Part shown: in pieces, positions 1 through 64,000 of the stretch
How the letters are laid out: every line of letters starts with the position of its first letter
How positions within the stretch are numbered: position 1 is the first letter of the stretch
IMG/VR virus record: IMGVR_UViG_3300037264_004923
Coordinates: 1 to 64,000 of that record
From: a virus
Strand: one strand, 5' to 3'
Length of the DNA: 64,000 bases
Notes under the pieces: generated by a model
Told to the model about the DNA's origin: nothing
Seen by the model: the letters and a program-made list of their open reading frames with translations, nothing else
Databases searched by the model: none
Position numbers and translations under genes: made by a program

Positions 1-27
1 AACGATTTCTCCCATCTGAAACCGATT

Positions 28-594
28 ATGAGTTCTAACTTGGAAAGCCTGATAGAAATCGCCCATCGTGTCCTGCGATGTACCGATTGTGGCCTTTGCC
101 AGACCAGAACGAACGCAGTTCCGGGCGGGGGTTCTCCTGACGCGAAGATTCTACTCGTAGGAGAAGCACCGGGAGAAGAGGAAGATAAGCAAGGAAATCC
201 TTTCGTCGGCAAGGCAGGCAATCTCTTGAATGAGGGTCTTCGGAAAGCCGGGATTGGTAGGGAAGAGATCTTTATCACGAATGCGGTGAAGTGTCGTCCT
301 CCAGGCAACAGAAACCCCAGTGATGTGGAGACTGAGGCTTGTTCGAAGTACCTGAAGGAACAAATCGCAGTGCTCGAGCCAGAACTCGTTGTAGTTCTGG
401 GTAAGGTCGCTGCCCAAGCCCTCCTTGGTAGAGAAGTCAAGATCACCAAGGAGAACGGGACGCTCGATTTCCTGAATGACGGTACTACGGTGTTAATGGT
501 TCTTCATCCGGCGTATGTTTTGCGGAACCAAACGCCGGAGATCAAGGAAAGCTTCTTCAGCGGTCTGAAGCAGGCGAAAGAACTTATTTCCTAA
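28..594 (+). CDS. Uracil-DNA glycosylase, family 4 (Fe-S type)
   Basis: CxxC near the N-terminus, GEAPG motif, PFVGKAG, TNAVKCRPPGNR, C-terminal HPAY. Confidence 0.95.
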   Translation: MSSNLESLIEIAHRVLRCTDCGLCQTRTNAVPGGGSPDAKILLVGEAPGEEEDKQGNPFVGKAGNLLNEGLRKAGIGREEIFITNAVKCRPPGNRNPSDVETEACSKYLKEQIAVLEPELVVVLGKVAAQALLGREVKITKENGTLDFLNDGTTVLMVLHPAYVLRNQTPEIKESFFSGLKQAKELIS

Positions 595-667
595 GGGGAA
601 TAACATGGCCCTCGACGAGGTGCAGAAAGATATGAACAAAGAATTCATGAGGGAAACGAGAAAGAAT

Positions 668-755
668 GGAAGTAATGGGAGAACTGGCTGATCCCAGCTG
701 CCTGTAAAGCAGTCGTCTTCGGACATTGGAGGTTCGATTCCTTCTACTTCCACCA
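668..755 (+). tRNA. tRNA-Tyr(GTA)
   Basis: Acceptor GGAAGTA/TACTTCC, anticodon loop CTGTAAA, long variable arm, TTCGATT T-loop, encoded CCA. Confidence 0.93.
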
Positions 756-788
756 ACAAAATGGCAAGACATACAAAGGGGTTAGATA

Positions 789-1511
789 ATGCTCTCACTG
801 AGAGAGATCCTACCACAGATCTTCCACGTTCACCTGAAATCTGGGTATGATTTGGCATCCCTGTTCTTACGTTACCAAGAATACTATGAGTCGCCCAATC
901 CACGTTTTCGTGGCCAGATAGGGTGGTCCATCCTCGAGGATTACGCCCCTTGGTATGCTAAGACTTATGGAAAGGGTACCTTCAACTACCATTCTTCGTG
1001 GTCAGGCTTCAATATTCCTGGCACCGTTCTGGACTCTCATTTTCTGGCCGGTAATAGGCCGAGTATACCGGATCTAAGTCGTTACGATCTACTCATGGAG
1101 TCCATCTATTGGATCATACGAGGCGCCCTTCCAGAAGCTGATGCCAAGTTTTATCTTATCGGCACATCCGCCAAGGGCTTCCGTGGAGATGGAGATGTAG
1201 AAGGAGTTCTCTCTCATGAGATTGCCCATGGCCTCTACTATACTACGCCTGCCTATAAAACAGACGTGGAGAAGCTACTTTCGGAGATGGATGCTGATGC
1301 TTTTTCCGCCGCCAAAAAAGTTCTGGCGGACATGGGCTACGATGCGGCCACTCAGGTAGATGAGGTTCACGCCTACGCTTCCACTGGCCTCACAGAGAAG
1401 CTGGAACCCATTCTGACTTCCGAGATCTGCACTCCTTTCTTGGAGAACTTCACACGATGGCTGGAGAAGATGGCGGAGGCAAAACTACATAGTGTTCAAC
1501 AGGAGAGGTAG
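789..1511 (+). CDS. Hypothetical protein with HEXXH motif (putative zincin)
   Basis: HEIAH motif with downstream DEVHAY; stop codon lies inside the next tRNA. Confidence 0.6.
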   Translation: MLSLREILPQIFHVHLKSGYDLASLFLRYQEYYESPNPRFRGQIGWSILEDYAPWYAKTYGKGTFNYHSSWSGFNIPGTVLDSHFLAGNRPSIPDLSRYDLLMESIYWIIRGALPEADAKFYLIGTSAKGFRGDGDVEGVLSHEIAHGLYYTTPAYKTDVEKLLSEMDADAFSAAKKVLADMGYDAATQVDEVHAYASTGLTEKLEPILTSEICTPFLENFTRWLEKMAEAKLHSVQQER

Positions 1512-1591
1512 TCAAGAGGCCGAAGACGCCGCCCTGGAAAGGCGGTATGCGGGTAACCGTATCGCGAGTTCGAATCTCGCCCTCTCCGCCA
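1502..1591 (+). tRNA. tRNA-Ser(GGA)
   Basis: GGAGAGG/CCTCTCC acceptor, CTGGAAA loop, long variable arm, G73 plus CCA. Confidence 0.95.
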
Positions 1592-1602
1592 AGGAAAACC
1601 CC

Positions 1603-1776
1603 ATGGTAAAATCTCCATGTGTCAAGCTCTGTGTGATGAACTTGGAAAAGCAGATGTGCGAAGGCTGCTACCGTACGCAGGAAGAGATCGGTGGATGGCG
1701 GAAGCGTAGCGAGGAAGAGCAACTTGCCATCCTCAAACGCATAGAGGAACGGAAGAAAGGCATCGCAGACAAGTAG
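1603..1776 (+). CDS. DUF1289-like small Cys-rich protein
   Basis: SPCVKLC..CEGCYRTQEEI..W pattern; AAGGA RBS before the ATG at 1603. Confidence 0.8.
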   Translation: MVKSPCVKLCVMNLEKQMCEGCYRTQEEIGGWRKRSEEEQLAILKRIEERKKGIADK

Positions 1777-1867
1777 GAGAGGTGGCAGAGGCTGGCTGAA
1801 TGCACCTGTCTTGAAAACAGGAAAAGCTGAAAGGCTTTCGGGGGTTCGAGTCCCTCCCTCTCCGCCA
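1776..1867 (+). tRNA. tRNA-Ser(TGA)
   Basis: GGAGAGG/CCTCTCC acceptor, CTTGAAA loop, long variable arm, GCCA end. Confidence 0.95.
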
Positions 1868-1955
1868 CGCAAAGGAGACCTATCGAGAAATGACTTGCCG
1901 TAATTTTCGAGGCGGGGAAAATAACTTCCTCACCATTTTATGAAAGGAAAGTATA

Positions 1956-2225
1956 ATGCAACCGCAACCTGATCCCCGTATCCACAAGAACGATTTAGCC
2001 TCCTTCACTTCCAACGGGAAACGCTTCGTGGTAAACGGAAGCCCTGGTGTCCCCAGAAACGCCTGTGTAGAGGAGTTCGACGGAACCCTACGATGTTGGG
2101 CTTCCAAGGAATGGCTGGACGATGCCGCGGCGAACTACGTGCGCGCCAACGCAACCTTCCGACCTGAGAATAACTGCTTCGTTTGGAATGAAGGCGTTCG
2201 GGTTTGGGAAGTGAGAAAGGGGTAG
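1956..2225 (+). CDS. Hypothetical protein
   Basis: ORF with AAAGGA RBS, on the coding strand. Confidence 0.6.
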   Translation: MQPQPDPRIHKNDLASFTSNGKRFVVNGSPGVPRNACVEEFDGTLRCWASKEWLDDAAANYVRANATFRPENNCFVWNEGVRVWEVRKG

Positions 2226-2227
2226 AC

Positions 2228-2389
2228 ATGGAAAAGAAACGCATCGAGTACCTGTTGAATCGCTACGACTTCAGGAAGAAAGAAGTCTCCAACCAGGGCG
2301 CGGAAGGACCCAGCTTCCAAGAAGCGGTTCATGCTCTGGTGGAGTGCTTGGATGAACTGAACACCAGCGACCCTGTCGTGGAGGCGTAG
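2228..2389 (+). CDS. Hypothetical protein
   Basis: ATG 2228 with AAAGGGG RBS, tightly packed between neighbours. Confidence 0.55.
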   Translation: MEKKRIEYLLNRYDFRKKEVSNQGAEGPSFQEAVHALVECLDELNTSDPVVEA

Positions 2390-2391
2390 GG

Positions 2392-2610
2392 ATGCGCTTC
2401 GCTCCAGGTCCCTTGGGTAGGCCGCTGACGCCGCACGAAGAAACTTGTAGCTGCCCTGGTGCCCAAGAAGCCAGGCACAAGGCCGGGAAAAGAAAAGACA
2501 CAGACGACATGCCGCTACTGTGGTGCGATTATGAAGAGTGTGAGATCATCATGCTGCAGTGGATAGCCAAAGATCCAAACTGGAAAGATGGAGAATACGA
2601 TCCTAGATGA
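2392..2610 (+). CDS. Hypothetical small Cys-containing protein
   Basis: Tightly packed ORF with GGAGG RBS. Confidence 0.5.
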   Translation: MRFAPGPLGRPLTPHEETCSCPGAQEARHKAGKRKDTDDMPLLWCDYEECEIIMLQWIAKDPNWKDGEYDPR

Positions 2611-2987
2611 GAAACGGCCCATACCTACTACGAATAGCCCCGAGCGACTATCCTGGAAAGAAATACAGGGATAGGTAAGCCTACGAGCACCACCTCGTGT
2701 GGTGGCAGACTACCGGGGAAGTAATAGATACGGAAACCTTCATCATTCATCACACGAATGAAGACAAGCACGACAACAGGTTCCAGAACCTAGAGAAAAT
2801 GCTGAGAGCGGAGCACTCGAGAGAGCACTCTATGATAGCGGAAACCCGCATCATTGTTTGTGATTGGTGCGGCATAAAGTTCGAGAGAACTCTACGGAAC
2901 ATAAAATCCCATATCAGGGCCGGAGCCAAGCACTCCTTCTGCTGCCGTTCCCACCAAGTTAGATTCCAACAGAAATACCAGAGATAG
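2607..2987 (+). pseudogene. HNH homing endonuclease with in-frame TAA at 2676-2678
   Basis: Frame from ATG 2607 reads MRNGPYLLRIAPSDYPGKKYRDR*AYEHHLVWW...IIHHTNEDKHDNRFQNLE followed by a C-terminal Cys/Zn motif. Confidence 0.8.
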
Positions 2988-2989
2988 AT

Positions 2990-3061
2990 TGGGCAGTACC
3001 ATAACGGCAATGGACCTCCCTGTTAAGGAGTTGTATGTAGGTTCAAATCCTACCTGCCCAG
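2990..3061 (+). tRNA. tRNA-Asn(GTT), no encoded CCA
   Basis: TGGGCAG/CTGCCCA acceptor, CTGTTAA loop, G73. Confidence 0.9.
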
Positions 3062-3094
3062 CAAGTAAAGGAAAAACAAACAAAGGAAAGCCAG

Positions 3095-3292
3095 ATGGAT
3101 GAAAGAGCCCAGAAATACATACAGGAGGTGACGCCGTCGGAGTACCTGAGCGAAGATCCTGTGCTGGAACTGATAGAGTCTCACAAAAGGCAACGACAGA
3201 TAGTCGGAGAAGAAACGGAGAGAAGGTTGAGAGCCCACCAACGGCTGTGGTTCCTGCCGTTTCGTGTTCGACGCTGGCTGCAGGGGTTTTAG
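3095..3292 (+). CDS. Hypothetical protein
   Basis: ORF with AAAGGA RBS. Confidence 0.55.
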   Translation: MDERAQKYIQEVTPSEYLSEDPVLELIESHKRQRQIVGEETERRLRAHQRLWFLPFRVRRWLQGF

Positions 3293-3294
3293 AC

Positions 3295-3810
3295 ATGTAT
3301 GCCCGTCGTAGCAACGAGGTTCGGGGATTCGTGGATTTTCCGATCAACGACCCTGCTTACAAGAACTCAGGGGAAGGAGGCATGTTCGTTCGTCTAGTGG
3401 TCGCGGAGAACGAACCTGATACTTATTGGGGAGTTTGCTGCGGCGGAACTCAGAGTTTTCTCTACGACGAGCTACTTCTGGGAGATGACGTCACCCGAGA
3501 TCTAAGCTTCGAGGAATCTATAGTAGTATCGTCTTCCGAAGGATATCCGTCCGAAAACTTTCACTTTCCTCGCCGACGGGAGGTCTTCAACGAACCACCA
3601 GGTAAGCTGGATCCATACCTCTCCGTTCCCTACCTGAGTATTATCACGCTCGGTACTACAGGGTGGTCCGGTTGGAATGAGAACAGTGTGAAATACTTTC
3701 GCTGCCGATACGAAAATCTAACGGCGGAAGGTAAAGAACTGTACGACATGATCAAGAAGCTGTACGAGGGTAAGGGTACTCTCTACTTACAGACTTGGTT
3801 GGATACATAG
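3295..3810 (+). CDS. Hypothetical protein
   Basis: ATG 3295 directly follows the upstream stop; 171 aa. Confidence 0.65.
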   Translation: MYARRSNEVRGFVDFPINDPAYKNSGEGGMFVRLVVAENEPDTYWGVCCGGTQSFLYDELLLGDDVTRDLSFEESIVVSSSEGYPSENFHFPRRREVFNEPPGKLDPYLSVPYLSIITLGTTGWSGWNENSVKYFRCRYENLTAEGKELYDMIKKLYEGKGTLYLQTWLDT

Positions 3811-3818
3811 AGGTAGGC

Positions 3819-3980
3819 ATGGACGCGGAAGTATTATCAGTGCTGAGCAAGATTTTGAACCATCACCAGAACATCGAGGACCTCTACGAGGCGGATATGG
3901 ATCCTACCTTGAAGTTCCTGAAGATGGGTGAGGAGAACGAAGAGATCGGCAAGTTGGTCATGGAAATCCTGCCGGGATAA
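3819..3980 (+). CDS. Hypothetical protein
   Basis: GAGG RBS, ATG 3819. Confidence 0.55.
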   Translation: MDAEVLSVLSKILNHHQNIEDLYEADMDPTLKFLKMGEENEEIGKLVMEILPG

Positions 3981-3992
3981 AAGGAATACGAC

Positions 3993-4274
3993 ATGGATCT
4001 ACTGAAGCTCCTGGGCAACATCGATCTGAACAAGATCGCAGCCGATGTAATGTCGAAGATGAAGATCCAACCCTTTGACCTTTACTTCGTGGTGGATCAG
4101 CAGCCAAGTACAGGTAAATACGAGTTCCTAGGAATGACCTACACCCACGAAGCTGCCCGACAGCTTGTTGGGCAACAGAGGGACGGACAACAGGTCAAGA
4201 TCCTCAAGATGGAGATGGGAAACGCGGTACGGATAATGAAAGAAATGGGACTGGTTCAGGACGTCAAGGTTTGA
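3993..4274 (+). CDS. Hypothetical protein
   Basis: AAGGA RBS, 93 aa. Confidence 0.65.
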   Translation: MDLLKLLGNIDLNKIAADVMSKMKIQPFDLYFVVDQQPSTGKYEFLGMTYTHEAARQLVGQQRDGQQVKILKMEMGNAVRIMKEMGLVQDVKV

Positions 4275-4299
4275 CATCCGGGCTTGAATGTTCTATCAT
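4271..4299 (+). promoter_or_regulatory. Sigma70-type promoter upstream of the cold-shock gene and tRNAs
   Basis: TTGACA-17 nt-TATCAT. Confidence 0.75.
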
Positions 4300-4383
4300 T
4301 TAGATGTGGGCAGAGTGTTTCAGCCCACGCTAATAAGTGCTGCTATTTCTAGCGGCCAGTAAAAAGGAAAAAGGTAAATTAGT

Positions 4384-4587
4384 ATGGAATTTGGCGTTGT
4401 GAAATTTTTCGATGAGAAGAAAGGTTTTGGTTTTATCACTCCAGATGAGGGTACGAAGGACGTCTTCGTGCATTTTTCTAACATTTCTGCCGAGGGCTTC
4501 CGCACGTTGGAAGAGGGACAGAAGGTAGAATACGAATCGGGTGAAGGTCGCAAAGGACCAGAAGCTCGGAACGTAAAAGCAGTCTGA
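4384..4587 (+). CDS. cspA: Cold-shock domain protein
   Basis: [15 protein letters not shown] (RNP1) and DVFVHFS (RNP2); 67 aa. Confidence 0.97.
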
Positions 4588-4596
4588 TAACAGAAT

Positions 4597-4618
4597 CCCA
4601 GTTCCAGAAGGAACTGGG
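4597..4618 (+). terminator. Hairpin after the csp gene (terminator or processing stem)
   Basis: CCCAGTTCC-AGAA-GGAACTGGG perfect 9-bp stem; weak U tract. Confidence 0.45.
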
Positions 4619-4682
4619 CTTCACAAGGATGTTGCCACATGAGACGCACCGCCGTCCAACTGGGACGGTACAAGTCAAGAAA

Positions 4683-4754
4683 CAGGGCGTAGCGCAGAGG
4701 CAGCGCGTCTGGCCTGGGCCCAGAAAGTCGGAGGTTCGATTCCTCCCGCCCTGA
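4683..4754 (+). tRNA. tRNA-Pro(TGG), C at position 33, no encoded CCA
   Basis: CAGGGCG/CGCCCTG acceptor, TCTGG/CCAGA anticodon stem with loop CCTGGGC. Confidence 0.85.
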
Positions 4755-4766
4755 TAAGTTTCGAAC

Positions 4767-4841
4767 GGTAGCCGTAGTGTAATGGTGGCACGTCAGGTTG
4801 TGACCCTGAAAGAATGGGATCGTTCCCCGTCGGTTACCCCA
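4767..4841 (+). tRNA. tRNA-His(GTG) with G-1
   Basis: 8-bp acceptor GGTAGCCG/CGGTTACC, TTGTGAC loop, atypical T-loop ATCGTTC, CCA. Confidence 0.88.
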
Positions 4842-4870
4842 AAATGTTTCAGAGTAGAGGAATAATTCTA

Positions 4871-4945
4871 GGTCGAGTAGCCAAGAGGCCAAGCAAAAGT
4901 CTGCAAAACTTTCATACGCGGGTTCGACTCCCGCCTCGACTTCCA
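4871..4945 (+). tRNA. tRNA-Cys(GCA)
   Basis: GGTCGAG/CTCGACT acceptor, CTGCAAA loop, U73 plus CCA. Confidence 0.92.
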
Positions 4946-4967
4946 ATCAATAACGGGGAGATTTTCC

Positions 4968-5414
4968 ATGGCTGTTTTCTATCTGGAAGTTCATCAAGAG
5001 GGCGAACTCGTCCTAGACGAGATGCATGCCTCCGAGGAAGGCGCCAAGGTCTCCTTAAGTGCTTTCGTCCACAACTATTGGGACATCGATATTATAGGGA
5101 GGGACCCCTATACCATTTCAGCCAAGGAAGCCATAGCCCTTTTCTTCGATGTCACGGAATTTTCCTCCTACTCTATAACTCCCTACAAACTCCAAGGAGA
5201 AATTCCAGCGGAGGCGCCGGTTCCCCACCCAAACCCGTTTCCGGGCATGGAACCTGTGCCCCTACAAGACGTGGAAGTGAGGATTATCAGCGCCTGCTTG
5301 GCGATGGTGACGCCGGGGATCGTTAGGAAATACATCCAACAGTATTTTGAGCACGATTATCCCATCGAATACGTGCAGAAGGCGCAGGCGGCCGTGATAA
5401 AGAAGATGGAGTAG
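4968..5414 (+). CDS. Hypothetical protein
   Basis: GGGGAG RBS, 148 aa. Confidence 0.65.
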   Translation: MAVFYLEVHQEGELVLDEMHASEEGAKVSLSAFVHNYWDIDIIGRDPYTISAKEAIALFFDVTEFSSYSITPYKLQGEIPAEAPVPHPNPFPGMEPVPLQDVEVRIISACLAMVTPGIVRKYIQQYFEHDYPIEYVQKAQAAVIKKME

Positions 5415-5525
5415 AGATGTATCTCTGGGTCAGATGTCGCAGTACTATCGGGCAATCGAGGGTCGTGAGATTAGCCGTAGCCAAATAAGACCATAGTAGA
5501 AAGGACTCTGAAAAACTGGAGTAGT

Positions 5526-5885
5526 ATGTTCATTCCCGGCGACGTAGCCGCCTATCTTTCCACTCTAGAACCAGGTGCGTTAGTTCAGACACGCTTCTGG
5601 ATTGTGCTTCGAATAAAGAAGCAAGACTTTGGTGACCGACTGGAGATGCATCCTATAATAGACATGATGGTCCCCAAGGATGGCTTCGGGGAGTTCATTG
5701 GCATCGTAAGGAATAGCGACGAGTTATACAATGTTGTCACCCCCGATCCGAAAAAGGATGACGACAAGAAGAGGGACTTCATCTACCTAACCTACAAGGT
5801 TAAGGTACAAGGACAGACGGGCTGGAAGAAGCTGATAGAGTTTCTCGCCCAAAATGAAATGCTGGAAGAAGATCAGGAGCATTGA
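5526..5885 (+). CDS. Hypothetical protein
   Basis: GGAG RBS, 119 aa. Confidence 0.6.
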   Translation: MFIPGDVAAYLSTLEPGALVQTRFWIVLRIKKQDFGDRLEMHPIIDMMVPKDGFGEFIGIVRNSDELYNVVTPDPKKDDDKKRDFIYLTYKVKVQGQTGWKKLIEFLAQNEMLEEDQEH

Positions 5886-5986
5886 TTTAGTACCACCATG
5901 TATACCTACCACAAATGTAGGTGCCAAGTCTGCAAAGATGCCTGGAATACTCTGATCAGAAAGTACAAGCAAAAGGCCAGGAATAA

Positions 5987-6273
5987 GCGCTCTTAGCTCA
6001 ATTGGCAGAGCAGCGGGCTTCAAATAGGAGCCCTTATAGGGAAACCCATAAGGTGAATCCGGTCAAATTCGGGGAACCCCTACAGGAGGCGTCCTAAGGC
6101 AACCCCGAGCCAAGCCCAGACATGGGAAGGTGTAGAGACTTGACGGCCGGGACCTAAAGGCGAAAGCCCATGGTCGTGAGAAAGTCCAGACCAGCAAGCC
6201 GTACAGGTGGCTTGGGAAACCAAGTGCTGGTAAGTTAACCCGTCGGTTGAAGGTTCGACTCCTTCAGGGCGCA
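5987..6273 (+). tRNA. tRNA-Lys(TTT) interrupted by a group I intron
   Basis: 5' exon 5987-6020 (GCGCTCT...GCGGG CT T) and 3' exon 6235-6273 (TT AA CCCGT...AGGGCGC A) join into a canonical cloverleaf with anticodon TTT and A73. Confidence 0.88.
6021..6234 (+). ncRNA. Self-splicing group I intron (IC3-like, 214 nt, no ORF)
   Basis: P1 GGGCTT/GAGCCC with U.G at the splice site; core motifs CAAATTCGGGGAA, GGCAACCCCGAGCCAAGC, AAGGTGTAGAGACT, AAAGTCCAG; terminal G. Confidence 0.92.
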
Positions 6274-6293
6274 TCAGTTCTACGCCGCGTTGA

Positions 6294-6365
6294 AGGCCGT
6301 GAGCCGGCGCTCAAGCGGATCTCCAAAATCTGTTGTCCGAGGATCGACACCTCGACGGCCTGCCA
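6294..6365 (+). tRNA. Non-canonical tRNA with CCA anticodon (Trp), tRNA-Pyl-like fold
   Basis: AGGCCGT/ACGGCCT acceptor, G73, CCA end; D stem GAGC/GCTC with 4-nt loop CGGC and no linker; 6-7 bp anticodon stem; loop CTCCAAA; T arm CGAGG-ATCGACA-CCTCG. Confidence 0.8.
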
Positions 6366-6378
6366 CATAGGAGTACTC

Positions 6379-6525
6379 ATGCAAATCGAAGATCTCGGTA
6401 GAAGTTTGGCAACAATTGTTGTTTGGTCCGCGCCAGCATTTTCTTGTTGGGCGACAGGTTCCCCAGCGGTCGCGTGGGTGTTCCTTCTCTCCTTCATCGC
6501 TACACCAATGATCTGGAGAGACTGA
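6379..6525 (+). CDS. Small hydrophobic (membrane) protein
   Basis: AGGAG RBS, 48 aa, hydrophobic. Confidence 0.55.
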   Translation: MQIEDLGRSLATIVVWSAPAFSCWATGSPAVAWVFLLSFIATPMIWRD

Positions 6526-6529
6526 TTAT

Positions 6530-6605
6530 ACGCGCGTAGCTCAGTGGTAGAGCACTGCGTTTACATCGCAGGTTGTCGCTGGTTCAATCCCAGTCGCGCG
6601 TACCA
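6530..6605 (+). tRNA. tRNA-Val(TAC)
   Basis: ACGCGCG/CGCGCGT acceptor, TTTACAT loop, CCA. Confidence 0.93.
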
Positions 6606-6625
6606 TTTTATTCCACGAGGTATAG

Positions 6626-7141
6626 ATGATTGAGATCGGAGCTCTAAAACTACAGGGAGGCAAGGGGACTATCCCACGCTCCCGTAAAGAAACCAAGACA
6701 GCCCTAAAGAAGTTGGCTGGCGTCTTGGGATTAGAGCTCTGCTTTGTCATTCGCAAAGAGAAAAGCGATTCCTACACGGAAATACCCAACGCAAAAGCGA
6801 TCATCTGCGAGGGAACCAAGAAGGAAGGACTCTTTCCTCGTTGGTTGTTGATCCATTGTGCTCTTCATGAAATGGTGCATTGGATTCAATACAACGAGGG
6901 GTTGTTCAAGGATTACTATCCTCGCCCCTATTACGGGAAGTGGCTCTGGCCATCTCCGCAAGACAGATTACGACTCGCGCTTCGAGCAGAGAGACACTGC
7001 GACTTCTGGGCCAGAAGAATGAGCGATGAGTTCTTTGGTAGCCACCTAAAAGTTGGTGGTACCATATATGACGATCCCATAAAGGGTGCAGCATTTCTCC
7101 GCAAGATGGCGAAGGAGTCCCCTGATCCTATCTTCTCCTAA
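6626..7141 (+). CDS. HEXXH-containing hypothetical protein (putative metallopeptidase)
   Basis: LHEMVHWIQ motif and downstream ERHCD. Confidence 0.6.
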   Translation: MIEIGALKLQGGKGTIPRSRKETKTALKKLAGVLGLELCFVIRKEKSDSYTEIPNAKAIICEGTKKEGLFPRWLLIHCALHEMVHWIQYNEGLFKDYYPRPYYGKWLWPSPQDRLRLALRAERHCDFWARRMSDEFFGSHLKVGGTIYDDPIKGAAFLRKMAKESPDPIFS

Positions 7142-7147
7142 TCTTAT

Positions 7148-7224
7148 GCCCCGGTAGCTCAACGGTTAGAGCAGCGATCTTATTAATCGACGGTTGGTGG
7201 GTTCAAATCCTCCCCGGGGTACCA
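7148..7224 (+). tRNA. tRNA-Ile(TAT)
   Basis: GCCCCGG/CCGGGGT acceptor, CGAT/ATCG stem with loop CTTATTA (anticodon TAT, U at 37), A73 plus CCA. Confidence 0.8.
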
Positions 7225-7253
7225 GAGTCTCAGAAGTAGAGAGTATCTTTCTG

Positions 7254-7333
7254 ACGAGTCGTATAGATCTGAAATCTATACGCACTCACGGTTCAGCAAT
7301 TACGCTGAAACGACGTCGAAAAAGGACGGTGAA
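7254..7333 (+). promoter_or_regulatory. Candidate cis-regulatory three-stem RNA, copy 1 (leader of NadM-NUDIX)
   Basis: AC-GAGT..ACTC-A-CG..CG-A-CGTC..GACG-GTGAA; same architecture as 8239-8300. Confidence 0.6.
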
Positions 7334-7335
7334 CT

Positions 7336-8235
7336 ATGCGAACGATAGAGCAAGCAAAGACAGATGTCGCCGCTATCATAGGACGATGGCAAGTAGACGA
7401 TCTGCATGAGGGACATAGGACCCTCATCAACGAGGTCAAAGCTCAGCATCGAAAGGTGTTGATCTTCGTGGGTGTTCCGGATGTTCTTGGCTGTGTCGAG
7501 AATCCTCTGGACTACCCCACTCGGGCTGCGATGATTCTGCAGCATTACCCAGACGCTGTGGTTCTTCCTCTCCGTGATCAACACTCGGATGAGGACTGGA
7601 GCCGCCTCCTGGATTCTCTGATCCGAACCGCCGCTCCTATCGGAGAGGTAACCCTGTACGGTGGGCGAGATTCTTTCATTCGCCACTACACAGGAAAATT
7701 CAAGACGATCGAACTGGACGCCCTGCGCCACCCAAATGGTACCGAAATCCGAGAGGAGGTCGGTCGGGAGGTGCGGGCGTCTTCTGATTTTAGGGCAGGT
7801 GTAATCTACTCCTCCTTCAATCAGTACAAGCGCGTCCACATGGTCGTAGACATCGCGATCCTCCGTGGGGATAAAGTTCTGCTCATCCAGAAGCCTGGAG
7901 AGAGTACCGTGGGCTTCTGCGGTGGCTTCGTGGATGGTACCGACACCTGCTTGGAGTCTGCAGCTCGAAGGGAAGCCAAGGAAGAGACTGGTATCTTTCC
8001 GGAGACGGTCGAGTATCAAGGAACATTCATCATTCCGGATCGTCGAATGGGAAAGAACGATGTTATGATGTCTGCCTTCTTCATCGGAAAGACCATGACC
8101 AACACGATGATAAAGGTGTGTAAGGAGGAGCTTGCTGGGGCGGAGTGGTATCCGATCGCGGATCTACGCAAGCTCTCCTGGTTTCGAAATCACGTCCCAA
8201 TGTTCGAGGCCCTGTGCAAGAAGCTCGGGGTCTGA
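7336..8235 (+). CDS. nadM: Bifunctional NMN adenylyltransferase / NUDIX (ADP-ribose) hydrolase
   Basis: IGRWQ..LHEGH (HxGH) with NPL motif; C-terminal NUDIX box GGFVD..E.AARREAKEETG. Confidence 0.92.
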   Translation: MRTIEQAKTDVAAIIGRWQVDDLHEGHRTLINEVKAQHRKVLIFVGVPDVLGCVENPLDYPTRAAMILQHYPDAVVLPLRDQHSDEDWSRLLDSLIRTAAPIGEVTLYGGRDSFIRHYTGKFKTIELDALRHPNGTEIREEVGREVRASSDFRAGVIYSSFNQYKRVHMVVDIAILRGDKVLLIQKPGESTVGFCGGFVDGTDTCLESAARREAKEETGIFPETVEYQGTFIIPDRRMGKNDVMMSAFFIGKTMTNTMIKVCKEELAGAEWYPIADLRKLSWFRNHVPMFEALCKKLGV

Positions 8236-8238
8236 GAA

Positions 8239-8300
8239 ACGAGTGGTGATCCTACTCACGTCTGTCTTCGAACAGACGACGCACCTACGGGTGCGGTGAA
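8239..8300 (+). promoter_or_regulatory. Candidate cis-regulatory three-stem RNA, copy 2 (leader of NAMPT)
   Basis: AC-GAGT..ACTC-A-CGTCTGT..ACAGACG-A-CGCACC..GGTGCG-GTGAA. Confidence 0.6.
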
Positions 8301-8310
8301 AGGAAATGCA

Positions 8311-9684
8311 ATGAACAAGCTACTTCTCACGGATTCGTACAAGCTCACACACTGGAAGCAGTACCCCCCAGGAACGGAAAAGGTTTACTCCTACTTCGAA
8401 TCACGGGGCGGACTCTTCGAAGAGACCGTGTTCTTCGGTCTCCAGTATTATCTCCAGAAGTACCTGGCAGGCAGCTTCGTCAGTCTGGATGACGTGTACT
8501 CCGCCGAGTACTTCTGCGAGCAGCACTTCGGACGTCCAGGCCTGTTCAATCGAGAGGGTTGGAACTATATCGCCTGGGAGCATGGCGGAAAACTTCCAGT
8601 TAGCATCAAGGCGGTTCCGGAAGGGACGGCGGTACCCACAGGCAATGTTCTGATGACCATCGAGAACACGGATCCCAAGGTTCCGTGGTTGACCAACTTT
8701 CTCGAGACCATGCTGGTTCAGGTATGGTATCCAATGACGGTTGCCACTTTGTCCCGCGAAATGAAAAAGCTCATTCGTGCCCATCTGGCGAAGAGCGGAG
8801 ATCCGTCTACAATCGACTTCAAGCTCCATGATTTCGGCTTTCGAGGAGTGTCCAGTGTGGAATCCGCCGGGCTTGGTGGGGCAGCGCACCTTGTAAATTT
8901 TCAGGGGACTGACACCCTAGCCGGGATCGTGCTTGCACAGGAGCACTATGGTCTGGGTTTGAAGATGGCAGGGTTCTCTATCCCGGCTTCGGAACACTCT
9001 ACGATTACTTCGTGGGGCAGAGAGCACGAGGCCGATGCATACGAGAATATGCTCACCCAGTTCCCGGATGGTTTGGTTGCCTGTGTCTCAGACTCCTACA
9101 ACATCTTCGACGCATGCTCCTCTCTCTGGGGAGATAAACTCAAAGAGAAGGTACTGGGTAGGAACGGTACCCTCGTGGTACGCCCCGACTCAGGCGATCC
9201 TCCAACAGTGGTGGGTCAGGTTTTGGATGCGCTCGGTGAAAAGTTTGGCTACACCACCAACGCCAAGGGGTTCAAGGTTCTTCCTCCCCAGGTTCGCGTG
9301 ATTCAAGGAGACGGGATCGACTATACGATGACCCGTCAGATTCTGGAAGTCATGAGCCTGAAGGGTTGGGGTGCCGACAACATCGCCTTCGGAATGGGCG
9401 GGGCCCTGCTGCAGAAGCTCGATCGCGACACTCAAAAGTGCGCCTTCAAGTGTGCAGAAGTGGTCGTAAATGGAGAGTCTCGCAAGGTCTCCAAGGACCC
9501 GGTAACCGACCCCGGCAAGCGTTCCAAAGCGGGACGCATGAAGCTGGTGAAAACCGAAAGAGGAGGCTTCACTACAGTAGATGCCGACCTTCAGGTTGAA
9601 GATCAGTTGGTTGAGGTTTTCCGCAACGGAGAAGTCCTGAAGACATATACCTTCGATGAAGTACGGGCACGCGCTGCCCTGTAG
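8311..9684 (+). CDS. nadV: Nicotinamide phosphoribosyltransferase (NAMPT)
   Basis: TDSYKLTH, LHDFGFRGVSS, IPASEHS, VRPDSGD, IQGDGI, FGMGGALLQ motifs. Confidence 0.97.
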   Translation: MNKLLLTDSYKLTHWKQYPPGTEKVYSYFESRGGLFEETVFFGLQYYLQKYLAGSFVSLDDVYSAEYFCEQHFGRPGLFNREGWNYIAWEHGGKLPVSIKAVPEGTAVPTGNVLMTIENTDPKVPWLTNFLETMLVQVWYPMTVATLSREMKKLIRAHLAKSGDPSTIDFKLHDFGFRGVSSVESAGLGGAAHLVNFQGTDTLAGIVLAQEHYGLGLKMAGFSIPASEHSTITSWGREHEADAYENMLTQFPDGLVACVSDSYNIFDACSSLWGDKLKEKVLGRNGTLVVRPDSGDPPTVVGQVLDALGEKFGYTTNAKGFKVLPPQVRVIQGDGIDYTMTRQILEVMSLKGWGADNIAFGMGGALLQKLDRDTQKCAFKCAEVVVNGESRKVSKDPVTDPGKRSKAGRMKLVKTERGGFTTVDADLQVEDQLVEVFRNGEVLKTYTFDEVRARAAL

Positions 9685-9693
9685 GAACAGACG

Positions 9694-10809
9694 ATGAGCG
9701 ATTGGAAGATCGCCCTCCTTCACACCCGCCCGAACACTCTCTTGAAGAGGGTGTTCGAGGCGGCTTTTCCGGGCAGAGTCCGATCGATTCATGCCCCCGC
9801 TCTTCGTAGGGACACCACCTACGAGTATGACGTCTCTCATGGAGAACTACTGGATTACTTCCGCAGGTATGTTCATGACCCTGGTTTCTGGGATGGGCGA
9901 GTACTAACCGTCTACGGAGACGGAGAGTTCCACCACTACACGTATGCACTCACGAAATTGGCGGCGGAACGAAGAGGCTTGGACGGGCCGGAAAGGAACT
10001 GGACTTACTTCCACATTGACAATCATCGAGACGATTGGGGGCGAAGAGCCCCGAACGGCACAACCCAGACCGTAGACTGCGCGAGCTTCGTAGATTCCAT
10101 TGCCTACCATCACGGGGCCGTTCCTTTCTTCGTAGGGCCCGACGCCTATCCTTACAAGGATGCGGTAGGCTATCGAATCCGCGCCGAGGAAATTCCCATC
10201 TACTCCAACTACTTCACGAAGCGCCTGCAAAGAAGCAGGAACTGGGCAGGCATCAAACTCCTCCCGATCACCAGCGGCAACAAGTGGGAGGATGATGCAG
10301 AAGGAAAGGCTGTCGAGTTCACTGGAGGTGAGCTCCCTGCAATCCCCGATCTTCGTGAGACCCCAGCCGAAGCCTATCTCTCCTTCGATCTGGACTATCT
10401 TTCTCCCACGGACATCGTGACGAATTTCCCACAGAATGAACACATCACTACACGGCGTGTGTGTAAGATTCTGGATCGAATCCGCCCCTTCAAGCGTGTA
10501 TTCTCGGCAGACATGCTGGGCTTCCCGGATAGTTGCCGACATCCTCTGTCGGCTCTGACGATGGTGATCTTGGCTAGGAAGGTCATGGGGCTGGGAGTGG
10601 AGAAGCTTCTGCAGTACCAAGACTACGCCAAGCGTCGCCAAGCCCTCTGGATTGGAAACACACACAAGAAGACATTCCAATATACCGGAGCAAACGGAAA
10701 GTTGTGGGCGTCAAAATTCACTGATGACTCGTATCCAGACTTCTACCTCTCAGAACGAGAGAGGAAGTCTCCCATTGAAGAGGGTGAACTCCTGGAAGTT
10801 CTCCGGTAG
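9694..10809 (+). CDS. Arginase/ureohydrolase-fold protein
   Basis: GDGEFHH, HIDNHRD (DxHxD), CASFV and YLSFDLDYL (DxD) metal-binding motifs. Confidence 0.65.
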   Translation: MSDWKIALLHTRPNTLLKRVFEAAFPGRVRSIHAPALRRDTTYEYDVSHGELLDYFRRYVHDPGFWDGRVLTVYGDGEFHHYTYALTKLAAERRGLDGPERNWTYFHIDNHRDDWGRRAPNGTTQTVDCASFVDSIAYHHGAVPFFVGPDAYPYKDAVGYRIRAEEIPIYSNYFTKRLQRSRNWAGIKLLPITSGNKWEDDAEGKAVEFTGGELPAIPDLRETPAEAYLSFDLDYLSPTDIVTNFPQNEHITTRRVCKILDRIRPFKRVFSADMLGFPDSCRHPLSALTMVILARKVMGLGVEKLLQYQDYAKRRQALWIGNTHKKTFQYTGANGKLWASKFTDDSYPDFYLSERERKSPIEEGELLEVLR

Positions 10810-10873
10810 AGAAGTATCAAAACTTTCGGCGGGAAAATAGATTCCCGTCTATCAATGAAAGAGGAAATAGATA

Positions 10874-11827
10874 ATGTCTTCTGGACCGCGTTGGAATGAT
10901 CTCTACACCGATCAACCCACACTGGAATTCGAAGCGAGCGTTCGGTATCGGGGACAGAACAGTCGAGTAGACTCCGAGGGTAGGGATTGCCGTGAAGCTC
11001 TGATCTACGACATCGGAGACTGGATGGGACAGCTCACAGTCGCCGACGTGAACGAAGAAGACGAGTACGATCCTACGCCTTGGAAGAAAAAGAAAGCAGA
11101 TCTCAAGCCGTCCCCTCCGTCCAAGCACAAGATTGAGCTGAACGTGGAATCTCTCCGGCAAGCCGGGAGTACGAAGCTCACCCTCTATGTCGATGAAGAC
11201 AACATGTGCATGCGAGAATGCTGCCGAGGAAATTTGGTACATACACTCAATTCCCTAGTGTCTCTTCCCGGCCTGCTTCTCAATCCGGATAGATACACAG
11301 GGGATTGGTGGGAGCAGACCGAAGAGCAGATATTTCAGAGGATGAGCAAGCATAAACTTGGGTATTACGGAAACCCTGTTTTCGAGTACTGGGGTGCCGA
11401 CAACTCCATCCTTCAACATCCGGCCCTTGTCTCCATTACGTTCGGCTTATTCCGCCAAGCAGTAGATCTACACACACATGGAATGGCTGACGAACTTACA
11501 AAAGTGGTTTCTCCAAGAGAAGTTCGTACCGCCCTGTTCAACTCTAACGAGAAGGCAGCGCTGAAACTCGTACAGAAAATCAAGCCCTGGCTGTACCGTC
11601 CAACAACGAACACATACTTTCCTCTCAGCGGGCCGGGAAAGTGGGAGCTTTTCCTGAATCTTCACAAGGCTCTCTACAAGCACGGGTTCAAGGCCGTGTT
11701 CGGTGAGGTTGAGGATGCTTGGCAACTTGCATCCCGAGGAATCAAGAACCTCAACGGCTCACATACCTACTTTCAGAACAGAACGAAGGTAGAGAACGTG
11801 AATAGGTTGGCCGCAAAAGCAGCCTGA
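10874..11827 (+). CDS. Divergent COOH-NH2 ligase type 2-like protein
   Basis: FEYWGADNSILQHPAL aligns by eye with FEYRVLSGLWLVHPAL of 28065-29330; paralog of 11943-12950. Confidence 0.5.
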   Translation: MSSGPRWNDLYTDQPTLEFEASVRYRGQNSRVDSEGRDCREALIYDIGDWMGQLTVADVNEEDEYDPTPWKKKKADLKPSPPSKHKIELNVESLRQAGSTKLTLYVDEDNMCMRECCRGNLVHTLNSLVSLPGLLLNPDRYTGDWWEQTEEQIFQRMSKHKLGYYGNPVFEYWGADNSILQHPALVSITFGLFRQAVDLHTHGMADELTKVVSPREVRTALFNSNEKAALKLVQKIKPWLYRPTTNTYFPLSGPGKWELFLNLHKALYKHGFKAVFGEVEDAWQLASRGIKNLNGSHTYFQNRTKVENVNRLAAKAA

Positions 11828-11834
11828 ACTACTT

Positions 11835-11917
11835 GGGCGGGTGGTGTAATGGCAGCCACGAGGGACTTAAAATCCCTTGCTCGTAAGAGCGTACGGGTTC
11901 GAGTCCCGTCCCGCCTA
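11835..11917 (+). tRNA. tRNA-Leu(TAA), no encoded CCA
   Basis: GGGCGGG/CCCGCCT acceptor, CTTAAAA loop, long variable arm, A73. Confidence 0.93.
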
Positions 11918-11942
11918 CTACTCTTGAGTTAGGAGTTAGATT

Positions 11943-12950
11943 TTGAGCGATACAGATAAGCATCCTTTGACGGATGCTCCAGGTTGGGTCTTTACGCAAC
12001 CGTACATGGATGTACATTCCTCAGTTATGATCAAGGATCTGAAGACCGAAGAGGAATCCAAGATCAACATCCACTCCTACGCCTATTGTCGCGAGGGTTC
12101 GATATCCGAGATCCGAACTGCCCTGCAAAGAAAATGTACAAATCAGGTCAAGAAAGGCGACAAGGCTTGGGAGGTTGCCCTAAAACCAACCCACGACATA
12201 ATCCTGAACGACCCGCGTTGCCTTGGTGCTGGGGATACGGTTCTGTCTATACACGACACTTTCGACTATAAGACCAAGCAATATGGCCTCAAGGATGAGG
12301 AGGTCGAGGGGTTCCTTCAAGTATGCGATGCCATTGTAGGCATTCCAGCCCTCCTGTTGAACCCAAACAGAAAGCCGGGATACTGCTGGAGAGCTGACCT
12401 TGGTGAGGCTATCAAGCCACAGCTTGGTAACAGTAGGTACATCGGCTGGAATGGCGCCGATAACAGTCTCCTTCGACACCCTGCACTTTTCACCAGCATA
12501 ACTGGTCTGTTTCGCCAAGCCTTCTGGTTGTGCAAGGCAGGATACGGAGACCGGATACTCAAGGATCTGGATTACAGACGCGTGGAAAAAGTACTTACTG
12601 ATCCAAGTTGGAAGGAAGCACTGGAACTGGCCGAGTCTCTGAAGACTTGGATCTCCGTACCTACTCCAGCGGGTGGATCTTTCCACAACGTGTCCTTTCC
12701 CTGGTACCCAAGGACGTCAAAACAGGTTAGCTACTGGCAGCGTTTCATCAGGCTTCAACGTGCTCTTCATCATCACTCAACCGATGAGGTTTTTGGTGGG
12801 GACATTTTCGAAGGCTGGACACTCTTGAACAAGGGAACTCAGTTTAGTGGGGCCTTTACTTACTGGGGAGAGGCAGGAAAACTTACTCCCGCACATAAGC
12901 ACTTGATGGGGTTGGGTAAGCCCAAGGAGAAGAAGAATGAAGCGGAATAA
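11943..12950 (+). CDS. Divergent COOH-NH2 ligase type 2-like protein (paralog of 10874-11827)
   Basis: Shares PxLLLNP and GADNSxLxHPALxxxxxGLFRQA with 10874-11827; AGGAG RBS before the TTG start. Confidence 0.5.
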   Translation: MSDTDKHPLTDAPGWVFTQPYMDVHSSVMIKDLKTEEESKINIHSYAYCREGSISEIRTALQRKCTNQVKKGDKAWEVALKPTHDIILNDPRCLGAGDTVLSIHDTFDYKTKQYGLKDEEVEGFLQVCDAIVGIPALLLNPNRKPGYCWRADLGEAIKPQLGNSRYIGWNGADNSLLRHPALFTSITGLFRQAFWLCKAGYGDRILKDLDYRRVEKVLTDPSWKEALELAESLKTWISVPTPAGGSFHNVSFPWYPRTSKQVSYWQRFIRLQRALHHHSTDEVFGGDIFEGWTLLNKGTQFSGAFTYWGEAGKLTPAHKHLMGLGKPKEKKNEAE

Positions 12951-13392
12951 GCTTCTGGATCTCCTCGTGGAGAAAATGGGACAAGAAGAAGTAGAGTTCG
13001 TCATTCCGCACCCGCTCCTGCCCCCTCGCTATCGCAAATTCTGTGAGAACCAAAACATGATCGTCACCCTGGACATCGAGAATACGATCCAACTTCGATG
13101 GGAGAACGCTCGGCTGTCCACGTGGATGTCTCCTACACCAGGGGAGTTTCGCACGATCATAAGCTACGCCCTGAAGAAGCTCCAGAAGTATCGCAGAGAT
13201 TTGCAGACCTTCGGGAACTTCGTAGATCACGTGGCGGAAGCTCCCTTTCAGGATCCCATCTTCGACGATGGCGAGATCGCAAAGGCAAAGGTCGCAGAGA
13301 AGAAGGGAGTTGCACCCAGTGGGTCTGTTCCTACGATTAGATTTCCTTTCATGGGGGGAGGAGAGTCTCCCCTCCCAACCTGGGGCTTCTAA
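12937..13392 (+). CDS. Hypothetical protein
   Basis: AAGGAG RBS, overlaps the upstream stop. Confidence 0.65.
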   Translation: MKRNKLLDLLVEKMGQEEVEFVIPHPLLPPRYRKFCENQNMIVTLDIENTIQLRWENARLSTWMSPTPGEFRTIISYALKKLQKYRRDLQTFGNFVDHVAEAPFQDPIFDDGEIAKAKVAEKKGVAPSGSVPTIRFPFMGGGESPLPTWGF

Positions 13393-14049
13393 ATGAAGAA
13401 GAAGATCATCTACATTATGGACATGGAGTCTTCCCTGTCTGATGCGCTTGTAAGGCGAGTGATCGACATGGGACAGTACATTCATTTCCGTAAGTGGGAT
13501 ATGAAGGTGGATGCTGCCGCCGAGGTCGCAGCCTACAAAGACGAAATCGGTGGACTGATCATCTCTGGTAGTGCCAAGAACATCAACAGCCAGAAGCACG
13601 CACCTCCCATGATCCCACCTGAACTATTCCAAGTACAGGTTCCGATCTTGGCGATCTGCTATGGTATGCAATACCTTGCCCACATTCAAGGGGTTCCTAT
13701 CGTTCGCTGCTGGGACGAACAAGATCCGGCAAAAAGAACAGGCAAGTCTGCCAAGAAGGATGAGGGAGAACAGGGTGTTGCCCTCTTCCGTCAGTACGAG
13801 AGATCGAAGCTGTTCCTAGGACTGGGAGAAAAGTTCCCAGTCTGGATGAAGCACAACTGGATGCTACAAGAAGTCCCCCCAGGCTGGAAGCACACAGGAG
13901 GAACTGACCGATGCCCCGTGGCCGCCATGGAATTCGGAAATACCTACGCGGTCCAGTTCCATCCGGAGCCCTCGAACTCACTCTTCGGGCGCGCCATCCT
14001 TCACAACTTTTTCACCCACATCTGTGGACTCGACACCCCTTACTTCTAA
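13393..14049 (+). CDS. Stand-alone class I glutamine amidotransferase (GuaA N-domain-like)
   Basis: GLIISGS, PILAICYGMQ (catalytic Cys), VQFHPE (His-Glu). Confidence 0.9.
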   Translation: MKKKIIYIMDMESSLSDALVRRVIDMGQYIHFRKWDMKVDAAAEVAAYKDEIGGLIISGSAKNINSQKHAPPMIPPELFQVQVPILAICYGMQYLAHIQGVPIVRCWDEQDPAKRTGKSAKKDEGEQGVALFRQYERSKLFLGLGEKFPVWMKHNWMLQEVPPGWKHTGGTDRCPVAAMEFGNTYAVQFHPEPSNSLFGRAILHNFFTHICGLDTPYF

Positions 14050-14061
14050 GGAATACGGAGC

Positions 14062-15069
14062 ATGTCATTACAAGAAAGACGGATCAGTGCCTTCATCCCT
14101 AGCGTCGGAAAGAGACTCAACGGAATTCTGTGTGGGATCTACAAGAGGACCTTAACCAAAACAAAGGTCGCGCCTCAACAGCAACTGATGGTCGTCGATC
14201 AGGGATTCCCGATTCTTAAGAGTTGTTTAGAAATCGGTATTATACATTCGACGCTCTACGTCGACATGGCCTACGGCTCCAATAATGAAATCAGAATCTT
14301 GGAGGCATCGAGACCCGAGACTTGGGAGCATGTCCCGCAGAACGTCGGTGTATATGCCAGCCGAGACTTTGAGTACGACGGGGTTTACTTTCCTAAGTGG
14401 ACGGCTGGGCGTGTATCCGTTTTTACATCTCCCAACATGGTTCGGGTGCTGTGGGAGCATTCCATTCTCGGCGACCGCTGGATCGGGCTTGACCACGAGA
14501 AGTTTTCCAACCTCGCCTACTGGGAAGTGCCATCGGAATACTTGGAGTTCGGTACCATAGACCTACGGCTCGGTAAAGTTACCCATGCTTGGGGACCAAA
14601 CAAAGTACCCCCAGCTTCTTTCAAGAAGAAGTTCCAAGTCGGGGATATGGTCACATACGTTTCACCAAGATCTCACAGAATAGTCGGAAACGATGGTCAT
14701 AGTCACACCATGGGTTACGGAACGATCCTCAAGGTTATAGTCGCTAATCGCGGCGCGACTGGTGTCACCCTTATCGGCAACTGCCAGAGCGAAATAATTG
14801 GTGCTAACGCCCAATTAGATTCCAACCTTCTCGCCCCGTTCTTATTTCCTTGGTTCCCTGAAGGGGAGAAGGTAAGGGTTACTAAGGAGGTCATGTTTCA
14901 AAAGAGATCCCTACAGGATCAGATCGGGATCGTTCTTTCCTCAACAGACCAGGACGGGGATGTGGGGATTCAGTTCCAAGAAGACATTGGAGCTGGATCT
15001 CTCGATGGTTTGGGCCCGGATGGTAGATGCTTGTTTGTTCCCTCGAAGGCTTTAGAGATTTCAGGGTAG
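14062..15069 (+). CDS. Hypothetical protein, possibly with SH3-like beta-barrel repeats
   Basis: 335 aa; FQVGDMV and FPEGEKVRV segments. Confidence 0.6.
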   Translation: MSLQERRISAFIPSVGKRLNGILCGIYKRTLTKTKVAPQQQLMVVDQGFPILKSCLEIGIIHSTLYVDMAYGSNNEIRILEASRPETWEHVPQNVGVYASRDFEYDGVYFPKWTAGRVSVFTSPNMVRVLWEHSILGDRWIGLDHEKFSNLAYWEVPSEYLEFGTIDLRLGKVTHAWGPNKVPPASFKKKFQVGDMVTYVSPRSHRIVGNDGHSHTMGYGTILKVIVANRGATGVTLIGNCQSEIIGANAQLDSNLLAPFLFPWFPEGEKVRVTKEVMFQKRSLQDQIGIVLSSTDQDGDVGIQFQEDIGAGSLDGLGPDGRCLFVPSKALEISG

Positions 15070-15106
15070 AGGAAGTATTTTCTCCGTCTTTTTAGAGGGG
15101 GTCCCC

Positions 15107-15907
15107 TTGCAACCGTTGGTTCCTAAGATCAGGGTTGGCGAAGTTCTCCGTGGCACACGCAACTTACGCCACTGGCTTCGTACCGCGTCTATTCTGTATA
15201 ACATGGAACTATATAGCGGGCAGGGAGTCAATGCTTCCGCTCTCGTGAAAGAGCTGTACACGCCGCAGAAAGATGATACCTTCGTGGTGGCTGCCAACAC
15301 GCCATTCTGTTTCTGTGTGTGGTCCGCTAGGAAAAACATCACTCTGGTTTTCATCAATCCGCACGGCAAATACTTACCGAATGGCCAGCCCTACATGAGT
15401 CCCGACCTGTTCGCCACGTGGTTTGTACGCACGGGTGGGTATTTTCTGGATCTGAATCAATGGCCTAATTACGCCTACTACTTATGGGTGATGGTTCAGA
15501 TGAACGCTCTTACCCTTCCTAACGAAGCGCATGCCATAAGACTGAGCAGTACCCATGCTTATCCTTTCCAATTCCATAACGACGTGAACAACGTTCAGGT
15601 TCGCGACAACGTAGCCAAATACGTTCAACAATCCGCCACTCGGGGACGTCTCCGCTATGCGAACTTGAAGACTTGGCACACAAAACTATACGGGGAGTCT
15701 TTCGTCGGGTACGGTCCTCTGATAAAGCAGATTTTGAGTATGCAAGTCGACATTAGGTCGTATCTGTCCAATCCAAGAAGCATCATGAAGACGAAGCACG
15801 GATCGCGCAATGACCTCCTCCAAACGAAGATACTTGAAGTGCTGCAGTGCTATAGCGAAAATCCTGAAGTTGGTATCGAATTCATCATCAAGAATCTTCT
15901 GTACTGA
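15107..15907 (+). CDS. Hypothetical protein
   Basis: 266 aa ORF directly upstream of the RNA polymerase. Confidence 0.65.
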   Translation: MQPLVPKIRVGEVLRGTRNLRHWLRTASILYNMELYSGQGVNASALVKELYTPQKDDTFVVAANTPFCFCVWSARKNITLVFINPHGKYLPNGQPYMSPDLFATWFVRTGGYFLDLNQWPNYAYYLWVMVQMNALTLPNEAHAIRLSSTHAYPFQFHNDVNNVQVRDNVAKYVQQSATRGRLRYANLKTWHTKLYGESFVGYGPLIKQILSMQVDIRSYLSNPRSIMKTKHGSRNDLLQTKILEVLQCYSENPEVGIEFIIKNLLY

Positions 15908-15943
15908 TATTTTTACCTAACTCCCTGATAAAGGTAAAACAAG

Positions 15944-18900
15944 TTGCTGATTCCTAACTTCCCTTCGTTCCTTCAGGAAACTGCTAAGGAACACCTCCGT
16001 CGATTCAACAGCCGTATGAAGGCAGGCGGTCGCGCCCTAGACATGGCCGTCCAAGTTCGTCAGGACGAGGTGAACACCTTCCTGACTTTTCGCAGTGCCC
16101 GCCAAGGTTCTCTGAACGGTGAAACCGGAACGCTTGTCGTTCCTCGCCCTCGGAAGAACGAGTTTGGCAACTGGGTCATCGGCGATCGGAACGATCGTGC
16201 GCTGTGCCCCCTCATGATCGTGCTGAACGGACAGCCGCAACACGTGACTTACGAGGGGATGATCGGCACTCTCCTCTCTTCCAACGTCGAAGAGCTCTTC
16301 CCCGATCAGGGCAAGCGCAACTATTTCGACAAGATCCTGTGGGCCTTTTCCAAGGGGCGGGGTCGTCTCGCAGTTGGTATGTGTCAGCGGTTTCTGAACC
16401 AGACTATCTTCAACTCGCTTCCTCTCAGCGGCACCTCGATGCAGGATTGGGCGATGAATCATCGTCTGATGATCTTCGATCCGATCTTCGAGACTCTTCG
16501 CCCCGAAGAAAAGCTGGCGTATCAGAAGCGGAAGAATGAGCTGCTCTTCCCGTGGTCGTCCATCGGTCTGTCTGACGGTGCGGCGGCGGTGAAGAACTAC
16601 ATCCTCCAAGCGGACCTTCGCAAGTATACGGCATTCGGTAACCGGCATCACAATCCGATCCGCAATCTGTACTCCACGCTTGGCATGAAGGGAGAGGAGA
16701 AGCCTTTGGTCATCTCCAAGTCCATGTCGGGCTTGGAGGAGCAGGGGATCAGCCGCGGTGGTTGGAACTGGATGACCGTGTTCCTGGACCTGCCGTTGAA
16801 CTTCGAGGATCAGATCCTCGTTTCGCGCCGGCACGCTGGGAAGAAGGTGACGGACCATCGGAGCTTCATCGTGTTCGGCGAGGAATCGGCGGCTCTTGGG
16901 GATAACATCCTCAAGGATCGCGTCCTCGGCATGAACGAAGACGAGACACCTGTCGTGTTCGACATCGATTGTGACCACGCCAAGGTGATCGAGATCAAGG
17001 ACGGGGTTGTTCCGTTCGATGGCAATGATCAGCCGGTTCGTATCGTGACGCTCGAAGTGGTCTATTCCTTCAAGGAAGGATTCAAGATCACCAACCAGCA
17101 CGGCAATAAGGGCATCGTCATCTTGGAAGACCTAGGAACGGTTCACGATCCGAAGCGGGGTGAAATCCCGATCGACGTGATCGTTTCGGCTCGCTCGGTC
17201 CAGAAGCGCAAGAATTTCGGACAGATCTTGGAGGCCCTGGCCACTATGATCCACGGTACCGAAAAGCGCTTCATCGTTCCTGACGACATTGAGGTGTCCC
17301 AAGAACAGGTGGAGAAGTCTCTCGTGAGTGCGGGCTATTCCAAGGAGGGATCCTCGAAGGTATCCACTTCGTGGGGTGAGTTCGACACGCTCTGCGGCTG
17401 GATCCACTGGGGTGTCACCAAAACCCCCGAAGAACAGTTGTGGGAGAAGCGAGACACTTGGACGGAGAACCAGCGTGGACTTCGTACTCGAGGCAACAAG
17501 CTCTCGACCGTGGAACTCAAGGCGCTGACGACTCTGTTCGGCGCTGGTTCCAAGGTGGTGGGAGAGATCCTCTCCTACCAACAGGGACTCGGTGAAGTCC
17601 AGGAGTTGCTCCAGATCCTCGATAGCCTGCGCGGGAACGTTCGGGAAGAACTTCCTGTCGTGAACCCCGAGTCTTTCGTATACATCCCCACCGGTATGGG
17701 CACTTTCCATTCCATGGACGGTCTGGCTGGTACGCTGGCCGACGAGCATATGTATCCGCAGGGTTGCTACCTCCAACTACCCATAACTCTCCGCATGGAG
17801 GTTCCTCTGGAACGTTGGAAGAACCCCATCCGAGAAGGCATCGTGGGTGAAGAGAATGCGTACGGAAGCGAGGACTGCAAGGTGTACGAGGTCGATCGTC
17901 TCTTGATTCCGAGCTTCTCCCTTCGACAGCCGTGGCGACATCCGACTGGCAAGTTTGGCCTGTCCGAAGTGACCACGGTTCTGAACCAAGTCTTGGAGAA
18001 CATCGATCTGCTTCAGCGCGGGGAGATCAAGCCCGCCCAGCTTTCTGCCCTCATCTACAAGTATCTACACAACATTGGTCAGGGTCTCTCTACCAAGAGT
18101 GGAAAGATCAGCTCCTATCTCATGTCTGTCCGGTATCCGCACTCCTCGAAGGCGACCGCTGTTCTGGGTCGCAATCTGGAGGCGAACTGGGTGGAGATCC
18201 ACAAGGACATGGCAAAGGATCTGAGCGTCCAGACAGGAGACTACGTCTTGGTAGAGCGCTTTCCATGCCTCGGTTTCATGTCCGTACGCATCCAACGTGT
18301 GCGGGTGACCGATGATGTGGAGTGCAAGTACGTGATCCGGGTCAGCGGTAACTCGCTGGTCTCCATGAACTTGGACTTCGACGGAGACGTGATCTATGTG
18401 ATGAGCTTCCATACGGAAGCAGCCAAGGAAGAACTGCAGGCCAATTTCCACAATCCTCACCCGAGGATCAAGGAGGTTCTGGATACGATGAACGGGAAGA
18501 AGGTTCCCATCACGCGTTCCATGAACCTTCAGGAGATGGACCTGAAGAGCTTCGCACCGCTGACCCCCGAGGAACACGCAGATCTGAACGAGATCTCTCT
18601 TGCAGTCAAGCTGTATACGGGTCCTGTCATCGCTCTCTGCTACAACCTGATGCGTATTGCCGAAGGAAGCTTCAGCTACCAAGATCGTGAAGCCCACATC
18701 AATATCGAGGTCTTCCTCGATAAGGTCGGGAACTCGGTCTTCTCGCAGAAGCACGGTATTCGAAGCCTCAGGGAAGAGTGTACGGAGGCGGTGTGTCTTG
18801 CGGATCTGCAGGCAATGGTGAAGCTGGGATTCCCCGAGAAGGAATCCGCGAAGTTGTGCCAAGCCGTTCGAACTGCGGCTGCAAAGCTGGGAGTTCGGAA

Positions 18901-19129
18901 CGATGCAGAGCTAAAGGCTCACTACGAAAGGCACATCAAGGAAGGTCGCTCGAGCATCATCAATGCTATCGTTCGCCGTTTCCACAAGGCGTATTTTGCC
19001 ACCCGATCCAACCTGCATTCCTTGGATCTTCTGGAGCATCTCGATTCCAAGCCTAATGACTTGGCGTCGTTCTTGATCCAAGAGAGCCTTCGCAAGGTAC
19101 GGACTGCGCCCGCGGTTGCTGTAGCGTAA
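15944..19129 (+). CDS. Single-polypeptide two-barrel RNA polymerase (beta and beta' motifs fused)
   Basis: beta-type motifs NFEDQILVS, KITNQHGNKG, PIDVIVS..SV.KRKNFGQILE, RGNKLSTVE, followed by beta'-type VLVERFPCL and catalytic NLDFDGD. Confidence 0.9.
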   Translation: MLIPNFPSFLQETAKEHLRRFNSRMKAGGRALDMAVQVRQDEVNTFLTFRSARQGSLNGETGTLVVPRPRKNEFGNWVIGDRNDRALCPLMIVLNGQPQHVTYEGMIGTLLSSNVEELFPDQGKRNYFDKILWAFSKGRGRLAVGMCQRFLNQTIFNSLPLSGTSMQDWAMNHRLMIFDPIFETLRPEEKLAYQKRKNELLFPWSSIGLSDGAAAVKNYILQADLRKYTAFGNRHHNPIRNLYSTLGMKGEEKPLVISKSMSGLEEQGISRGGWNWMTVFLDLPLNFEDQILVSRRHAGKKVTDHRSFIVFGEESAALGDNILKDRVLGMNEDETPVVFDIDCDHAKVIEIKDGVVPFDGNDQPVRIVTLEVVYSFKEGFKITNQHGNKGIVILEDLGTVHDPKRGEIPIDVIVSARSVQKRKNFGQILEALATMIHGTEKRFIVPDDIEVSQEQVEKSLVSAGYSKEGSSKVSTSWGEFDTLCGWIHWGVTKTPEEQLWEKRDTWTENQRGLRTRGNKLSTVELKALTTLFGAGSKVVGEILSYQQGLGEVQELLQILDSLRGNVREELPVVNPESFVYIPTGMGTFHSMDGLAGTLADEHMYPQGCYLQLPITLRMEVPLERWKNPIREGIVGEENAYGSEDCKVYEVDRLLIPSFSLRQPWRHPTGKFGLSEVTTVLNQVLENIDLLQRGEIKPAQLSALIYKYLHNIGQGLSTKSGKISSYLMSVRYPHSSKATAVLGRNLEANWVEIHKDMAKDLSVQTGDYVLVERFPCLGFMSVRIQRVRVTDDVECKYVIRVSGNSLVSMNLDFDGDVIYVMSFHTEAAKEELQANFHNPHPRIKEVLDTMNGKKVPITRSMNLQEMDLKSFAPLTPEEHADLNEISLAVKLYTGPVIALCYNLMRIAEGSFSYQDREAHINIEVFLDKVGNSVFSQKHGIRSLREECTEAVCLADLQAMVKLGFPEKESAKLCQAVRTAAAKLGVRNDAELKAHYERHIKEGRSSIINAIVRRFHKAYFATRSNLHSLDLLEHLDSKPNDLASFLIQESLRKVRTAPAVAVA

Positions 19130-19134
19130 CAACA

Positions 19135-19177
19135 GGGGGGAGGGAGGGGGTACTCCTCTCCTTCCTCCTTTTTCTTT
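19135..19177 (+). terminator. Rho-independent terminator after the RNA polymerase
   Basis: G-rich/C-rich stem followed by TTTTTCTTT. Confidence 0.7.
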
Positions 19178-19185
19178 GGGAGATT

Positions 19186-19695
19186 TTGAGTATGCACCTT
19201 TACCCCGTCCCCAAGAACACATACGTGAATAGTCTGTTCATACAGCACGGGTGTGATAAGGAAACCCGAGACCTTTTGTGTAAGTTGCCCCTCAAAGAGC
19301 TGGATATTCTGGTGAAGCACACAGATATCTTGGGGCGGGTGAAGAACATTGCCAAGATGTCATATTTTCATCTCGAGCACCTCGTGACGTCCCAGTATGG
19401 CCTCAAGGTTGACGCCTGGGGGAGCGGTGATTATTACCTCGGCGTGACCGGCATCGACGACAGAGCCCCAAGCTGGTGGCACAGTGATCACGTTGGCTGG
19501 ATATTCCATTTAGGAGACACCCCCCAGTTCACGGCATGGGCTAGGGACTTTCTGATGCAGGAGGTTCGTATCAACATTTGGATGAGATACCTTGAATACA
19601 AGAGGACCGAATTGAAGTCTAAGCCGTTGGAGGTCGATCCAGCCGATATCCCGGCTGCTACGGCTGACCTCGGGCACTTCGGTTCATTCCTGTAG
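19186..19695 (+). CDS. Hypothetical protein
   Basis: 169 aa ORF on the coding strand. Confidence 0.6.
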   Translation: MSMHLYPVPKNTYVNSLFIQHGCDKETRDLLCKLPLKELDILVKHTDILGRVKNIAKMSYFHLEHLVTSQYGLKVDAWGSGDYYLGVTGIDDRAPSWWHSDHVGWIFHLGDTPQFTAWARDFLMQEVRINIWMRYLEYKRTELKSKPLEVDPADIPAATADLGHFGSFL

Positions 19696-19702
19696 GAAGA
19701 TC

Positions 19703-20050
19703 ATGTCGTACGCGAACAACTATCAGTGCTGTGGAAATCTGACCTCCGAGCCCATTTTGAATGAGCACGGAGGACAGCCCTACACGAAGTTCGTGGTGGC
19801 ACTGAACAAGCCAGGGCAGAAGAAACCCACCTATATAGACTGCATAGTTTGGGGAGATCTGTCCTTACGGGTAGTTGATCACTGTACCAGAGGTACCGAG
19901 GTCTTTCTATCGGGGGAAATCGAGACCAGCAACTACATGGACGCCAGAGGTTCACACCACAAGTCCACGTCGCTACGGGTCGAGAAATTCTCCATCACAA
20001 AGAGGGGAAGGGGAGAGGCAGAGGTGCAGCTACCCAAACCCCCAGTATAG
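19703..20050 (+). CDS. ssb: Single-stranded DNA-binding protein
   Basis: GNLTSEP, F.VALN, YIDCIVWG, RGTEVFLSGEIET OB-fold motifs; no acidic C-terminal tail. Confidence 0.9.
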   Translation: MSYANNYQCCGNLTSEPILNEHGGQPYTKFVVALNKPGQKKPTYIDCIVWGDLSLRVVDHCTRGTEVFLSGEIETSNYMDARGSHHKSTSLRVEKFSITKRGRGEAEVQLPKPPV

Positions 20051-20096
20051 CAAAGAAGAGGAAATCTTCTCTATCATGTATCATAAGGAGGCGTAT

Positions 20097-20624
20097 ATGC
20101 CGTTCACAGTTAAGGAGTATCCTGGTCAGCGTTTTGAAACCATCGATGAGTATACGGAGGCAAAGAGGCGCAGAATTTCTGTAGAGAAGAGCCTCGAAGC
20201 CCGAGCTATGGAACCTGAGCCGGAGGAGCTAACAAGGGTTACAGCCACTGTGTTACCCGCACCCCCGCGCGTCGTAGAAACGAAGCTGGTAGAACTCGAA
20301 AGAGAAGTGGCAAGACTCAGCACCACAATCAGTCGGATGCTAGAGAGTCCAAAAGAAGAAAAGCGTGAGTTGGAAACTGGCAAGGTCCTACACGGAGAAA
20401 GCCAAGGTAGAAAGTTCACGGTGGAGGTACTGGAAAACGGGTACCTTTGCAGCGACGGAAAGATTTACGAAAGCCTGTCTGGAGCAGCTCTCGGGGTATC
20501 CGGGAACCGTAGGTCGGGTTGGAAGTTTTGGAAAGATGCAACAGGGACTCCTATCGGAGTTGTGATAGGGAGATTTTCCGACCATGCCGATGGTGTCGGT
20601 AACCGAGAAACCACGCACATGTAA
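20097..20624 (+). CDS. DUF2924-like DNA-binding protein with N-terminal coiled coil
   Basis: C-terminal GYLCSDGKIYESLSGAALGVSGNRRSGWKFW; AAGGAGG RBS. Confidence 0.7.
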   Translation: MPFTVKEYPGQRFETIDEYTEAKRRRISVEKSLEARAMEPEPEELTRVTATVLPAPPRVVETKLVELEREVARLSTTISRMLESPKEEKRELETGKVLHGESQGRKFTVEVLENGYLCSDGKIYESLSGAALGVSGNRRSGWKFWKDATGTPIGVVIGRFSDHADGVGNRETTHM

Positions 20625-21234
20625 GCTCTGCCAGTCCCCCAAGGTGGGCGCGACCACTGATTTCACGATGGGTGGTGGGCAGACATTTATTTGCCACGAA
20701 TGTGGCGGCTATATGATTCTAGACAACAAGCACGTCTCCAACAACTATCGCAAGTGTGAGCACTGCGAGACCGTGGGAGAGATCACCACCGATGGCGGTG
20801 AAGAATGGTGTGGTTCCTGCGGTCTCGATCCCAGTGAAGAAATTGATACCTATCGCCTCAGCGTCCTCTGGAAGGAAGGATCGGAAATCCGCCGGATCAT
20901 GAATGAGGGTAAGTCCGGACTGGGTGCCGGAAAATCGGTCGGGGATTTTCTGAGAAACTTCTGCGGTCCTCACTGTAACTTTGCAGACAAGTGCGATCAG
21001 ACAGTGAAGAACCTCGTTGTTTGCCACAAGGAGTATAAGCTCAACGAGAGCGAGAGTGAGATGTCAAAGAAAAGTAGAGAGAGACGCAAAGAAGAACGCG
21101 CGCGAGCGCGGCCGAATACCTATAAAGAAAAGCCAAAACAGACGATGGTACAGTGTGCCAAGTCTGGTTGGTTCGAGAGACATATCGTAAATGGAACTTA
21201 TCATACGAAACAAAGTGGAGATAAGGAATCCTGA
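20584..21234 (+). CDS. Multi-CxxC zinc-finger protein
   Basis: CKLC, CHEC, CEHC, CGSC and a further Cys cluster. Confidence 0.65.
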   Translation: MPMVSVTEKPRTCKLCQSPKVGATTDFTMGGGQTFICHECGGYMILDNKHVSNNYRKCEHCETVGEITTDGGEEWCGSCGLDPSEEIDTYRLSVLWKEGSEIRRIMNEGKSGLGAGKSVGDFLRNFCGPHCNFADKCDQTVKNLVVCHKEYKLNESESEMSKKSRERRKEERARARPNTYKEKPKQTMVQCAKSGWFERHIVNGTYHTKQSGDKES

Positions 21235-22624
21235 TCAGGAGCTCCGAGAGTACCTGAAAGAGATTCTGACCCTCCTAAATCCGGAATGGCTGGACGCCCA
21301 GACTTTCGGCCGCTGGACCGGAAACATTCCCAAGTTCCTGTATCAATATCAGGAAGTTGGAGACTCTATCATTGTGCCTCGAGGCCGGCTGATACACATC
21401 CGAGAAGACCTAGGACGTGAATGGGTTATTCGAGATGAACGTGTAGCCCCAGAAGCTGAGAAGCTCTGGCCCGAAGGCAATATAATTTTACGACCCGGTG
21501 ATCAAGAACCCGCGGTCCAAGAACTACTTTCATTCGACAATGGCTACCTCTCTGCCCCAGCGGGTTGTGGCAAAACGGTCCTAGGATTGGAAGCCATTCG
21601 GAGATTGGGTCTAAAAGCCTTGTGGCTAACCCACCGGTTAGAGCTAAAGGACCAGGTTCTCGAGGTAGCAGTACGACTGCTGGAAATCCCTGAACAAGAC
21701 ATAGGCATCCTTCACGGAAAAACCTGGAAGATCGGGGAACAGCTGACTATCGGGATGGTCCCTACCCTACGCAAAAGAGATCTGACAGACATTAGTAAGG
21801 AGTTCGGGGTAGTGGTAGTGGACGAAGCCCATCACGTACCTAGCACCACCTTCCTTCACGTTCTGGATAAGTTCTGGGCTAAACACCTATACGGACTTAC
21901 AGCGACCGCCTATCGAAGAGACAAGCTCGACGAGGTAATGTTCAACGCTATTGGTCCAATTGTAGCGAAGATCGAGCATGTTGAACTCTTTGAGGATGAG
22001 AATCTCATCAAGCCTACCATTAGAAGGCGCATGACAGGTTGGAGCCCTCCTAATTCCCATCTCTTAGAGTATAGTGATTTCATGGAGAAGATGGTTTCTG
22101 ATCCCCGCCGAAATAATTTGATAGTACAGGACGTTGTTCGTGAGTGTGTACCAGGAAACACCTGTGTCGTGCTCGTAAAGAGAACCAAGCACGCGGAAGT
22201 CCTGACGAAGCTTCTACAAGATAGCGGAACCCGTTGCGAGTACGTGGTCGGCTCCCTTGATGTGGAATCCCAAGACGACGACGGGGTGATCCAACGCAAG
22301 AAGAAAAGCCTTCCCAAGGAGTTGCGGAACCAGATAGTATCCGACTTTAAGGAGGGACGCATCCAAGTTCTTGTGGCCACCTATGATCTTTTGGCCGAAG
22401 GGTTCGATTATCGACCACTGAATAGGCTCTTCATGGCGACCCCTATCAAGTGGAAAGGAACAGTGGTTCAATCCATCGGCAGGATTCAGCGACCGGCGGA
22501 GGGCAAGCACGAAGCCATCGTCTACGACTACGTAGATGAGTCCATCGATATGTTTGCCCGTCAAGCAGAATCCAGACTTTTCAGGGTATATGGGCCTATG
22601 GGAATGAAGGTAGAAGATACCTAA
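21191..22624 (+). CDS. Superfamily 2 DExH helicase (UvsW/XPB-like)
   Basis: APAGCGKT, DEAHH, LTAT, EGFD, QSIGRIQR. Confidence 0.95.
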   Translation: MELIIRNKVEIRNPDQELREYLKEILTLLNPEWLDAQTFGRWTGNIPKFLYQYQEVGDSIIVPRGRLIHIREDLGREWVIRDERVAPEAEKLWPEGNIILRPGDQEPAVQELLSFDNGYLSAPAGCGKTVLGLEAIRRLGLKALWLTHRLELKDQVLEVAVRLLEIPEQDIGILHGKTWKIGEQLTIGMVPTLRKRDLTDISKEFGVVVVDEAHHVPSTTFLHVLDKFWAKHLYGLTATAYRRDKLDEVMFNAIGPIVAKIEHVELFEDENLIKPTIRRRMTGWSPPNSHLLEYSDFMEKMVSDPRRNNLIVQDVVRECVPGNTCVVLVKRTKHAEVLTKLLQDSGTRCEYVVGSLDVESQDDDGVIQRKKKSLPKELRNQIVSDFKEGRIQVLVATYDLLAEGFDYRPLNRLFMATPIKWKGTVVQSIGRIQRPAEGKHEAIVYDYVDESIDMFARQAESRLFRVYGPMGMKVEDT

Positions 22625-22631
22625 AAAGGAA

Positions 22632-23738
22632 ATGTACATGGAGTTTGACATTGTGCCGTCCTTGATCGTAAAGCCCGGGGAGATCAGCCTTCCCCAAGAA
22701 TTACGACAGGATTTGGGCGTATTGATTGGTCAGTTTCTCCAGATCAAAAGCGGAGAAGTCGAGTTCATTCTGCAGATTATAGCTCCTCTCGGACCAGAGC
22801 AAGGGTCCGCGTGCATTTCGAGCTCCGAGTACCCTCAGCTCAAAAGTAAGGATGTCGAATACAAGATACTGGAGGTAACTCTGGGATGCGACCCAGAATT
22901 CTTTATCTTGTGGAACCACAAGAGAGTAGTAGCAGCCACCTACTTACCCTTCGTGGGACAGATCGGCTGTGATGGAGAGCTCGGAGAGCTTCGCCCGACC
23001 TACGGAAAGCACGAGAGCCAAGTGGTGGCAACCCTAGCGAGCCTCATCTCTCAGATTCCTAGTAAGATGAAGCGAGAGGCGTGGGCTCACGGATATCCAG
23101 AAAGAGGCGATCAATTCTCCTACGAGGCACATTCGTATCTGGGAGGAGTTGCCGCAGGGTTCCATGTTCATATGGGTATTCCGCCCGAAATTCTGAATAC
23201 CCGAAGAGATTTCAACCGGGCAGCAATGAATCACATTGTGCAATGCTTGGACTGGTACGTGTCCGTTCCACTGATTCCTCTGGAGGCAAATCATAGTCGC
23301 CGACTCGGGAAATCGAACTACGGAAGACCTGGGGATTACAGACCCTCCAACGTGACTTTGGAGTACAGAACTCCAGGTGCGTTCTATCTTCGGACGCCGA
23401 TTCTGGCAGCAGGACTGCTGGGAATGTCTCTTCTAGTGGTGGAGAATCTGGTAAGCCGGTTGAAGATAGCCAGCAAGAACTTCGTGAATCTACATAAGCT
23501 CACGGCTGCAGACTTCCATGAGATTATGCCCAAGCCGGAGCCCGACGAGATCAAGGGTGTCCTTCTAAATGAGAATACCAACCTGTCAAGATTCGCGATG
23601 GAGGGCATAAGGAAGCAGCTCGAGGCCTTACCTTCTTTCGGTAAGCACCGAGCGGCAGTAGAGGATTTCTTCAGCGTAGTGGATAAACAAGAGCAGCCAA
23701 GACCAAACCTACTGATGAACTGGAAGGAAGAGAAGTGA
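22632..23738 (+). CDS. phiEco32-like COOH-NH2 ligase type 2
   Basis: LGCDPEF, GCDG..GELRP, GFHVHMG, RR...YG.PGDYR, LEYRT. Confidence 0.85.
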   Translation: MYMEFDIVPSLIVKPGEISLPQELRQDLGVLIGQFLQIKSGEVEFILQIIAPLGPEQGSACISSSEYPQLKSKDVEYKILEVTLGCDPEFFILWNHKRVVAATYLPFVGQIGCDGELGELRPTYGKHESQVVATLASLISQIPSKMKREAWAHGYPERGDQFSYEAHSYLGGVAAGFHVHMGIPPEILNTRRDFNRAAMNHIVQCLDWYVSVPLIPLEANHSRRLGKSNYGRPGDYRPSNVTLEYRTPGAFYLRTPILAAGLLGMSLLVVENLVSRLKIASKNFVNLHKLTAADFHEIMPKPEPDEIKGVLLNENTNLSRFAMEGIRKQLEALPSFGKHRAAVEDFFSVVDKQEQPRPNLLMNWKEEK

Positions 23739-25441
23739 CGATCAAAGCAAAGCGTCGCGGATTCGTCAAGTTTCAGCAGAAGTCACAGCGGCCGCCTCTG
23801 TCCCGCGAGAAGTTCGAGTACTGGATGGATATGCTGCCGAAGATCCTGAAGGTCGGTACCGAGTTCGAGATCAATCTCCCGGATACCAGCCAAATACTGC
23901 AGGTGAAGGAAGAGACCCCCTGTCTACACGCCACTGTACCGGCAACCGCAGAGTGTGCCAAGGATTGCTCTAACCTCGAGGAATGCCTTGTCGAGCGTCA
24001 CCCCGCCTTCTGTCTCACGAAGAGCAGCGGGAAGTTTCTGGACAAGGATTTCCAGTGCCCAGCCAAGAGTGAGTCGGATACGGAATCTTGCCGCGCCTGC
24101 CCGGCGTGGATGCTGAACTGCATGGGCATGCGTTGCGCGATGTATTCTCCGGCGTGCTCTGTGTGCCCCTCCTTCCTAAGGAAGGGAGAAGTCATCGAGG
24201 CCGGCAACATTCGCAGAGATGCTGAAACCATTCGGCGTGAAGTAAAGGACATCCTTCAGCCGACCGGGTTCGTAGGAGAGACAGGCAGCCACGGGGCCCT
24301 CGAAGTCAAGAAGGACAACTCGCTGATCAACAACGGAGGTATAGAAGTCCCCACCGTTGGTCGACGGGTGCATTGGAACAGCTTCTACAAGATGTGCCAA
24401 GACATCCTTACGCCGATCGTCGAGAGAGGTGGCTTCGTGAATGAGCGGTGTGGTCAGCACTATCACGTTCTCGCTGGGTACTTCGACGAGCAGTCGGGTA
24501 TACGCGGAAGATACGTGTCCGAGATGGAAGAGCCTCTGCCCGAGATCATCCTCGCGAATCTGCATCAACTGCATCGTCGGTATCAGCTGGCAATGTATTG
24601 GATCATGAGCGCCGGCACTGTCCCCGAACACCTGACGCGCTGGGCCAAGTTCCGACAGTCAATCTACAAGTTCAGTGCCCTGAGAAATCCGATGTCTCGA
24701 GTGCAGGCAGAACTAGCTGAGCACATTGTGTCCATGAACAACGGTCAGAAAGGCAAGTACGCCTCCGTGGCGTATCACTTCTGCAAGTTCAATCCGGAAG
24801 GAAACGTCACTACCTTCCATATCGAGAACCGGATCGCTGATGGAACCCTGTCGGCTGCAGTGGCCAGTGCTTGGGGGATGCTTTGCTACGCCCTCGTCCT
24901 GAAGGCCGTTCGTCTATCCCAGTATGGTACGATGGAAGCCGGAGACGTAGAGTACAACGAGAAGGTAAAGCTCATTCAGCCTCATCTCATAGATGGTGGG
25001 CAACGGGACTGGGGTTCGGACAGGAACGCCAACACCGCGGGGCTCGCCCCATTCATTCCGTGGCTGCGGGAGAACACAGTGGAGCTCATCAACTTCCTAA
25101 AGCCTGAGCTCCATGGTCTTGGTCCGGCGTACGAAATTCTGATGTCTCTCGCGAACCGTCCGTGTTCAGCAAGGTTGATCAACGGAGACAGCTGGCAGAA
25201 GATCGAGGCCGACCTCATGAAAGAAGCGGGATTCAAGAGAAACCGTGGCTCGGAAGATGACATTCGAGAAGTTGTGGATCTGGCCGGCATTGTGGATTGC
25301 GAAAGCGTTGCTGCTTGGATCGAGGAAGTTTCGGCACATCTGGGACAGTCTCCCGCCGTAGTAACTGATGTTGTTTCCCAAATGACCCGATCGGGTCGGT
25401 ATCGATGGAGCCAACCCATCGGTGCTCTGATCACTACATAG
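23735..25441 (+). CDS. Putative amidoligase (glutamine synthetase-like fold) with Cys-rich insert
   Basis: VGTEFEI, KKDNSL..GGIEV, VNERCGQHYHV, IENRIADGT; 12-Cys insert after the first motif. Confidence 0.75.
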   Translation: MTIKAKRRGFVKFQQKSQRPPLSREKFEYWMDMLPKILKVGTEFEINLPDTSQILQVKEETPCLHATVPATAECAKDCSNLEECLVERHPAFCLTKSSGKFLDKDFQCPAKSESDTESCRACPAWMLNCMGMRCAMYSPACSVCPSFLRKGEVIEAGNIRRDAETIRREVKDILQPTGFVGETGSHGALEVKKDNSLINNGGIEVPTVGRRVHWNSFYKMCQDILTPIVERGGFVNERCGQHYHVLAGYFDEQSGIRGRYVSEMEEPLPEIILANLHQLHRRYQLAMYWIMSAGTVPEHLTRWAKFRQSIYKFSALRNPMSRVQAELAEHIVSMNNGQKGKYASVAYHFCKFNPEGNVTTFHIENRIADGTLSAAVASAWGMLCYALVLKAVRLSQYGTMEAGDVEYNEKVKLIQPHLIDGGQRDWGSDRNANTAGLAPFIPWLRENTVELINFLKPELHGLGPAYEILMSLANRPCSARLINGDSWQKIEADLMKEAGFKRNRGSEDDIREVVDLAGIVDCESVAAWIEEVSAHLGQSPAVVTDVVSQMTRSGRYRWSQPIGALITT

Positions 25442-25451
25442 GAGAAAAGAG

Positions 25452-26300
25452 ATGTGCGGTATTGCCACCATCTCGATCGGTCGCCGGAACCGCGATCGAA
25501 TTCCTTACGACAAGCTTCGTGCCCTCGTGCGAGAGCTCATGGTCGAGCTTCAACCCCGAGGCAACGACGCGTCAGGAATCGCCATCATAAACGCTCTCGG
25601 AACGACGCCAAGTAGCGTCTACAAGAAGGCGTTGAGACCGGATCGGTTCGTGGTTCGGCCTGCGTTCGAAGACTCCCTGAAGAAGATCGGACCAGAGACC
25701 AACTTCGTTCTTTTGCACGCCAGAGCGGCCACCGTCAGCGGCACAGAGAACAACTACAACAACCACCCCATTCTGATCCCGAACTTCGTAGGGATCCACA
25801 ACGGGACCCTGTACAACGAGGACGGGTTGTTCAAGGAGTTCGAGGAATACTTTCCTCGTGAAGGACAAGTGGATTCGGAAATCATCTTCCGGTTGTTCTC
25901 CCACTTCGTGAGCAAGGGTGTGGGTTCCCAGAAGGCCCTGAAAGAAACCGCGGAGTTGCTCAACGGAGCTTTCACAGGGGCGGTGGTGGATTGGAGAAGG
26001 CCACACGAAATGGTCATGTTCAAGCATGACCGGGCGTTGTGCCTAGTCCGCATTCCATACTACGACGTGGTCATCGCAGTCTCGGAATCGAAGTTCTATC
26101 AGCGCGCAGCGACACGACTGCGCATGAAGGTCAAGGCCTCCCATCAGTACGTGTTGGACGGCGTTGGCCTGATTATGAACTTGGAATCCGAGAAGCCGCT
26201 AGTTGACAACCTAGTTGATTTCGACATTCCAGTGAAGAGGTTCACCAGCATGGGGAGTCAGTATGGCAGCTACTATAGCCCACGGTCCTACGTCGGATAA
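25452..26300 (+). CDS. Class II (Ntn) glutamine amidotransferase
   Basis: N-terminal MCGI, RGNDASG, HARAAT, NNHP, HNGT, VDSE. Confidence 0.92.
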   Translation: MCGIATISIGRRNRDRIPYDKLRALVRELMVELQPRGNDASGIAIINALGTTPSSVYKKALRPDRFVVRPAFEDSLKKIGPETNFVLLHARAATVSGTENNYNNHPILIPNFVGIHNGTLYNEDGLFKEFEEYFPREGQVDSEIIFRLFSHFVSKGVGSQKALKETAELLNGAFTGAVVDWRRPHEMVMFKHDRALCLVRIPYYDVVIAVSESKFYQRAATRLRMKVKASHQYVLDGVGLIMNLESEKPLVDNLVDFDIPVKRFTSMGSQYGSYYSPRSYVG

Positions 26301-26312
26301 GGAACAGCAAGC

Positions 26313-28043
26313 ATGTGTGGTATTGTAGGCATCATTCAGTACGAATCTCGGGTCGATCGAGTCGTTCGCGCGAAGGCCCTGAGGATTCTGTTCTCGGACA
26401 TCATGCTGCTCACTGAGCCTCGAGGAGATGACGCAACCGGCATCTACCAAGTTCACGCCGACGGCGATTGGATGATGGCCAAGAAGGGCCAGAAAGTCTC
26501 CCAGTTTCTGTACGAAGTTGAGGGTAAAGATGACCCGATCACGTACAGCGACTTTATGAGGACGTGGGACCAGCATGAAATGGAAATGACCGCCCTAGTA
26601 GGTCATTGCCGCAAGGCCACTGTGGGAAGCCGTGGACAGAACAACGACGACAATCATCCCTTCGCTGTGCAACTAGACGAGCGGAACGCCATCCTAGGTG
26701 TGCACAACGGTACGCTGACCAACCACGAGACCATCTTCAAGAAGCTGACCTGTCAGCTTCCTCGACAAGGCGGTGTCGACAGCGAGTCCATCTTCCATCT
26801 GATGTACGAGGAGACGGAGAAGGGTACGAAGCGCATGACCGGGGACATTCTCCGCAGAATGGGAGAAAGAATTGACGGAGCGTACGCCGTGGTCGCGGTC
26901 AATACACGCTTCCCGAATCAGGTATCCGTGTTTCGAGAGGGTCGACCGACAGAAATGATCATGGTTGCCCCCCTCAACATTGTCATTCTGGCTTCGATGA
27001 AGAAGTTCGTCGAAGAGGCTCTGGCGAAGTACGAGTTCTTCCGGCGAATAATGGATCCCAGTCTGCCGGCTCTCACAACAAACGATCGGATGTTGCCGGA
27101 GCGCGACTATCGAATCTTCGACACCACGCTGCCCTTCCCCACTGGCAAATTGGAATGGGCCGATTTCGATGCCATCTCCGAGAAGGGAGAAATGAGGAGA
27201 CTTACCAATTCTATTCTGGAGGATTGGAAGCCCGAGACGAGCTCACCTTCCAGCTTATATTCAGGCGGCCATCACGGCGGATACAGCTCTCATCAAGGCT
27301 TCCACAGGGCTACGGGGACTCCGCCAGCTCCTGCAGCCGCGACTGTACCCGCCGAGACAACCACCCCGGTATCGCCGGCGGCTCTATCTGGGGTGCGTGC
27401 ATTGCCGGCTTGTATCAAGAAGCCTGAGGAAATCACCAAGGTTGATGCAGAGATCGTCTTTGGAGAGCCCACCGAGGAGGAAGCGACCAAGGCCTTCCAT
27501 CAAGTAGTATCCCTAGGACTCTGCGTGAGCTACGATTCCACGGGAGAGGTGGCGAAGGCACTGGATAAAACTGAGTCCGAGATCAACAAGACGCCGATCT
27601 CGGAGATTGCAAACGAACTGTCGAAACTGCACTTCAACTTTGGCTATGCCATGGGAGCCATCGATTCCAAGGCGTCCAACGAAGAGGTACGAAGACTCGG
27701 CCGCCAGCAGCTTCAGAAGATGGAGAGGTTGGCCGAAAAGCAGAAAAAGGCAGAGAAGCACATCTGGGAGTTGAAAAGTCTCATTCAAATCGGAATCGCG
27801 CTAGCCGAATGTGGTTTTCCGATCAGCGAGCGGAATGCCAAGACGGTGCTTCAGTCCTTCAAAGCTCTTCCGGCTGGACGTGCTGGGGATGTGGAGAAGA
27901 TGCTTCACAGTGTATTGGAAGATAAGGCTGCACAGAAGACAGTGCGAGACTTGGTTTCCAAGCTGAAGTCTGCCGCGCAGCGACAAAAGCTGAAGAAGAA
28001 AGAGCGGGCCTCCAAGGCCGATCAGTCCTCCACGTCCGAGTAG
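26313..28043 (+). CDS. Class II glutamine amidotransferase with long C-terminal extension
   Basis: MCGI, RGDDATG, GHCRKAT, NHPF, HNGT, VDSE; low-complexity linker and coiled-coil tail. Confidence 0.9.
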   Translation: MCGIVGIIQYESRVDRVVRAKALRILFSDIMLLTEPRGDDATGIYQVHADGDWMMAKKGQKVSQFLYEVEGKDDPITYSDFMRTWDQHEMEMTALVGHCRKATVGSRGQNNDDNHPFAVQLDERNAILGVHNGTLTNHETIFKKLTCQLPRQGGVDSESIFHLMYEETEKGTKRMTGDILRRMGERIDGAYAVVAVNTRFPNQVSVFREGRPTEMIMVAPLNIVILASMKKFVEEALAKYEFFRRIMDPSLPALTTNDRMLPERDYRIFDTTLPFPTGKLEWADFDAISEKGEMRRLTNSILEDWKPETSSPSSLYSGGHHGGYSSHQGFHRATGTPPAPAAATVPAETTTPVSPAALSGVRALPACIKKPEEITKVDAEIVFGEPTEEEATKAFHQVVSLGLCVSYDSTGEVAKALDKTESEINKTPISEIANELSKLHFNFGYAMGAIDSKASNEEVRRLGRQQLQKMERLAEKQKKAEKHIWELKSLIQIGIALAECGFPISERNAKTVLQSFKALPAGRAGDVEKMLHSVLEDKAAQKTVRDLVSKLKSAAQRQKLKKKERASKADQSSTSE

Positions 28044-28064
28044 TGCTTCACAATCGAGGAAAAC

Positions 28065-29330
28065 ATGGGAAGAAAGATAGAGCTCCGACTCTTAATCTCG
28101 CCCTCGATGTCAGAGAAGAAGGAAGAGGGGATTATTCGGTTCCCTCTTCGAGCTCGCTCTCACTTTGGCTTTTCCGACAATTGCGTATCTATTGGCAAAG
28201 GAGGCGCAGAGCTCTACCTGTCTGTCAAACAGGCCTATAAGCATGACGTTCAGCGCATTCAGAAAATGCTCGCAACCAAAGAATTACCGCTTGAGGATGT
28301 TATCAGAGTAGGCTTCGTCACCCGGTCGGTGCATAGAAAGCTGAACCAGAAAGAAGGAAGTGCTTGGATCACCAATGGGATGGGAAACATAACCATTGGG
28401 TGTGACCCCGAATTCGGATTGATCGATCCGACCACAAAACTCTTGGTGCGAGGCGACAAGGTTCTTCCAGGTTCCATCCAGCACAAGTTCGGAGCCGACG
28501 GTCCTGGCGTGGAGATCCGCCCAGATCCTCGCAGAGACCACATCGGCGTAGTGGAGAACATCCGCAAATCGCTGGAGAATCCTCCAGAGGGTGCCGATAA
28601 ATACAAGTGGATCGGAGGCGCCACTTATCACGATAAGAACCGATGCTATTGGTTTGGTGGTCACGTACACTTGGGTCGCCCGGACAGCATCGATGCAGAG
28701 ATAGCCGGAGCATGCTACGAGAAGATTGCGGTTGTGCTCGATCATCTGGTGGCTTTCCCGATGGTTAGCTTCGATACCCCAGAACCGAATAAGCGAAGGA
28801 ACGGATGCCTGCATCAGTACGGGAAAGCTGGAGATATTCGAGCCAACTATCCCGAAGGAAATAGATTCGAGTACCGAGTACTCAGCGGTCTTTGGCTGGT
28901 GCACCCTGCCCTCGCACGTATCGTTCTAGGAGTTTCCAAGTGCGTGGCGGAGACCGCGTACGAAAGAATCATACACAACAACAAGGATCTGGAATACATT
29001 CAGGCCCCGGGCTCCAAGAAGGGCCTCCTCCGAAGCTTCGGTCTGAAGGGCTTCAAGGAGAAGGCCTCCATTATCAACAACGCGAATCCAGAACGCCTCA
29101 CAGAGGAGTCCATCTCTGAGTGGGAGCATCAACTGATGAGTTTGGATCGTGCCGATGAGTATAAGGAAGAGCTAACTGCTCTTGTGGAAATCGTCAAGGC
29201 TTCGCCAGAGAATGTCGTTCCTCAGTTGGATCTCGACATTCGAAACGCGTGGCAGAACAACAAACCGCTTCTTCCAGAAGCTTCCGCTTCCCTACGCAAA
29301 GCGTTGGACGCGGTGGAGAACAAGAAATGA
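28065..29330 (+). CDS. phiEco32-like COOH-NH2 ligase type 2
   Basis: IGCDPEF, GADG..VEIRP, GGHVHLG, RR..YGKAGDIR, FEYRVLS.LWL. Confidence 0.88.
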   Translation: MGRKIELRLLISPSMSEKKEEGIIRFPLRARSHFGFSDNCVSIGKGGAELYLSVKQAYKHDVQRIQKMLATKELPLEDVIRVGFVTRSVHRKLNQKEGSAWITNGMGNITIGCDPEFGLIDPTTKLLVRGDKVLPGSIQHKFGADGPGVEIRPDPRRDHIGVVENIRKSLENPPEGADKYKWIGGATYHDKNRCYWFGGHVHLGRPDSIDAEIAGACYEKIAVVLDHLVAFPMVSFDTPEPNKRRNGCLHQYGKAGDIRANYPEGNRFEYRVLSGLWLVHPALARIVLGVSKCVAETAYERIIHNNKDLEYIQAPGSKKGLLRSFGLKGFKEKASIINNANPERLTEESISEWEHQLMSLDRADEYKEELTALVEIVKASPENVVPQLDLDIRNAWQNNKPLLPEASASLRKALDAVENKK

Positions 29331-30430
29331 ACGGATATGTCTGGTACTCCTTTGGCTCGGACACGACTGGTCCGAAGTTGGCAGAGGCTCTAGGTTTCAA
29401 GTCGGGCAAGAAGACCCCGGATGTGTCTCGATTCGAGGTGGTTCTCGGTTGGGGTTGCAAACTAGGCGAGAAGTACGACGCCGAGCTCTTCAAGCAGCGG
29501 ATCCAGTCCGGAGCCCTGCGGGTGCTGAACACCCCGGAGACCGTCGAGGCAAACCGCGACAAGCTCGCGATGCTGTTGCGCCTCCAAGCGAAGAAGGTAT
29601 CGACTCCCGGTCTCGTCAGCTTGGACAAGAAGGACCCGGCGATGTGCGTGATGTCTCTGGATCTCGCCCTGAAGAACGGCGTCCTAGCGTACCCCATCGT
29701 GGGCATGTCGAGCATTCACAAGGGCGAGCCGTTCTTCTGCCACACGCGTGAGGACGTGGTCATGGCCGTGGTAGAGATCGTGAAGCAGACTGGTGCCTTC
29801 TACTTTCGCTCTCTCTGTGCGGGAACCGAGTACCGGATCCACGTGCTGCGGGATCAGGCGATCCTCGCCCAGATCAAGGCACCCGCCAAGAATCCTCTCG
29901 AGGCTACCGTGAAGTCGATGCTCGATGATCTGAAACATGGCTTCGAGAAGGAGGAGAAAATCGGCTTCCCAGTACCCGATGCGCGGGCCCAAGAGTGGAT
30001 CGTCAAGATGTTCGCGCCGGAGATGCTACGTGGTCCCTCACAACTACTCCGCAGCACCAATCGGGGATGGTCGCTCGAAGACTGCCCTCTTTCCACCGTT
30101 CCGGCCTTCGTTGTCACGGAGGCAATCAAGGCGATCGACGCCTCTGGTCTCGATATGGGGGTGGTCAGCCTCGTGATCGACGAGAAGGTAGCGAGGGTGA
30201 CCAACATTACCACGTCGCCGGCCCTCTCTGATAAGCACTTGGCGGCCTACGTCTCGGCGATCAAGGATTTCGCGGCGGCCGTGAAGAAGCCTGCCAAGGC
30301 AAAGACAGCGTCGGCCCCGTCCGAGATCGACCAAGCTCCGCAAGAGCTCATAACGCGCCTGAACGCCGCGATTCGCGGACTCAGCCGCAAGAAGGCGGAG
30401 GCTGTGCTCAGCGTGCTCGGCGAGGAGTAG
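29327..30430 (+). CDS. ATP-grasp fold protein (RimK/phiEco32-like, divergent)
   Basis: LN.PE.V..NRDK, EYRIHV, AIKAIDASGLDMGVV, TNITTSPAL; ATGA overlap with the upstream gene. Confidence 0.7.
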   Translation: MNGYVWYSFGSDTTGPKLAEALGFKSGKKTPDVSRFEVVLGWGCKLGEKYDAELFKQRIQSGALRVLNTPETVEANRDKLAMLLRLQAKKVSTPGLVSLDKKDPAMCVMSLDLALKNGVLAYPIVGMSSIHKGEPFFCHTREDVVMAVVEIVKQTGAFYFRSLCAGTEYRIHVLRDQAILAQIKAPAKNPLEATVKSMLDDLKHGFEKEEKIGFPVPDARAQEWIVKMFAPEMLRGPSQLLRSTNRGWSLEDCPLSTVPAFVVTEAIKAIDASGLDMGVVSLVIDEKVARVTNITTSPALSDKHLAAYVSAIKDFAAAVKKPAKAKTASAPSEIDQAPQELITRLNAAIRGLSRKKAEAVLSVLGEE

Positions 30431-30433
30431 TTC

Positions 30434-30946
30434 ATGAAGTTCCTACACACACTTGGTGTTCTGGATCTGTCCGAACAGGTCGCGAGTTTGATCAACGCCT
30501 ACAACGGGCTATCCTTTCGCCGTACGGCGATTGACGTCCGTGACGGCAAGGTCGACTATGTGGTGGAGACCCACGGCAAGTGGGTGATCGGCTGTTGTGG
30601 TTATGAGAAGCTGGGACATCATCTCACCGAGATCAAGCATCTCACAGTCAGCAAAGACTGGAGACGCAGAGGAGTTGGAGGATTCTTGATCAAGAGTGTC
30701 CTCAATCTTTGTGAGACCCCGGCTGCTTTCTCCACTGTCAGAGAAGATAACAAGTCGAGCTTATCTCTCTTCCAGTCCCAAGGCTTCACCCCCGCGCTGT
30801 CTTACAGCGCAGAAGGGCATGAAGTTATTCTTCTTACTCGAGTGAGTCCTAAATGGCAAAAAGTGAAAACAGATTGGAAGCTCGGATCGTTCGACGATCA
30901 ATTCCTGTTGACAAGCGAAGGGATACTCCCTGGGTTGAAATCGTAA
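30434..30946 (+). CDS. GNAT-family acetyltransferase
   Basis: EIKHLTVSKDWRRRGVG motif A; N..SL.LF...GF. Confidence 0.9.
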   Translation: MKFLHTLGVLDLSEQVASLINAYNGLSFRRTAIDVRDGKVDYVVETHGKWVIGCCGYEKLGHHLTEIKHLTVSKDWRRRGVGGFLIKSVLNLCETPAAFSTVREDNKSSLSLFQSQGFTPALSYSAEGHEVILLTRVSPKWQKVKTDWKLGSFDDQFLLTSEGILPGLKS

Positions 30947-32004
30947 AGCTCGGTAAGTCTCAGGCAGGAATGCCGTATTTGTACGTTCGCACTAATCCAG
31001 GTAGTAGCGACCGAGCCGATATGATTTTCATCAAGACTCATCTCATCATGAGTGTCCGGGCGGGCGACGTGATGGAGGACTTCTCCACAGCCGACGAAAC
31101 CCAGAATGAAGCCGTACAACTCATCGCAGAGTTCCTAGCGGACGAAGAGGGTTTCCAATCTCTAGAAGCGGAAAGGAAAGCAGACGTGGGCGAGGAACAA
31201 CTCGGACCCCGAAGAATAGAACTCGTGATCCAAGAAAAGAACACCTCAAGGACTCCTGCCGTTCAGAAAAGGATCGTCGTTACCTCTTTGCTGGAACCGT
31301 CCGGCAAATTCGCAAGCTACTTTCTTACGGGAAGAGAGTGGAGAAGCCTAGAGAAGCGGGATCTCAGTAAGATCAGAACGACGACCAACTCGGATGCAGT
31401 TGACATTCTGGAAATGTTCATCTACGACGCGGGTTCCATTTACAAGGAAGAGCGGGAACCTTTCAGCACTGAGATTACCAAGCAGCAAACAGCGTGGAGA
31501 CGGGCTTGTCGCGAGTTCAATCGCATCGGCGAGCCAGAAAAGATGCAACTCGACGCTTGGGATGGCATTGTAGGAATGCCTCCTGTAGTAATCAAGGCTG
31601 CCACCTCGCACTATCCTGATATCGATTCCGACGATTTCGAGGTATATGGCTACAGTGGTTGGATGCCGCGCACCCCTTCCACCTACAAGCCAAGTCCTCC
31701 CCACAAGGCCTATTTCCGTCGGGCAGGAGACAGCGTGGGTTGCGAACTCCTTCGCAAACATGAGGAGAACCTTCTGACTGCCAAGCTGGAGATCGTGGTG
31801 GTTTCTGATCCCGTACCGGAAACTGTGCCTGCAGAAACCAGAGAGGATGCGGAGGTATCCAAATCGAACCTTCCGATCGTCTTCACGCCAGAACCAGATT
31901 TCCGACAGTGCTACTGCGGCATGGCTGGGTGTGATAACTGCCACTTGACTTCTATCTTGACGGGAATCAACAAAAAGGAACATCGCCGCTACGATATTCA
32001 CTGA
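30853..32004 (+). CDS. Hypothetical protein
   Basis: 383 aa with C-terminal CxC..C..C. Confidence 0.65.
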   Translation: MAKSENRLEARIVRRSIPVDKRRDTPWVEIVKLGKSQAGMPYLYVRTNPGSSDRADMIFIKTHLIMSVRAGDVMEDFSTADETQNEAVQLIAEFLADEEGFQSLEAERKADVGEEQLGPRRIELVIQEKNTSRTPAVQKRIVVTSLLEPSGKFASYFLTGREWRSLEKRDLSKIRTTTNSDAVDILEMFIYDAGSIYKEEREPFSTEITKQQTAWRRACREFNRIGEPEKMQLDAWDGIVGMPPVVIKAATSHYPDIDSDDFEVYGYSGWMPRTPSTYKPSPPHKAYFRRAGDSVGCELLRKHEENLLTAKLEIVVVSDPVPETVPAETREDAEVSKSNLPIVFTPEPDFRQCYCGMAGCDNCHLTSILTGINKKEHRRYDIH

Positions 32005-32010
32005 TTTCAT

Positions 32011-32039
32011 TTGACTTATACGAAGGGAAGAGTTATTCT
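32011..32039 (+). promoter_or_regulatory. Sigma70-type promoter upstream of ruvB
   Basis: TTGACT-17 nt-TATTCT. Confidence 0.55.
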
Positions 32040-32060
32040 TACTTCGAGGAGGGATGTATA

Positions 32061-33092
32061 TTGATTACCTTAAGTTCTTTTATCGGCAACGAGGATCTAA
32101 TCAAACTGCTGAGGATATCGGTCTCAGCTGCCCGGCAAAGAAATACTTCTCTACCGCACATCCTTCTGAAGGGACCTGCGGGTACGGGCAAGACCACTCT
32201 AGCGGAGGCCATAGCCCGTGAGTTCGGAACCGAACCCCTAGCTGTGACGCCAACCACGGCGAAGAAGAGCGAGGACCTACGGAAGCTCTTTCTAAGAATG
32301 CCTGGAGCGGGATACGACAACAAAGGCACAGTGATAGGAACTATTCAACCTCAAATCGTGTTCTGTGATGAGGTGCATCAGCTGCCTCTACTGGCCCAAG
32401 AAAATCTTGGTATCGCCATGCAGGATTGGCGACTGCCTGTACGGCTAAACGGGAAGGATGTCTTTGAATGGGTTCCCCGCTTCACTCTGATCGGCGCAAC
32501 TACCCGACCAGGTAAGCTTTCCAAACCCTTCTTGGACAGATTCCGAATTCAGTCTGATTTCGAGACCTACAGCTTGGAAGATACGATGAAGATCGTGGAG
32601 GTCCATGCTAAGAATCAGGGTCTGATTTTGGAACCTGGAGTGAAAGAGTCCATCGCTAAGCGGTCTCGGGGAGTAGCGCGCCTTGTGGTACGCTTCTTGG
32701 ACAGAGTTGCTGACGCAGCGGTGGTAGCAGCGCAGGGAAGAGAAGAACTAAAGAAAAGAATTTCCTTGGACTTGGCAGAGACCATGCTGAAGCATTTCCT
32801 GAAGGTAGATGACAGGGGTCTTACCAAATCGGACATCAAGATTCTGATCCAGCTTTCCAAGTTGTCTGCTCCAGTAGGATTAGATGCGCTGGCGGTCGTT
32901 GCCAATGAGGACTCGGCAACTATTCAGAACACCGTTGAGCCTTACCTGATTCAGGAAGGGTTGCTAATGAGAACCAAACAGGGTAGGATAATAACCGACG
33001 AGGGAAGGCGCTACCTTCTATCCAAGGGACACGCAGATAAACAAGATGACGTAAGCCCCCTGCGCCTTATCGCTTGGGAAAATGAACAGTAA
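32061..33092 (+). CDS. ruvB: Holliday junction branch-migration ATPase RuvB
   Basis: GPAGTGKTTLA, DEVH, FTLIGATT, DRF, VEPYLIQEGLLMRTKQGR. Confidence 0.95.
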   Translation: MITLSSFIGNEDLIKLLRISVSAARQRNTSLPHILLKGPAGTGKTTLAEAIAREFGTEPLAVTPTTAKKSEDLRKLFLRMPGAGYDNKGTVIGTIQPQIVFCDEVHQLPLLAQENLGIAMQDWRLPVRLNGKDVFEWVPRFTLIGATTRPGKLSKPFLDRFRIQSDFETYSLEDTMKIVEVHAKNQGLILEPGVKESIAKRSRGVARLVVRFLDRVADAAVVAAQGREELKKRISLDLAETMLKHFLKVDDRGLTKSDIKILIQLSKLSAPVGLDALAVVANEDSATIQNTVEPYLIQEGLLMRTKQGRIITDEGRRYLLSKGHADKQDDVSPLRLIAWENEQ

Positions 33093-33714
33093 ACCAACTA
33101 TGACCAGAAAATGCAGGCGCGGCAAGCACCTAATGACGGAGGAGAATACGTACCACTACGTTTATCCTTCTGGAAGAGAGGTGTTTCAATGCAGAGCTTG
33201 CCGCATGACTAGATCTGACGAGTGGTCAAAGAACAACCCAGAGAAGAAGAAGAAGAGCGACAAAAACTGGGCGGGTAATAACCCCCTAAAGAAACAGGTG
33301 AATCGGGTGCGCTGGGCAAAAGACAACCCAGGCAAGACGAAGACCAGTAGGTATGCTTGGGATCTACGCAACCCAGAAAAGAGAGCGGGGGCTAGATCTT
33401 CTTGGGAAGTCCGTAACCCGGAATACTCACGAATCAAGCAACATCGGCGTCGAGCTCGAAAGCGAAACCAGATGGGTGCGTGGCCGATGCCAGAGGTTGA
33501 GGCTATCAGGTTACTGTGGGATGAGCAATCAGGCAAGTGTGCTTACTGTAGCGAGACTTTGGGTTCTGCTTATCATGTGGACCACAAAAACCCGTTAGCA
33601 CGGGGCGGACTACACGGGTACGAAAACATCTGCCTCGCTTGCCCAAGATGTAACTGGGAAAAAGGACTTATGACAGATCAGGAATACCAAAGCAGCAGGA
33701 GTACCTCGAGATGA
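33082..33714 (+). CDS. HNH endonuclease
   Basis: CAYC..HVDHKNPLARGG.H...NICLAC.RCN.EK; N-terminal W..NPEK repeats. Confidence 0.92.
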   Translation: MNSKPTMTRKCRRGKHLMTEENTYHYVYPSGREVFQCRACRMTRSDEWSKNNPEKKKKSDKNWAGNNPLKKQVNRVRWAKDNPGKTKTSRYAWDLRNPEKRAGARSSWEVRNPEYSRIKQHRRRARKRNQMGAWPMPEVEAIRLLWDEQSGKCAYCSETLGSAYHVDHKNPLARGGLHGYENICLACPRCNWEKGLMTDQEYQSSRSTSR

Positions 33715-34541
33715 GTAGCAGCGATATGTCCTACCTGAAGGAGCACCTGAAAGGGCCCATCCTGAAGATCACGGACCCCAGAGAGCACAGCACAGAGGAC
33801 ATTCTAAAGTCCTACTTCAGAGAGATACTCGTCATCGCCCGGAAGTATACTCGCCCATCCGTGGAATTCGAGGACTTGGTGGTCGAGGGGCTCATGGGTC
33901 TTTTGGATGCCATCAAGCGCTGGGACCCGATAAAGGCCGGTACCAATCTTCGCTCCTTCCACAACTTGGCCATCGTTCGCATCAAGAGCAACATGTTCGA
34001 CTATTTCCTAGCGAACAACACACTCTATACCGTCCCGAACTACATGGGGCGCGCCATGTCTTTGATCGAACAGATCAAGAATCTGGTGGCTGGATACGAG
34101 TATCCAGGGAATGCACAAGAAGTTCTTCTGAACTACGAGCACGAAGGATTCGAGAAGCACGCTCCAGCCGATTACGTACGCAAGGTGCGGACTCTGAAGG
34201 AGAAGTTCCTCAATCTCGCGAAGGGATTCGACAAGTCTTACGAGGAGATGATTCGAGGCGTCCTCAAGATCCAAGAAAACATCGAGAGCTTCGAGCAGGG
34301 AGAGGAGGAATTCATGTCCTCTCCTGAAGAAATCGCAGGTAAGAGGGAGTATCTGGATAAGATCTTGAGCGTTCTGAAACCTAATGCTCGGGACGTGATC
34401 ATCTCCCTACTCGAGGGGGAGACTCTGGAGAAAGCGGGGGAAAAGCAGGGCTTCACCCGCGAACGGGCACGGCAGATCCAGAAAGAAACTCTGGAGTTCC
34501 TGCAAAAGACCCGGATGTACCGAGATGCCCTCGATGAATAG
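33711..34541 (+). CDS. Sigma70-family RNA polymerase sigma factor
   Basis: Region 2 IARKY..FEDLVVEGLMGLLDAIKRWDP; region 4 TLEKAG...GFTRERARQI. Confidence 0.92.
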   Translation: MSSSDMSYLKEHLKGPILKITDPREHSTEDILKSYFREILVIARKYTRPSVEFEDLVVEGLMGLLDAIKRWDPIKAGTNLRSFHNLAIVRIKSNMFDYFLANNTLYTVPNYMGRAMSLIEQIKNLVAGYEYPGNAQEVLLNYEHEGFEKHAPADYVRKVRTLKEKFLNLAKGFDKSYEEMIRGVLKIQENIESFEQGEEEFMSSPEEIAGKREYLDKILSVLKPNARDVIISLLEGETLEKAGEKQGFTRERARQIQKETLEFLQKTRMYRDALDE

Positions 34542-34591
34542 AGAAGCAACTGATCCACTCTACGGAGTACGGATCAAAAGAGAGGCTAAAG

Positions 34592-36058
34592 ATGAAGCAA
34601 CTGAAGGCCCTTCGGGAGCTGGAACAGCAGCTCGGGGCGGAAGTGTTTCTCGCAGGCGGCGGCGTGCGCGATCTACTGCGAGGACAAGAACCAAACGACA
34701 TTGATGTAGTTGTACGGAATGTCGTACCAGCAGACTTTGAGGGATTTCTTCGGGAGAGAGGAGATCTCGCACTAGTTGGTAAATCGTTTGGCGTGTATAT
34801 CTTCCGTCCGAAGTTCAGCAAGACGTCGGTGGAAATCGCTTTCCCTCGAACCGAGGTGAGCACGGGAACGGGACATCGAGAGTTTTCCGTTCATACCGAC
34901 CCTATGATCTCTTTGGAGGAGGACTCCAAGCGTAGGGACTTTACTCTGAACGCCATGTACCTGCCTTTGTCGGCAATCCCAGAAGATGGTTTCGAAATCG
35001 ACGGCCGGGCGGTCATCGATTTTCACGGCGGACTGGAACATCTCCACCGGCGGCTGATCGTGGCCGTAGGTCGTCCAGAAGATCGGATTCAGGAAGACCC
35101 CCTGCGTATGCTTCGAGGCATAGTGCTAGTCGCGCGGACAGGGTACCGCTTGGATGGCAACACCTTCGGCGCCATCAAGCAATATGCCGATCTGATCCGT
35201 TCAGTCGCAGCAGAACGAGTGCGTGACGAGTTCGTGAAGCTCATGGAATCCGAGAAACCTTCCAGAGGCTTCAAGACCATGGCGCGCACTGGACTTCTGG
35301 ACTACATTCTTCCTGAGCTGTCAGCCTGTATTGGCTGCGGGCAGAACCCGAAGTATCATTCCTATCCGGTGTTCGAGCACCTAATTTACGCCACGGACGC
35401 GGCGTGTTCAATCACCCAACGATTGGATGTTCGCTTCGGCGCCCTCTGTCATGATCTGGGGAAGGCCCCGACACGTCAGGTGCGCCCTGGAGGGAATGGA
35501 CCAGACGACGTATCGTTCCACAACCACGAGATTGTATCGACCAAGCTCACCTACGCCTTCATGAAGCGTATGAAATTCCCCAAGGATTTCATCGAGGGTG
35601 TGGTTCAGCTGGTGCGATACCACCAATACAAGTACGATCGGGCGTGGACGGATAAGGCGGTTCGTCGCTTCATCCGCAATGCCTCGATTACCAAGGAGTA
35701 CTTGGAAAATCTGGACAGCCATCCCCAGTTCTTGGTCCGTCAGGCGGACCGCATGGGGAACGAGCTGAAGGCGCACCTACCCGTCACCTCGAAGCAGAAA
35801 GATTTCCAAGCGCGGATCGTCGAGATCTACAACTCTTCCTCAGCGCACAGCCTTCACGACCTCAAAGTGAATGGTGAAGATCTGAAGAAAGAACTGAAGT
35901 TGTCCCCTGGTCCCACCATCGGCAAGGTTGTTCGCTTCCTTTTCGAAGTGGTGGAAGAAACTCCAGAGGTCAACAATCGAGAGGACTTGCTCAAGATCGC
36001 ACGCAAGTTCTTGGAGGAGAATCCAAATGAAAGTGATCACACTGCTGGGGAGGTTTGA
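34592..36058 (+). CDS. cca: Class II tRNA nucleotidyltransferase (CCA-adding) with HD domain
   Basis: AGGGVRD..DID, RRDFTLNA, EDPLRMLR, ERVRDE, HDLGK. Confidence 0.9.
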   Translation: MKQLKALRELEQQLGAEVFLAGGGVRDLLRGQEPNDIDVVVRNVVPADFEGFLRERGDLALVGKSFGVYIFRPKFSKTSVEIAFPRTEVSTGTGHREFSVHTDPMISLEEDSKRRDFTLNAMYLPLSAIPEDGFEIDGRAVIDFHGGLEHLHRRLIVAVGRPEDRIQEDPLRMLRGIVLVARTGYRLDGNTFGAIKQYADLIRSVAAERVRDEFVKLMESEKPSRGFKTMARTGLLDYILPELSACIGCGQNPKYHSYPVFEHLIYATDAACSITQRLDVRFGALCHDLGKAPTRQVRPGGNGPDDVSFHNHEIVSTKLTYAFMKRMKFPKDFIEGVVQLVRYHQYKYDRAWTDKAVRRFIRNASITKEYLENLDSHPQFLVRQADRMGNELKAHLPVTSKQKDFQARIVEIYNSSSAHSLHDLKVNGEDLKKELKLSPGPTIGKVVRFLFEVVEETPEVNNREDLLKIARKFLEENPNESDHTAGEV

Positions 36059-36064
36059 AACAAA

Positions 36065-36406
36065 ATGAATGTGATAACTCTAACTCCCAAGGCTGTAGAA
36101 GCAGCCACAAGATGCCTGGCGAAGGAAAGGGAAAAGAACCCCGAAGCTAACCAAGCAGGTTTAGGGATCTCTGTCATAGGCGGCGGTTGCTCTGGCAAAT
36201 CATACTCCCTGTCGTTCAGGAACAGGCGCGAAGACGATACCCCACAAGAGTATGTGGGCGGCTTATTCATCTTCATAGATCCAAAATCCGCCGAAATCCT
36301 GAAAGGCGCTACTCTCGAATTCCACGATGGTCTCGAGAAGTCAGGCTTCGAAGTTATCAATCCACAAGCAGAGTCCACATGTGGTTGTGGAAAGAGTTTT
36401 TGCTGA
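36065..36406 (+). CDS. iscA: A-type Fe-S carrier (IscA/SufA/HesB)
   Basis: GGGCSG and C-terminal NP...TCGCGKSF. Confidence 0.95.
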   Translation: MNVITLTPKAVEAATRCLAKEREKNPEANQAGLGISVIGGGCSGKSYSLSFRNRREDDTPQEYVGGLFIFIDPKSAEILKGATLEFHDGLEKSGFEVINPQAESTCGCGKSFC

Positions 36407-37008
36407 TCAGAGAAGACGAGATCAGTATTCGTGTTTAGGTAGTGCCAAACAATGATTAGGTTCGGGAACGACACTCCCGCGCCACCTAACAGAAAAGCTT
36501 GAACAGAAGTACTGTTCAGGCTTTTCGCTTTTCAGGGTCCAAACCTGAAAGCATGAGCCACATTCAAGCCCCTCCTCGAATGTATAACAGGGCTCGGGAT
36601 AGAAAGATAGCTCGACCCAGCATAATCTCATAGAGATGCTGCGCTGGTAAGTCTTGTAGCTGTTGAATACATCCCCTTGCTCCGGCACGCGAGTGTCAAA
36701 CTTGAGGCTCCCCCCAAGCTTGTATTCTCTGAAGCTTCGCCTAACGGGAAGCAGATTGAAAAAGGATGCGGCAGCTACCGAAGGGCTGCTGGAGGAGATG
36801 GCCAAGTCCGGCTTCAATCGCAGATGAGGGAAACAAGCTCAACATAAGGGGTTATGAAGCGCTCACCGGGGCAGCCGTTGAAGATCCTACACAGGTCTTC
36901 CATAACCTCTCAGCGATGCTAACTCTGCATGGCGGCGAAGACCGCCTGCTGTGTTAGAAATCGCATTTCGCTCCCCGTGGGTTAGTTTATGTCCGGCTTA
37001 AAACACAC

Positions 37009-37112
37009 TGGGATTCATCAGCTTCTGAGCGCCGAAGGGATAGGCAGTTCTTCCACCATGAGGAACACAACTCCAAAGTCCTGTCCCTGTTCTCAGCAGC
37101 TGTTCGATCCTC
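37009..37112 (+). ncRNA. Long imperfect hairpin, candidate small ncRNA
   Basis: Nested pairs GGAT/ATCC, CAGCT/AGCTG, CTGAG/CTCAG, AGGGATAGG/CCTGTCCCT, GTTCTT/AGGAAC. Confidence 0.45.
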
Positions 37113-37126
37113 TTAGCACGACTGAT

Positions 37127-37240
37127 GGACGGGGTGAAATCCGGCTCATTCGACACAAGTAGGGTAGTCCTTCTTGGGCGGGCCCGAAAATCGCGACAAG
37201 AAAAGCAGTGGAAGCAGGTTCGAATCCTGCCCCACCACCA
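37127..37240 (+). ncRNA. tRNA/tmRNA-like element without a canonical anticodon arm
   Basis: T arm GCAGG-TTCGAAT-CCTGC and ACCA 3' end; 5' GGACGGGG can pair imperfectly with CCCCACC; TGAAA..ATTCGAC resembles a tmRNA 5' end. Confidence 0.55.
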
Positions 37241-37329
37241 GTTTCAAGAATTATCGGGATGCCCCTGCCCGTTAATACACCATAACTATACTGGATGAGA
37301 AAGGTTCTATGAACCAAGTATCGGAACTA

Positions 37330-37955
37330 TGGGACATGCTGTTTTAGACATGGGGTACTTAAAGATGCTTGAAATGCCTCGCGATTAGTGAGGGATCGCC
37401 ACAATAAGCACCTATACTAAAAGGTGTGGTCGGTAGCGAAAGGAGTTTTCTGCCCAAACGTAGAAACACATTGCATCATTTCCAGATGGGAGATCACTGA
37501 ATCCAGCCAACTGCGGACGTATCCGTAGTTTAAGAACTGGAGAGTTTCCTACCCTTGGCTCAGAGGTCGTACTTGTTCCCTGTATCAGTGGGAACGGCTT
37601 GCCGTTAACAACTGGGGCTGGGGGCAGGGTTGTATTATGACCAACCAACTCACATTATTGATTCCTAGATGATAGGTTGGAGATTTGTATATCCAAGTAT
37701 AACCGGCCTGTAAGATAAAATAAGGCACGGGTGTTAAGCTCTTGCGTAGGGTAAACTACATCATAGCGTTGAAGCGATGACTGATGTGGCTGAAACAAGA
37801 GACAAAGCTGCCGTTAGCCGAAATCTAGCGACGCGGAATAAAACCCGCGTATTGGGGAACCTTGAGTAAGGGGCTCGTGATAAAGACACCGGTTGTCCAC
37901 CCCCGCTGCGAACGCTATGTAAAGTAAACGTTTGGGAAAGAGACTTCGCTTTCCC
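37330..37955 (+). ncRNA. Candidate large structured non-coding RNA (about 600 nt)
   Basis: No credible ORF; many hairpins plus long-range pairing of 37435-37461 with 37928-37950. Confidence 0.6.
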
Positions 37956-38028
37956 TTGTTAATCACCAGAAATTTACCAGAGTAGTAGAGGCTCTGGGGA
38001 TTTGATATAGTATTCAAGGAGATATGAA

Positions 38029-38892
38029 ATGTTGTATGTGTTGTACAAGAACTCGGGAGTTCACTCTGGAAGAGCCCTCCGCCGGATGCTGGAAGGTTTG
38101 TACGAAGAAAAGGTTCTCGGGGGCTATCCCAAGAAATTTTCCCTGATGCAGAAACAGGGTGTCAAACCCAAGGTCGTTGTGAATCTCGGGGTAACTGACG
38201 ACGATCTGAAGTTCACCGGAAGAGTTCTGAACACACAGAACATGGTACGCTTGGCCTCGAACAAGAGGAAGGCGCGACAGATCTTCGAGGAAGCAAACGT
38301 TCCCGCACCCAAGCTCTTCACCTCCGTGAACGCCATCACGGAGGCAGATCTACCCTTGGTGGGGAGAACTTCCTATCACCAGAAGGGTGAAGGTTTTTGG
38401 TTCTGCAAGACCATGAAGGATGTACGAGCGGCTGTGTCCGCAGGCGCTACGCACTTCCTAGAGTTCGTTCCCAGCACGCGTGAGTATCGTGTGCATACCT
38501 TTATCAGCGGCAAGCATCTGGATACTCCCGCCGATAAGAGAACAGCCGACAGCTACGTTTCCACCAAGATCTCCGAGAAGGTCTGGCAGGGAGAAGGTTC
38601 TCCGAATCCGGAAGAGCCGCAGAAAAACCATGAGTTCGGCTGGTCTTTCCTCGGGCCCCAGGATCGCAGGGCAGACGAGTTGGATGTGGTACGATATGCT
38701 GCAAAGCAAGCCATTGCTGCTCTGGGAATAGACTTCGGGGCAGTCGACGTGATGTACCGCATCAGGACGAAATGCCCGTATGTTCTGGAAGTAAATTCCA
38801 CCCCAAGTATGTCGGATGACGCCGCAAATACCTGCGAGGTGTACGCGAAGCGAATCCTGAAGACCATCGGCGGAAAAGGAGAAGAGGACTAA
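38029..38892 (+). CDS. ATP-grasp ligase (RimK/phiEco32-like)
   Basis: ASNK, H..GEGFW, EYRVH, KNHEFGW.F, LGIDFGAVDV, VLEVNSTP. Confidence 0.88.
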   Translation: MLYVLYKNSGVHSGRALRRMLEGLYEEKVLGGYPKKFSLMQKQGVKPKVVVNLGVTDDDLKFTGRVLNTQNMVRLASNKRKARQIFEEANVPAPKLFTSVNAITEADLPLVGRTSYHQKGEGFWFCKTMKDVRAAVSAGATHFLEFVPSTREYRVHTFISGKHLDTPADKRTADSYVSTKISEKVWQGEGSPNPEEPQKNHEFGWSFLGPQDRRADELDVVRYAAKQAIAALGIDFGAVDVMYRIRTKCPYVLEVNSTPSMSDDAANTCEVYAKRILKTIGGKGEED

Positions 38893-40073
38893 TGCCAACC
38901 TATTCTTCCAGTACCAGCAACTTCTCCGTTAGTTATCTCACCACCAGTGAAAACAGTGGATGGGATAACAGCGCCACGATCGCGACGGGAGCGACGATCG
39001 CGACGGGAGCGAGTATCCACCTACGCGAGTACGGTACCGCCAGTCACCACGACTGGCTGGCGGCGACTCTTCCTCCATGTCATTCGCAGGCACCCAACAA
39101 GAAGAAACCCGCAGCGATACCGGCAGCCTTGGCCAAAGAAGGTATCCACTTGGGTTCTGAATTGCTGGTGTTCTATGAGAGAAAGCGCATCCTTGGAAAC
39201 TACAAAGAGGGTCACCACCACCGGGGAGAAACTCACTATCAGAATGTCCAAGACTTGCTCGCTAGGTTCTTTATCAACATACATTACAGCGAGGACTCCG
39301 TTTCCAACTGGAGGGACTGGTGTATTGGAATATCGAGCATCGTCCGTAGGAACAACCTAGGACAGAGCGCCGGCATGAATATGCACCTACCTATGTTTGA
39401 TTACGACGGAAAGAACATCAAAAGCCTCCTTCGTAAGGAGGTGCGTCTTCTGCAGCAGCTATGGGGACTTGGCCCCGCCACCTTATTCCAGACCAAGAGG
39501 GGATTTCACATTTATTTCATGACAGATGTGGTTCCTTGGGATGTATACCGCGAGATGCTCGACAAGGTAAATTGCTGTAAAGGATTCAAGCGTTGCTCGT
39601 TGGATGTCGGCTACGGAGTCCTGCGCGTAAGCGCCAAGTACTCCACCTTCGACATCAAGATGGACAGCATCATACTGCCGGAAACTACGAAGCCTTTGCC
39701 TGCCAGAAAGATCCGCAAGGCGCATGTGATAGAGGCTTTGATCGCCCTAGGAGAAAAGAGTGGCACTCATTTCGCTTCGTTGTATCCGGAGTGGGCACAT
39801 TATAAGGAAGACGAAACCCCGTGGAAGCCCTCCACCAAGAGCATGCGTACGGCAGGCAAGCCTAATAAGATAGAGGGCGCCCCGTATAAGATAGAGGGCG
39901 CCCTGCATCTGCCCCTTGAAGGCGAGGTCGGTGAGCAGCAGGGGGCCATCGAGAACGGACCAAGGCCTAAACTACTTTTGAAGCCCAAGACGGCGACGGC
40001 AGGACAGGCGCAGGCGCCCGCTCCGGCAAACGCAAGCCTCTTCTCCACTACTTCGGAAAATATTGGACATTGA
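38892..40073 (+). CDS. Hypothetical protein with AEP primase-like motifs
   Basis: HLPMFDYDG (DxD) and FQTKRGFHIYF. Confidence 0.5.
   Translation: MPTYSSSTSNFSVSYLTTSENSGWDNSATIATGATIATGASIHLREYGTASHHDWLAATLPPCHSQAPNKKKPAAIPAALAKEGIHLGSELLVFYERKRILGNYKEGHHHRGETHYQNVQDLLARFFINIHYSEDSVSNWRDWCIGISSIVRRNNLGQSAGMNMHLPMFDYDGKNIKSLLRKEVRLLQQLWGLGPATLFQTKRGFHIYFMTDVVPWDVYREMLDKVNCCKGFKRCSLDVGYGVLRVSAKYSTFDIKMDSIILPETTKPLPARKIRKAHVIEALIALGEKSGTHFASLYPEWAHYKEDETPWKPSTKSMRTAGKPNKIEGAPYKIEGALHLPLEGEVGEQQGAIENGPRPKLLLKPKTATAGQAQAPAPANASLFSTTSENIGH
38976..39011 (+). repeat. In-frame 18-nt tandem duplication
   Basis: ACGATCGCGACGGGAGCG x2 (TIATGA). Confidence 0.9.
39865..39903 (+). repeat. In-frame duplication with 21-nt period
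   Basis: ATAAGATAGAGGGCGCCC twice (KIEGA). Confidence 0.85.
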
Positions 40074-40141
40074 CACCAATAAAGGCGGAACTGCTTTGAT
40101 ACGGCGGTGTATTTTCGAGTCGGTGGTGGTCAAGAATGATA

Positions 40142-40170
40142 TTGACTTATAGGGTAAAATCCCTTATGAT
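40142..40170 (+). promoter_or_regulatory. Sigma70-type promoter
   Basis: TTGACT-17 nt-TATGAT; shares TTGACTTATA with the promoter at 32011. Confidence 0.7.
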
Positions 40171-40200
40171 TCCGTTGTAGCCAAAAAAGGAGAATGCTAT

Positions 40201-40521
40201 ATGTCCCGAAATTCCAAGTACGAGCAAGTGGTAGTAGATGTGCTAACCGACCTAGGCGGCGGGCCCGTGTCCTGCAAGGTTCTGATCGAGGCGATCGTCT
40301 CGAAAGGACTACTCGAGGATCGAAAGTACCTCTATCACAACGTTCTAAACAGAGTTCGACGCTCGACGACGTTTGACACCTCCGTTCGCGGTATGGTGTC
40401 TCTGTCCCCACAGCCTGTAATAGAAGCTCTCGCAGCAGCAGTTCCAGTGGTGCCGCCTGTTCTTCCCGCCGATGAAAATTGGGCGGCGGAACCAGCAGTC
40501 GCCAAAAACTCCGGGTGGTAA
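40201..40521 (+). CDS. Small winged-helix (HARE-HTH-like) protein
   Basis: AAGGAG RBS; helical N-domain ending F....RG.VSL. Confidence 0.5.
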   Translation: MSRNSKYEQVVVDVLTDLGGGPVSCKVLIEAIVSKGLLEDRKYLYHNVLNRVRRSTTFDTSVRGMVSLSPQPVIEALAAAVPVVPPVLPADENWAAEPAVAKNSGW

Positions 40522-40522
40522 G

Positions 40523-40669
40523 ATGGAAGAGCGCGTGTGCGAGAAATGTGGGGGGTTCATAGATCCTCCCGAAGACATGTCGCTCGCGCTTTGGTGCGAT
40601 TGCCCCGCCTTCCCAATAGAACCCTACCCAGATGAGGACATAGATCCTTCAGAGGAGACGCGGGAGTAG
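40523..40669 (+). CDS. Small zinc-ribbon protein
   Basis: CEKC and CDC motifs. Confidence 0.45.
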   Translation: MEERVCEKCGGFIDPPEDMSLALWCDCPAFPIEPYPDEDIDPSEETRE

Positions 40670-40710
40670 GGGTTCTGATACACTTGCTTCCCTGATGCTC
40701 GGGACTCCGG

Positions 40711-40759
40711 AAAAAGAAAGCCCCCCTTCCGTATCTTCGGAAGGGGGGCTTCGCGTTTT
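40711..40759. terminator. Bidirectional terminator at the convergence of the two arms
   Basis: AAGCCCCCCTTCCG..CGGAAGGGGGGCTT stem flanked by A-rich and T-rich tracts. Confidence 0.85.
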
Positions 40760-40828
40760 CTGCGTCTGAAATCCCACTTGTAGGTCCTCTTACTTGGAGG
40801 ACCTTCTTTTTTTTTCAGGTCGGTGAAT

Positions 40829-41143
40829 TCATTGCTTGCCGCCCTTTGTGTGTGCCTCAATGAATCGGAACAACTCTTGAACAACGGGGCATGTACTACA
40901 TGATTTGTCTGGTTCTGCGAATGCTAACTCCCAATACTCTTTCCAAGCTTCTGCGTGATTTTTCTTTGGGAAATCTGGTACCACCACCATAGGACTATCA
41001 TTGAACACAGACTTTTCTACATAAAAGAGGTTCGGGTAGGTTTGGATGAAGGCTTTTAGAACCGATTGTTCGGCAAAAATAAGAACATCCCAATGATCTT
41101 CATCAATGTTTACTATCATGAAGTTAGCTTTGATAGGATTCAT
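40829..41143 (-). CDS. Hypothetical protein
   Basis: 104 aa, GAGG RBS. Confidence 0.6.
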   Translation of the reverse strand: MNPIKANFMIVNIDEDHWDVLIFAEQSVLKAFIQTYPNLFYVEKSVFNDSPMVVVPDFPKKNHAEAWKEYWELAFAEPDKSCSTCPVVQELFRFIEAHTKGGKQ

Positions 41144-41151
41144 AATGCCTC

Positions 41152-41757
41152 TTAAAGTTGTACCGTGCAGATACCATACCCAATAAGACTTCCACAGATC
41201 TCATCTGCGGCTGTCATTCCCAGATTCTGGAAAGCCAGATGTACGGGCCGGCAATCACCGTCTGGCGCGTATGTTCCTTGGTGGAACCAATCGTGAAACG
41301 CAATCAATCCTCCAGGTTTAACCAAAGGGAAGTACATTTCAATGTCCATCTGTACACCCCAACGACGATGATCCCCATCGATAAACATAAAATCGAATGG
41401 TCCAAATTCTGCCACGCGGGCTTTGGTGGTTTCTAAGTGGCTATCGCAAATAAAAGTCCGCGCTCCATGATAAGAAGGATTTGTGTCGTAACCAAAGTAC
41501 TCAACGAAGCCATCAAAGGGCTCAGACTCGTGCGGAATACCGGACTTTGCCCCAGAATAGTGTCCCAAAGTAAGGCTGGTAGTGGGCGCAAAGAAACCCC
41601 AGAAGAAGCTCGTAGCGCCTCCTCCGATCTCCAGAATATTCGTAGGCTGATGTTGGTTTAGTTTCTCGATCAGCCACCACAATTCTGCAGGATCCTGCGC
41701 GGGAGTAGCCTTGGCAAAAAGATCATCAAACTTTTCTTTGGTCATTATAGGCATCAC
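41152..41757 (-). CDS. Class I SAM methyltransferase (Methyltransf_24-like)
   Basis: ILEIG, FDFMFIDGDH, VKPGGLIAFHD. Confidence 0.88.
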   Translation of the reverse strand: MMPIMTKEKFDDLFAKATPAQDPAELWWLIEKLNQHQPTNILEIGGGATSFFWGFFAPTTSLTLGHYSGAKSGIPHESEPFDGFVEYFGYDTNPSYHGARTFICDSHLETTKARVAEFGPFDFMFIDGDHRRWGVQMDIEMYFPLVKPGGLIAFHDWFHQGTYAPDGDCRPVHLAFQNLGMTAADEICGSLIGYGICTVQL

Positions 41758-42509
41758 GCATCTCCTTTATTGGGATCGGTGTCTTCTTGCTTCCTAAATC
41801 GCTTGTGCCAACCTATTTTCTTCCTGCTTTCTACCATTTTGGCTCGGGTTTCTTTGGAAATTATAGTTTTGGGTTTTAGTTTGGCGGCTTCTTTCATTTT
41901 GTTTCTTGTTGCAAGAGAATGTGTCTTACCGAAGAACGCATTATTATTACCTTTATGAGCTTCGGCAATCTTTTGCTTATGCTCTTCCGTGAGAACCATA
42001 CCCAGATGGGATTGCCTCATCTTATTTCTGCTTTCCTCCGAAAACTTCTTACCAAAAAGAGGATGATTCTCGCCTGACATACGAAGGCTCATGTTTTCTT
42101 TCCACTCTTTATTATGCTCTTTCCCAAAAGCTGGATTTTTTGCCCCTAACTTACATTCTCTCATTTTTTCTATAGACTCAGGAGAATGTTTCCTGCCCGG
42201 CACAGGACCAGCATGCCCGCCAAGTTCCCTATTGTACCCATTAGGAGTTAAAGAATTCAAGGTTCTTATCCAGTACATTTCTTTATCATCAAGTTCTTCT
42301 TTCGAATAGGCAGTATCTAAAAGAACAAAATCGAAGTTAGTACGTCCATGTTTTATCATTGCCTTGTTTATAACCAAACCGCCTTTACTTTGTGAAGTTT
42401 GAGAAAAGTGGGCAGATTTTCTCTTGTATGGATCAATGGTTTGACCGACATACAGCTTACTATTTATGGTGTTCTCTATTATGTAAATGTATCCAACAAA
42501 ACTCTGCAT
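41754..42509 (-). CDS. GIY-YIG homing endonuclease with NUMOD3 repeats
   Basis: GYIY.IEN..N.KLYVGQT, PNGYN, repeated G.KHS.E...KM; AT-rich. Confidence 0.92.
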   Translation of the reverse strand: MQSFVGYIYIIENTINSKLYVGQTIDPYKRKSAHFSQTSQSKGGLVINKAMIKHGRTNFDFVLLDTAYSKEELDDKEMYWIRTLNSLTPNGYNRELGGHAGPVPGRKHSPESIEKMRECKLGAKNPAFGKEHNKEWKENMSLRMSGENHPLFGKKFSEESRNKMRQSHLGMVLTEEHKQKIAEAHKGNNNAFFGKTHSLATRNKMKEAAKLKPKTIISKETRAKMVESRKKIGWHKRFRKQEDTDPNKGDA

Positions 42510-43111
42510 TACTCTCCTCGAACTCTGTACACAATAAATTCTACTTTTCCCGCTTTGATAAGATCTCTTATTTGTCTTTGTTTAGAAGAAAGCTGAGACT
42601 CGCCCGATTTTACCTCTACAAAAACTATCTTATCCTCTAAAAAATGGCAGAAGTCGACAGGATCTCCTATGAACTTACCTGTTGAAGGCTCCATAGGATA
42701 GTCCTTTAGAAACGGCGCCATCTGTTCTGCTATCTTTCCTGTTCTAACTTCTGAAGATTTCTTCTGCCCAAACAACTTTTCATACTGGGACTTCTCGAAC
42801 TTAATAGAAAGCTCAAGCGCCTCATTATTTTCGTTCAGATTGTTTAACACGGACATGAACTGCTTCTCACGAGCAAAAGCGTTCTCGAGAGCCTGAGAGC
42901 CTCTCTCCATGAGCGTGTTCTTGTTGGCAAGGTCTTCTAACAGGCTTTGAATTCGTAGTTGATCCGTCTTGTATTGACCATCGGCCATCTCAAAGAGGGT
43001 TTTGAACTCTTCTTGGCGCCTGAGCTCACTTGCCTTACTCTGGCGGTAGAAATAAAACACACCGCCAGCGAGCAAGGCACAAATCACACCCAGGGATATG
43101 AAAAGCAGCAT
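42509..43111 (-). CDS. Membrane-anchored Holliday-resolvase-like PD-(D/E)xK nuclease
   Basis: N-terminal TM, coiled coil, GKIAEQMAPF..FIGDPVDF..VFVEVKSG. Confidence 0.85.
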   Translation of the reverse strand: MLLFISLGVICALLAGGVFYFYRQSKASELRRQEEFKTLFEMADGQYKTDQLRIQSLLEDLANKNTLMERGSQALENAFAREKQFMSVLNNLNENNEALELSIKFEKSQYEKLFGQKKSSEVRTGKIAEQMAPFLKDYPMEPSTGKFIGDPVDFCHFLEDKIVFVEVKSGESQLSSKQRQIRDLIKAGKVEFIVYRVRGE

Positions 43112-43359
43112 TACTCCCCCCGAAGTCTATTTCGTCCGTAGTAAGCCTTGCGTCGTGTATCTTCATCTCTAATACTGATCTTGCCTTCTTCGCGTAGTCT
43201 TTCAACTCTGCGCGCTAGGCTCTTTAAAGAGCGTTCCGCCCACACCTTCTCAACGCGCAATTCATTATGAGCATCAAGAAGTTCCTTCGCTGTTTTATTC
43301 TCCGCGTGCTCAATGAGGAAGGCGTCCTCTAAAGAGGTAAATGCTATACCGCGTCCCAT
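43111..43359 (-). CDS. Hypothetical protein (possibly Myb/HTH-like)
   Basis: FT..ED.FL..RS.KSL..R pattern. Confidence 0.55.
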   Translation of the reverse strand: MGRGIAFTSLEDAFLIEHAENKTAKELLDAHNELRVEKVWAERSLKSLARRVERLREEGKISIRDEDTRRKAYYGRNRLRGE

Positions 43360-43367
43360 AGTTCCTC

Positions 43368-43619
43368 CTAACTTCGGAACCGCTGCAGGGAGGGAGAAGA
43401 AACCTTGACCCCCTCCACTACGGTTCCGTCTTCGAGTCTTACATCCAAGGTAGAGGCTGTGGGGTCTTGTGATCCGCGAATCAATTTCGTGACCACTCCA
43501 AATTTCTCGTTGTAAAGAACTTTAGTGCCCACATCATAAATCCTACCCTGAGCGAACTCTTTCAGCTTGTTTTCTGCTGCTTCTAATCTGTTTAGAACCT
43601 TATCGATGTTATCTGTCAA
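43368..43619 (-). CDS. Hypothetical protein
   Basis: GGAGG RBS, 83 aa. Confidence 0.6.
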   Translation of the reverse strand: MTDNIDKVLNRLEAAENKLKEFAQGRIYDVGTKVLYNEKFGVVTKLIRGSQDPTASTLDVRLEDGTVVEGVKVSSPSLQRFRS

Positions 43620-43632
43620 TGGATTGCCTCCG

Positions 43633-44226
43633 TTATTTCATCAGCCACAGCCTGTGAAGCTGGTCTTTTTCTTCGTCGGACGCATTTTCATCCACCCAAA
43701 AAATCATACGACCCCCCTCTTTAAGAAGAGGAGCCAAGTTCTGAGCTAATTCCTTTAAATCTCCCTGCGTCTCTTCATAGGCAGTATAGTGGTCTACAAA
43801 GATGAGATCGAACATAGGGAACTGCTTGGGGACTTCACGTGCCCAAGCATAAACATCAGTCAAAAGCAGATGGTGGCGAGGTAGTAATCTACCATACGCC
43901 TCGACTATCTGCTCATTGTTCTCCAGGGTTAGTAGGTGCTTGACCTTGGGGTTCGCCAAGATGACCTTGGACGCACACCCAAGCCCTAACCCTATCTCCA
44001 AGACCCTGCCTTTGGCATATCCCATGACGTTCTTGATATACCAGTCCTGTTCTGTGGTGCTGGCATACATGATTTGCCCAACAAAAAGGTATTGCTCCCC
44101 ATCTACCTCGTAGATACGAACATCGCCCTTGTTAAAAGACAACCAACCGACTTCATCCCAGAACTTGAACGGATTTTTAGGGTCTTTTACTGGCATAAGT
44201 ATAAACCTATTTCCCTTCTTTGGCAA
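43633..44226 (-). CDS. SAM-dependent methyltransferase (spermidine synthase-like fold)
   Basis: VLEIGLGLG, FDLIFVD, LKEGG. Confidence 0.8.
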   Translation of the reverse strand: MPKKGNRFILMPVKDPKNPFKFWDEVGWLSFNKGDVRIYEVDGEQYLFVGQIMYASTTEQDWYIKNVMGYAKGRVLEIGLGLGCASKVILANPKVKHLLTLENNEQIVEAYGRLLPRHHLLLTDVYAWAREVPKQFPMFDLIFVDHYTAYEETQGDLKELAQNLAPLLKEGGRMIFWVDENASDEEKDQLHRLWLMK

Positions 44227-44737
44227 CTCGAACTATGTTGACACGTTTGGCATCCTGAACCTCGTGTCCAAAGGACAGCGTGATGTCCGGCGAGGGGTGA
44301 TATTCCATTACTGCTCCCCATGCCAAAAGCAGCCTCTCTACGATTTCTTTTCTACTCCCGTTCCGGTATAGGGCCCCGCAAACAACTCGCTTTACACCGT
44401 AGTGTAGAAGAGTTGACAAGCAGTTTTCGCAGGGTGTCGCATTTATGTAAGCAGTCACACCCAGCAGGTTTGGTACTCTTTTGCGAATTTGAAGGATCGC
44501 TGAGCCTTCAGCATGGACTGTTCGTAAACAGTGCTCCCTACCGTCATCCCCCATAACCAATAGATGCCCGACTTCGTCGCACTCATCCATCTGGGAGGGA
44601 GCCCCGTTGTATCCGGTAGCCAAAATCTCCCCATCCTTAACCAAAACGCATCCGGCCCATAGCCTGTCGCAGGTGGCACGGGTAGCTACCAAATGGGCAA
44701 GGGATAGGAAGTATTCATCTTTGGTTAATCGTCGCAT
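44207..44737 (-). CDS. dCMP deaminase (ComEB-like)
   Basis: RATC.R..AG, TGYNG, HAE, PCENC. Confidence 0.93.
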   Translation of the reverse strand: MRRLTKDEYFLSLAHLVATRATCDRLWAGCVLVKDGEILATGYNGAPSQMDECDEVGHLLVMGDDGREHCLRTVHAEGSAILQIRKRVPNLLGVTAYINATPCENCLSTLLHYGVKRVVCGALYRNGSRKEIVERLLLAWGAVMEYHPSPDITLSFGHEVQDAKRVNIVRVAKEGK

Positions 44738-44738
44738 C

Positions 44739-45482
44739 TTATTCCCCTATGCTGGTTCCCGAGAAGGTCGTTCCGTGTCGTCCGTAATAAGATCGGTCTA
44801 TTAGGGTTCCTTGGTAAAGAACTCCGCTTGGGACGGTGTCCCCAGCCTCATCCCCCATTCTATACCAGAGGTGGAGGTTTTCGAACTGTCCTATTGTGGA
44901 TAGATCGGCCCCCCTTACGCCATTGTTATAGGATCCGGTTATCGTTGGGATCGTTATTGCGGCCCGATACACAGCAAACTCATCCAAATCTCCAGGAAAG
45001 AGGTCCACTACTCCCCCAGTTCTAGCTGGACGAGCACCTATTATTACATCCTGCTCCCCAGGCGTACTGATACCTGCTATTCCATTCTCGAACACCCGTC
45101 CGTTGTCCAGAGACCCGTCCACATACACGACCGCATTGGCAAAGTTGCGAAGCCGGGAATAAGGATCGCTCGTATTGTACACAAAAGCCACATGATGCCA
45201 AGTCCCGTCATTCAACAGGGAGTCTGTACGTCTGCCAGAAGTCCTGCTAAACAGCTCCAGATGACCCTGGATCAATCTTATTCGGTTTTCCTCACCATCG
45301 CCCAGATTCTCATTTAGATAAGCACCCCAGTAGCAAATGGTGGCGTCGTTGCCGCTATGGGTAGTCCTTATCCAGAAGGTGGTGGAGCGATCTACACTCT
45401 GATCGAAAGGATAGGCAATGCCCTTATAGCCGGAAGCCACCACATAACCTTGTATTCCATCAAAAGATAGGAACTTATTCAT
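44739..45482 (-). CDS. LamG/concanavalin A-like lectin domain protein
   Basis: FWIRT, NDGTWHHVAFVY, VYVDG, IG, G.LDEFAVY. Confidence 0.85.
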   Translation of the reverse strand: MNKFLSFDGIQGYVVASGYKGIAYPFDQSVDRSTTFWIRTTHSGNDATICYWGAYLNENLGDGEENRIRLIQGHLELFSRTSGRRTDSLLNDGTWHHVAFVYNTSDPYSRLRNFANAVVYVDGSLDNGRVFENGIAGISTPGEQDVIIGARPARTGGVVDLFPGDLDEFAVYRAAITIPTITGSYNNGVRGADLSTIGQFENLHLWYRMGDEAGDTVPSGVLYQGTLIDRSYYGRHGTTFSGTSIGE

Positions 45483-45694
45483 GTAAGTCCTAGGCGGGTC
45501 CAGGTATACCAGAAATCGTCGATGAACACTTGTGCTTTTTCCGCCGATGAAAAAAGCGTTCGACTTACAATCCGATCCTCGTCCAGTTCATTCCATGTAT
45601 CCAGACAGCGAAAGAGAGGCGCTAATACCCCGTCCTCTCGTTTATAGACTACCCAGTATCCCTTTTCAAGGTCTTTGTATTCTCCGAGGATCAT
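45479..45694 (-). CDS. Hypothetical protein
   Basis: Tightly packed 71-aa ORF. Confidence 0.55.
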   Translation of the reverse strand: MILGEYKDLEKGYWVVYKREDGVLAPLFRCLDTWNELDEDRIVSRTLFSSAEKAQVFIDDFWYTWTRLGLT

Positions 45695-45697
45695 GTC

Positions 45698-46627
45698 TTA
45701 CTTCCAGTTTTTTTCGAGCCAATCTATGACCGGGGCGATGTCTGTGTTCTGCGCGATCACCATAAGATCAAGGATGTTCTTCCAATCATCCAGAGGATAA
45801 TCGTGAGCCAGCTGAGGATTTAGACGATAGTACTTATCCCGCAGGATTTGCTTACATTCGAAGTCTACTACATCCACAGAACCATCCATTAGAATGCCTA
45901 AAAGATGCTTTGCCCATTTAGCCAAACCCCAGTTCAGGTTGTCGCCCTCGATATGCTGTCTGAAACGCCCCGCACCCAAGGAAAGCAAGTTGATGTTCCT
46001 CAAATCTTTGTTTAGATTGCGTGGATTCAAGGCTTGCGCGAGTCCCACCATACCTGGATTATTTGCAAAGACTCCCCCATCAATGTAGCCGTCCGAGGTT
46101 GGAAAGTAAGTTGGAGCTGCTAAAGTTCGAAGTGCCAAATCTACAACCCGTACATCCAAATCGGCATCCGACCCGCGACAATTGTGGAAGATCTTTGCTT
46201 TCCAAGCCCGGGCAGAGCCCTCAGCTTCGTTATCCAGATCGAAGGTCGTGATAGCCACGCTCTTTTCGAGATCACCCAACAAGAGATCGCCAAACTGGAT
46301 CTCTAACATTTTGCGCAGATTATCCGATTTGTAATCGGCACCCAAAAGCTTCCAAAAATCCTTGAATTTACCGAAAAAAGTCTCTGAAAAGATCTCCTTC
46401 GAGGCAGTTTGATACATCTCTCGTAAAGCAGCAGGGCTCTTTCCAGTTGCTAAGCCCAAGGCAATAATGCCACCCGTAGAAGTCCCCACCAGAAGGTCTG
46501 CATCTCTGAGAATGTTGGGGTGTTTACTCTCAATCCGCTCCAAAAGACAGGCCTCAAGGATACCACGTACCCCGCCCCCATCAAAGGAAAGAATGTTGAA
46601 AGGCTTCTTGGTAACTTGATTCCCCAT
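45698..46627 (-). CDS. Patatin-like phospholipase
   Basis: DGGGVRG, GTSTG, AAPTYF, DGG motifs. Confidence 0.95.
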   Translation of the reverse strand: MGNQVTKKPFNILSFDGGGVRGILEACLLERIESKHPNILRDADLLVGTSTGGIIALGLATGKSPAALREMYQTASKEIFSETFFGKFKDFWKLLGADYKSDNLRKMLEIQFGDLLLGDLEKSVAITTFDLDNEAEGSARAWKAKIFHNCRGSDADLDVRVVDLALRTLAAPTYFPTSDGYIDGGVFANNPGMVGLAQALNPRNLNKDLRNINLLSLGAGRFRQHIEGDNLNWGLAKWAKHLLGILMDGSVDVVDFECKQILRDKYYRLNPQLAHDYPLDDWKNILDLMVIAQNTDIAPVIDWLEKNWK

Positions 46628-46887
46628 TATTCGAACACCCTATTCTGAGCGTCCAATTCTCTCGCCCAGTCCTCAGCAACATAAAGGGTGTGTCCTGGTT
46701 TATTGGTAGTTTGGGACACTCTAACAGGGCCTTCCACCACCATTCCGCGATCAATCAGTTCTTTGATGGCGGGACCAGAAATGTTATTCTGAAGCTTCAG
46801 TTTGTCCCGAACCTCCGTGCGAAGGATTCCAGGGTTTTCCTTGATTATAAAGAAGATCTGATCGCGAATAGAACTTGTGTAGTTCAT
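46627..46887 (-). CDS. Winged-HTH protein
   Basis: ATG 46887 overlaps the upstream stop; IKENPG...E....L...IS..IKEL...G. Confidence 0.65.
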   Translation of the reverse strand: MNYTSSIRDQIFFIIKENPGILRTEVRDKLKLQNNISGPAIKELIDRGMVVEGPVRVSQTTNKPGHTLYVAEDWARELDAQNRVFE

Positions 46888-48368
46888 GTTTGCTCTCTCT
46901 TCAGAATGAAACTGGGAAGCCCCTGTCCCATTGAATGTTCGTATCGCAGCGCGGCTCTCGCAGAGTTGAAGGGAATACCAAGCTTCTCTCGGACATCCGC
47001 TTCCAACCAGTCTCGCATCTCTACTAACTTCTCGGCTGCCAAGTGGTCGGTGTAGACGAAGGATTTGTATCCGCCGCCAGGAATACCCTTGTAGTAGCTG
47101 GCGGTAGCAGAATAATCTACTTCCCAAGCGTAGAGTTTATCCCCGGTCTTAGGTTGAGTGTAAACATACAGACCTGGCTTATCTCCTGGACGTGCTTCAT
47201 CATAATACGGAGAGCCGGGGTAAGGGGTAATGATGGTACAATCAAAATCCTCGGGACGAACCTGAAGGAGCCAGTTCCTAACCGCGATAACAGACTCCTC
47301 GCTCTCACCAGGATGTCCAATAGACATGAGAGCCTTTACTTTCAAGCCGGCTGCTTTTGCAGTCTCCACGCACCGCGTGTTGTCTTCGAGAGTAGCACGT
47401 TTATTGATGTTCGTTAACATTCGAGGGGTCGCAGTTTCATACCCACATAGAAGCCATCTAAACCCGGAACGATACAGGGCCTTTGCTTGTTCTTCATTGA
47501 ATAGTTCAGATTTTACGAAGCCACGCAATCGAAACTCTACACCTAATCTATCTTGTAAATCTGTTATCTTGTTCAGCATCGGAACGAGACCTGGATTTAC
47601 ATTCAACTCATCATCATAGAACATGAAACCCGTGTATCCGTAAGTAGTGTAGAGAGATTCCAACTCTTGGATGATAGAATCTGTCGTTCTCGTACGGATC
47701 ATGCGAAGGCTTTTGCTATTGCGGCCGCCACAAAAACCACAACCAAAAGGACATCCCAGCTGAGAAATCAAACTGGTCGCATTCTGCCCGTCAATAGAGT
47801 AATGGTAGGAGGGCATGTCGATAAGATGTCGGGCGGGATACGAACTGTCGTTGTACTGCTTATCCGACAGGAAAAGACCGCCTTTCGGATCGTCGGCATC
47901 AATAACTTTCGGAGCATCAGCAGTGATGGCTTGGAAGATGGCAAGTTCTCCGTCTCCCGCAACCAATACATCCGCCAGTACTTCTAACTTTTGGCGAGCA
48001 CGGAACGCTCTTCCATCCATAGCCCCCCGCTTCTGCTCCAACTTATGTGCAGCAAGGGTAAGGGTAATGTGAGGCCCGCCCAGAATGATACGAATGTGAG
48101 GACAAATGTGTCGGATGGTCTTTACGATTTCCGATACAGCAGGAAACTGAGGAGTGGTAGTAGTAATACCTATCACATCGTCCGGAGCGGTGCGGAGATA
48201 ATCCTTCAGAACTTCAAGATAGTTTTCCACCCCAGAGAAGTCCAAGAGATTTACCGAATACCCATTGGCTTCTAGGGAACCAGCAACCTTAAGTATGCCC
48301 AGGCTTACAAAGACCCGCTCGTCCAAAAGGAAAGCAGAAGGCGGGGTAATGAGACATACAGAGGTCAT
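46884..48368 (-). CDS. B12-binding (class B) radical SAM protein
   Basis: N-terminal cobalamin-binding domain (LGILK, LGGPH, GDGE) and CPFGCGFC. Confidence 0.93.
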   Translation of the reverse strand: MTSVCLITPPSAFLLDERVFVSLGILKVAGSLEANGYSVNLLDFSGVENYLEVLKDYLRTAPDDVIGITTTTPQFPAVSEIVKTIRHICPHIRIILGGPHITLTLAAHKLEQKRGAMDGRAFRARQKLEVLADVLVAGDGELAIFQAITADAPKVIDADDPKGGLFLSDKQYNDSSYPARHLIDMPSYHYSIDGQNATSLISQLGCPFGCGFCGGRNSKSLRMIRTRTTDSIIQELESLYTTYGYTGFMFYDDELNVNPGLVPMLNKITDLQDRLGVEFRLRGFVKSELFNEEQAKALYRSGFRWLLCGYETATPRMLTNINKRATLEDNTRCVETAKAAGLKVKALMSIGHPGESEESVIAVRNWLLQVRPEDFDCTIITPYPGSPYYDEARPGDKPGLYVYTQPKTGDKLYAWEVDYSATASYYKGIPGGGYKSFVYTDHLAAEKLVEMRDWLEADVREKLGIPFNSARAALRYEHSMGQGLPSFILKREQT

Positions 48369-48371
48369 AGG

Positions 48372-49103
48372 TTACAGAGGGCGGGAGATGTCTTGGACGT
48401 CAATCTCGCCCATCTCTCCCCGATTGATTTTATCAAAGATCTCATCGTTCTGAATCTGGGCAACAGCAGTCTTATAGTGGTTGATGTTGAAGCGTGCGGG
48501 TTCTTCTCGGGTCTTTCTCTTATAGTCAATCTCAGTTCGCTTGGTAAAGCCGACTACCTCGACGTGGACCCTATCCTTGGGATCTTCGCTGTAATTGCAG
48601 GTTCTCTTCCATAGCCTGTACTGATAGTCGGGATAGATGTCAGTCTGCTCTCCGTCCAAAATGTTTCGGCGGGGAACACCAAAACAATCAAAGAGTTCAG
48701 TACTTTCAGGAATGACGTCAGTAAGCATGAGCAAACGTTGCCCCTTCTCGGTGATTAGAAGAGGAATAATCTCCAAGAGAGGGGGATCCAATCTTTCATC
48801 CGGATCGTGAATGTATACCCAATCAGTATTCAACTTACGCATGCCCAGGTTCTTCTGAAAGGCATGATTATGAACCCAGGGTTGATAAAATACCCGCGCC
48901 CCCATTCTCTTTGCCCATTCCACAGAGTTATCCTGTGAACCACCATCGATAACCACAATATCGTCCGCAATGTTGTAGAACTGGGCAATCGTGGCTGCCA
49001 TATGCGACTGCTCATTCTGGCAGTTGATTGCGATACCAAGGGTTGGTTTCTTATTTTCAGGCATATTTCTCCCTCTATTTAACCTTAACCATTCCGATGC
49101 CAA
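48372..49103 (-). CDS. Glycosyltransferase family 2
   Basis: IVVIDGGSQD, QKN, DPDE, PDYQYRL. Confidence 0.88.
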   Translation of the reverse strand: MASEWLRLNRGRNMPENKKPTLGIAINCQNEQSHMAATIAQFYNIADDIVVIDGGSQDNSVEWAKRMGARVFYQPWVHNHAFQKNLGMRKLNTDWVYIHDPDERLDPPLLEIIPLLITEKGQRLLMLTDVIPESTELFDCFGVPRRNILDGEQTDIYPDYQYRLWKRTCNYSEDPKDRVHVEVVGFTKRTEIDYKRKTREEPARFNINHYKTAVAQIQNDEIFDKINRGEMGEIDVQDISRPL

Positions 49104-49623
49104 ACTCTACAAAAAACTCGGTGGTTTCGTGCTCCTGACCATTCACTATCTCTTCGAATACTACACCACAATAAATCTCGCTATCCATATCCTTATAGCG
49201 ACGGAACCCAATGTCATGGAATCCAATAACCCCAGGAGAGGAGATCAGAGTTTTAGCAAGTTCCCAATCTTTCTTTGTGCCATCATATGAATGATCTCCA
49301 TCAATAAAGATAAGATCATAGGGTCCATTTTGTTGGATCTCCGCTATAACCTCTGGACTACTGGAATCCCCAACTATGAAATGGACCTTGGGAAACCAAG
49401 CATCAGGAATTCCGACTTCGCGACCTCTGATGTCGATGGATATACATCCCTCAGAAGCGATATGCTGGAACATCAAAGCAGTTCCGCCTTTATTGGTGCC
49501 AATGTCCAAGATTTTCCGAGGACGCTGTCCCAAGTATTCTTCAACGGCGGCTATAAAACTGGTGAACTCTTCGCGTTGCTGTTGGATAAACGGGTTCCAC
49601 CATTGATTTATTACATCATTCAT
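49075..49623 (-). CDS. Methyltransf_24-like methyltransferase
   Basis: LDIGT.KGG, GDS, IFIDGDHSY, GFHD. Confidence 0.88.
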   Translation of the reverse strand: MNDVINQWWNPFIQQQREEFTSFIAAVEEYLGQRPRKILDIGTNKGGTALMFQHIASEGCISIDIRGREVGIPDAWFPKVHFIVGDSSSPEVIAEIQQNGPYDLIFIDGDHSYDGTKKDWELAKTLISSPGVIGFHDIGFRRYKDMDSEIYCGVVFEEIVNGQEHETTEFFVEFGIGMVKVK

Positions 49624-50141
49624 GGGATATAGACCAGCCCAATTCCGTATCCGTCATCCCATACGCCCTTCTGCAGGGGGATGCTGGAGAAGAAACGGCG
49701 GATACCCTCGATGCGTAGGTCATGGAAACCTACTAATCCTCCAGAACGAACCAGAGGAGAATACATCTGGAAGTCAGAAGAAACTCCCTCGTAAGAATGA
49801 TCCCCATCGATGAATAGGAAATCGATAACAGGAACGGCCGTCTTAACCTTGTCGAATGTATCAGGGGATTTGCTATCACCCACAATAATAGGAGGGCGCT
49901 TGTCAAAGTACTGCTCGGCAGTAGCATCTCCAATATCTACACCCACTACATTACCCTCGACCCCCGCTATAATCTCCCAAACTCGAAGGCTTTTACCAGA
50001 CTGGACACCAATTTCTACGATGTTGGTGTGCGGTTCCAGAGCCTGAACACGAGAGGCAACCTCCCAAAGTTCATCATCGCTGGAAGCCCACCCCTGCCCG
50101 CGAGTAGCATTACATAGTTCTACAAACTGCTGCTTATCCAT
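49620..50141 (-). CDS. Methyltransf_24-like methyltransferase
   Basis: VEIGVQSG, GDS, FIDGDHSYEG, GGLVGFHD. Confidence 0.9.
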   Translation of the reverse strand: MDKQQFVELCNATRGQGWASSDDELWEVASRVQALEPHTNIVEIGVQSGKSLRVWEIIAGVEGNVVGVDIGDATAEQYFDKRPPIIVGDSKSPDTFDKVKTAVPVIDFLFIDGDHSYEGVSSDFQMYSPLVRSGGLVGFHDLRIEGIRRFFSSIPLQKGVWDDGYGIGLVYIP

Positions 50142-51078
50142 GCTCTATTGCTCCTCCAATGGCTAAATCCCGTTCTATTAGGGGTCTAAACTTTTCCTGT
50201 CCGTACAAGAAATCCTTTTCCCAGATAATCTTGCCTTGGTCATGATGCTCTTGGAACCAATAGTGCCAGTATTCTATGTTGTTGATTCCGCCAACAGACT
50301 TGTCGTCCTGCGTACTGCGATGGTGTATGCGTTGTCGGCGCTCCAGAGAAGCCTGTGTCCATTGATCAATATTGGTACCAAACAACATAGGATAACCATT
50401 AGCAAACGGAGAGGTTCCCTCTGTTGGGTTAGCGTAGCTCTCTTCTTGATCTCTATTACGAAGCATCTTAGGAGTATCTGCAATGAACCCATTGAAATAG
50501 CCGTTCTTTAGCATCGAATAAAAGAATCCAATATCAGCAGCGGAGTGATGTCTCTCAGGAAATCCTCCGAGTTTAGACCAAACTTCCTTCCTAAAAGCAA
50601 AGGCACCGCTACCTCGCGGGTTAGAATTAAGCTCGATATTTAGATTGCCGCGTCTAACAACAGGCCCTCCAGAAAATCCGGCATCTCCCATAACACCGAG
50701 ACACCCGACATAAGGAAGCTCCAAGGCACTGGCTACATTTGGAAGTCCAGGCCCCACCATCTCGATATCATTGTTCAGCAGCAGCACGTAGTCTGAGTTG
50801 CACAAGGCAGTCGCCTGATTGGCTGCGTTTGTAAACCCACGATTGCCGCCGCTATTCAAAATCACGGTGGAGGTGGCAGGAAGATTCTGATATAGCATCT
50901 GTTGTACTTGTTTATCAGAAGACGCATCATCTACTACGATGATCTCCATAGGCATATCGGACGTATTATGAAGAGATTGTAGCAAGTTAAAGGTGTATTC
51001 CGCCCGTTGAAAGCTCAAAACGATAATGGAAATGAAATCCTTACCAGAGTACGGGGAATCCAACTTGTGCATTGTCAT
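50134..51078 (-). CDS. Glycosyltransferase family 2
   Basis: SIIVLSF, IIVVDDAS, NRGF..AAN, LLLNND, GGF. Confidence 0.9.
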   Translation of the reverse strand: MTMHKLDSPYSGKDFISIIVLSFQRAEYTFNLLQSLHNTSDMPMEIIVVDDASSDKQVQQMLYQNLPATSTVILNSGGNRGFTNAANQATALCNSDYVLLLNNDIEMVGPGLPNVASALELPYVGCLGVMGDAGFSGGPVVRRGNLNIELNSNPRGSGAFAFRKEVWSKLGGFPERHHSAADIGFFYSMLKNGYFNGFIADTPKMLRNRDQEESYANPTEGTSPFANGYPMLFGTNIDQWTQASLERRQRIHHRSTQDDKSVGGINNIEYWHYWFQEHHDQGKIIWEKDFLYGQEKFRPLIERDLAIGGAIEHG

Positions 51079-51091
51079 AGTTAATCCTCTA

Positions 51092-52084
51092 TTACTTTGT
51101 GTTCAGAATGTATTCTTCAATCTTGTTCCACGCCTCCGCAGGACGCCTGTGGGGCTCGAATCCCTGCTGAAAGATGTCGTGAATCTTGTAATAATACTCT
51201 CTATCGGAAAGAAGTCTTCGGAAAGTTTCTTCAAGTTTCTCTTCGGAAACAGCTACAGCTGAGGGAAGAAGATCGGCTTCTCTGGCTTCCTCCCCAAAGA
51301 AACCAAAGTCGTTGCAAAGAACTGGAATGGACTTGGCGTAGATCGCCTCGAATACGCAACCTGTAATACCACCTGGATTGATGCTCAACTTGGCCTGACA
51401 CATGAGATTTACCAGTTCTGTCCAAGGAATTCTATCCAGTCCTCGATGAGGAATCTTGGTCAAAAGCTCTCTAACTTCAGGCTCGAACTCGCCGACGTCA
51501 ACAAAAGCTGCCCCGCCAAACACTATTTCGAAGTCAAAGTCTGTTGCCAATCTGGCAAGAACACGAAGGTGCGCCATACTGGACTGACGGCGATGCTCTC
51601 CGAAACCCGGAGTGAAACTACCTTTGTTTGCCCACATCAATAGTCTACGATTGAAGGGTTCAGGCATATCTGTAGGAAGAAAGCTGTCCAGATAAGGGAT
51701 GGGAGCAAAGAATCTCTGAAGATTCTGGTGCTGGAAGTTCTCGATCGCCTGTCGATAAGAAGACCGGGTAGGATGAAGCATGGGATGCCCGCAATGAAGG
51801 TAGCTCGGAGCCTCGGGGCTGAAGTAGTTATGGAAATGAGAGCGATCGGGGCATCGGTAGGCGTCAGAAGTTGCGGCGTCAAAAGTAAAATCCACCTGAG
51901 AGGATGCTCCAAAGATCTCGGCAGGATGAGCAAAAACAGGGGTGTGTCCGATAGTTGCCAAGTAATGCGCCCAGTTCACGGAGTATCGTATTTCCAAGCC
52001 ACCATACGTGTTAATATCCGAGATATGGCAGCTGTGAGATTGGAACAAAAGTTTCATGATAATCCTTATGCGGGTTTGCGCCAC
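51092..52084 (-). CDS. Putative GT-B glycosyltransferase
   Basis: C-terminal L...AKLSINP...CVFEAIY...PV pattern; start codon uncertain. Confidence 0.55.
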   Translation of the reverse strand: MAQTRIRIIMKLLFQSHSCHISDINTYGGLEIRYSVNWAHYLATIGHTPVFAHPAEIFGASSQVDFTFDAATSDAYRCPDRSHFHNYFSPEAPSYLHCGHPMLHPTRSSYRQAIENFQHQNLQRFFAPIPYLDSFLPTDMPEPFNRRLLMWANKGSFTPGFGEHRRQSSMAHLRVLARLATDFDFEIVFGGAAFVDVGEFEPEVRELLTKIPHRGLDRIPWTELVNLMCQAKLSINPGGITGCVFEAIYAKSIPVLCNDFGFFGEEAREADLLPSAVAVSEEKLEETFRRLLSDREYYYKIHDIFQQGFEPHRRPAEAWNKIEEYILNTK

Positions 52085-52746
52085 AAGGCAAAACCGGCGC
52101 GGTCGGGCTCGATCACTTGAACAGGTCCAAGGGTGGCGAGATGTTCTCGCAACGCATCTACCCCGTCCGTGCGGAAATCTGCGAGGACAAACAACCCGCC
52201 GGGTCGAAGAAAGGGCAGGACAATGTTCTCAAAATCTCTACGAGGAACATCGCCGAAGTGTCCTCCATCATGGAAGATCATGTCAGCTTGTTTGTCCCCT
52301 AAAATATAAGCTATTTGCTCGTGAACCTCAAGAGAATTCGAATCTCCTATTACAAATCGAATGCTTCTCTCGCTGGCTTCCGGATCCAGGGGGTTTTCGG
52401 TGCAGTTTTCGGGGCTCACAAAATTACTGGGACATGTTTCCCACTCCCAAGTAGGGCCTGGGCGAGCTGCCAAATAGGGAGGTATTGTGGAATGTCCTGA
52501 ACATCCAAGAAGTTGATCTTTGGGAGCCATATCGACCTCAATGAGCAGACCTTCCTCCCGAGGAAGCATCCTCTCCCAAACCCTCAAAGTCCCACAACAT
52601 TTAACGCCTACCTCAATGATGGTCTTGAGGGGGTTAACTTTCTGGATCTCTTGGATAAGGGCGAAGAATTCATGCGGATAGTTCTCCACATATCGACCTT
52701 TCCAAAGAGATTTGAGCTCCTCCGAAGTAATCATTAGATTGCGCAA
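52066..52746 (-). CDS. Methyltransf_24-like methyltransferase
   Basis: IEVGV, GDS, DMIFHDGGH, LRPGG. Confidence 0.8.
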   Translation of the reverse strand: MRNLMITSEELKSLWKGRYVENYPHEFFALIQEIQKVNPLKTIIEVGVKCCGTLRVWERMLPREEGLLIEVDMAPKDQLLGCSGHSTIPPYLAARPGPTWEWETCPSNFVSPENCTENPLDPEASERSIRFVIGDSNSLEVHEQIAYILGDKQADMIFHDGGHFGDVPRRDFENIVLPFLRPGGLFVLADFRTDGVDALREHLATLGPVQVIEPDRAGFALWRKPA

Positions 52747-53456
52747 TAATCACGCAAAAGGTTCGCGTGCGCAGCATCGTAATAGTTATGCAAAGGGCCA
52801 TCAGAAGGATAATTCACAAGGTCTTCGTAGGACATCTTTTCACAGAACAAGGTCTGGACACAGGTGTCGGGAATGTCCTGATGCAGAATCTTGAACCCAG
52901 CTGTCCTAATCATAAATCGCATTTGATGGGCATGCAAACAGGAAACATGCTGTAGATTCGCCATGGCGTTATCAGGAATGTCTACATTTACATCCTTACC
53001 ATGCCATTGCGGCACATTCAGCACCATACGCCCTCCAATGCGTAGTACTCTGTACATTTCCAGGATGGCTTTCCAAGGATACCAGACGTGTTCCAATGCC
53101 TGAACAGAAATTATTCCATCTACACTCTCATTTTCGATGTCTAACATTTCGCACATGTCGTTCATTAGGCACTTGAAACCTTCTGCGATGAGAAGATCCT
53201 TTACTTGAGGAGACATGACAAGATTGGTACAATCGTATCCCAATTCCTGATATACCTTTGCCTCATACCAATTCGCACCCAAATTCAAAATCTTGGGATG
53301 GGTATCAAGGGGAATATACTTCTTGATTTCGTGCCTACCATCAGGACCACCCATAAAGGGTTGCCAAACATGCTCGTTATGATCTTGATCTCCAGCATAG
53401 ATGTTTGTTGATGGAAATCTGTAGCGAGCTAAAGATCGTGCATCTCTTTCGTTCAT
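52734..53456 (-). CDS. Class I SAM methyltransferase (Methyltransf_11-like)
   Basis: ILNLGA, ALEHV, EMYRVLRIGG; ATG 53456 overlaps the upstream TGA. Confidence 0.85.
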   Translation of the reverse strand: MNERDARSLARYRFPSTNIYAGDQDHNEHVWQPFMGGPDGRHEIKKYIPLDTHPKILNLGANWYEAKVYQELGYDCTNLVMSPQVKDLLIAEGFKCLMNDMCEMLDIENESVDGIISVQALEHVWYPWKAILEMYRVLRIGGRMVLNVPQWHGKDVNVDIPDNAMANLQHVSCLHAHQMRFMIRTAGFKILHQDIPDTCVQTLFCEKMSYEDLVNYPSDGPLHNYYDAAHANLLRDYCAI

Positions 53457-54157
53457 AAAATGTCTCCTAAAATTACCGCGGATAAACCACCGGTAACTTG
53501 TTGTTGAATTACATGTGTTGCGCAAGCATGGGAAGCGCAGCCGTAATACTTGATCTCGACGCCTAAACAATTCTCGATGTGCTTGGCGTATATCACATCT
53601 TTCTTACTTCCCTTGCCCACATGAAGGAAGTATTTCGTGTGCCCATTGGATTCGGACAGAAGTGCTCTTAAATCCGGGACGTAATAATCTACCAATGGAG
53701 GTTCGGATAGTAGCTGATGTATTTGAGGAAAGGTATCGTACGCTTCCATACCCTCTTCATAATAGCGTTGCTCCAATTCCGGGGTTAGAAAAGTCTGAGG
53801 ACCAAAAGCATGAACTGTGTCCGCCTTCAAAAGGTACCCAAACATTATCGCGGCAAACCCACCGGCACTCACACCCACTAAGCGTAAATGCGTAGGCTGC
53901 GCCTCTTCTATTAACTCTTGTAACTTTGTTGCCGTTTTCGAAATGGAGTCAAGATCCTCGTTAAGTCCTTGTTGATACCAGACATACTTGTTATCCAAGC
54001 AGTATATCTTGGAACAATCTGCATGTCGTGTAGTTCGAACAAATTCAAAGTGCTCCAACTCTATTAGACGAGATGCCATGCCGGCGAAGGTAATGATTAA
54101 GGCTTTCCCTGGGTTTAGTTCCCATTTAATCCCCTTTTCATTGGATAGGGTATCCAT
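53453..54157 (-). CDS. Alpha/beta-hydrolase-fold protein
   Basis: GVSAGG nucleophile elbow, AFGPQT. Confidence 0.7.
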   Translation of the reverse strand: MDTLSNEKGIKWELNPGKALIITFAGMASRLIELEHFEFVRTTRHADCSKIYCLDNKYVWYQQGLNEDLDSISKTATKLQELIEEAQPTHLRLVGVSAGGFAAIMFGYLLKADTVHAFGPQTFLTPELEQRYYEEGMEAYDTFPQIHQLLSEPPLVDYYVPDLRALLSESNGHTKYFLHVGKGSKKDVIYAKHIENCLGVEIKYYGCASHACATHVIQQQVTGGLSAVILGDIL

Positions 54158-54169
54158 CCTACCTCCGGA

Positions 54170-55108
54170 CTATACTTGTTTCTCCTTTGCGCAAAGCTTT
54201 AGGTATTGATCAAACTTATGAATCTCGTGAAGGTGCGGCCGCTTATCATTATCTTCGCTATGTTGTTCTGCCCAGTCTTTGAACTCTTGGCATACTTGGC
54301 CACTCTTTAGGAGTGGATCCAAATCGTGGTACTTTTTCACTTCTGGATGATTCCTTTGAAGGATGTCCAGCATTTCGTGCCAGGAATCAATCTTGAAACC
54401 ATCCTTGAGAGGATAGAAGGTCAAATTCAAAGGTCCGCCTGGGTGCCAACGTGGGTCCTGACCGGTCTCCTTGAACCAATACTCAAAACTTTCCTTATGA
54501 TCAGCCCAAACCCCGCCCGCGAAGAAGTTGCGGCAAGATCCTCGCAAGGAACCTGATTGGGTTTTATGGTGATAGTAAACAGCATTACATCGAACGCCGC
54601 CACGTTTCCCGACCATTGCCTGATGTAGATCAATCTCGAAACGTAGCTGATTATTCCAGGCGGTCAGCATTTCTCGATAGTAGTCGCTCGGCTGTCCCGT
54701 GTTTCCATCCCAACAATCAACGCAGCGGAAAGCTACGGTATCAAACTTGGAAGCATACTCGCTTTGCTGAATGATGGGGCGTAAAGACTGCAGCATCTCC
54801 TCGCTAGGAACTTCATCGTCGTCCAGCCAAAGCATCCAGCCGCCAGTGATTGCATCCAACCCGGCTTGATACTGAGCACGGAAAGAGTCATCCCACGGCC
54901 GATAAACGATTTCTAGATTAGGAATGGTCTGGAGATAGGCCTCGGCTTCTTCGTCTCGAAAACCAATAACGATTAGAGCCCGATCTACATAGGGCATAAT
55001 CAAAGGTAGGTTGCGCTTCAGCTTATCTAGGTGTGGGGTTGAAACGCACACATAGGTGAGGTAGTCCTGTTGCAATCTTTGGTTGACGACAGTGGTTCCG
55101 TAGTCCAT
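54170..55108 (-). CDS. GT-A (GT2-like) glycosyltransferase
   Basis: W.DSF..Q, WMLWLDDDE, LH motifs. Confidence 0.7.
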   Translation of the reverse strand: MDYGTTVVNQRLQQDYLTYVCVSTPHLDKLKRNLPLIMPYVDRALIVIGFRDEEAEAYLQTIPNLEIVYRPWDDSFRAQYQAGLDAITGGWMLWLDDDEVPSEEMLQSLRPIIQQSEYASKFDTVAFRCVDCWDGNTGQPSDYYREMLTAWNNQLRFEIDLHQAMVGKRGGVRCNAVYYHHKTQSGSLRGSCRNFFAGGVWADHKESFEYWFKETGQDPRWHPGGPLNLTFYPLKDGFKIDSWHEMLDILQRNHPEVKKYHDLDPLLKSGQVCQEFKDWAEQHSEDNDKRPHLHEIHKFDQYLKLCAKEKQV

Positions 55109-56004
55109 TAGAAACTCATCTCCCCTGGGTAAGGCTTTCGATCAGGATCGTAGGTAGGAAATTCCTGATTCGTAAGACTTGGATTCAATTCTGGATGAAG
55201 CAAAACAAAATAGACCACAAAGAAAGATCTAAACTCGCTATTGACAGAGTTTCTCTGTTCAACAAACCATTCAGTAAGAGGGGCAGGAACATTGCCCTCT
55301 CGCATCAGCTTTTCCAGCTGGTAGAAAGCGGTAATCCCTTCTTGCGAGCAGCGGGCACGTAGATCCCGCCAAGCTGTCTCGTCTCCTGGTCCACCCGCGG
55401 GCTGAGAAATAGCAAATCCGTTCCTCGTACCTCGTAAGTGTACAGAGGCTTCAGAACGGACATGGTAGTACTTGAAATCGACACGGGCGTGTCGGTGAGG
55501 AACTCCCAAGTTAATGCCTTCGTGATGAAGACCCTGATAAGTTATCTGCGGGGTCAGCTTAAATAGGTTCGGGCACCAGAAATCGGGATTAGCTATCCGG
55601 GTAGAGCCGTCAAGCTGAGCTACAATATCGCAAGCTTTGAATTCTACAACGTTAATTCCGGCGACCTCGGCCTGTCTAATGAGTTCTCGAAGATTGGAAC
55701 CCCCCTCCAGAGAAATGAACTCGTCGACATCCAGGCGCATCATCCAGCCTGTTTTTTCCGCCGCGGCTAAATAACGATTGCGAAGGCGGATCGTCTGATA
55801 GCCCTCAAAGTCCAGAATAGCCGTGATCTTCAGGCGCTTTGCCTCGTCAGATACGAGCCAGTCATTCATCTCAGGCTCAGAAGAATCAGAGACTACAATA
55901 ACACGATCAAAGAACTGAGAGTTGTGATAGAGATTTCTCTTTAGTTCGCTAAAACGATTCTTTACGATCATACCCATCACTACTTGATGCATTGGTTTCT
56001 CCAA
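55108..56004 (-). CDS. GT-A (GT2-like) glycosyltransferase
   Basis: MIVKN, RN, WMMRLDVDE, HHE; paralog of 54170-55108. Confidence 0.7.
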   Translation of the reverse strand: MEKPMHQVVMGMIVKNRFSELKRNLYHNSQFFDRVIVVSDSSEPEMNDWLVSDEAKRLKITAILDFEGYQTIRLRNRYLAAAEKTGWMMRLDVDEFISLEGGSNLRELIRQAEVAGINVVEFKACDIVAQLDGSTRIANPDFWCPNLFKLTPQITYQGLHHEGINLGVPHRHARVDFKYYHVRSEASVHLRGTRNGFAISQPAGGPGDETAWRDLRARCSQEGITAFYQLEKLMREGNVPAPLTEWFVEQRNSVNSEFRSFFVVYFVLLHPELNPSLTNQEFPTYDPDRKPYPGEMSF

Positions 56005-56780
56005 TCTAGGAAAGCCCGGGGGTGGGTTCCTGTATAATCCAAAAACTCGGGTTCTATTTCTCTAACCTCGGGATTATCTACCGTGGTATCGATGTTCTTG
56101 GGCTTAAAATCATAAGGTTTAAGTTCGTGATCCTTGGGGATTTTATCCGCCGGATGAAACAAACTATCCAAAACTTGGATCCTCTTACTGATTGTGAGAG
56201 GATTGCCGAAACGCTGGTAATGATAGATCCAGATCTCGGGAATAAGCGGGCGATACCCTGGGGTTGTTGGAACACAGTTGTGTCCGTCCAAAGTGGCATA
56301 GGTGTGAGTTCTCTTACGCGTGAGGCGTACCGCTTTGATCGTCCAATCCCTTCGAATACGCGACATGTCTCCATAGAAACACACACGCTGAAACTCAAAC
56401 CCTGTAATGTCCGGAGTAGCCCGATCAATAAGCAGGTGAAGATTATTCCTATCCTGCTCATGAAAGGCCTCGTCAAGCTGACAATGTAATTGCCAGTCAA
56501 AATAACATTCAGACATGGCTATGTCGGTCTGCCTTCCAATTTCTGTTCCGGCGTTTCTATTTTCCATGTTCCAAGCGGAAACAACCAGCTTCACATCAAA
56601 ATCTTCCCGCAGCTTCTGGCAGACCTCAAAGGTCCCATCGTCTATCGTGGGATCGTAGCAAAGTATTACCTCGTCTGTTACGTTCGCAAGGGCTTCAACA
56701 CATTGGCGAATAGGGTAGCCAAGCTCAACTACATTACGAGCAATGGTAAATCCACTAATCTTGTTTGTAGGCGATGACAT
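55980..56780 (-). CDS. Glycosyltransferase family 2
   Basis: SGFTIARN...GYP, DDGT, QLDE, IYHY, Y.GTHP. Confidence 0.82.
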   Translation of the reverse strand: MSSPTNKISGFTIARNVVELGYPIRQCVEALANVTDEVILCYDPTIDDGTFEVCQKLREDFDVKLVVSAWNMENRNAGTEIGRQTDIAMSECYFDWQLHCQLDEAFHEQDRNNLHLLIDRATPDITGFEFQRVCFYGDMSRIRRDWTIKAVRLTRKRTHTYATLDGHNCVPTTPGYRPLIPEIWIYHYQRFGNPLTISKRIQVLDSLFHPADKIPKDHELKPYDFKPKNIDTTVDNPEVREIEPEFLDYTGTHPRAFLDWRNQCIK

Positions 56781-57366
56781 GCAATTCCCAATCGTTTTCT
56801 ACTATGCGTCTTACATCCTTGAATCCAGCTTTCTCCAGTCGGATCCTAAAACTATCGAAGGTATATAGAGCCTTGTGAGAGCTCCACTCCGTATAGACTC
56901 CAGGATGTGGGACTTCTCCGTCTTTCAAGGTATTGCGCTTCCAGTTAGGATCCCCTGAGATCTTCTCCCAACCATCGGGGCCTCCGGGAATATCAGAGAA
57001 ACCTCCGTATAAACAGATCATAGTCTCTTCTGTGGAGTGGATACCCTCAATGTGGGCTCGGCACATAAAGTCCAAGTCGGGCATCTTGATAGTCATTTTT
57101 CCGCCCGGCTTCAAAATTCTGTTCCATTCCAATAATACCCAGGCAATCTCGGTATAGGAAATGTGTTCTACAGCGTGGGCGGAATAAAGCTCATCCACAG
57201 ATTCGCTCTTTAGCCACTCAAGGTTTCGAATGTCGGAAACCTTATTGACATTCCCACCCCCGACCACATCTACATGATAGAACCCCTCGATGCCATGAGG
57301 ACCAGAGCCAAGTTCTATCCTTACAGGTGCGCTCTCTCTTTTAGAGAGCAAGTCTTCAATCCGCAT
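56755..57366 (-). CDS. SAM-dependent methyltransferase
   Basis: IELGSG, YSAHAVEH, EWNRILKPGG..I.MPD. Confidence 0.88.
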   Translation of the reverse strand: MRIEDLLSKRESAPVRIELGSGPHGIEGFYHVDVVGGGNVNKVSDIRNLEWLKSESVDELYSAHAVEHISYTEIAWVLLEWNRILKPGGKMTIKMPDLDFMCRAHIEGIHSTEETMICLYGGFSDIPGGPDGWEKISGDPNWKRNTLKDGEVPHPGVYTEWSSHKALYTFDSFRIRLEKAGFKDVRRIVENDWELHVIAYKQD

Positions 57367-59311
57367 CTTCTTCCTTCTTTCCCTTCTTTGAGGATTTGAA
57401 GGTAAGCGCGGTCTTCTCAGGATTCAGCCCAACAGCGGCCTTGCTATTCTCTTCTATCTCATTAGAGAGAATGGCGCGAGCCAGTGGAGTATTCAAGTGT
57501 CGCTTGATTGCTCTGCGCAAAGGTCGGGCTCCGTACTTCTTATCGATACCACTATCGAGCAAGAAATTTTTAGCGGCGACACTAAAATTCAAACCCACGC
57601 CCTTGCCCTTCTGAATCTGATCTTTCACTTCATCCAACAAGATGTCCAGAATGCTTAGATAGTCATTCTTTTCGAGCTTGCGGAAATGAACGATCTCGTC
57701 CACGCGATTCAGGAACTCGGGCTTAAATCTCTGCTTCAAAGCTTCGTCTCGTGCCTTGGAAGACTTTAGGTCCGTCTGGACAGATACATCTCCAAAACCA
57801 AGGGTCCTACTAATCTCCGAGACTTCTGCTACCCCAATGTTAGAGGTCATGATAATCACACACTCATTAAATGGAACCTTTTTGCCCTTGTTATCGGTTA
57901 GTTCTCCGTCGTCGATGATTTGAAGGATACGATCATGAAAGTTAGAATGGGCTTTCTCGATCTCGTCAAAGAGAATGACAGAGAAAGGGCTCTTGGAAAC
58001 TTCTTTGGTGAGATGCCCACCATCATCATAGCCAACATACCCCGGCGGGCTTCCCGCAAGTTTAGCGGACTCGTGCGGTTGCTGATAATCTTGGCAATCA
58101 ATCCTCACTAGGGGGGCTTCCAAGCAATCTGCTAGAACCTTGGCGGTTTCAGTTTTGCCAACACCTGTATTACCGGTGAAAAGAAGTACACCAAGAGGTT
58201 CGTGTGGTCTTTTGAGCCCCACAGACGCACGTTGGACAGCATCTGCAATGTGGTGGATTGCTTCATCCTGCCCAACAACCTTCTGTTTCATCTTATCCGC
58301 CAAAGAAATCAAAGTTTCCTTGGACAGATCAGCGAACCTCTTGCGCTTACGAGAAGATACAATCTTATCTTCAGAGCCAGACTGGGCGATGCGTCGATTG
58401 TTTCTAATCTTGGATCTCTCCCGGGTCTTATACTGGGTGCGGACAGACTTCAAATCTACGCTCTCGAGCTTCAAAAAAGGATTGTGTTCGATGACAATCG
58501 CATAGAGTTCTTCCATTAGAATTTCGGGCTTAATCTTTTCAGAAATACCCAACTGATCCAACAGCTGGAAGACATCAGAGAAGTCTTCCACGCAACGTTC
58601 CACTACAAGAATGTGATAGCCACGGGTAGATTCAAAGGGGCTTCCGCCCAACAAGGATACCAACGCGGCATCGCTCTCTTCGTACTTGCGTACATTAACA
58701 TAGAGCCCGAGGCGATCCCATTTGTGTCCAACTAATTCATATGGAACGTCCACATTGCCTCCACCGGCAGAATTAGAGAATGGATTATCAGGAACGTCTT
58801 CCGCGGGAGGTGCATCCAAGAGGGGCGCATCCTCATCATCTTCGCGGAATGGATTATCATCTGTCTTGTAAGGGGTAGAAGTAATAATGGCTGGACCAAA
58901 ATTAGACAGCGGCGGATCTTGATCCCACAAATCGTTAGAAGTAAGCGCACGGCCCTTTTCTCCTGCACGCACCGAAGACTTCGTCTTCAGAATGTTATTC
59001 TGATTGATGACGATGTTTTCTGGTTTGAATCCTGGGCTGTGCCTAAAGATAAGATCGAGGGCCTCTTTACGGATCTCTGCCAGTTTTACGATTAACTCGG
59101 CTCTCTTGCGAATGTGATAGAAGAAGGGGCCTGCGTTCGCCATGCAAGTCCCGATAACAAAGTCTTCATAGAGATGGCGATAGATCAAACCCTTCTCAGA
59201 AGCCAGAACGGAGAGCTTATCATTTACGTCCGTCTCTGGAAACTCCAGGATCAGGACATAGAAATCAGCTGACTCCAATAGCACATTGTGAGTAATGTAC
59301 TTCTCCACCAT
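57356..59311 (-). CDS. ClpA/ClpC-like ATPase with a single (D2) AAA+ module and unrecognised N-terminus
   Basis: VVGQDEA, GNTGVGKT, GSPPGYVGY, FDEIEKAH, MTSN, LGF loop, PEFLNRVD, GARPLRR. Confidence 0.9.
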   Translation of the reverse strand: MVEKYITHNVLLESADFYVLILEFPETDVNDKLSVLASEKGLIYRHLYEDFVIGTCMANAGPFFYHIRKRAELIVKLAEIRKEALDLIFRHSPGFKPENIVINQNNILKTKSSVRAGEKGRALTSNDLWDQDPPLSNFGPAIITSTPYKTDDNPFREDDEDAPLLDAPPAEDVPDNPFSNSAGGGNVDVPYELVGHKWDRLGLYVNVRKYEESDAALVSLLGGSPFESTRGYHILVVERCVEDFSDVFQLLDQLGISEKIKPEILMEELYAIVIEHNPFLKLESVDLKSVRTQYKTRERSKIRNNRRIAQSGSEDKIVSSRKRKRFADLSKETLISLADKMKQKVVGQDEAIHHIADAVQRASVGLKRPHEPLGVLLFTGNTGVGKTETAKVLADCLEAPLVRIDCQDYQQPHESAKLAGSPPGYVGYDDGGHLTKEVSKSPFSVILFDEIEKAHSNFHDRILQIIDDGELTDNKGKKVPFNECVIIMTSNIGVAEVSEISRTLGFGDVSVQTDLKSSKARDEALKQRFKPEFLNRVDEIVHFRKLEKNDYLSILDILLDEVKDQIQKGKGVGLNFSVAAKNFLLDSGIDKKYGARPLRRAIKRHLNTPLARAILSNEIEENSKAAVGLNPEKTALTFKSSKKGKKEEDAD

Positions 59312-59324
59312 TAGGATCTCCCTA

Positions 59325-60197
59325 TTAGAGTTGCGCTGCCTTGATTACCTGAATAGCCTGTTCCCGGGTAAGTTCTTCGAAAGAACTCACGGGCTGCCCA
59401 TGTCCATCCACAATTGCTGCGAGAGCAATCAGAGCGGACGGAGTCAAACCCTTTCTGTTTGCCAGGTTGGTCATGGCATTCAACTGTGTAGAGTTGGGAC
59501 CAGACGCTTCGGCATTGCTGGTGAAAGGATTTGCTCGAGGCGCCGCGGGGGCCGGCACAGAAACTGGACGAGCAGGCGGAGGGGTCGGCTTCGCAAGAGG
59601 AGCCGGATTAGCTGCTCCCGCTCCTGAGAACGGATTGCCCGCAAGCTTTGGTGCTGGAGGAGCCACGGGCTTTGGGGGCGCCGGAGGAGCAACTGGTCGT
59701 GCCGGAGGAGCTCCGACAGGCGGGCGAGGGGCGGCAGGAGCTGGAGAGGAAGGGCGGGGGGCGGGGGCCGGAGGAGTTCTAAACTGCGGCGGAGTAGGAG
59801 GAGGAGCCGCGGGCTCTTCATCCTTGTAAAGCTCCAGACCAAGCCCAAGCAGGGTTGCGCATTTCTTCAAAGCGTCACTTGCGGCGCCCTTGAAAGCGGA
59901 TCCAACATCAAGACCGCGGGTGATTTCGCAAGAACCAAACTGCTGCTTGGCGACATACTTACCGTCGGTGGTAGGAACAGAAAGCTCCAGACCAACCACA
60001 GCAACGTTGTCAGCAAATACATCATGGGAAACGATACGAGTGTTCCATTCACCACCAAAAGCTTCGTTCAAAGTATCGATAACGAAGTCCGGAGTAATGT
60101 AGGAAAACTCCAAACCGCCCTTGCCTGGGCGAGTCTGAATTTTATCCTTGGGAAGAGCACGAGTTAAAACGGCAAAAGCATTAGAATCAAGGGACAT
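59325..60197 (-). CDS. Rad52/Rad22-family single-strand annealing protein
   Basis: RPGKGG..FSYI, LNEAFG, KGAASDALKKCA..LGLGLELY; Pro-rich linker. Confidence 0.9.
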   Translation of the reverse strand: MSLDSNAFAVLTRALPKDKIQTRPGKGGLEFSYITPDFVIDTLNEAFGGEWNTRIVSHDVFADNVAVVGLELSVPTTDGKYVAKQQFGSCEITRGLDVGSAFKGAASDALKKCATLLGLGLELYKDEEPAAPPPTPPQFRTPPAPAPRPSSPAPAAPRPPVGAPPARPVAPPAPPKPVAPPAPKLAGNPFSGAGAANPAPLAKPTPPPARPVSVPAPAAPRANPFTSNAEASGPNSTQLNAMTNLANRKGLTPSALIALAAIVDGHGQPVSSFEELTREQAIQVIKAAQL

Positions 60198-60490
60198 TAT
60201 TGGTTCTCCACTAAAGAGGCGGTATTATTTTCCGCCGAAACATAAACATTCCCGGCAGGTAAAGACATACCTTCGCGAGGAAAAATAGCTGTCTTGGTCA
60301 AACGATCAGACAACCGCAGCTTACAATCCAGCAAGTATTCATTTACCTGCGGATCATTTAGCATACATAGGGCGGTCAGCATCACACGGGTAACATCGCT
60401 ACCCCCGGTGACCAGCTCGCCAAAGCTAGGATAGGATTTCACGACGGGGATGCCTTCTTCCGCCGCGCTTCTTCCATCAAAAGAACTCAT
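60197..60490 (-). CDS. Hypothetical protein
   Basis: AAGGAG RBS, downstream of a promoter. Confidence 0.65.
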   Translation of the reverse strand: MSSFDGRSAAEEGIPVVKSYPSFGELVTGGSDVTRVMLTALCMLNDPQVNEYLLDCKLRLSDRLTKTAIFPREGMSLPAGNVYVSAENNTASLVENQ

Positions 60491-60511
60491 TGTAAATCTC
60501 CTTACAACTCA

Positions 60512-60540
60512 ATAATACGACAGGGGACGATAGATGTCAA
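60512..60540 (-). promoter_or_regulatory. Sigma70-type promoter driving the Rad52/Clp/glycan operon
   Basis: Minus strand TTGACA-17 nt-TATTAT. Confidence 0.78.
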
Positions 60541-60552
60541 GAATACTTCCAG

Positions 60553-61083
60553 CTACGGCATGAACATACGTAGTCGTCGGTTGTACCAACCCTCCAAAAT
60601 GTTGGAACTGCTATTTTCTTTCGGATCTCCCACACCAGTAATAACCTCGATACCGCACTCCTGGCAGGTTTCCCATTCCGGAATGGTGGCCGCGTCTACC
60701 CGGTCTCCGCCTTTGGTAAAGACATCGGGTTGAATCGCTTTCAGGGCTTGTATCACGGTAGTGTCATTTTCTATTTCAAAGGACACCACATAATCTACGC
60801 CACGAATAGCAGAAACTACCCCACAACGGTTGCGCAAATCCATAAAGGGAGCCCCCTTCTTATGTGCCAGGAACCAATCTCCGTTTACGATTACAACCAA
60901 GATGTCTCCATAATTCTTGGAATCTGTCATACAAGAGATGTGTCCCAAATGAATAGGATCGTATCCCCCGGACGTCAATACTAACGTACCTTCAATAGAG
61001 TCCCGAATGTCCACAAATTCTTGTAGGGACATTATCGGAGCAAAACTAATCCTTTCGCCCATGTGTTTCCTCATACTTTTCAA
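60553..61083 (-). CDS. Cytidylyltransferase-family protein (TagD/RfaE-like)
   Basis: SGGYDPIHLGH, VNGD..L..KKG, KGGDR, SSS. Confidence 0.9.
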   Translation of the reverse strand: MKSMRKHMGERISFAPIMSLQEFVDIRDSIEGTLVLTSGGYDPIHLGHISCMTDSKNYGDILVVIVNGDWFLAHKKGAPFMDLRNRCGVVSAIRGVDYVVSFEIENDTTVIQALKAIQPDVFTKGGDRVDAATIPEWETCQECGIEVITGVGDPKENSSSNILEGWYNRRLRMFMP

Positions 61084-61795
61084 AAGCCTCTACCAGGTCG
61101 GCAACTATTCGACTTCGAACAATGTCGTTTCTGGTAAATTCCACTACGGCAATACTCGGCACGTCTCTCACGATCTCTATTAACTTACCGAGCCCATTCT
61201 GAGTGTGCCGCGGAAGATCGGTCTGGTGGGGATCTCCGTTGATAACCATCTTACAATTCTCACCCATGCGAGTTACGGCCATCTTCAGTTGTTCAAAGGT
61301 AGCGTTCTGGGCCTCGTCCAAGATTATGAAGCAGTTCGAGAGCGTCCTGCCTCGCATGTAAGCGAGTGGTGCGATTTCGATGTATTCCCGCTCGATTTTT
61401 TCCTTGGTGAGAGAGATCCCAATGATGTCATAAAGAGCATCGTAGATCGGGCGCATGTACGGGTCGAGTTTCTCTTCTAATCCGCCAGGCAAAAATCCAA
61501 GTTTCTCTCCTGCTTCTACTGCCGGGCGCGTAATAATGATACGCTTCATACCCGTCTTGGCCCAATGATGTTTCAGGGCTTCATAAACAGCAAGGTAGGT
61601 CTTGCCTACGCCCGCGTGCCCGGAACTTATAGTAATCGTGTTGTTCTCAATAGCATCCAGATAAAGTCTTTGACTTTCATTTCGTGGATAAACCTCACGA
61701 AGAGTCTTTATGCGGGGTGCCTTCTCTTGAGGAACTTGTTCTTGGTTTTCATAATCGGTCTTTGGTTGTTTAGTGCGTCGATTTTTGTTGGCCAT
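61046..61795 (-). CDS. phoH: PhoH-family ATPase
   Basis: GHAGVGKT, RPAVEAGEKLGFLPG, YMRGRT, DEAQN. Confidence 0.96.
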   Translation of the reverse strand: MANKNRRTKQPKTDYENQEQVPQEKAPRIKTLREVYPRNESQRLYLDAIENNTITISSGHAGVGKTYLAVYEALKHHWAKTGMKRIIITRPAVEAGEKLGFLPGGLEEKLDPYMRPIYDALYDIIGISLTKEKIEREYIEIAPLAYMRGRTLSNCFIILDEAQNATFEQLKMAVTRMGENCKMVINGDPHQTDLPRHTQNGLGKLIEIVRDVPSIAVVEFTRNDIVRSRIVADLVEAFEKYEETHGRKD

Positions 61796-61833
61796 TTAGG
61801 AATTTACCCTCCTTATGCGAAGAGACTATTCAA

Positions 61834-62058
61834 CTAAAAAGCTCGAGAGTTAGTAAAGTCTATCTTGAAAAACAAACGCGCAAGACCGAGCCAGAGGCGA
61901 AGAGTTGCCCCTCGCTCGTATTGATTCTGCCAGAACGTTAATGAAGGCCAGGCAGGTGTCCGAATGTAAGAAGGGTGCGCCGTCAGGTCAAAAGAAATGT
62001 CCATCTCTTTCTTGCGCCAATAAGGAATTCTGAGTTGAAGGTTTAATACTCCAAACAT
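61834..62058 (-). CDS. Hypothetical protein
   Basis: AGGAGG RBS before ATG 62058. Confidence 0.55.
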   Translation of the reverse strand: MFGVLNLQLRIPYWRKKEMDISFDLTAHPSYIRTPAWPSLTFWQNQYERGATLRLWLGLARLFFKIDFTNSRAF

Positions 62059-62068
62059 AGTGTCCTCC

Positions 62069-62305
62069 TTATGCCTTACTTGTGCGAACCACCTCGTCAA
62101 AAATGAGTTGAAACAGATACCGAAACATAGGCCCGTCGTGCGTATCTGTGGTCCCACAATGGCACTTGACATCTGTATTGACTCGGACTTTCTTCTTATG
62201 CTTGTCGCATAATTCGTCATAGCCCTTTTTCCAGATGTCGTATAGTTGTGCGAACGCCACTTCCGCGGCGTCCCCACATTTACTACAACGTAGCATCACG
62301 TACAT
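62069..62305 (-). CDS. Small zinc-ribbon protein
   Basis: CSKC and CHC motifs. Confidence 0.6.
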   Translation of the reverse strand: MYVMLRCSKCGDAAEVAFAQLYDIWKKGYDELCDKHKKKVRVNTDVKCHCGTTDTHDGPMFRYLFQLIFDEVVRTSKA

Positions 62306-62431
62306 TCAGTGCTCCTTCTGGTGCTACCAGAGGTGTCCGGTCCTCTGGTAGCGGGGGCGCGGTTTGCACCGCTTCCACCAGGAGAGGTTTAAGGTCTCTC
62401 TCCACGACTGGGCTCCCCGTTCTCGGAAGTT

Positions 62432-62890
62432 TTATCTCCCGAGATTGCCCTTGTTCTTCAACCATTCCTGGCGTCGCCTTTCTACACGGGCAACGTTGGG
62501 ATCTTCAAACTTGTAGGGGCAATTCTTACCCTCGCGTTCATAAACGAGAGTGTTATCTGCGCCGTAGATACAGGCGGTAAGGTTCTGTGGTTCGCGGGCG
62601 GTAGGATCTGGGTTCCTGATTGCTTCTGACATCTGACTTTCACAAGCAAAAGGGAAGCAGGGGTCCGTATCTTCGTCGTCATCCTCTAACGAGTAGAATT
62701 CTATGTTTGGACCAGTGTCATAGATGGGATAGAAGAAGTTGTTGCTGTTCCAACCAGACCATCCTCGATTCCAACTCCTAACTTCTCGCGATCTAACCGA
62801 ATCAATACGCGTAGCGGCTCGTTGCGCCCAAGAAAAATCGGCGGGAATAACAAACAAAGCTAAAAGTAAAACCCACTTAAGCGTAGACAC
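62432..62890 (-). CDS. Hypothetical protein with predicted signal peptide
   Basis: K plus hydrophobic core plus SWA N-terminus. Confidence 0.55.
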   Translation of the reverse strand: MSTLKWVLLLALFVIPADFSWAQRAATRIDSVRSREVRSWNRGWSGWNSNNFFYPIYDTGPNIEFYSLEDDDEDTDPCFPFACESQMSEAIRNPDPTAREPQNLTACIYGADNTLVYEREGKNCPYKFEDPNVARVERRRQEWLKNKGNLGR

Positions 62891-63365
62891 CGAGGATGGC
62901 CTTTACTACATTCAGTCCTTCATCCAAAGTCTGAACGCGAAATCCAACACACTCTCTAATCATAGCGTGCTCGTGAACGTTTCCTTTAGAAGGAACGAGG
63001 CCTGTATTCTCTTCAGCCGAAGGTTCCATAACAAGAACGACGGGAACTCTAACAGCATCTGCCCAAGCAATTTCCATAACCGTCCCGATAGATACTCGTT
63101 CAGCGCCCAGAAGATTTACCAGCAATACATCAGCCCGCATACAATCAAAGCGATCTCGGGTAGTGATAGCACGAGCAGTGCTCAGCGCAATATCCTCATA
63201 CGAATCCCCAATAGCCTGTTCGTTTCGTAGATACTCTTTCGCGCGAAGAGGAGATACACCTACAACACCAGCAGTGGATAGCTTTTCGCAAGCATACTTA
63301 CGCCAGTCTGTACATCCTCCGTAGGATAGTCCAGTTATGGGACCTGCGAGATAAACATACGCCAT
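62877..63365 (-). CDS. Nucleoside 2-deoxyribosyltransferase / nucleotide N-hydrolase-like protein
   Basis: VYLAGPI, D....AD, S.GT.MEI.WA. Confidence 0.88.
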   Translation of the reverse strand: MAYVYLAGPITGLSYGGCTDWRKYACEKLSTAGVVGVSPLRAKEYLRNEQAIGDSYEDIALSTARAITTRDRFDCMRADVLLVNLLGAERVSIGTVMEIAWADAVRVPVVLVMEPSAEENTGLVPSKGNVHEHAMIRECVGFRVQTLDEGLNVVKAILGVYA

Positions 63366-63458
63366 ACTAAAATCCTTTCACTACAATCATAAGACATTTT
63401 CTTGTGGCAAGAAAGGACAGGATCCTTCTTTGCCTATCGGCGGGAAACCAATCCCGCC

Positions 63459-64000
63459 CTACAGCAAGTAGGGCATATGCTTTTCGAAAAGAGCCTCCAT
63501 TTCAGGAGTGATCGTTTCGTGATCATCATTTAGATGATCAGGCATAGTCGCTACCAAAGCTGGAATACTATAAGGCTCTTTACCAATCTGATACCACTTA
63601 CCATGCTTTACCAGTAGGTGGTAGAAATAAACATAGGCGTTAGCCATCTTCGTATAGAGATCCCAGTCTCCAGGCAAATCCATCTCTCGTGCCATCGCAA
63701 TAGTTCTACGCTCACAATCTAATTCACAACGCAGGCTGTTCATAGCATGATAACGGGCTCGCTCTTGGGTCAAAGTTCTCTCTCCTGCCAGCCAAGGCCA
63801 CAGAGTTACATCAGATTCGCCGGCAGGACCCCAAAGAGGAGACTCCTCGGCCCACTGCAGCATGTGATTGTACTCATGTACTGCCACGGGAAACCAAATC
63901 TGAAAGTCCCTGCCCGTACAATAAGCAAGCTTGGGGCCTCCGTTCCTCTCGTCATTGAAGAAGCCGTTGCTTTTGGTAGATTCAAACTGAACAAAGGTTC
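63459..64000 (-). CDS. HEXXH-containing hypothetical protein (5' end outside the window)
   Basis: VHEYNHMLQW and ELDCERR; resembles 6626-7141; frame appears to run to the window edge. Confidence 0.6.
   Translation of the reverse strand, partial: TFVQFESTKSNGFFNDERNGGPKLAYCTGRDFQIWFPVAVHEYNHMLQWAEESPLWGPAGESDVTLWPWLAGERTLTQERARYHAMNSLRCELDCERRTIAMAREMDLPGDWDLYTKMANAYVYFYHLLVKHGKWYQIGKEPYSIPALVATMPDHLNDDHETITPEMEALFEKHMPYLL

What the first reader, a model, noticed from the sequence alone, without database searches (positions are those of the whole stretch)
5987..6273. Group I intron inside the anticodon of a phage tRNA-Lys(UUU)
Seen: a 214-nt ORF-less intron with an Azoarcus-like IC3 core sits between anticodon positions 34 and 35, with a P1 U.G pair and terminal G. 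Established: the classic bacterial tRNA group I introns are in Leu(UAA), fMet, Ile(CAU) and Arg(CCU), and tRNA-Lys(UUU) is the target of the anti-phage nucleases PrrC and PARIS. Inference: an unusual insertion site, and a compact ribozyme. The unspliced precursor has no intact anticodon loop and might act as a nuclease-protected reservoir.
Basis: partly seen in the sequence, partly recalled or inferred. Interest (0 to 1): 0.7.

Follow-up and report, generated by a model that had tools for sequence, protein, structure and literature searches.

The report
Self-splicing intron in phage lysine tRNA

Summary
Window 5987-6020 plus 6235-6273 join into a canonical 73-nt tRNA-Lys(UUU). The 214 nt between them (6021-6234) are a group I intron: Rfam RF00028 scores 54.2 bits (cut-off 50). 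A model built only from 20 other tRNA-Lys(UUU) introns at the same site scores 174.9 bits, E about 5e-53. Helices P1-P9 are supported by covariation in 26 homologues. The U34·G wobble pair, the terminal G and P7 are invariant.

- Position 34/35 is the site of the classic tRNA-Leu(UAA) intron.
- "Lys.3Ug" is already a listed type (Williams 2020 preprint).
- I found the same type in about 16 distinct viral contigs, mostly inside phage tRNA arrays, in Gordonia phage Daredevil, and in Actinomycetota, Planctomycetota and Gemmatimonadota genomes.
- This scan had already noted the Daredevil-type case on other DNA.

The "nuclease-protected reservoir" idea has no support. After-U34 introns occur in Leu, Lys, Arg and Thr tRNAs whose loops begin C32-U33-U34, which fits site recognition rather than selection on lysine decoding.

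The phage setting is the modest novelty. A 2014 review states that all phage introns known then lay in protein genes. Standard tRNA finders miss this gene.

Verdict: new member of a known kind.

The parts
5987..6020 (+). 5' exon of tRNA-Lys(UUU): acceptor 5' strand, D arm, anticodon-stem 5' strand, C32 U33 U34
   Evidence: The joined exons fold as a 73-nt tRNA-Lys(UUU). The anticodon stem pairs in 99% of cells across 26 homologues, and 3 of its 5 pairs covary.
6021..6234 (+). Group I intron, 214 nt, IC3-like, with no ORF
   Evidence: RF00028 scores 54.2 bits against a cut-off of 50. The leave-one-out family model R1 scores 174.9 bits, E about 5e-53. Covariation is shown. The minimum-free-energy fold recovers most helices, z = -2.7.
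6018..6030 (+). P1: C32-U33-U34 plus intron C6021 pair with G6027-G6028-A6029-G6030. U34·G6028 is the wobble pair at the 5' splice site, and the loop is AAAUA. U6025-A6026-G6027 can instead pair with exon-2 U35-U36-A37 to form P10.
   Evidence: C-G, U-A and U·G are invariant in 26 of 26 homologues, and the +1 pair is C-G or U·G. The P10 pairing is read from the sequence and is inferred.
6032..6053 (+). P2 hairpin with a GAAA tetraloop (6041-6044)
   Evidence: 8 of its 9 pairs show changes on both sides across the homologues. The window copy has one A·C mismatch.
6059..6064 (+). P3 5' strand, pairing with 6145-6150
   Evidence: All 6 pairs covary and 87% of cells are paired.
6068..6109 (+). P4 (6068-6074 with 6103-6109) enclosing P5/P5a (6077-6099). 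The P5 3' strand carries a CCUAAG receptor-like motif.
   Evidence: P4 is paired in 91% of cells and 3 of its 7 pairs covary. P5a is variable and poorly aligned.
6110..6130 (+). P6/P6a
   Evidence: P6 is paired in 96% of cells and both pairs covary. P6a is paired in 90%.
6135..6140 (+). P7 5' strand with the bulged A6136. It pairs with 6183-6187 and forms the guanosine-binding helix and the pseudoknot with P3.
   Evidence: All 5 pairs are invariant in 26 of 26 homologues. It lies within the conserved core motif GAAGGUGUAGAGACU.GACGG.
6145..6150 (+). P3 3' strand
6151..6175 (+). P8/P8a with the motifs CCUAAAG...CAUGG, which resemble a tetraloop receptor
   Evidence: P8 is paired in 98% of cells and 3 of its 4 pairs covary. 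The receptor reading rests on resemblance and is inferred.
6183..6187 (+). P7 3' strand (AGUCC)
   Evidence: It is invariant.
6191..6230 (+). P9 three-way junction: the P9 stem (6191-6196 with 6225-6230), P9a, and P9b with a GAAA loop (6216-6219)
   Evidence: P9b is paired in 100% of cells and all 3 pairs covary. The outer three P9 pairs also covary.
6234..6234 (+). Terminal guanosine (omega G) before the 3' splice site
   Evidence: It is an invariant column, followed by the invariant UUAA, in 26 of 26 homologues.
6235..6273 (+). 3' exon: U35 U36 A37 A38, anticodon-stem 3' strand, variable loop, T arm, acceptor 3' strand, A73. No CCA is encoded.
   Evidence: An uninterrupted phage tRNA-Lys(UUU), L384:1252-1326(-), contains the 22-nt pattern that spans the predicted exon junction.
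34592..36058 (+). Context: a phage tRNA nucleotidyltransferase (CCA-adding enzyme), needed because the tRNA genes lack an encoded CCA
   Evidence: phrog_2244, E 1.6e-66.

Best explanation
This is a working tRNA-Lys(UUU) gene of a jumbo phage, interrupted between wobble nucleotide U34 and U35 by a compact, ORF-less group I intron with an IC3-like core typical of bacterial tRNA introns.

Inferred mechanism, from the standard group I pathway:
1. In the primary transcript of the tRNA array the intron folds into P3-P9 with the P3/P7 pseudoknot. The P2 and P9b GAAA tetraloops dock on receptor-like motifs.
2. The guide GGAG (6027-6030) pairs with C32-U33-U34 and intron nucleotide 1 to form P1, with the U34·G6028 wobble pair at the splice site.
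3. A free guanosine bound at P7 attacks after U34.
4. G6234 then enters the same pocket, UAG (6025-6027) aligns exon-2 UUA as P10, and the 3'-OH of U34 attacks after G6234.
5. The ligated product is CUU-UUAA, that is, anticodon UUU.
6. End trimming and CCA addition follow, probably by the phage's own CCA-adding enzyme.

The intron itself is most probably a neutral or selfish passenger. It recognises the C32-U33-U34 half-loop shared by Leu(UAA), Lys(UUU), Arg(UCU) and Thr(UGU) tRNAs.

Shown here: the intron family, the boundaries, the conserved structure, and the tRNA product by sequence. Inferred: catalysis, P10, the tertiary contacts and the function of the tRNA.
For: - Rfam RF00028 scores above its gathering cut-off.
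- The leave-one-out family model gives 174.9 bits, full length, across both junctions.
- On 26 homologues 84.8% of cells pair, against 31-47% for slid partners. 42 of 67 pairs change on both sides, and 0 of 500 shuffles reach the observed values.
- P1 (including U·G), P7 and the terminal G are invariant.
- The thermodynamic fold independently recovers P1-P6, P8 and P9, z = -2.7.
- The spliced product is a canonical cloverleaf with loop CUUUUAA and A73.
- An uninterrupted phage tRNA-Lys contains the 22-nt pattern that spans the predicted exon junction.
- The gene sits in an array of 10 other tRNAs with no other tRNA-Lys in the 101.8 kb.
- In other phage arrays the intron-split gene likewise fills the otherwise empty Lys(UUU) slot.
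- A CCA-adding enzyme is encoded at 34592-36058.
- The same guide serves Lys(UUU) and Arg(UCU) genes. Introns of different tRNA types interleave on the tree, and one clade of all IC3-type Lys introns is rejected at p-AU 0.0035.
Against: - There is no experimental or transcript evidence of splicing.
- The Rfam score is only 4 bits above the cut-off. Williams 2020 notes that none of the 12 seeds of that model is bacterial.
- P1 has only 3 exon pairs plus 1 intron pair. P2 has an A·C mismatch. P5a and P9a are idiosyncratic.
- Similarity of the tRNA body does not discriminate the isotype: the best-matching bodies are Arg, Lys and Met. 'Lys' therefore rests on the anticodon and A73.
- Daredevil, which carries a homologous split gene, is reported to lack its own tRNA and to form clear plaques. 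Its copy therefore did not visibly rescue lysogeny.
- No close relative of this phage was found, so intron-plus and intron-minus alleles could not be compared.
- The contig is a 34% fragment, so 'only tRNA-Lys' is provisional.
Confidence: 0.85

Rival explanations
1. The intron is adaptive. On this reading the unspliced precursor lacks a free anticodon loop and so escapes anticodon nucleases such as PrrC. It would act as a protected reserve, or a ribozyme-gated supply, of tRNA-Lys(UUU) during infection.
For: tRNA-Lys is a documented target of PrrC and PARIS, and phage tRNA-Lys genes can neutralise such defences. In the precursor, C32-U34 are sequestered in P1. Earlier notes of this scan report phage tRNA-Lys(UUU) genes split at or near the anticodon by several unrelated insert types. 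Those notes are unchecked leads only.
Against: - No datum here bears on splicing kinetics or nuclease sensitivity.
- The mature product has the standard loop CUUUUAA, so it gains no protection once spliced.
- PARIS AriB cuts between residues 40 and 41 in the anticodon stem. That stem is conserved and covaries in the precursor sequences, so it probably still forms there.
- The same intron family at the same site is commoner in tRNA-Leu(UAA) and equally common in tRNA-Arg(UCU), including in ordinary bacterial chromosomes. This is what target-site recognition predicts. Selection on tRNA-Lys does not predict it.
Confidence: 0.06
2. The gene is a decaying pseudogene. The intron no longer splices and the phage relies on host tRNA-Lys.
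For: The gene is invisible to tRNA finders. There is one A·C mismatch in P2. Daredevil's homologous gene did not visibly support lysogeny.
Against: Every core element, the U·G pair, the terminal G and the P7 pocket are intact and match the family consensus at 174.9 bits. Both exons keep a perfect cloverleaf. The P2 mismatch lies in a helix that tolerates variation.
Confidence: 0.06
3. Splicing occurs one nucleotide upstream on both sides (after U33 and before G6234), giving anticodon GUU (Asn).
For: ARAGORN accepts that joined sequence as tRNA-Asn(GUU). G6234 is invariant and could in principle be G34.
Against: The nucleotide at -1 would then be U33, which pairs with A6029 in a Watson-Crick pair rather than a wobble. 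The intron would end in A, G, C or U across homologues instead of the required G. The phage already has a tRNA-Asn(GUU) at 2990-3062. The tRNA body resembles Lys bodies more than Asn bodies, best scores 35 against 25.
Confidence: 0.01
4. The intron is removed by proteins (an endonuclease plus an RNA ligase) rather than by self-splicing.
For: Some phage tRNA inserts noted elsewhere in this scan are too small to be ribozymes (unchecked).
Against: A complete group I core is present. No Rnl1, Rnl2-type or RtcB ligase was found in the 101.8-kb record, although the record is incomplete and the Rnl1 search rang in none of its control genomes.
Confidence: 0.02

Closest known systems
[quoted passage not shown]
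   Same: Same host gene type. Same junction after the third anticodon-loop nucleotide (34/35). U at -1 and a terminal G. The guide is ...AAUGGAG in the seed member against ...AAUAGGAG here.
   Different: That study covered bacterial and archaeal genomes only. Its seed member has a variant core (UCAGAGACUA, with an extended P5), like my Agromyces, Arthrobacter and Planctomycetota subgroup. The window carries the canonical IC3 core (GUAGAGACUU) and sits in a phage tRNA array.
[quoted passage not shown]
   Same: Identical insertion point (U34|N35). P1 pairs with C32-U33-U34. Same IC3 core strings, a P2 GAAA loop, and a P9 three-way junction ending ...GGUAAG.
   Different: The tRNA is a different one. 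The 3' exon begins UUAA rather than AAAA, so the P10 guide differs. The window's own tRNA-Leu(UAA) at 11835-11918 is uninterrupted.
Azoarcus tRNA-Ile(CAU) intron (solved structures; 'Ile2.5Ug')
   Same: Compact size of about 200 nt, and near-identical J3/4-P4, P6, J6/7-P7 and J8/7-P7 strings (compare row Aol6). GAAA tetraloops in P2 and P9, and CCUAAG-type receptor motifs.
   Different: The Azoarcus intron lies after anticodon nt 36 (loop position 5). Its P9 is a single hairpin, whereas the window has P9, P9a and P9b. I did not run subtype-specific models.
Unannotated split tRNA-Lys(UUU) of Gordonia phage Daredevil (NC_048021, L001:2996-3307)
   Same: A phage-borne tRNA-Lys(UUU) with a group I intron at 34/35, the same guide AAAUAGGAG, and 67.8% identity over 202 nt.
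   Different: Its intron is 238 nt. Daredevil is a temperate siphovirus, and the gene is a lone tRNA beside the integrase. Its intron clusters with Actinomycetota chromosomal copies, whereas the window's does not.

Membership tests
Group I intron (Rfam RF00028) | Covariance-model score at or above the curated gathering score | tested here: met
   54.2 bits against 50, covering model positions 1-253.
Group I intron (Rfam RF00028) | P1 helix with a U·G wobble pair at the 5' splice site | tested here: met
   U34 (6020)·G6028. The pair is invariant in 26 of 26 homologues.
Group I intron (Rfam RF00028) | Terminal guanosine immediately before the 3' splice site | tested here: met
   G6234, an invariant column.
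Group I intron (Rfam RF00028) | Conserved core: the P4-P6 domain, the P3-P7 pseudoknot, and P7 with a bulged A and the G-binding pair | tested here: met
   All 6 P3 pairs covary. P4 is paired in 91% of cells and P6 in 96%. All 5 P7 pairs are invariant.
Group I intron (Rfam RF00028) | Guanosine- and Mg-dependent self-splicing | not testable with these tools
   This needs an in vitro transcript or RNA reads.
IC3 subgroup (bacterial tRNA introns) | Located in the anticodon loop of a tRNA gene. No P5abc extension. Compact size of about 200-250 nt. | tested here: met
   214 nt, junction at 34/35, and a short P5/P5a.
IC3 subgroup (bacterial tRNA introns) | Core sequence strings shared with accepted IC3 tRNA introns | tested here: met
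   AAAUUCGGGGAAC, GAGCCAAGCC, GAAGGUGUAGAGACUUGACGG and AAAGUCCAGACC match the Leu, Thr, Arg and Ile2 seed rows printed. The 21-nt core motif recovers tRNA introns in IMG/VR.
IC3 subgroup (bacterial tRNA introns) | Assignment by subtype-specific covariance models (GISSD or Nawrocki sets) | not tested
'Lys.3Ug' type (Williams 2020) | tRNA-Lys host gene, with the intron after loop nucleotide 3, U at -1 and G at the intron's 3' end | tested here: met
   Loop CUU/UUAA.
'Lys.3Ug' type (Williams 2020) | Homology to other Lys(UUU) 34/35 introns under a model that excludes the window | tested here: met
   Model R1 (20 sequences, without the window) gives 174.9 bits, E about 5e-53, covering model positions 1-219 of 219, and is the only hit in 64 kb.
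'Lys.3Ug' type (Williams 2020) | Same intron lineage as the published seed member Mle24 | tested here: not met
   Mle24-like introns (Agromyces, Arthrobacter, Planctomycetota, L133) form a separate clade with a variant core. The window lies among the canonical IC3 introns.
Functional tRNA-Lys | Canonical cloverleaf, anticodon UUU, A73, U33 and a purine at 37 | tested here: met
   ARAGORN on the joined exons.
Functional tRNA-Lys | Isotype supported by the tRNA body, independent of the anticodon | tested here: inconclusive
   The nearest bodies among 685 tRNAs are Arg (37), Lys (35) and Met (34), with Asn at 25. No isotype-specific models were available.

The most novel reading that the evidence does not exclude
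The intron is kept in phage tRNA-Lys(UUU) genes because it makes the supply of this defence-targeted tRNA conditional. The precursor, with C32-U34 locked in P1, would be invisible to anticodon-loop nucleases of the PrrC type, and would be spliced into a replacement tRNA as infection proceeds. That would make it a ribozyme-gated counter-defence tRNA.
Probability: 0.06. Interest if true: 0.8.

Novelty: new member of a known kind. Interest (0 to 1): 0.38.

Why it matters
There are three modest points.

1. Phage tRNA repertoires are undercounted. ARAGORN misses this gene, so the Lys(UUU) slot of this array looks empty. The same holds for other phage tRNA arrays. For Gordonia phage Daredevil, a paper reports that the phage has no tRNA of its own. 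This matters now that phage tRNA-Lys genes are read as counter-defence against PrrC, PARIS and retron effectors.

2. A 2014 review states that all phage introns then known were in protein-coding genes. I found no later paper describing group I introns in phage tRNA genes. Yet one 21-nt core motif alone retrieves at least 120 stretches from IMG/VR, most of them split tRNA genes.

3. The family offers many natural compact ribozymes of 184-279 nt, with rich covariation, for structure and engineering work.

None of this changes what is known about how group I introns work.

Tried and rejected
- **Automatic splice-site calls.** ARAGORN with long-intron settings gave the right outer gene ends but the wrong splice sites and isotype. 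Brute-force joining of every U/G pair gave many spurious cloverleaves. It needed filters on P1 pairing, U33 and R37, and some exon calls remain doubtful (for example L087, L024 and the 'Ala', 'Pro' and 'SeC' rows, which I left out of the tree).
- **Close relatives of this phage.** I looked for them to compare alleles with and without the intron. The neighbouring 171-aa ORF found none. The NAMPT gene found only relatives at 62% identity or less. Megablast of 20 kb against 50,697 phage records found nothing.
- **Isotype from the tRNA body.** This was inconclusive.
- **Tandem copies in L164 and L175.** The adjacent uninterrupted Lys(UUU) is a different, divergent gene and not an intron-less copy, so it says nothing about the junction.
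- **RNA ligase or RtcB.** None was found, but the record is a 34% fragment and the Rnl1 control rang in no genome.
- **Tree placement.** The position of the window's intron is unresolved, with no starred clade. The AU test used a group that I trimmed after seeing the tree, so it is indicative only.
- **Asn(GUU) junction.** Considered and rejected (see rival explanations).

Full report
**1. Observation**

The sequence at 5987-6273 reads as three pieces. The first is a 34-nt tRNA 5' half that ends C32-U33-U34 at 6020. The second is a 214-nt insert, 6021-6234, that ends in G. The third is a 39-nt tRNA 3' half that begins U35-U36-A37-A38 and ends with discriminator A at 6273, with no encoded CCA.

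Joining the halves gives a 73-nt canonical cloverleaf that ARAGORN calls tRNA-Lys(UUU). ARAGORN on the native sequence finds ten other tRNAs in the window but not this one. With its intron option it finds the right outer ends but calls a tRNA-Leu(CAA) with a 200-nt intron.

Rfam's group I model matches 6010-6203 at 54.2 bits against a gathering score of 50. The E-value is 5.5e-11 for the whole window and 3.9e-13 for the region. It is the only such hit in the whole 101,763-bp record.

**2. Source**

The window is the first 64 kb of an IMG/VR virus record that CheckV rates 34% complete, which suggests a genome near 300 kb. The genes found fit a jumbo phage:
- a NUDIX/NAMPT NAD-salvage pair;
- a 1061-aa ORF with RNA polymerase beta and beta' domains;
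- a DNA helicase;
- a Lon-like protease;
- a tRNA nucleotidyltransferase.

No phage record is close at the DNA level. The best NAMPT relatives in IMG/VR are 62% identical or less. The whole record holds 10 uninterrupted tRNAs and no other tRNA-Lys.

**3. Anatomy**

By comparison with bacterial tRNA introns I assign the following helices.

| Element | Window coordinates | Notes |
|---|---|---|
| P1 | 6018-6021 with 6027-6030 | U34·G6028 wobble pair |
| P2 | 6032-6053 | GAAA loop; one A·C mismatch |
| P3 | 6059-6064 with 6145-6150 | |
| P4 | 6068-6074 with 6103-6109 | |
| P5/P5a | 6077-6099 | |
| P6/P6a | 6110-6130 | |
| P7 | 6135-6140 with 6183-6187 | bulged A6136; pseudoknot with P3 |
| P8/P8a | 6151-6175 | |
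| P9 junction | 6191-6230 | three-way; P9b carries a GAAA loop |
| Terminal G | 6234 | |

U6025-A6026-G6027, just 5' of the guide, can pair with exon-2 U35-U36-A37 as a 3-bp P10. That pairing is inferred.

The minimum-free-energy fold of 6013-6243 independently returns P1, P2, P3, P4, P5, P6a, P8, P9, P9b and the anticodon stem. Its energy is -84.7 kcal/mol and z = -2.7.

**4. Relatives**

Blastn against phage records found Gordonia phage Daredevil at 67.8% identity over 202 nt, in an unannotated gap beside the integrase. Reading that stretch shows a complete tRNA-Lys(UUU) split at the same 34/35 point by a 238-nt intron.

After splice-site refinement, most hits are tRNA-Leu(UAA) genes split at 34/35. 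Smaller numbers are Lys(UUU), Thr(UGU), Met and Arg.

A pattern specific to the Lys-type 5' junction gave these counts of 34/35-split genes. The genome scan stopped at 120 rows.

| Collection | Lys(UUU) | Arg(UCU) |
|---|---|---|
| Viral set (includes the Daredevil GenBank locus L001 and the window's own locus L002) | 15 | 12 |
| Bacterial genomes (first 120 rows) | 11 | 16 |

The bacterial Lys(UUU) copies come from Microbacterium, Agromyces, Arthrobacter, Frankiaceae, Nocardioidaceae, Planctomycetota and Gemmatimonadaceae. The Arg(UCU) copies are mostly from Bacillaceae.

After removing duplicates I had 26 distinct Lys(UUU) 34/35 sequences. Most of the viral ones lie in arrays of 7-22 tRNAs. 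In six of these arrays (L111, L150, L138, L139, L154, L179) ARAGORN finds no uninterrupted Lys(UUU), so the split gene fills that slot.

**5. Comparative test of the structure**

On the MAFFT alignment of the 26 sequences, my structure pairs 84.8% of cells. Partners slid by 1-3 columns pair only 31-47%. Of the 67 pairs, 42 show changes on both sides. The covariation score is 0.417 against 0.05-0.10 for slid partners, and none of 500 shuffles reaches any observed measure.

The three exon pairs of P1 (including U·G), all five P7 pairs, the terminal G and the following UUAA are invariant. One caution applies: 20 of the 26 sequences were retrieved with a pattern that demanded ATAGGAG, so invariance of the guide is partly by construction. 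The other six came from the independent core-motif scan or blastn, and they show the same guide.

**6. Leave-one-out membership**

A covariance model built from 20 canonical-core relatives, without the window, matches the window once. The match is at 6013-6243, full length, at 174.9 bits with E about 5e-53.

**7. Junction**

The alternative of splicing one nucleotide upstream on both sides would give Asn(GUU). It would also put a Watson-Crick U-A pair at the splice site, and the intron would end in a variable nucleotide across homologues. The phage already has a tRNA-Asn(GUU).

An uninterrupted tRNA-Lys(UUU) in another viral contig contains the 22-nt pattern that spans the predicted junction, including CUU-UUAA.

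Body similarity alone cannot assign the isotype. The best scores are Arg 37, Lys 35, Met 34 and Asn 25.

**8. What is known**

- Williams (2020, bioRxiv 10.1101/2020.01.27.920355) raised the number of group-I-split bacterial tRNA types from four (Leu.3Ug, Arg.5Ug, fMet.2Ug, Ile2.5Ug) to 21.
- The seed alignment of that study contains Mle24.Lys.3Ug and Mpe6.Lys.4Ug. Position '3' is 34/35, the classical tRNA-Leu site. The site and the Lys host are therefore not new.
- Mle24 has a variant core. It resembles my Agromyces, Arthrobacter and Planctomycetota subgroup, which forms a separate clade on the tree. The window carries the canonical IC3 core.
- For phages, Hausner et al. 2014 (PMC3984707) state that all phage introns then observed were in protein-coding genes, despite the many phage tRNA genes.
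- My searches found no later description of group I introns in phage tRNA genes. The library is incomplete, so this is absence of evidence only.
- This scan has noted the Daredevil-type case, and after-U34 introns in other phage tRNAs, on other DNA.

**9. Evolution**

On a 198-column tree the introns cluster by tRNA type more than chance would give: 16 changes against 50 expected. The clustering is not clean, and Lys, Arg and Leu introns interleave.

The window's intron has no well-supported sister. Its closest relative by identity is L035, at 72%. Holding all 21 canonical-core Lys introns together costs 89 log-likelihood units, p-AU 0.0035. That test is indicative only, because I trimmed the group after seeing the tree and a few exon calls are doubtful.

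Lys(UUU) and Arg(UCU) differ only at nt 35. G6027 of the guide can pair with either U35 or C35. This would let one intron serve both targets (inferred).

**10. The defence idea**

PrrC cleaves tRNA-Lys(UUU).

The following points weigh against a protective role for the intron:
- The mature product has the standard loop.
- The anticodon stem, which AriB cuts, is conserved and covaries in the precursor sequences, so it probably forms there.
- The same intron family at the same site is commoner in tRNA-Leu(UAA) than in tRNA-Lys.
- It also occurs in ordinary bacterial chromosomes.
- Daredevil forms clear plaques although it carries the split gene.

I put this reading at about 6%.

**11. Verdict**

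This is a real, intact group I intron with a canonical IC3-like core in a phage tRNA-Lys(UUU) gene. It is a new member of a known kind. Its main value is practical: it exposes hidden tRNA genes in phage arrays. It also adds to the case that tRNA group I introns are common in phages.

Noticed in passing
L001:2996-3307 (Gordonia phage Daredevil NC_048021, about 41820-42130): An unannotated tRNA-Lys(UUU) split by a 238-nt group I intron lies beside the integrase. A 2024 mBio paper (PMC10865867) states that Daredevil integrates into the host tRNA-Lys-TTT gene, does not rebuild it, encodes no tRNA of its own and forms clear plaques.
   Followed up: partly
window 2697-2987: A 96-aa ORF with HNH-endonuclease matches (phrog_14913, E 5e-8) ends 3 nt before tRNA-Asn(GUU) at 2990. 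This is a free-standing nuclease inside the tRNA array.
   Followed up: no
window 34592-36058: The phage encodes a tRNA nucleotidyltransferase (phrog_2244, E 1.6e-66). The split tRNA-Lys gene has no encoded CCA.
   Followed up: partly
L386:1279-1573 (Agrobacterium phage Atu_ph07, MF403008) and L387:1457-1678 (735-kb uncultured phage LR756501): Model R1 matches at 160-188 bits. The junctions read CUU|...G|AAAA, that is, tRNA-Leu(UAA)-type group I introns, here in a cultured jumbo phage and in a published huge phage. In Atu_ph07 the 3' end of the match overlaps an annotated 'hypothetical protein'; the LR756501 record carries no annotation.
   Followed up: partly
L385:1449-1661 (Pelagibacter phage HTVC120P, MH598807): An IC3-like intron (146.9 bits with R1) lies between two ORFs that are both annotated 'capsid protein'. 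This looks like a tRNA-type intron core splitting a phage capsid gene.
   Followed up: no
L164 and L175 (IMG/VR contigs 3300029258_003252 and 3300018080_004888): The intron-split tRNA-Lys(UUU) is flanked by a divergent, uninterrupted tRNA-Lys(UUU) whose anticodon loop reads CUUUUAC. A tRNA-Lys(CUU) also lies nearby. That makes three lysine tRNAs in one phage array.
   Followed up: partly
L040:1120-1303, L111:7397-7581, L035:2235-2419: These phage tRNA-Lys introns are only 184-185 nt long, shorter than the window's 214 nt. They have minimal P5, P6 and P8 hairpins and may be useful as very small natural group I ribozymes.
   Followed up: no
L216, L224, L226, L255, L258, L262 and others (Bacillaceae genomes); L124, L137, L148, L153 and others (viral contigs): tRNA-Arg(UCU) genes are split at 34/35 by group I introns that use the same AUAGGAG guide as the Lys introns. 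There are 16 such genes in the first 120 genome rows and 12 in viral contigs.
   Followed up: partly
I did not examine it.
   Followed up: no
window 15944-19129: A single 1061-aa ORF carries both RNA polymerase Rpb2 domain 6 and Rpb1 domain 2 matches, which suggests a fused beta/beta'-like polymerase.
   Followed up: no

Follow-up and report, generated by a model that had tools for sequence, protein, structure and literature searches.

A probable tRNA-Trp(CCA) of a jumbo phage built on a compact, tRNA-Pyl-like core

Introduction

Bacterial translation is thought to employ tRNAs with a nearly invariant core, and the compact core has hitherto been deemed peculiar to pyrrolysine tRNAs and some mitochondrial tRNAs. 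EF-Tu binds the acceptor and T arms of tRNA. The frame of M. alvus tRNA-Pyl is accepted by bacterial ribosomes, as genetic code expansion with this tRNA attests. The tRNA-Pyl of the M. alvus class has no linker between acceptor and D stems, a 4-nt D loop, a long anticodon stem and a 3-nt variable loop, and its synthetase, PylRS, is blind to the anticodon (PMC7609411). The tRNA-Pyl identity set can moreover be transplanted onto a core of the mitochondrial tRNA-Ser(UCN) type (PMC7609411).

The bacterial Trp identity set comprises G73, A1-U72, G2-C71, G3-C70 and the CCA anticodon, with G4-C69 and G5-C68 as determinants in B. subtilis (PMC9976931). In the account of the E. coli TrpRS-tRNA co-crystal, the enzyme is described as contacting only the anticodon triplet, the discriminator G73 and, through the backbone, acceptor pairs 1-5; that paper nowhere uses the words D-arm, D-loop or D-stem (PMC12135181).

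Here we describe a phage gene that combines these two sets of features. The window analysed, a 64,000-nt stretch, opens a 101.8-kb IMG/VR virus fragment (G000) estimated to be 34% complete. Targeted full-text literature searching found no description of such compact phage tRNAs.

Results

A 72-nt tRNA gene without the canonical core

The gene at 6294-6365 (all positions below are on the plus strand) is a compact-core tRNA-Trp(CCA) gene of 72 nt, encoded CCA included. Its acceptor stem (5' strand 6294-6300, paired with 6355-6361) has seven Watson-Crick pairs and starts with A1-U72, G2-C71 and G3-C70. The D arm (6301-6312), a 4-bp stem closed by the 4-nt loop CGGC, abuts the acceptor stem, and a single spacer A separates the D stem from the anticodon arm (6314-6334). 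The latter has a 7-bp stem with two G-U pairs and a 7-nt loop, CUCCAAA (6321-6327), in which U33 and the purine at 37 are present; the anticodon CCA (6323-6325) reads UGG (Trp). A 3-nt variable loop (6335-6337), a T arm with a 5-bp stem and the loop AUCGACA (6338-6354; A54, U55, C56, A58), and the discriminator G73 with the encoded CCA end (6362-6365) complete the gene. The canonical core features (U8, two connectors, a 7-11-nt D loop, a 5-bp anticodon stem and T54) are absent.

This sequence and layout had been proposed in a first-pass annotation of the window, and both were borne out: the letters are identical, and the minimum free energy fold (ViennaRNA) is the proposed cloverleaf. The absence of a linker, the 4-nt D loop and G73 were confirmed, and the ranges given for the anticodon stem and the variable loop narrow to 7 bp and 3 nt. 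The fold has an energy of -28.5 kcal/mol, accounts for 43% of the ensemble and leaves all 23 pairs intact; with a z-score of about -2 the candidate is comparably well defined to eleven ordinary tRNAs of G000 (-0.9 to -3.9). When a strict descriptor of the layout was run over both strands of 2.45 Mb of phage DNA, it matched this site alone, against 0.33 matches per shuffled replicate, and the layout is therefore beyond chance. A54 is not unique to the compact gene within G000, since the tRNA-His at 4768-4841 also has it; the T loop of that tRNA, AUCGUUC, combines A54 with U58, a swapped 54-58 pair.

Detection by tRNA gene finders

The first reading had warned that standard tRNA finders may miss this gene, and the Rfam tRNA model and default ARAGORN both do. 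RF00005 gave no match in a 600-nt search even at E<=10, and ARAGORN at default settings did not call the candidate; with a 90% threshold or in mitochondrial mode, ARAGORN called tRNA-Trp(cca) at exactly 6294-6365. We used three covariance models, R1 built from the candidate alone, R2 from 17 natural pylT genes only, and R3 from the compact family described below, the candidate being among its building sequences. Scoring against tRNA and tRNA-Pyl covariance models, which had been proposed as a check, thus gave no match to RF00005 and 51.0 bits with the pylT-only R2. All other compact members that were checked also fell under the Rfam tRNA gathering score.

Similarity searches at the nucleotide level returned little. 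An exact 19-mer from the anticodon arm of the candidate had 0 matches in viral contigs, and blastn with the candidate and two family members against 50,697 GenBank phages gave chance-level matches, bar one case: the canonical tRNA-Trp of Microbacterium phages, in which the likeness is confined to the anticodon arm. In these cultured Microbacterium phages (SuMoo, L395:376-448) the anticodon loop of the annotated canonical tRNA-Trp is closed by an A31-C39 mismatch, and the same mismatch is seen in the compact Trp genes of two viral records, L373 and L385.

The array slot and its alleles in sister phages

With the 1061-aa RNA polymerase of G000 as query, two complete relatives of ~296-298 kb were obtained, G001 (32 tRNAs) and G002 (29 tRNAs). 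Judged from these two genomes, G000 is a jumbo phage of ~300 kb. They were the sole returns of IMG/VR alignment searches with the RNA polymerase and with the NMNAT-NUDIX protein. A metagenome scan gave 34 relatives, among which L208 alone reached the tRNA array, beginning just downstream of the Trp slot. A neighbouring 171-aa protein had no relatives among viral contigs, and a NAMPT search yielded 80 loci at 54-62% identity, none with a homologue of the compact tRNA; a 17-mer from the group I intron core was far too common to be informative. Many NAMPT-bearing phage contigs (L004, L013, L014, L015, L020, L038, L046, L054 and L072) have a CUA (amber) tRNA, called by ARAGORN at the 90% threshold, within a few kb of NAMPT.

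The array order Pro-His-Cys-Lys(UUU)-[Trp]-Val is syntenic across G000, G001 and G002. The upstream neighbour that marks the slot is a tRNA-Lys(UUU) with a group I intron (5987-6273; Rfam Intron_gpI, 54.2 bits), as in G001. Downstream lie a small ORF (6379-6525), with a ribosome-binding site that begins 9 nt past the CCA end, and a canonical tRNA-Val(UAC) (6530-6605; ARAGORN, Rfam). A comparable ribosome-binding site and ORF are found 3' of Trp in G001 and 3' of Lys in G002.

The tRNA-Lys intron is ~210 nt long and inserted after U34 (window 5987-6273; L085:9468-9759 in G001), while the Lys(ttt) gene in the same slot of G002 (L086:15160-15236) is intronless. ARAGORN -i miscalls the intron-bearing gene as Leu(caa) in G000 and Glu(ttc) in G001, and in G000 this gene encodes TCA instead of CCA 3' of the discriminator. 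The slot after Val also varies, with tRNA-Ile(UAU) in G000 (7148-7224), G002 (L086:17834-17910) and L208 (738-812) and a CAU tRNA in G001 (L085:12675-12751), giving two ways of reading AUA in one phage family.

In G001 the Trp slot, after the intron-bearing tRNA-Lys, is occupied by a canonical 78-nt tRNA-Trp (L085:9835-9912; Rfam, 63 bits), the best global match to the candidate of all 77 tRNAs in the relatives. At 69% identity, the Trp pair lies within the range for orthologous tRNAs of G000 and G001 (65-78%). Eleven stem pairs are altered on both sides and one on a single side, without any pair being broken. Beyond the slot, the two genes have in common the anticodon loop, A1-U72, G2-C71, G3-C70, G73 and the encoded CCA; pairs 4-7 all differ. 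The candidate is six nt shorter and lacks the U8/A9 connector (its A9 lies inside the D stem), its D loop has 4 nt instead of 10, its anticodon stem is two pairs longer, its variable loop has 3 rather than 5 nt, and it has A54 where the G001 gene has T54.

No tRNA-Trp was found anywhere in G002, in which the ribosome-binding site and small ORF come straight after tRNA-Lys. Since this sister phage has none, this lineage can dispense with the gene. Gly and Val tRNAs were likewise not found in G002. A tRNA of that phage at L086:1116-1192 (Rfam, 53.7 bits) has an 8-nt anticodon loop, CUUUCAAU (ARAGORN 'ttca'), with G1-C72 and U73, and could be an expanded-loop decoder or a damaged gene.

A family of compact tRNAs in other viral records

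The first further members were obtained with a pattern that fixes the D and T loops, which the candidate shares with tRNA-Pyl (see below). Scanning IMG/VR for both loops, correctly spaced, returned 80 matches, 12 of which (11 distinct sequences) fold as a compact cloverleaf; the anticodon is CCA in four of the distinct sequences (L373, L350, L385, L335), CAU in four and UUG in three. Loop-independent searches, with R3 on 56 viral records and R2 on tRNA arrays, uncovered further compact tRNAs whose loops differ from the pattern. These included two Trp(CCA)/G73 genes, in L401 (G005) and at L356:710-777, as well as Ile(UAU), Arg(UCU), CAU, Gln(CUG) and Cys(GCA) genes. Counting the candidate, there are seven compact Trp(CCA) genes in seven viral records; G73 is present in all seven, four of which open with an A-U pair, two with G-U and one with G-C.

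The shared fold is well supported by covariation. Across a 14-sequence family the paired share of cells is 95.9%, compared with 60.8% for shuffled sequences and 40-49% for slid controls. Of the 23 pairs, 20 are altered on both sides; the search pattern itself fixed the three invariant ones. Much the same is seen when the seven Trp genes are taken by themselves (95.7% paired versus 68.2% in shuffles and 33-46% in slid controls; 20/23 pairs altered on both sides). All seven acceptor pairs covary in the family, as do three of the four D-stem pairs, with 100% of D-stem cells paired. The candidate matches R3 over its full length at 78.4 bits, and covariation backs all four of its helices. By these comparisons, the compact phage tRNAs are a conserved family with one frame and several anticodons.

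Several compact genes exactly occupy the gap of a missing isoacceptor in arrays of 24 to 35 tRNA genes. In L373 (35 tRNAs) and L350 (30 tRNAs) two called tRNAs leave a ~70-nt gap into which the compact Trp gene fits exactly, and neither record (31% and 74% complete) yielded a further tRNA-Trp. In the L356 array the UUG place is occupied by compact Gln genes. In L322 two compact Gln tRNAs, with CUG and UUG anticodons (1527-1595 and 1597-1667), are neighbours separated by 1 nt. A compact tRNA-Cys(GCA)-like gene to which default ARAGORN is blind is found at 1501-1572 of three related phage arrays (L304, L305 and L306; strands -, - and +), with the D arm GCAG-AGGG-CUGC and no connector.

Could the candidate be a decaying pseudogene, that is, a gene like that of G001 which has partly lost its D arm and no longer works? 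The canonical Trp in the same slot of G001, the complete loss of tRNA-Trp from G002 and the missing Rfam match would all agree with this. However, all 23 pairs are intact, the changes are coordinated as in the working tRNA-Pyl, six further compact CCA/G73 genes with strong covariation occur in other viral records, and in L373 and L350 the compact gene is the sole Trp found. We thus regard decay as very improbable indeed. The first-pass annotation had taken homologs with a normal D arm as a sign of a decayed tRNA-Trp; such a homolog exists in form, in G001, but the decay that it was to signify is contradicted by the conserved compact family.

The family also bears on the origin of the G000 allele. 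The L373 gene is identical to the candidate over the 3' 25 nt and agrees at 51/69 positions overall, and remodelling in situ of a G001-like gene as the sole origin was dropped on account of the former. As the L373 gene is at least as near the candidate as the canonical gene of G001, the compact allele of G000 may have replaced the canonical one by recombination and not been remodelled in place.

Two complete phages with terminal repeats, G054 (37 kb) and G055 (60.5 kb), each have a compact CCA/G73 tRNA (G054:20029-20097, from L385; G055:17414-17482, from L335) and no tRNA over the Rfam cut-off. A terminator-like hairpin comes after each gene, and neither encodes the CCA end. In G055 (73% GC) the DUF3800-IX RNA motif (RF02968, 60.1 bits; L335:1920-1985, G055 ~17348-17413) ends one base before the compact tRNA. 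ORF statistics are uninformative in both genomes (71-73% GC).

These two phages raise the question of whether the compact RNAs decode at all, or are tRNA-shaped RNAs with another role, for instance in priming, in regulation or as decoys for the tRNA-cutting nucleases of host defence. A lone Trp-type gene in each is odd for codon supply, and in G055 it directly adjoins an RNA motif. In the arrays, by contrast, the compact gene sits exactly at the missing Trp isoacceptor place, G73 and the CCA anticodon are conserved in 7/7 genes, and in their acceptor, T and anticodon stems the genes match decoding tRNAs. A non-decoding role is therefore unlikely, and the evidence favours a decoding tRNA.

Likeness to tRNA-Pyl

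Natural pylT genes were fetched with a fixed 19-base anticodon-arm word, which gave 56 genomic loci and 26 sequence variants. The compact geometry that had been attributed to Methanomassiliicoccales tRNA-Pyl agrees with these 26 sequences and with the published description (PMC7609411). The acceptor (7 bp), D (4 bp) and T (5 bp) stems of the candidate agree in length with those of the Methanomassiliicoccales (delta-N) tRNA-Pyl, and both tRNAs have no connector, one spacer A, a 4-nt D loop, a long anticodon stem, a 3-nt variable loop and G73. The core of the candidate lies within the tRNA-Pyl range (0-1 connector bases, 4-5 nt in the D loop, at least 6 bp in the anticodon stem and 3 nt in the variable loop). 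The resemblance proved stronger than first noted and extends to the letters: both have the D loop CGGC, and the T loop AUCGACA is the commonest variant of the fetched pylT genes and occurs in 0 of 400 distinct canonical phage tRNAs. The T arms are identical at 15/17 positions, and the anticodon loops differ at position 35 alone.

The covariance models match reciprocally (51-57 bits). R2 hits the candidate over its full length at 51.0 bits (E 1.3e-8) with no non-standard pairs; the next best of the other phage tRNAs scored 24.6 bits, and the canonical Trp of G001 19.2 bits. Conversely, R1 run against archaeal pylT loci returned the pylT genes at 52-57 bits as its sole matches there. Since compact phage tRNAs with other loops exist, the identical loops and reciprocal matches exceed what would be expected from shape alone. 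Outside the common loops, identity between candidate and pylT is 23/52, no higher than that to compact phage Gln tRNAs.

The two also differ. The anticodon is CCA in the candidate and CUA in tRNA-Pyl; the first pair is A1-U72, as against G1-C72 in 26/26 pylT variants; the anticodon stem is fully paired over 7 bp, whereas that of tRNA-Pyl has 6 bp and a bulge; and the carrier is a phage, with a presumably bacterial host, rather than an archaeon, with no pylS near the gene. A search for pylS and trpS had been suggested at the outset. Neither the G000 fragment nor its two complete relatives, G001 and G002, yielded a pylS match (TIGR02367), the Methanosarcina control being positive, and the same three sequences yielded no trpS (TrpRS/TyrRS-type domain).

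These data speak to the idea that the gene is a tRNA-Pyl, or a direct derivative with a changed anticodon, still served by a PylRS-type enzyme. In its favour are the frame, both loops and the 51-57-bit matches, together with the blindness of PylRS to the anticodon (PMC7609411). Against it stand the absence of PylS from the G000 fragment, G001 and G002 and the A1-U72 pair. Furthermore, the bacterial Trp marks are kept in all compact CCA genes, CAU, UUG, CUG, UAU and UCU versions of the frame take ordinary isoacceptor places in arrays, and Pyl at UGG would harm the whole proteome. We consider service by a PylRS-type enzyme scarcely credible.

Tryptophan identity and decoding

A1-U72, G73 and CCA had been named as bacterial TrpRS identity elements, in agreement with the published set (PMC9976931), and the candidate has that set in full: G73, A1-U72, G2-C71, G3-C70 and the CCA anticodon. 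The B. subtilis determinants G4-C69 and G5-C68 are absent from it (C4-G69 and C5-G68 instead) and both present in the Trp gene of G001; E. coli TrpRS touches these two pairs through the backbone (PMC12135181). The candidate and the G001 gene agree completely in pairs 1-3, G73 and the anticodon loop. Because the TrpRS contacts described are confined to the anticodon and acceptor arm, the rebuilt D region should not block charging. The charging enzyme would be that of the host, since no trpS was found in the phage sequences.

G000 uses the standard code, with ~13 TGG per 1000 codons. All three stop codons terminate long ORFs, TGA doing so in 51 of 149. We considered whether the rebuilt hinge might extend the reading range of the CCA anticodon to UGA, for programmed readthrough, in the manner of the Hirsh G24A, A9C or 4-bp-stem variants of tRNA-Trp. 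Positions 9-12, 23-26 and 44-45 of tRNA-Trp govern UGA readthrough (PMC13092985), and this is exactly the region rebuilt in the candidate. Yet its anticodon stem is longer (7 bp) and not shorter (4 bp), TGA is a regular terminator of long ORFs, and the true reading frames of genes common with G001 and G002 showed no in-frame TGA. UGA reading is accordingly very improbable. Genome-wide TGA recoding was rejected, the apparent in-frame TGAs being off-frame or antisense alignments.

Altogether, the sequence evidence suggests that 6294-6365 is most probably a functional elongator tRNA-Trp(CCA) of a jumbo phage on a compact core, charged by the bacterial-type TrpRS of the host. The first-pass annotation had left two readings side by side, a structurally novel tRNA-Trp and a Pyl-derived tRNA. 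The former is supported by the slot, the identity marks, the six homologues and the covariation; the latter, as a Pyl system, is opposed by the CCA anticodon and by the lack of PylS in the G000 fragment and its two complete relatives.

Discussion

We propose the following course of events for the candidate. Its compact core is without the two connector bases, and has an anticodon stem extended to 7 bp and a variable loop of just 3 nt; the D loop, reduced to CGGC, retains a GG with which U55-C56 of the T loop could pair. The gene would be transcribed together with the tRNA array. A bacterial-type TrpRS of the host would then charge the tRNA with Trp, presumably reading G73, the acceptor end and the anticodon and leaving the D arm unread. 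The acceptor and T arms, which are intact, would be available to EF-Tu, and the charged tRNA would decode UGG on the ribosome. Bacterial TrpRS, EF-Tu, RNase P and ribosomes thus probably accept a compact body. As to its benefit, our preferred guess is that the compact body may go unrecognised by host nucleases directed at tRNA or by host modification enzymes. Since one sister phage has a canonical and the other a compact allele in a single slot, they form a natural pair for probing such benefits, for example nuclease escape.

Because Rfam and default ARAGORN miss compact genes, phage tRNA counts are underestimates, and arrays wrongly seem to be without Trp, Gln or Met. More generally, we find a sense-codon tRNA with bacterial Trp marks on a Pyl-type frame, loop sequences included, with conserved relatives in several phage lineages. 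Compact phage tRNAs may therefore serve as natural scaffolds for genetic-code engineering and offer a fresh angle on the origin of tRNA-Pyl.

How, then, does the candidate stand to the known compact tRNAs? The core of mammalian mitochondrial tRNA-Ser(UCN) is similar by description, with a short connector, a small D loop, an extended anticodon stem and a short variable region; unlike the candidate, it is organellar and has one connector base and other loops. The frame coincides with that of delta-N tRNA-Pyl (PMC7609411), the identity and probable function with those of bacterial tRNA-Trp. Either common descent with pylT or convergence may account for the likeness: descent is favoured by the identical D and T loops and the 51-57-bit matches, while the 23/52 identity outside the loops speaks against it. 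One tentative explanation, which we hold to be possible but rather doubtful, is that delta-N tRNA-Pyl and the compact phage tRNAs derive from one ancestral 'chassis', one or the other having arisen when a compact tRNA passed between mobile elements and cells, with its identity then switched via the anticodon and the first acceptor pairs. If so, phages would represent a natural library of Pyl-type scaffolds already fitted to bacterial synthetases and ribosomes.

Follow-up and report, generated by a model that had tools for sequence, protein, structure and literature searches.

What is the structured RNA that stands before both NAD salvage genes of this phage, and how might it control them? The DNA analysed here, called the window, comprises the opening 64 kb of IMG/VR virus record G000 (101,763 b; CheckV completeness 34 %), which is a fragment of a jumbo phage. 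It carries nadM and nadV, the NARP2 pair of phage counter-defence, and an initial annotation made from the sequence alone had placed the same three-stem RNA motif upstream of each gene. NAD-rebuilding genes serve phages as counter-defence, and NARP2 over-produces NAD+ and drains PRPP (bioRxiv 10.1101/2024.02.11.579819). The drain on PRPP makes NARP2 costly, so that, together with the over-production of NAD+, it gives tight control a reason. NAD+ reconstitution is a recently discovered form of counter-defence, and to our knowledge nothing is known about the control of the NARP1 or NARP2 genes.

The NAD module and its two leaders

The module and the parts of its two leaders, c1 and c2, are as follows (window coordinates).

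7148..7224, + strand: tRNA-Ile(UAU), context just upstream of c1 and outside the motif
7254..7333, + strand: leader c1 (nadM type), three hairpins and the GUGAA tail
7256..7287, + strand: c1 hairpin H1, invariant base GAG(U)/(A)CUC, long variable distal stem, loop CUGAA (from the pair table)
7289..7312, + strand: c1 hairpin H2, base pairs C-G and G-C, variable distal stem, loop AAUUAC
7314..7328, + strand: c1 hairpin H3 (CGUC/GACG), with an SD-like AAAGGA within the loop and 3' arm
7329..7333, + strand: c1 tail GUGAA, invariant and single-stranded
7336..8235, + strand: nadM-Nudix (bifunctional NMN adenylyltransferase/Nudix), 299 aa, Pfam NUDIX
8239..8300, + strand: leader c2 (nadV type), beginning 3 nt past the nadM stop codon
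8241..8257, + strand: c2 hairpin H1, six pairs, one of them G-U
8259..8278, + strand: c2 hairpin H2, seven pairs
8280..8295, + strand: c2 hairpin H3, six pairs, loop UACG
8296..8300, + strand: c2 tail GUGAA, followed at once by the SD AGGA and then by AUG at 8311
8311..9684, + strand: nadV (nicotinamide phosphoribosyltransferase), 457 aa, Pfam NAMPT_N and NAPRTase, NCBIfam NF006629 at 611 bits
9694..10809, + strand: third module gene, a conserved 371-aa ORF without a Pfam match and without a leader, after a 9-nt gap past nadV

The nadM product matched the NCBIfam bifunctional NMNAT/Nudix models below cut-off, and its relatives are so named by JGI. Ten tRNA genes are clustered around the NAD module (window 668-11918), and a group I intron (Rfam Intron_gpI, 54 bits) lies within a tRNA gene at 6010-6203.

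The sequences and coordinates of both leaders are as the initial annotation gave them, and the three-stem motif that it described before the two NAD genes is real. In each copy the minimum-energy fold consists of three adjacent hairpins, joined by single-A linkers and ending in GUGAA. Fold energies for c1 and c2 were -29.8 and -28.1 kcal/mol, with z-scores against dinucleotide shuffles of -5.1 and -3.5, respectively. The three-hairpin fold comprised 43-51 % of the predicted ensemble of these two copies and was kept when 20 nt of upstream and 45 nt of coding sequence were added. The 64-kb window has exactly two matches to the pattern ACGAGT-N(5-35)-ACTCACG, at 7254 and 8239, where 0.05 were expected from shuffled sequence, and the full record of 101,763 b contains just two matches to the leader core pattern.

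No sigma-70-like promoters, terminators or U-tracts after the hairpins were found nearby (7254-8310), and in each leader H3 is followed by GUGAA. An intrinsic terminator or attenuator was rejected for the same interval, as a GC-rich hairpin with a U-tract was not found there. Together with the position of c2 and of two further copies (c3 and c4, below), each of which starts at the stop codon of the gene upstream, this makes translational control on a polycistronic RNA the simplest reading. Four sediment metatranscriptome runs from one 2025 study (X2-X5) contain 87-100 % of the sampled words of 7140-8420; this presence may be DNA carry-over.

Further copies in related jumbo phages

Five copies of the leader were found in three jumbo phages: c1 and c2 in G000, two (c3, c4) in G001 and one (c5) in G002. 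The three genomes share ~67 % nucleotide identity over 20-42 % of their length, and a whole-genome descriptor scan of all three returned only these five credible copies. G001 is a complete phage of 295,848 b with the closest NadM relative in IMG/VR (62 % identity). Its motif occurs exactly twice, before nadM and before nadV, and its NadV is 72 % identical to that of the window. Between the two genes G001 carries a 283-aa radical-SAM-like ORF (L202:3898-4749; Pfam PF04055, below cut-off), which begins right at the nadM stop codon and lacks a leader. The leader thus stays with nadV despite the inserted gene, and the upstream neighbours of the copies vary between a tRNA, unrelated ORFs and nadM. 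This indicates that the motif follows the downstream and not the upstream gene. An 8-mer, CTCGGGGT, lies 13-24 nt upstream of both c2 (at 8221-8228, in the nadM C-terminus) and c3 (at L202 ~2897-2904, inside an unrelated ORF), and may be there by chance.

G002 (297,725 b; CheckV completeness 100 %) was found by a scan for the nadM-type 3' half and holds a single copy. Here the leader heads a 286-aa PRPS-like gene that scores under all NCBIfam Prs cut-offs and is of the size of Adps. Two nucleotides after this Adps-like gene begins a 495-aa protein that matched PDB 9W5X at E 1.7e-141, compared with ~1e-57 for Nampt. PDB 9W5X is the solved Namat of SPbetaL1 (PMC12774641, PMC13586617). By homology the pair is thus identified as a NARP1-type operon. 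Searches of the full sequences by tblastn found nadM absent from G002 and the Adps-like gene absent from G000 and G001. The NARP1 pair (L327:2405-4755; G002:18404-20754) occupies the position at which the relatives have nadM-nadV, and the locus is syntenic with those of G000 and G001, with a remnant of the third gene just after namat and then two ligase-like paralogs. The third-gene ORF is 58-63 % identical in G001 (L202:6235-6894) and is kept in G002 only as a 20-22-aa N-terminal remnant (L327:4770-4835); it may be functionally tied to NARP2. The G002 locus is a natural cassette swap between NARP2 and NARP1, whose breakpoints fall at the leader and within the third gene.

All five copies therefore head NAD genes, and the linkage claimed in the initial annotation holds beyond the window. 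Linkage to functionally related but non-homologous genes, here those of NARP2 and NARP1, is a classic riboswitch signature. The leader shows this trait, though the loci are syntenic, and the G002 copy could be an inherited leader kept past the cassette swap and not an independent recruitment. That the leader persists through the pathway swap suggests that control depends on NAD state and not on which enzyme is encoded.

Two additional exact-core scans of IMG/VR gave no real further copy, and all 118 matches listed from the first wide-gap pattern scan were random. Pattern matches at L323-L325 and L328 were rejected as chance, having no three-hairpin fold. The Adps-like protein of G002, used as a query against IMG/VR, found only itself. 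The ~28 closest NadM relatives (P0001-P0028) have 55-93 % identity. A dedicated search of IMG/VR for close NadM relatives gave none, and GenBank phages have only distant ones (<=45 % identity; Tunturi_5, LR7565xx), the leaders of which are unrelated. Among the matches listed from a metagenome scan with the NadM alignment there were generic Nudix peptides and no close relative, and a genome-contig scan with back-translated GRWQVDDLH gave three chance matches and no NadM.

Anatomy and conservation of the leader RNA

The same three-hairpin minimum-energy fold was obtained for all five copies, in which 19 nt are invariant: GAG..CUC at the base of H1, an A, C..G at the base of H2, a second A, CG..CG at the base of H3, and GUGAA. 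Of the identical junction nucleotides noted in the initial annotation, this core stood, while the 5' AC did not, as the 5' dinucleotide of the five copies reads AC, AC, GC, AC and AA. H1 spans 17-32 nt; from copy to copy its distal part shows no sequence relationship, but it is paired in every one. Pair 2 of H2 is G-C in three copies and A-U in the other two, and pairs 3 and 4 of H3 are U-A and C-G in the nadM/adps type compared with C-G and A-U in the nadV type. Between the orthologous copies c3 and c5, the distal part of H2 has changed from G-C to A-U, from A-U to G-C and from C-G to U-G with pairing kept. Compensatory changes across five copies thus bear out the earlier observation that the stems differ and still pair. 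Pairs were counted by a script on each copy's own fold, because MAFFT failed to align the copies structurally and the covariance model (R1) mis-registers c1. Covariation statistics are weak, since just five copies are available, all of them from a single phage clade, and the orthologous copies share ancestry. The combination of a conserved core, variable peripheral stems and covariation, which is a generic riboswitch trait, is present in these five sequences of one clade.

A functionless relic, in the form of a drifting duplicated leader, or a self-cleaving ribozyme is very improbable. The clade is small and paralogous copies could come from an old duplication; however, 19 of 19 core positions were kept in five copies while the rest changed, in genomes that are ~67 % identical. 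A ribozyme could be read from the weak hammerhead-like CUGACGAG upstream of c1 (E 8.3), but the hammerhead core is missing in copies 2-5 and no ribozyme family matches. The candidate itself (Hammerhead_1, 14 bits, 7245-7407) was rejected on the absence of CUGANGA ... GAAA from those copies. With this weak hammerhead excepted, cmscan gave no Rfam family match to the leaders, either in the window at the gathering threshold or in 7100-8400 at E up to 10. The three-hairpin leader is a conserved, gene-specific, structured RNA without an Rfam family.

G-U pairs occur in four of the five copies, and in every copy the sense strand gives a more stable fold than its complement, by 1-8.6 kcal/mol, which points to an RNA rather than a DNA element. 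This bears on whether the leader could be a DNA-level site, either a repressor operator, for NrtR or the like, or a promoter used by an RNA polymerase of the phage itself. Rodionov reportedly described in 2008 that bacterial nadM-nadV operons are often under NrtR boxes. The NrtR regulon resembles the present case in the coordinate control of a nadM-nadV pair, and each hairpin is an inverted repeat in DNA. NrtR boxes, however, are fixed-length DNA palindromes, whereas the leader has variable spacing, covarying stems and G-U pairs. The spacers between its conserved blocks vary widely, as H1 alone illustrates, its palindrome arms are not conserved, it has no palindrome of fixed length as an NrtR operator would, and the flanking ORFs are not conserved either. 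With the G-U pairs and the strand asymmetry also favouring RNA, a DNA-level site is highly unlikely.

Conservation was also seen at closer range. Contigs ~90 % identical to the window, from runs X6, X7 and X9 of three unrelated metagenome studies, cover c1. Among the variants listed, differences found in at least two runs lay, within c1, only in the H1 end loop (7270, 7272), with others in the spacer at 7334-7335, compared with ~9 % differences in the next 240 nt of coding sequence in the same runs. In X6 and X7 the upstream context differs from that of the window and homology starts at 7231. The first 14 codons of nadM (7336-7377) were without shared differences in these relatives, among the variants listed, and at the protein level 20 NadM relatives share the N-terminus MRTxEQAKTD almost without variation. 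RNA-level constraint may reach into the coding start of nadM.

The distance from the end of the leader to the start codon is 2-12 nt. In the nadM/adps type, AAGGA lies in the H3 loop and 3' arm and GGUGA stands 3-6 nt before AUG; nadV-type copies have an SD (AGGA or AGGAG) that begins one base past the tail. The claim that stem 3 overlaps the AAAGGA Shine-Dalgarno sequence is true of c1 and of the two orthologous copies in the relatives, whereas the SD of c2 follows GUGAA. In c1 the tail and the G before it form an SD-like GGUGA 3 nt before AUG, a function that we infer from the known 16S 3' end. The tail and the ribosome-binding site adjoin the junction, so that direct occlusion is possible. 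No alternative pairing of the kind expected of an expression platform was common to the copies; the predicted ensemble is dominated by the three hairpins, and the ribosome-binding site is moderately open. Nor was a conserved pseudoknot or pairing of the tail detected: UCAC/GUGA amounts to no more than 4 bp, and the c2 tail pairs with coding sequence in a way that the copies do not share.

Other NAD loci and the control of translation

The motif was absent from 80 phage nadV loci (54-62 % amino acid identity) and 60 nadM loci searched by fuzzy pattern, descriptor and covariance model R1, and R1, built on the three-hairpin form, matched none of ~148 other nadV/nadM loci. About 20 of the other loci examined have a different leader directly before nadV and nadM, consisting of a hairpin with a GAUAGAC loop and an SD hairpin (L018, L021, L022, L031, L034, L036, L038, L042-L048, L056, L059, L061, L064, L067, L072, L076 and L078). 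This two-hairpin leader is in no Rfam family and in no paper among the literature searched, in which no RNA leader of phage nadM, nadV or NARP genes was described. It resembles the leader studied here in being a short sense-strand leader of nadM and nadV, usually with a copy for each of the two genes, that ends at the ribosome-binding site and has its SD within or beside the last hairpin; the two likely do the same job. The architectures differ: one hairpin with a 7-nt loop plus an SD hairpin, compared with three hairpins, a conserved junction and GUGAA in c1-c5. No hairpin with a GAYAGAC loop was found at c1-c5, and no hairpins with a GGUGAA loop adjoin NAD genes in the other loci. Only the three-hairpin form, and not the GAUAGAC leader, was seen before a NARP1 operon.

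The known NAD+ riboswitches offer a second comparison. NAD+-I (nadA motif) and NAD+-II (pnuC motif) are likewise 5' leaders of NAD-metabolism genes. In the model of NAD+-I, tandem bulged stems hold a conserved internal loop; NAD+-II is a pseudoknot enclosing the SD. Both differ from the leader in fold, and they are bacterial and linked to de novo synthesis or transport genes, while the present genes are phage genes of salvage and reconstitution. The view in the initial annotation that the motif is neither of these agrees with cmscan, in which neither covariance model matched even at E up to 10. The NAD+-II riboswitch acts at the ribosome-binding site (PMC7749635).

The reading that we prefer, tentatively and as short of probable, is that the leader is a cis-acting, metabolite-sensing element of translational control on the NAD-reconstitution mRNA. 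The basal pairs and the GUGAA tail would form a compact junction inside the ribosome footprint and so set how often the gene downstream is translated. A metabolite common to both pathways would bind this junction; candidates are NAD+, the product, and nicotinamide and ADP-ribose, which would signal that NAD+ has been cleaved. Binding would fix or free the tail together with the ribosome-binding site next to it. For the nadM/adps type this site has the SD-like GGUGA and AAGGA, located in the tail and in hairpin 3; for the nadV type it has the SD one base past the tail. The phage would thereby match costly enzymes to the NAD state of the cell. Metabolite sensing is preferred because the junction is conserved with free peripheral stems and because two non-homologous pathways are linked to the leader. 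The NARP1 and NARP2 pathways share NAD+, nicotinamide, ATP and ADP-ribose, and do not share their first enzymes. Against an aptamer, three hairpins without an enclosing helix would be an unusual design.

The same structural and linkage evidence applies to a translational operator read by a protein, in which a phage or host RNA-binding protein would sit on the junction and tail and block the 30S subunit; this is possible, though we would not call it probable. Protein-read operators, such as those of T4 gene 43 and regA, of the MS2 coat protein on the replicase start and of E. coli thrS, are alike in being small structured RNAs at or abutting the SD and AUG of one or a few genes. Their readers, however, are known and are often the encoded protein, whereas here the first protein differs between phages (NadM or Adps-like), and classic autogenous control by the first gene does not fit for this reason. 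The initial annotation had proposed the NadM-Nudix protein as one reader; this is now disfavoured because G002 has an intact leader and no nadM, so that NadM-Nudix cannot be the reader common to all copies. The reader could possibly be a Nampt-family protein (NadV or Namat), as the sole enzyme family common to the three phages: a gene of this family is present in all three genomes, but NadV and Namat share only 32 % identity. Having no alternative pairing, the fold looks constitutive, as would suit a bound factor that occludes the site, and the different leaders of other phages at the same genes fit lineage-specific proteins and operators. Conversely, conservation in helix bases and linkers and not in a hairpin loop is less typical of simple protein operators, and no candidate RNA-binding gene is conserved beside the module.

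A non-sensing, constitutive element would also suit hairpins that are stable and dominant. Such an element would keep expression fixed by stabilising the mRNA, by insulating cistrons from each other, as a site of processing, or by serving as an enhancer of translation or a standby site. Copies lie between cistrons directly past stop codons, and GGUGA and AAGGA are SD-like. A stabiliser or insulator would, however, be expected at many genes, whereas there are one or two copies per genome, all at NAD genes. The linker A's are invariant, as is the nadV-type tail even though it is not an SD, which implies specific recognition. This explanation is accordingly unlikely.

Metabolite sensing, the reading preferred above, also has a more specific form: a third and structurally new class of NAD-related riboswitch, the first in viruses, that senses NAD+ or ADP-ribose/nicotinamide and gates both NARP1 and NARP2. 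This is plausible but doubtful as it stands. At 62-67 nt the leader can be synthesised and tested directly for binding of a ligand or protein.

What is new is a small three-hairpin leader directly ahead of the start codons in two NAD-rebuilding pathways that are unrelated to each other, most likely a dedicated expression switch. Together with the GAUAGAC leader it indicates that two or more RNA architectures serve the same regulatory task, like the multiple riboswitch classes that exist per ligand. If the leader is an NAD-sensing viral riboswitch, counter-defence in these phages would be switched by whether the NAD-depleting immunity of the host has fired.

Follow-up and report, generated by a model that had tools for sequence, protein, structure and literature searches.

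A predicted single-chain beta–beta' RNA polymerase of the multisubunit lineage in an uncultured jumbo phage

How far can a cellular-type transcription enzyme be reduced, and could such a remnant still find its promoters with a sigma factor? Cellular transcription relies throughout on a five-subunit core of about 400 kDa, and its known reductions fall into three groups: enzymes divided over many chains (phiKZ, AR9), enzymes diverged past sequence recognition (YonO, crAss, P23-45) and one enzyme from a yeast plasmid. The question is raised here by a single gene (P0001; positions 15944–19129, + strand) in the window, i.e., the whole 64,000-nt stretch of viral DNA that was analyzed, which stems from an uncultured giant (jumbo) phage. 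Judged from its sequence and its predicted fold, the 1061-aa product is very probably an active RNA polymerase. The more specific reading, that it is an active DNA-dependent enzyme of the multisubunit lineage which carries reduced forms of beta and beta', in that order, in one chain, is also probable, with somewhat less certainty.

Gene, motifs and sequence relationships

The TTG start codon of the ORF was checked, and a Shine-Dalgarno-like AAAGG (15930–15934, + strand) lies 9 nt 5' of it. A terminator-like hairpin of 17 pairs, followed by a T-run (19134–19180, + strand), begins 5 nt past the stop codon. The gene belongs to a replication and nucleotide-metabolism block with an SSB-like gene, a helicase and RuvB. 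Two ORFs (14062–15069 and 15107–15907) are located directly 5' of the polymerase gene, the gaps being 37 and 36 nt, a small conserved ORF (19186–19695) follows directly 3', and a gene for a DUF2924/RAMA-like protein is found at 19875–20624.

The first-pass annotation had read beta and then beta' motifs in this one ORF and had proposed a strongly reduced fused polymerase with cellular-type motifs. Every motif it quoted was recovered in place: NFED (aa 286–289), KITNQHGNKG (aa 381–390, nt 17084–17113), DVIVS..NFGQILE (aa 411–430) and RGNKLSTVE (aa 516–524), followed by ERFPCL (aa 771–776) and NLDFDGD (aa 809–815, nt 18368–18388). The Pfam profiles Rpb2_6 (aa 371–473, 25.0 bits, cut-off 23.4) and Rpb1_2 (aa 752–832, 28.5 bits, cut-off 25.3) both passed, in the order beta barrel, then beta' barrel. 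Two-barrel polymerases share eight universal residues: the three aspartates of DxDxD, the arginine and proline ahead of it, two lysines and an acidic residue in barrel B (PMC2919709). Their counterparts D811, D813, D815, R772, P774, K381, K389 and D289 were invariant in an alignment of 26 sequences (relatives 40–87% identical to the query), as were the motif residues, and E288 was listed beside D289 among the kept catalytic residues. The catalytic residues also matched the Pfam profiles, and the two lysines lined up with E. coli beta 1065/1073 (hhalign). Since both Pfam cut-offs were passed, 431 homologues were found and the motif residues are invariant, the motif set is beyond chance.

The sequence likeness to true beta and beta' is limited to the barrels, which counts against the preferred reading. 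The best score against the RpoB/RpoC equivalogs of NCBIfam was 21.2 bits vs. a cut-off of 896, so that the protein is not an RpoB/RpoC orthologue; the barrel motifs scored best against bacterial beta. When the family was aligned with the single E. coli beta sequence by hhalign, the barrel-B stretch was the sole confident part (E. coli 1049–1117, 93.9%). Against E. coli beta', aa 653–744 aligned with 242–360 at low probability for this single-sequence template, with the motifs in order. In this low-probability alignment, N686 pairs with beta' R275, which likewise counts against the preferred reading.

Predicted structure and comparison with known polymerases

The AlphaFold (AF2) model is a compact single chain (pLDDT 87.5, pTM 0.82), and it was compared with known structures by VIA-align. 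Residues 1–546 (15944–17581, + strand) form the beta-like half, supported by VIA-align, hhalign and the invariant residues, and resemble beta/Rpb2 with Z 17.6–18.5. Among the individual matches were Xanthomonas beta (6j9e_C; residues 1–544, Z 18.1, 494 aligned) and plastid beta (8qma_A; residues 1–494, Z 18.5); overall, 494–500 residues from the N-terminus align to beta/Rpb2 and 385–407 to Rpb1/beta'. This half comprises an N-terminal beta1/protrusion-like part (aa 1–~220), of which residues 1–164 matched the Thermus beta1 fragment 3mlq_A (Z 7.2), a region-D-like HHNPIRNLY (aa 235–243), and barrel B with NFED and the catalytic lysines. Barrel B carries a short all-beta insertion in the modeled secondary structure (aa 296–373; 16829–17062, + strand). 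Residues 302–373 matched the flap of E. coli beta weakly (3tbi_B, Z 6.9), and the insertion looks like a reduced, SBHM-like flap. The flap tip helix is the binding place of sigma region 4, and no such helix was present at its expected place in the model, a further point against the preferred reading.

Residues 560–1048 resemble beta'/Rpb1 (Z 11–13.1) and reach the C-terminal parts of these subunits (7ob9_A, Z 13.1, 385 aligned; 6edt_D, Z 11.0, 407 aligned). The putative beta' N-terminal elements (17900–18160, + strand) come from the low-probability hhalign stretch with its kept motif order and consist of a lid-like LRQPW, a helical hairpin (aa 675–715) and a switch-2-like SVRYPHSSKATA. The two hairpin helices of the model, 675–691 and 697–715, occupy the position of the beta' clamp helices, the dock of sigma region 2, and R661, W664, G669, G672 and N681 are invariant in the 26 sequences. 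Barrel A, the beta' double-psi beta-barrel (DPBB; 18140–18448, + strand, from Pfam Rpb1_2 and the model), contains R772-x-P774 within ERFPCL and the Mg-binding aspartates of NLDFDGD; residues 733–822 matched designed and natural DPBB domains with Z 9.8–10.4 and an rmsd of 1.7–1.9. It is followed in the model by a long helix (aa 875–909) and a helix-loop-helix (aa 915–951; together 18566–18796, + strand). The former appears to stand at the bridge-helix position and has bridge-helix length, and the latter, with an invariant K936-H937 at a helix end, would be trigger-loop-like. The pLDDT dips at aa 931–940, and N930, V932, F933, K936 and H937 are invariant among the 26 sequences.

The first-pass annotation would have been overturned by a structure without two DPBBs; both barrels are present in the model. 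With both DPBBs and all eight residues, the predicted protein belongs to the two-barrel superfamily. Elements of the cellular-type lineage beyond the barrels are likewise present as judged from sequence and model, with a weak flap match and a low-probability line-up of lid, clamp helices and switch 2. Because both halves lie in one ORF and no alpha-like match was found, the enzyme is a derivative rather than a standard member of the multisubunit lineage.

Along its chain, the phage enzyme follows the bacterial core of beta plus beta' element by element, from NFED, the HGNKG lysines and GQxxE to the LRP lid, the clamp helices and switch 2, and then to RxP, NADFDGD and the bridge helix. However, E. 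coli beta and beta' comprise 1342 + 1407 aa vs. 1061 aa here, and the phage enzyme does without alpha2/omega and without the zinc-binding clamp element, with its flap cut to the short beta insert. Full-length beta::beta' fusions exist in Helicobacter. The non-virion RNA polymerases (nvRNAPs) of phiKZ and AR9 likewise come from jumbo phages, belong to the multisubunit lineage and lack alpha and omega. They gave the tightest fit in the beta-barrel region (residues 222–516 against AR9 7s00_C, Z 17.7, rmsd 3.5, and phiKZ 7ogp_C, Z 14.8). In these phages, however, beta and beta' are each divided over two polypeptides, a fifth factor outside the sigma family is used (gp68/gp226), and a sigma gene is absent (PMC7598289, PMC7824862), whereas the present phage has one 1061-aa chain and a true sigma-70-family gene.

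YonO, P23-45 gp64/gp96, crAss phi14:2 gp66 and QDE-1 resemble the phage enzyme in that one polypeptide holds both barrels, and several of them are phage-encoded. However, they form the other major two-barrel clade (PMC10770324), lack Pfam-level likeness to beta or beta', and no sigma use has been reported for them (PMC10770324, PMC5467207, 10.1101/2020.03.07.982082). Our model matched QDE-1 with Z 10.9, P23-45 gp96 with 10.1, P74 gp62 with 10.0 and crAss gp66 with 7.3, vs. about 18 for beta and 13 for beta'; as modeled, the enzyme is structurally nearer to the multisubunit polymerases. The closest published architecture is Orf6 (K2ORF6p) of the yeast plasmid pGKL2, a single chain of ~980 aa in the order Rpb2/beta, then Rpb1/beta', which has lost about half of each parent subunit and retains the two-barrel active site (PMC2919709). 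The two enzymes are alike in architecture and size, a likeness drawn from the published description only (PMC2919709). Orf6 differs in belonging to a eukaryotic plasmid, in its presumed derivation from eukaryotic-type subunits and in working without sigma. The first-pass annotation had missed this ~980-aa Rpb2::Rpb1 precedent (PMC2919709).

Relatives in phages and bacteria, and the sigma factor

Among 8000 candidates scored, 431 homologues were found at E≤1e-3; these are metagenome-derived proteins of about 1050 aa, mostly within 1000–1150 aa, and the full-length ones among those listed were 41–94% identical to the polymerase. Conservation is strong over the full length in hundreds of relatives, and the family stands isolated in a library of 1.84 billion proteins. 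A tblastn search against 50,697 phage records returned no match for the polymerase, nor for a conserved 568-aa neighbor protein; there is thus no cultured relative to rely on. In PHROGs, the only hits were weak and partial, with E 8e-6 and 3e-3 to families annotated 'RNA polymerase beta subunit', and no description of the family was found in the literature searched. Together with the greater structural nearness to multisubunit enzymes than to those of the YonO, crAss and P23-45 type, this places the polymerase outside the characterized phage RNAP families, one of which might have claimed it according to the first-pass annotation. The 'moraphage' lineage was considered as a match for this phage group and rejected; it is a separate group that lacks a polymerase.

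Synteny around the gene is kept in 12 IMG/VR loci on contigs of up to 298 kb, and in a 101-kb record the polymerase is the only RNAP gene. Further large subunits encoded elsewhere, another concern of the first-pass annotation, did not appear: RNA_pol_L (alpha-like) gave nothing above noise in G000 or the three complete relatives, and a second Rpb2_6 match, i.e., another beta-like barrel, was not found in the complete relatives. The only extra signal was a beta'-like module within giant frames of 4,500–7,700 aa in all five near-complete relatives (G001–G005). This module may be a virion polymerase; a PDB profile search with it returned nothing meaningful.

A sister family of ~1040 aa is encoded chromosomally in many bacterial phyla (222 bacterial genome stretches; Latescibacterota, Poribacteria, Chloroflexota, Planctomycetota, Armatimonadota and others). 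It aligned with the phage family across the beta/beta' junction (hhalign probability 99.6%, E 7e-24, A1 residues 228–834). Both are beta::beta' fusions of similar length with the same catalytic motifs. However, the sister family lacks the flap-like insert of aa 296–373 (a gap in hhalign) and is much nearer to bacterial beta/beta', with Rpb2_6 scores of up to 137 bits and a detected Rpb2_3 fork domain. Of its 80 loci, 78 contain a sigma-like ORF; 67 copies share the strand of the polymerase ORF, from which a median of 0 nt separates them. This sigma is of the ECF class, its gene abuts the polymerase gene upstream, and the cassette conserves only sigma and polymerase; one cluster member is a Sigma70_r2::polymerase fusion. 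For the sister family, too, no paper was found in the literature searched. ORF 15107, which has the position of the sigma gene in the sister family, was examined as a divergent sigma and rejected (hhalign probability 0.4%).

The window itself encodes a sigma-70-family factor of 276 aa with regions 2 and 4 (33711–34541, + strand; Pfam r2 and r4), which scored 67.6 bits with TIGR02937 of NCBIfam vs. a cut-off of 42.9. Its role may be to initiate transcription with the mini polymerase, or else with the host polymerase. The first-pass annotation had named this factor, or the ORFs at 14062 and 15107, as possible partners; of these, the sigma has gained support of an indirect kind. In 11 of the 13 phage records an orthologue is encoded on the same strand, 13.5–18 kb downstream of the polymerase gene. 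Several observations count against the preferred reading: the phage sigma gene is ~15 kb from the polymerase gene and not adjacent, its class is RpoH/RpoS-like vs. ECF in the sister cassette, one subclade (G004, 86% complete, and G010) yielded no such gene, and sigmas for the host core are common in jumbo phages without their own polymerase (PMC7598289, PMC13282480). The 26 intergenic gaps of the window yielded no common promoter motif; mismatch-tolerant k-mers gave only Shine-Dalgarno sequences and tRNA T-arms there. Sigma-70-type sites were not enriched (8 found vs. 12.4 expected). The chances that the polymerase uses sigma appear evenly balanced.

Proposed mode of action and its meaning

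The best reading of sequence and model is a non-virion enzyme for which sigma use is plausible. The beta::beta' fusion would replace the alpha2/omega assembly platform, so that the chain could fold alone into a working core. The polymerase would be made after infection, as its place in the replication and nucleotide-metabolism block and its own terminator suggest, and would then transcribe middle and late phage genes without the host core enzyme. Promoters would most likely be recognized via the sigma factor at 33711–34541, docked on the clamp-helix hairpin, a proposal that builds on the two-gene ECF-sigma and mini-polymerase cassette of the bacterial sister family. The early genes may fall to a second polymerase, the beta'-like module of the giant 4,500–7,700-aa protein.

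Alternatively, the polymerase could be active and initiate through a non-sigma phage factor, comparable to gp68 of phiKZ or gp226 of AR9, with the phage sigma serving the host core; we consider this unlikely. Candidates for such a factor are the products of 14062–15069, 15107–15907, 19186–19695 and the DUF2924/RAMA-like gene (19875–20624). The first two lie directly upstream, part of the 14062 protein turns up again in an ORF immediately 3' of the polymerase gene at two distant loci (L009 and L013), and most loci with the polymerase gene also have the DUF2924/RAMA-like one. The subclade without detectable sigma points the same way, as do reviews in which phage sigmas redirect the host core (PMC7598289). 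However, the upstream pair is kept only in the two closest relatives, and ORF 15107 shows no kinship with sigma. ORFs 14062, 15107 and 19186 had no match in Pfam, PHROGs or NCBIfam, and the leads from the ESM Atlas for 15107 and 14062 all stayed below threshold (scores ≤0.83), with a faint SH3/KOW-like signal for 14062. Moreover, the sister family genetically pairs such an enzyme with a sigma.

That the chain is only the catalytic center of a larger assembly, inactive without host alpha/omega or phage subunits for the C-terminal functions of beta', seems improbable. Only ~250 aa follow DxDxD vs. ~950 in E. coli beta', no zinc-binding cysteine cluster can be seen where the beta' part begins, the small conserved ORF 19186–19695 lies directly downstream, and yeast plasmid Orf6 works with the small Orf7 subunit (PMC2919709). 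Yet the single-chain model is compact and confident and reaches the C-terminal parts of Rpb1/beta' with a helix of bridge-helix length and a hairpin, no alpha-like or second beta-like gene was found in the complete relatives, and the sister cassette holds sigma and polymerase only. That this two-barrel polymerase has another job, as a primase in replication, a PolD-like DNA polymerase or an RNA-dependent RNA polymerase, is hardly to be expected. The gene does lie among replication genes, the superfamily takes in RdRPs and PolD (PMC2919709, PMC10770324), and QDE-1 and plant RDR2 were among the structural matches (Z 10.4–10.9). However, DNA-dependent multisubunit enzymes matched clearly better (Z 13–18.5), a sigma factor accompanies the sister family, and the lid/clamp-helix/switch-2-like stretch, which Ruprich-Robert and Thuriaux link to double-stranded DNA transcription (PMC2919709), is kept.

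With the single-chain, possibly sigma-dependent core as the preferred reading, a wider scenario can tentatively be drawn. An uncultured jumbo-phage lineage would run a two-polymerase program in which the beta'-like module of the giant protein, probably injected, starts infection and the 120-kDa single-chain core with its sigma-70 factor follows; this core would share a fused ancestor with the bacterial ECF sigma and mini polymerase cassette. If true, this would be the smallest known sigma-dependent cellular-type polymerase and reveal a second, unrecognized bacterial transcription system. The phage polymerase may be the smallest cell-type transcription enzyme still able to use sigma. A 120-kDa chain with lid, clamp-helix, switch-2 and bridge-helix elements and a tie to sigma would define the minimal sigma-dependent polymerase, and a covalent link would then be shown able to stand in for the alpha2/omega platform. 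Such a compact, orthogonal and promoter-programmable enzyme would also be of use to synthetic biology. The family marks a large jumbo-phage lineage without a cultured member, and its sister cassette opens the possibility of a second polymerase in many bacteria.

The polymerase gene and its family

The mini polymerase (1061 aa) is encoded by the ORF at 15944-19129 (+), which opens with a TTG start 9 nt behind an AAAGG, and a 17-bp hairpin with a T-run was found in the sequence 5 nt 3' of the stop codon. All motifs that the first-pass annotation had quoted for this ORF were recovered, each at the position assigned to it, and the core reading of a reduced single-chain polymerase combining beta and beta' holds; the finding is real. 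In Pfam, matches above the curated cut-offs were obtained for RNA_pol_Rpb2_6 (aa 371-473) and RNA_pol_Rpb1_2 (aa 752-832), while the NCBIfam RpoB models scored 21 bits against cut-offs of 800-900. With the RpoB score that far under its cut-off and both Pfam barrels present, it can be concluded that the protein is not an RpoB or RpoC orthologue, yet carries their catalytic cores. Sequence searches of the PDB returned bacterial and plastid beta chains only, with weak matches (best E 7e-4) spanning the HGNKG...GQILE stretch. The IMG/VR record whose first 64 kb make up the window has 101,763 bp and is rated 34% complete, which is equivalent to a phage genome of about 300 kb.

When 5.8 billion proteins were searched by word index, 431 of the 8000 candidates scored reached E<=1e-3. 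The 120 best of these 431 are nearly all 1000-1150 aa long, with identities of 41-94%, and their source contigs reach 315 kb. Not one of these 120 bears an informative name, 'hypothetical protein' being the most that is given. Among 1.84 billion cluster representatives, all scanned with HMMER, approximately 30 full-length clusters were found, followed by a wide gap to the next relatives, and tblastn of the mini polymerase against 50,697 phage records gave no match. In a 26-sequence alignment of the phage family, more than 100 columns are invariant, among them E288-D289, K381, K389, R772, P774 and D811/D813/D815. This invariant set includes all eight residues considered universal in two-barrel polymerases (PMC2919709). 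Our literature search found no description of the phage family, nor of the bacterial sister family discussed below.

Predicted structure and nearest known systems

The AlphaFold2 model built from the same 26-sequence alignment (pLDDT 87.5, pTM 0.82) was aligned exhaustively to 48,161 PDB representatives. Residues 1-546 of the model fit beta/Rpb2 subunits starting at their N-termini, with the plastid beta at Z 18.5, Xanthomonas beta at Z 18.1 (494 residues aligned) and the ASFV, Pol I and Pol IV enzymes at Z 17.6-17.7. The tightest fits of the barrel region were found with phage enzymes, namely the AR9 nvRNAP (Z 17.7, rmsd 3.5) and the phiKZ nvRNAP (Z 14.8). Residues 560-1048 fit Rpb1/beta', reaching Z 13.1 with human Pol I (385 aligned) and Z 11.0 with M. 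tuberculosis beta' (407 aligned). The single-chain enzymes of the other clade fit less well, with Z of 10.9 for QDE-1, 10.1 for P23-45 gp96, 10.0 for P74 gp62 and 7.3 for crAss gp66.

Within the beta-like half, aa 1-164 of the model resemble a beta1 domain (Z 7.2) and aa 302-373 form a beta insert that looks like a reduced flap, a weak match (Z 6.9); hhalign paired aa 365-433 with E. coli beta 1049-1117 at a probability of 93.9%. For aa 653-744, the hhalign match to E. coli beta' was of low probability, with the LRP lid motif, two clamp helices and a switch-2 stretch in the same order; at the clamp-helix position, the chain is modelled as a helical hairpin (H675-691 and H697-715). Beyond barrel A, aa 875-909 form a helix of 35 residues, and a helix-loop-helix with an invariant K936-H937 comes after it. 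Judged by secondary structure, the former would be the bridge helix and the latter a trigger-loop-like element. The mini polymerase is a new family in the multisubunit branch of the two-barrel superfamily.

In architecture, the nearest described analogue is the yeast plasmid Orf6, whereas in sequence it is the bacterial, sigma-linked sister family. The nearest predicted viral structures in BFVD are A0A8S5SD80_1, A0A172Q0S6, A0A172Q021_2 and A0A075BUT7_2, all unannotated. A0A8S5SD80_1 (TM 0.49 by query) is named 'minor tail protein' and comes from Siphoviridae sp. ctnpt50, and the others belong to the jumbo Acinetobacter phage ME3 (two proteins) and the Microcystis phage MaMV-DC (one). These matches of predicted structures suggest that cultured phages may hold unrecognised single-chain two-barrel polymerases.

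Gene neighbourhood and a possible second polymerase

Twelve IMG/VR loci have a common gene order around the polymerase gene, in which it is followed by genes for a small SSB-like protein, a DUF2924/RAMA-like protein, a ResIII/Helicase_C helicase, a COOH-NH2 ligase, a 568-aa protein and glutamine amidotransferases. In the window, this family-wide conserved downstream block occupies 19703-30430 (+). It begins with the SSB-like ORF (19703-20050, +), which is overlapped by the DUF2924/RAMA-like ORF (19875-20624, +) from its listed TTG start, a start that is probably too early. The helicase (21191-22624, +), the phiEco32-type COOH-NH2 ligase (22632-23738, +) and the 568-aa protein, which has neither a family match nor a phage match (23735-25441, +), come next, and class II amidotransferases also belong to the block (+). 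Elsewhere, the part of the window from 41 to 64 kb, its minus-strand half, is lower in G+C with opposite GC skew, and the 651-aa protein at 57356-59311 (-) matches PHROG 4871 (E 7e-111), which is a phage 'ATP-dependent protease' family.

Upstream of the polymerase gene, ORFs 14062 and 15107 had been proposed as possible partners. Neither matched any entry in three HMM libraries, and as a pair they are kept upstream in the two closest relatives only. ORF 15107 is not sigma-like and was ruled out as a sigma factor. Approximately 60 residues of the ORF 14062 protein (14062-15069, +) are found again in two distant family members, there in an ORF immediately 3' of the polymerase gene (L009:12864-13820 and L013:11095-11559), so this gene or domain seems to keep beside the polymerase gene but to switch sides. 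ESM Atlas leads for ORF 14062 were faint and SH3/KOW-like only.

With regard to further subunits, neither barrel profile matches anything in the 101-kb record apart from the mini polymerase itself, no alpha-like gene was found in the complete relatives (G001, G002 and G005), and Rpb2_6 gave no second match in the five near-complete related records (G001-G005). Each of the five relatives with a completeness of 86% or more carries a (K/N)LD(F/Y)DGD site in a giant open frame, detected with the beta' barrel profile or the module profile. These frames range from 3,325 aa, cut by a contig end, to 7,674 aa; the giant frames listed by locus for the five relatives span 4,562-7,674 aa, and their beta'-like module holds R-x-P together with (K/N)LD(F/Y)DGD. 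One lies at L110:761-14713 (-), equivalent to G001:250760-264712; the corresponding positions in the other relatives are approximately 169749-170714 (-) in G002, L026 (G004), L027 (G003) and L111/L112 (G005). The giant frame is absent from the 101-kb record, whose end lies well short of the syntenic position. The module occurs in 30 IMG/VR loci, and its alignment with the mini polymerase starts at DFDGD, takes in the putative bridge helix and reaches a KHxG motif (hhalign, 90.3%, E 1.5e-6). Its model is of medium quality (pLDDT 63.6) and fits Rpb1/beta' chains best, though loosely (Z 10-11.6, rmsd 7-9 Å), with unrelated helical bundles scoring about equally, and no barrel-B part has been located so far in the giant frames. 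The module, which may be a virion polymerase, resembles those found within crAss gp66 and within the tape measure protein of P23-45 (PMC10770324).

The bacterial sister family and its sigma factors

Closest to the phage family among the remaining cluster representatives are proteins of about 1040 aa that match Rpb2_3, Rpb2_6 and Rpb1_2. Their profile aligns with the phage family over residues 228-834 (hhalign, probability 99.6%, E 7e-24), and as this alignment crosses the beta/beta' junction uninterrupted, the fusion is common to both families and not convergent. Unlike the phage family, the sister family is without the flap-like insert. When one genome per prokaryotic species was scanned, 222 stretches were found to encode a relative, many of them on complete chromosomes of Latescibacterota, Poribacteria, Chloroflexota, Planctomycetota, Armatimonadota and Gemmatimonadota. 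Bacteria outside these six phyla carry it as well.

A sigma-like ORF is present in 78 of the 80 retained sister loci (L030-L109), where an ECF-type sigma accompanies the mini polymerase of about 1040 aa. In 67 cases, both genes share a strand and the median distance from the sigma-like ORF to the polymerase start is 0 nt. An example is the Latescibacterota cassette with the sigma at L031:5399-5998 and the polymerase at L031:6001-9126. Nothing beyond sigma and polymerase is conserved around these loci. On a JGI contig of 5,021 bp, both are joined in one sister-family member (P0237), a 1214-aa Sigma70_r2::polymerase protein with the sigma part N-terminal, which could be a true fusion or the result of a lost stop codon between abutting genes.

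In the window itself, 33711-34541 (+) encodes a member of the sigma-70 family that contains regions 2 and 4 (Pfam and NCBIfam). Using Pfam and a family-specific profile, orthologues were found in 11 of the 13 polymerase-bearing records, in every case on the same strand and 13.5-18 kb downstream of the polymerase gene; the two records in which none was found (G004 and G010) belong to one subclade. On genomic grounds, the bacterial cassettes argue strongly that mini polymerases of the beta::beta' architecture work with a dedicated sigma, and homology to the sister family suggests that the phage enzyme may do so as well.
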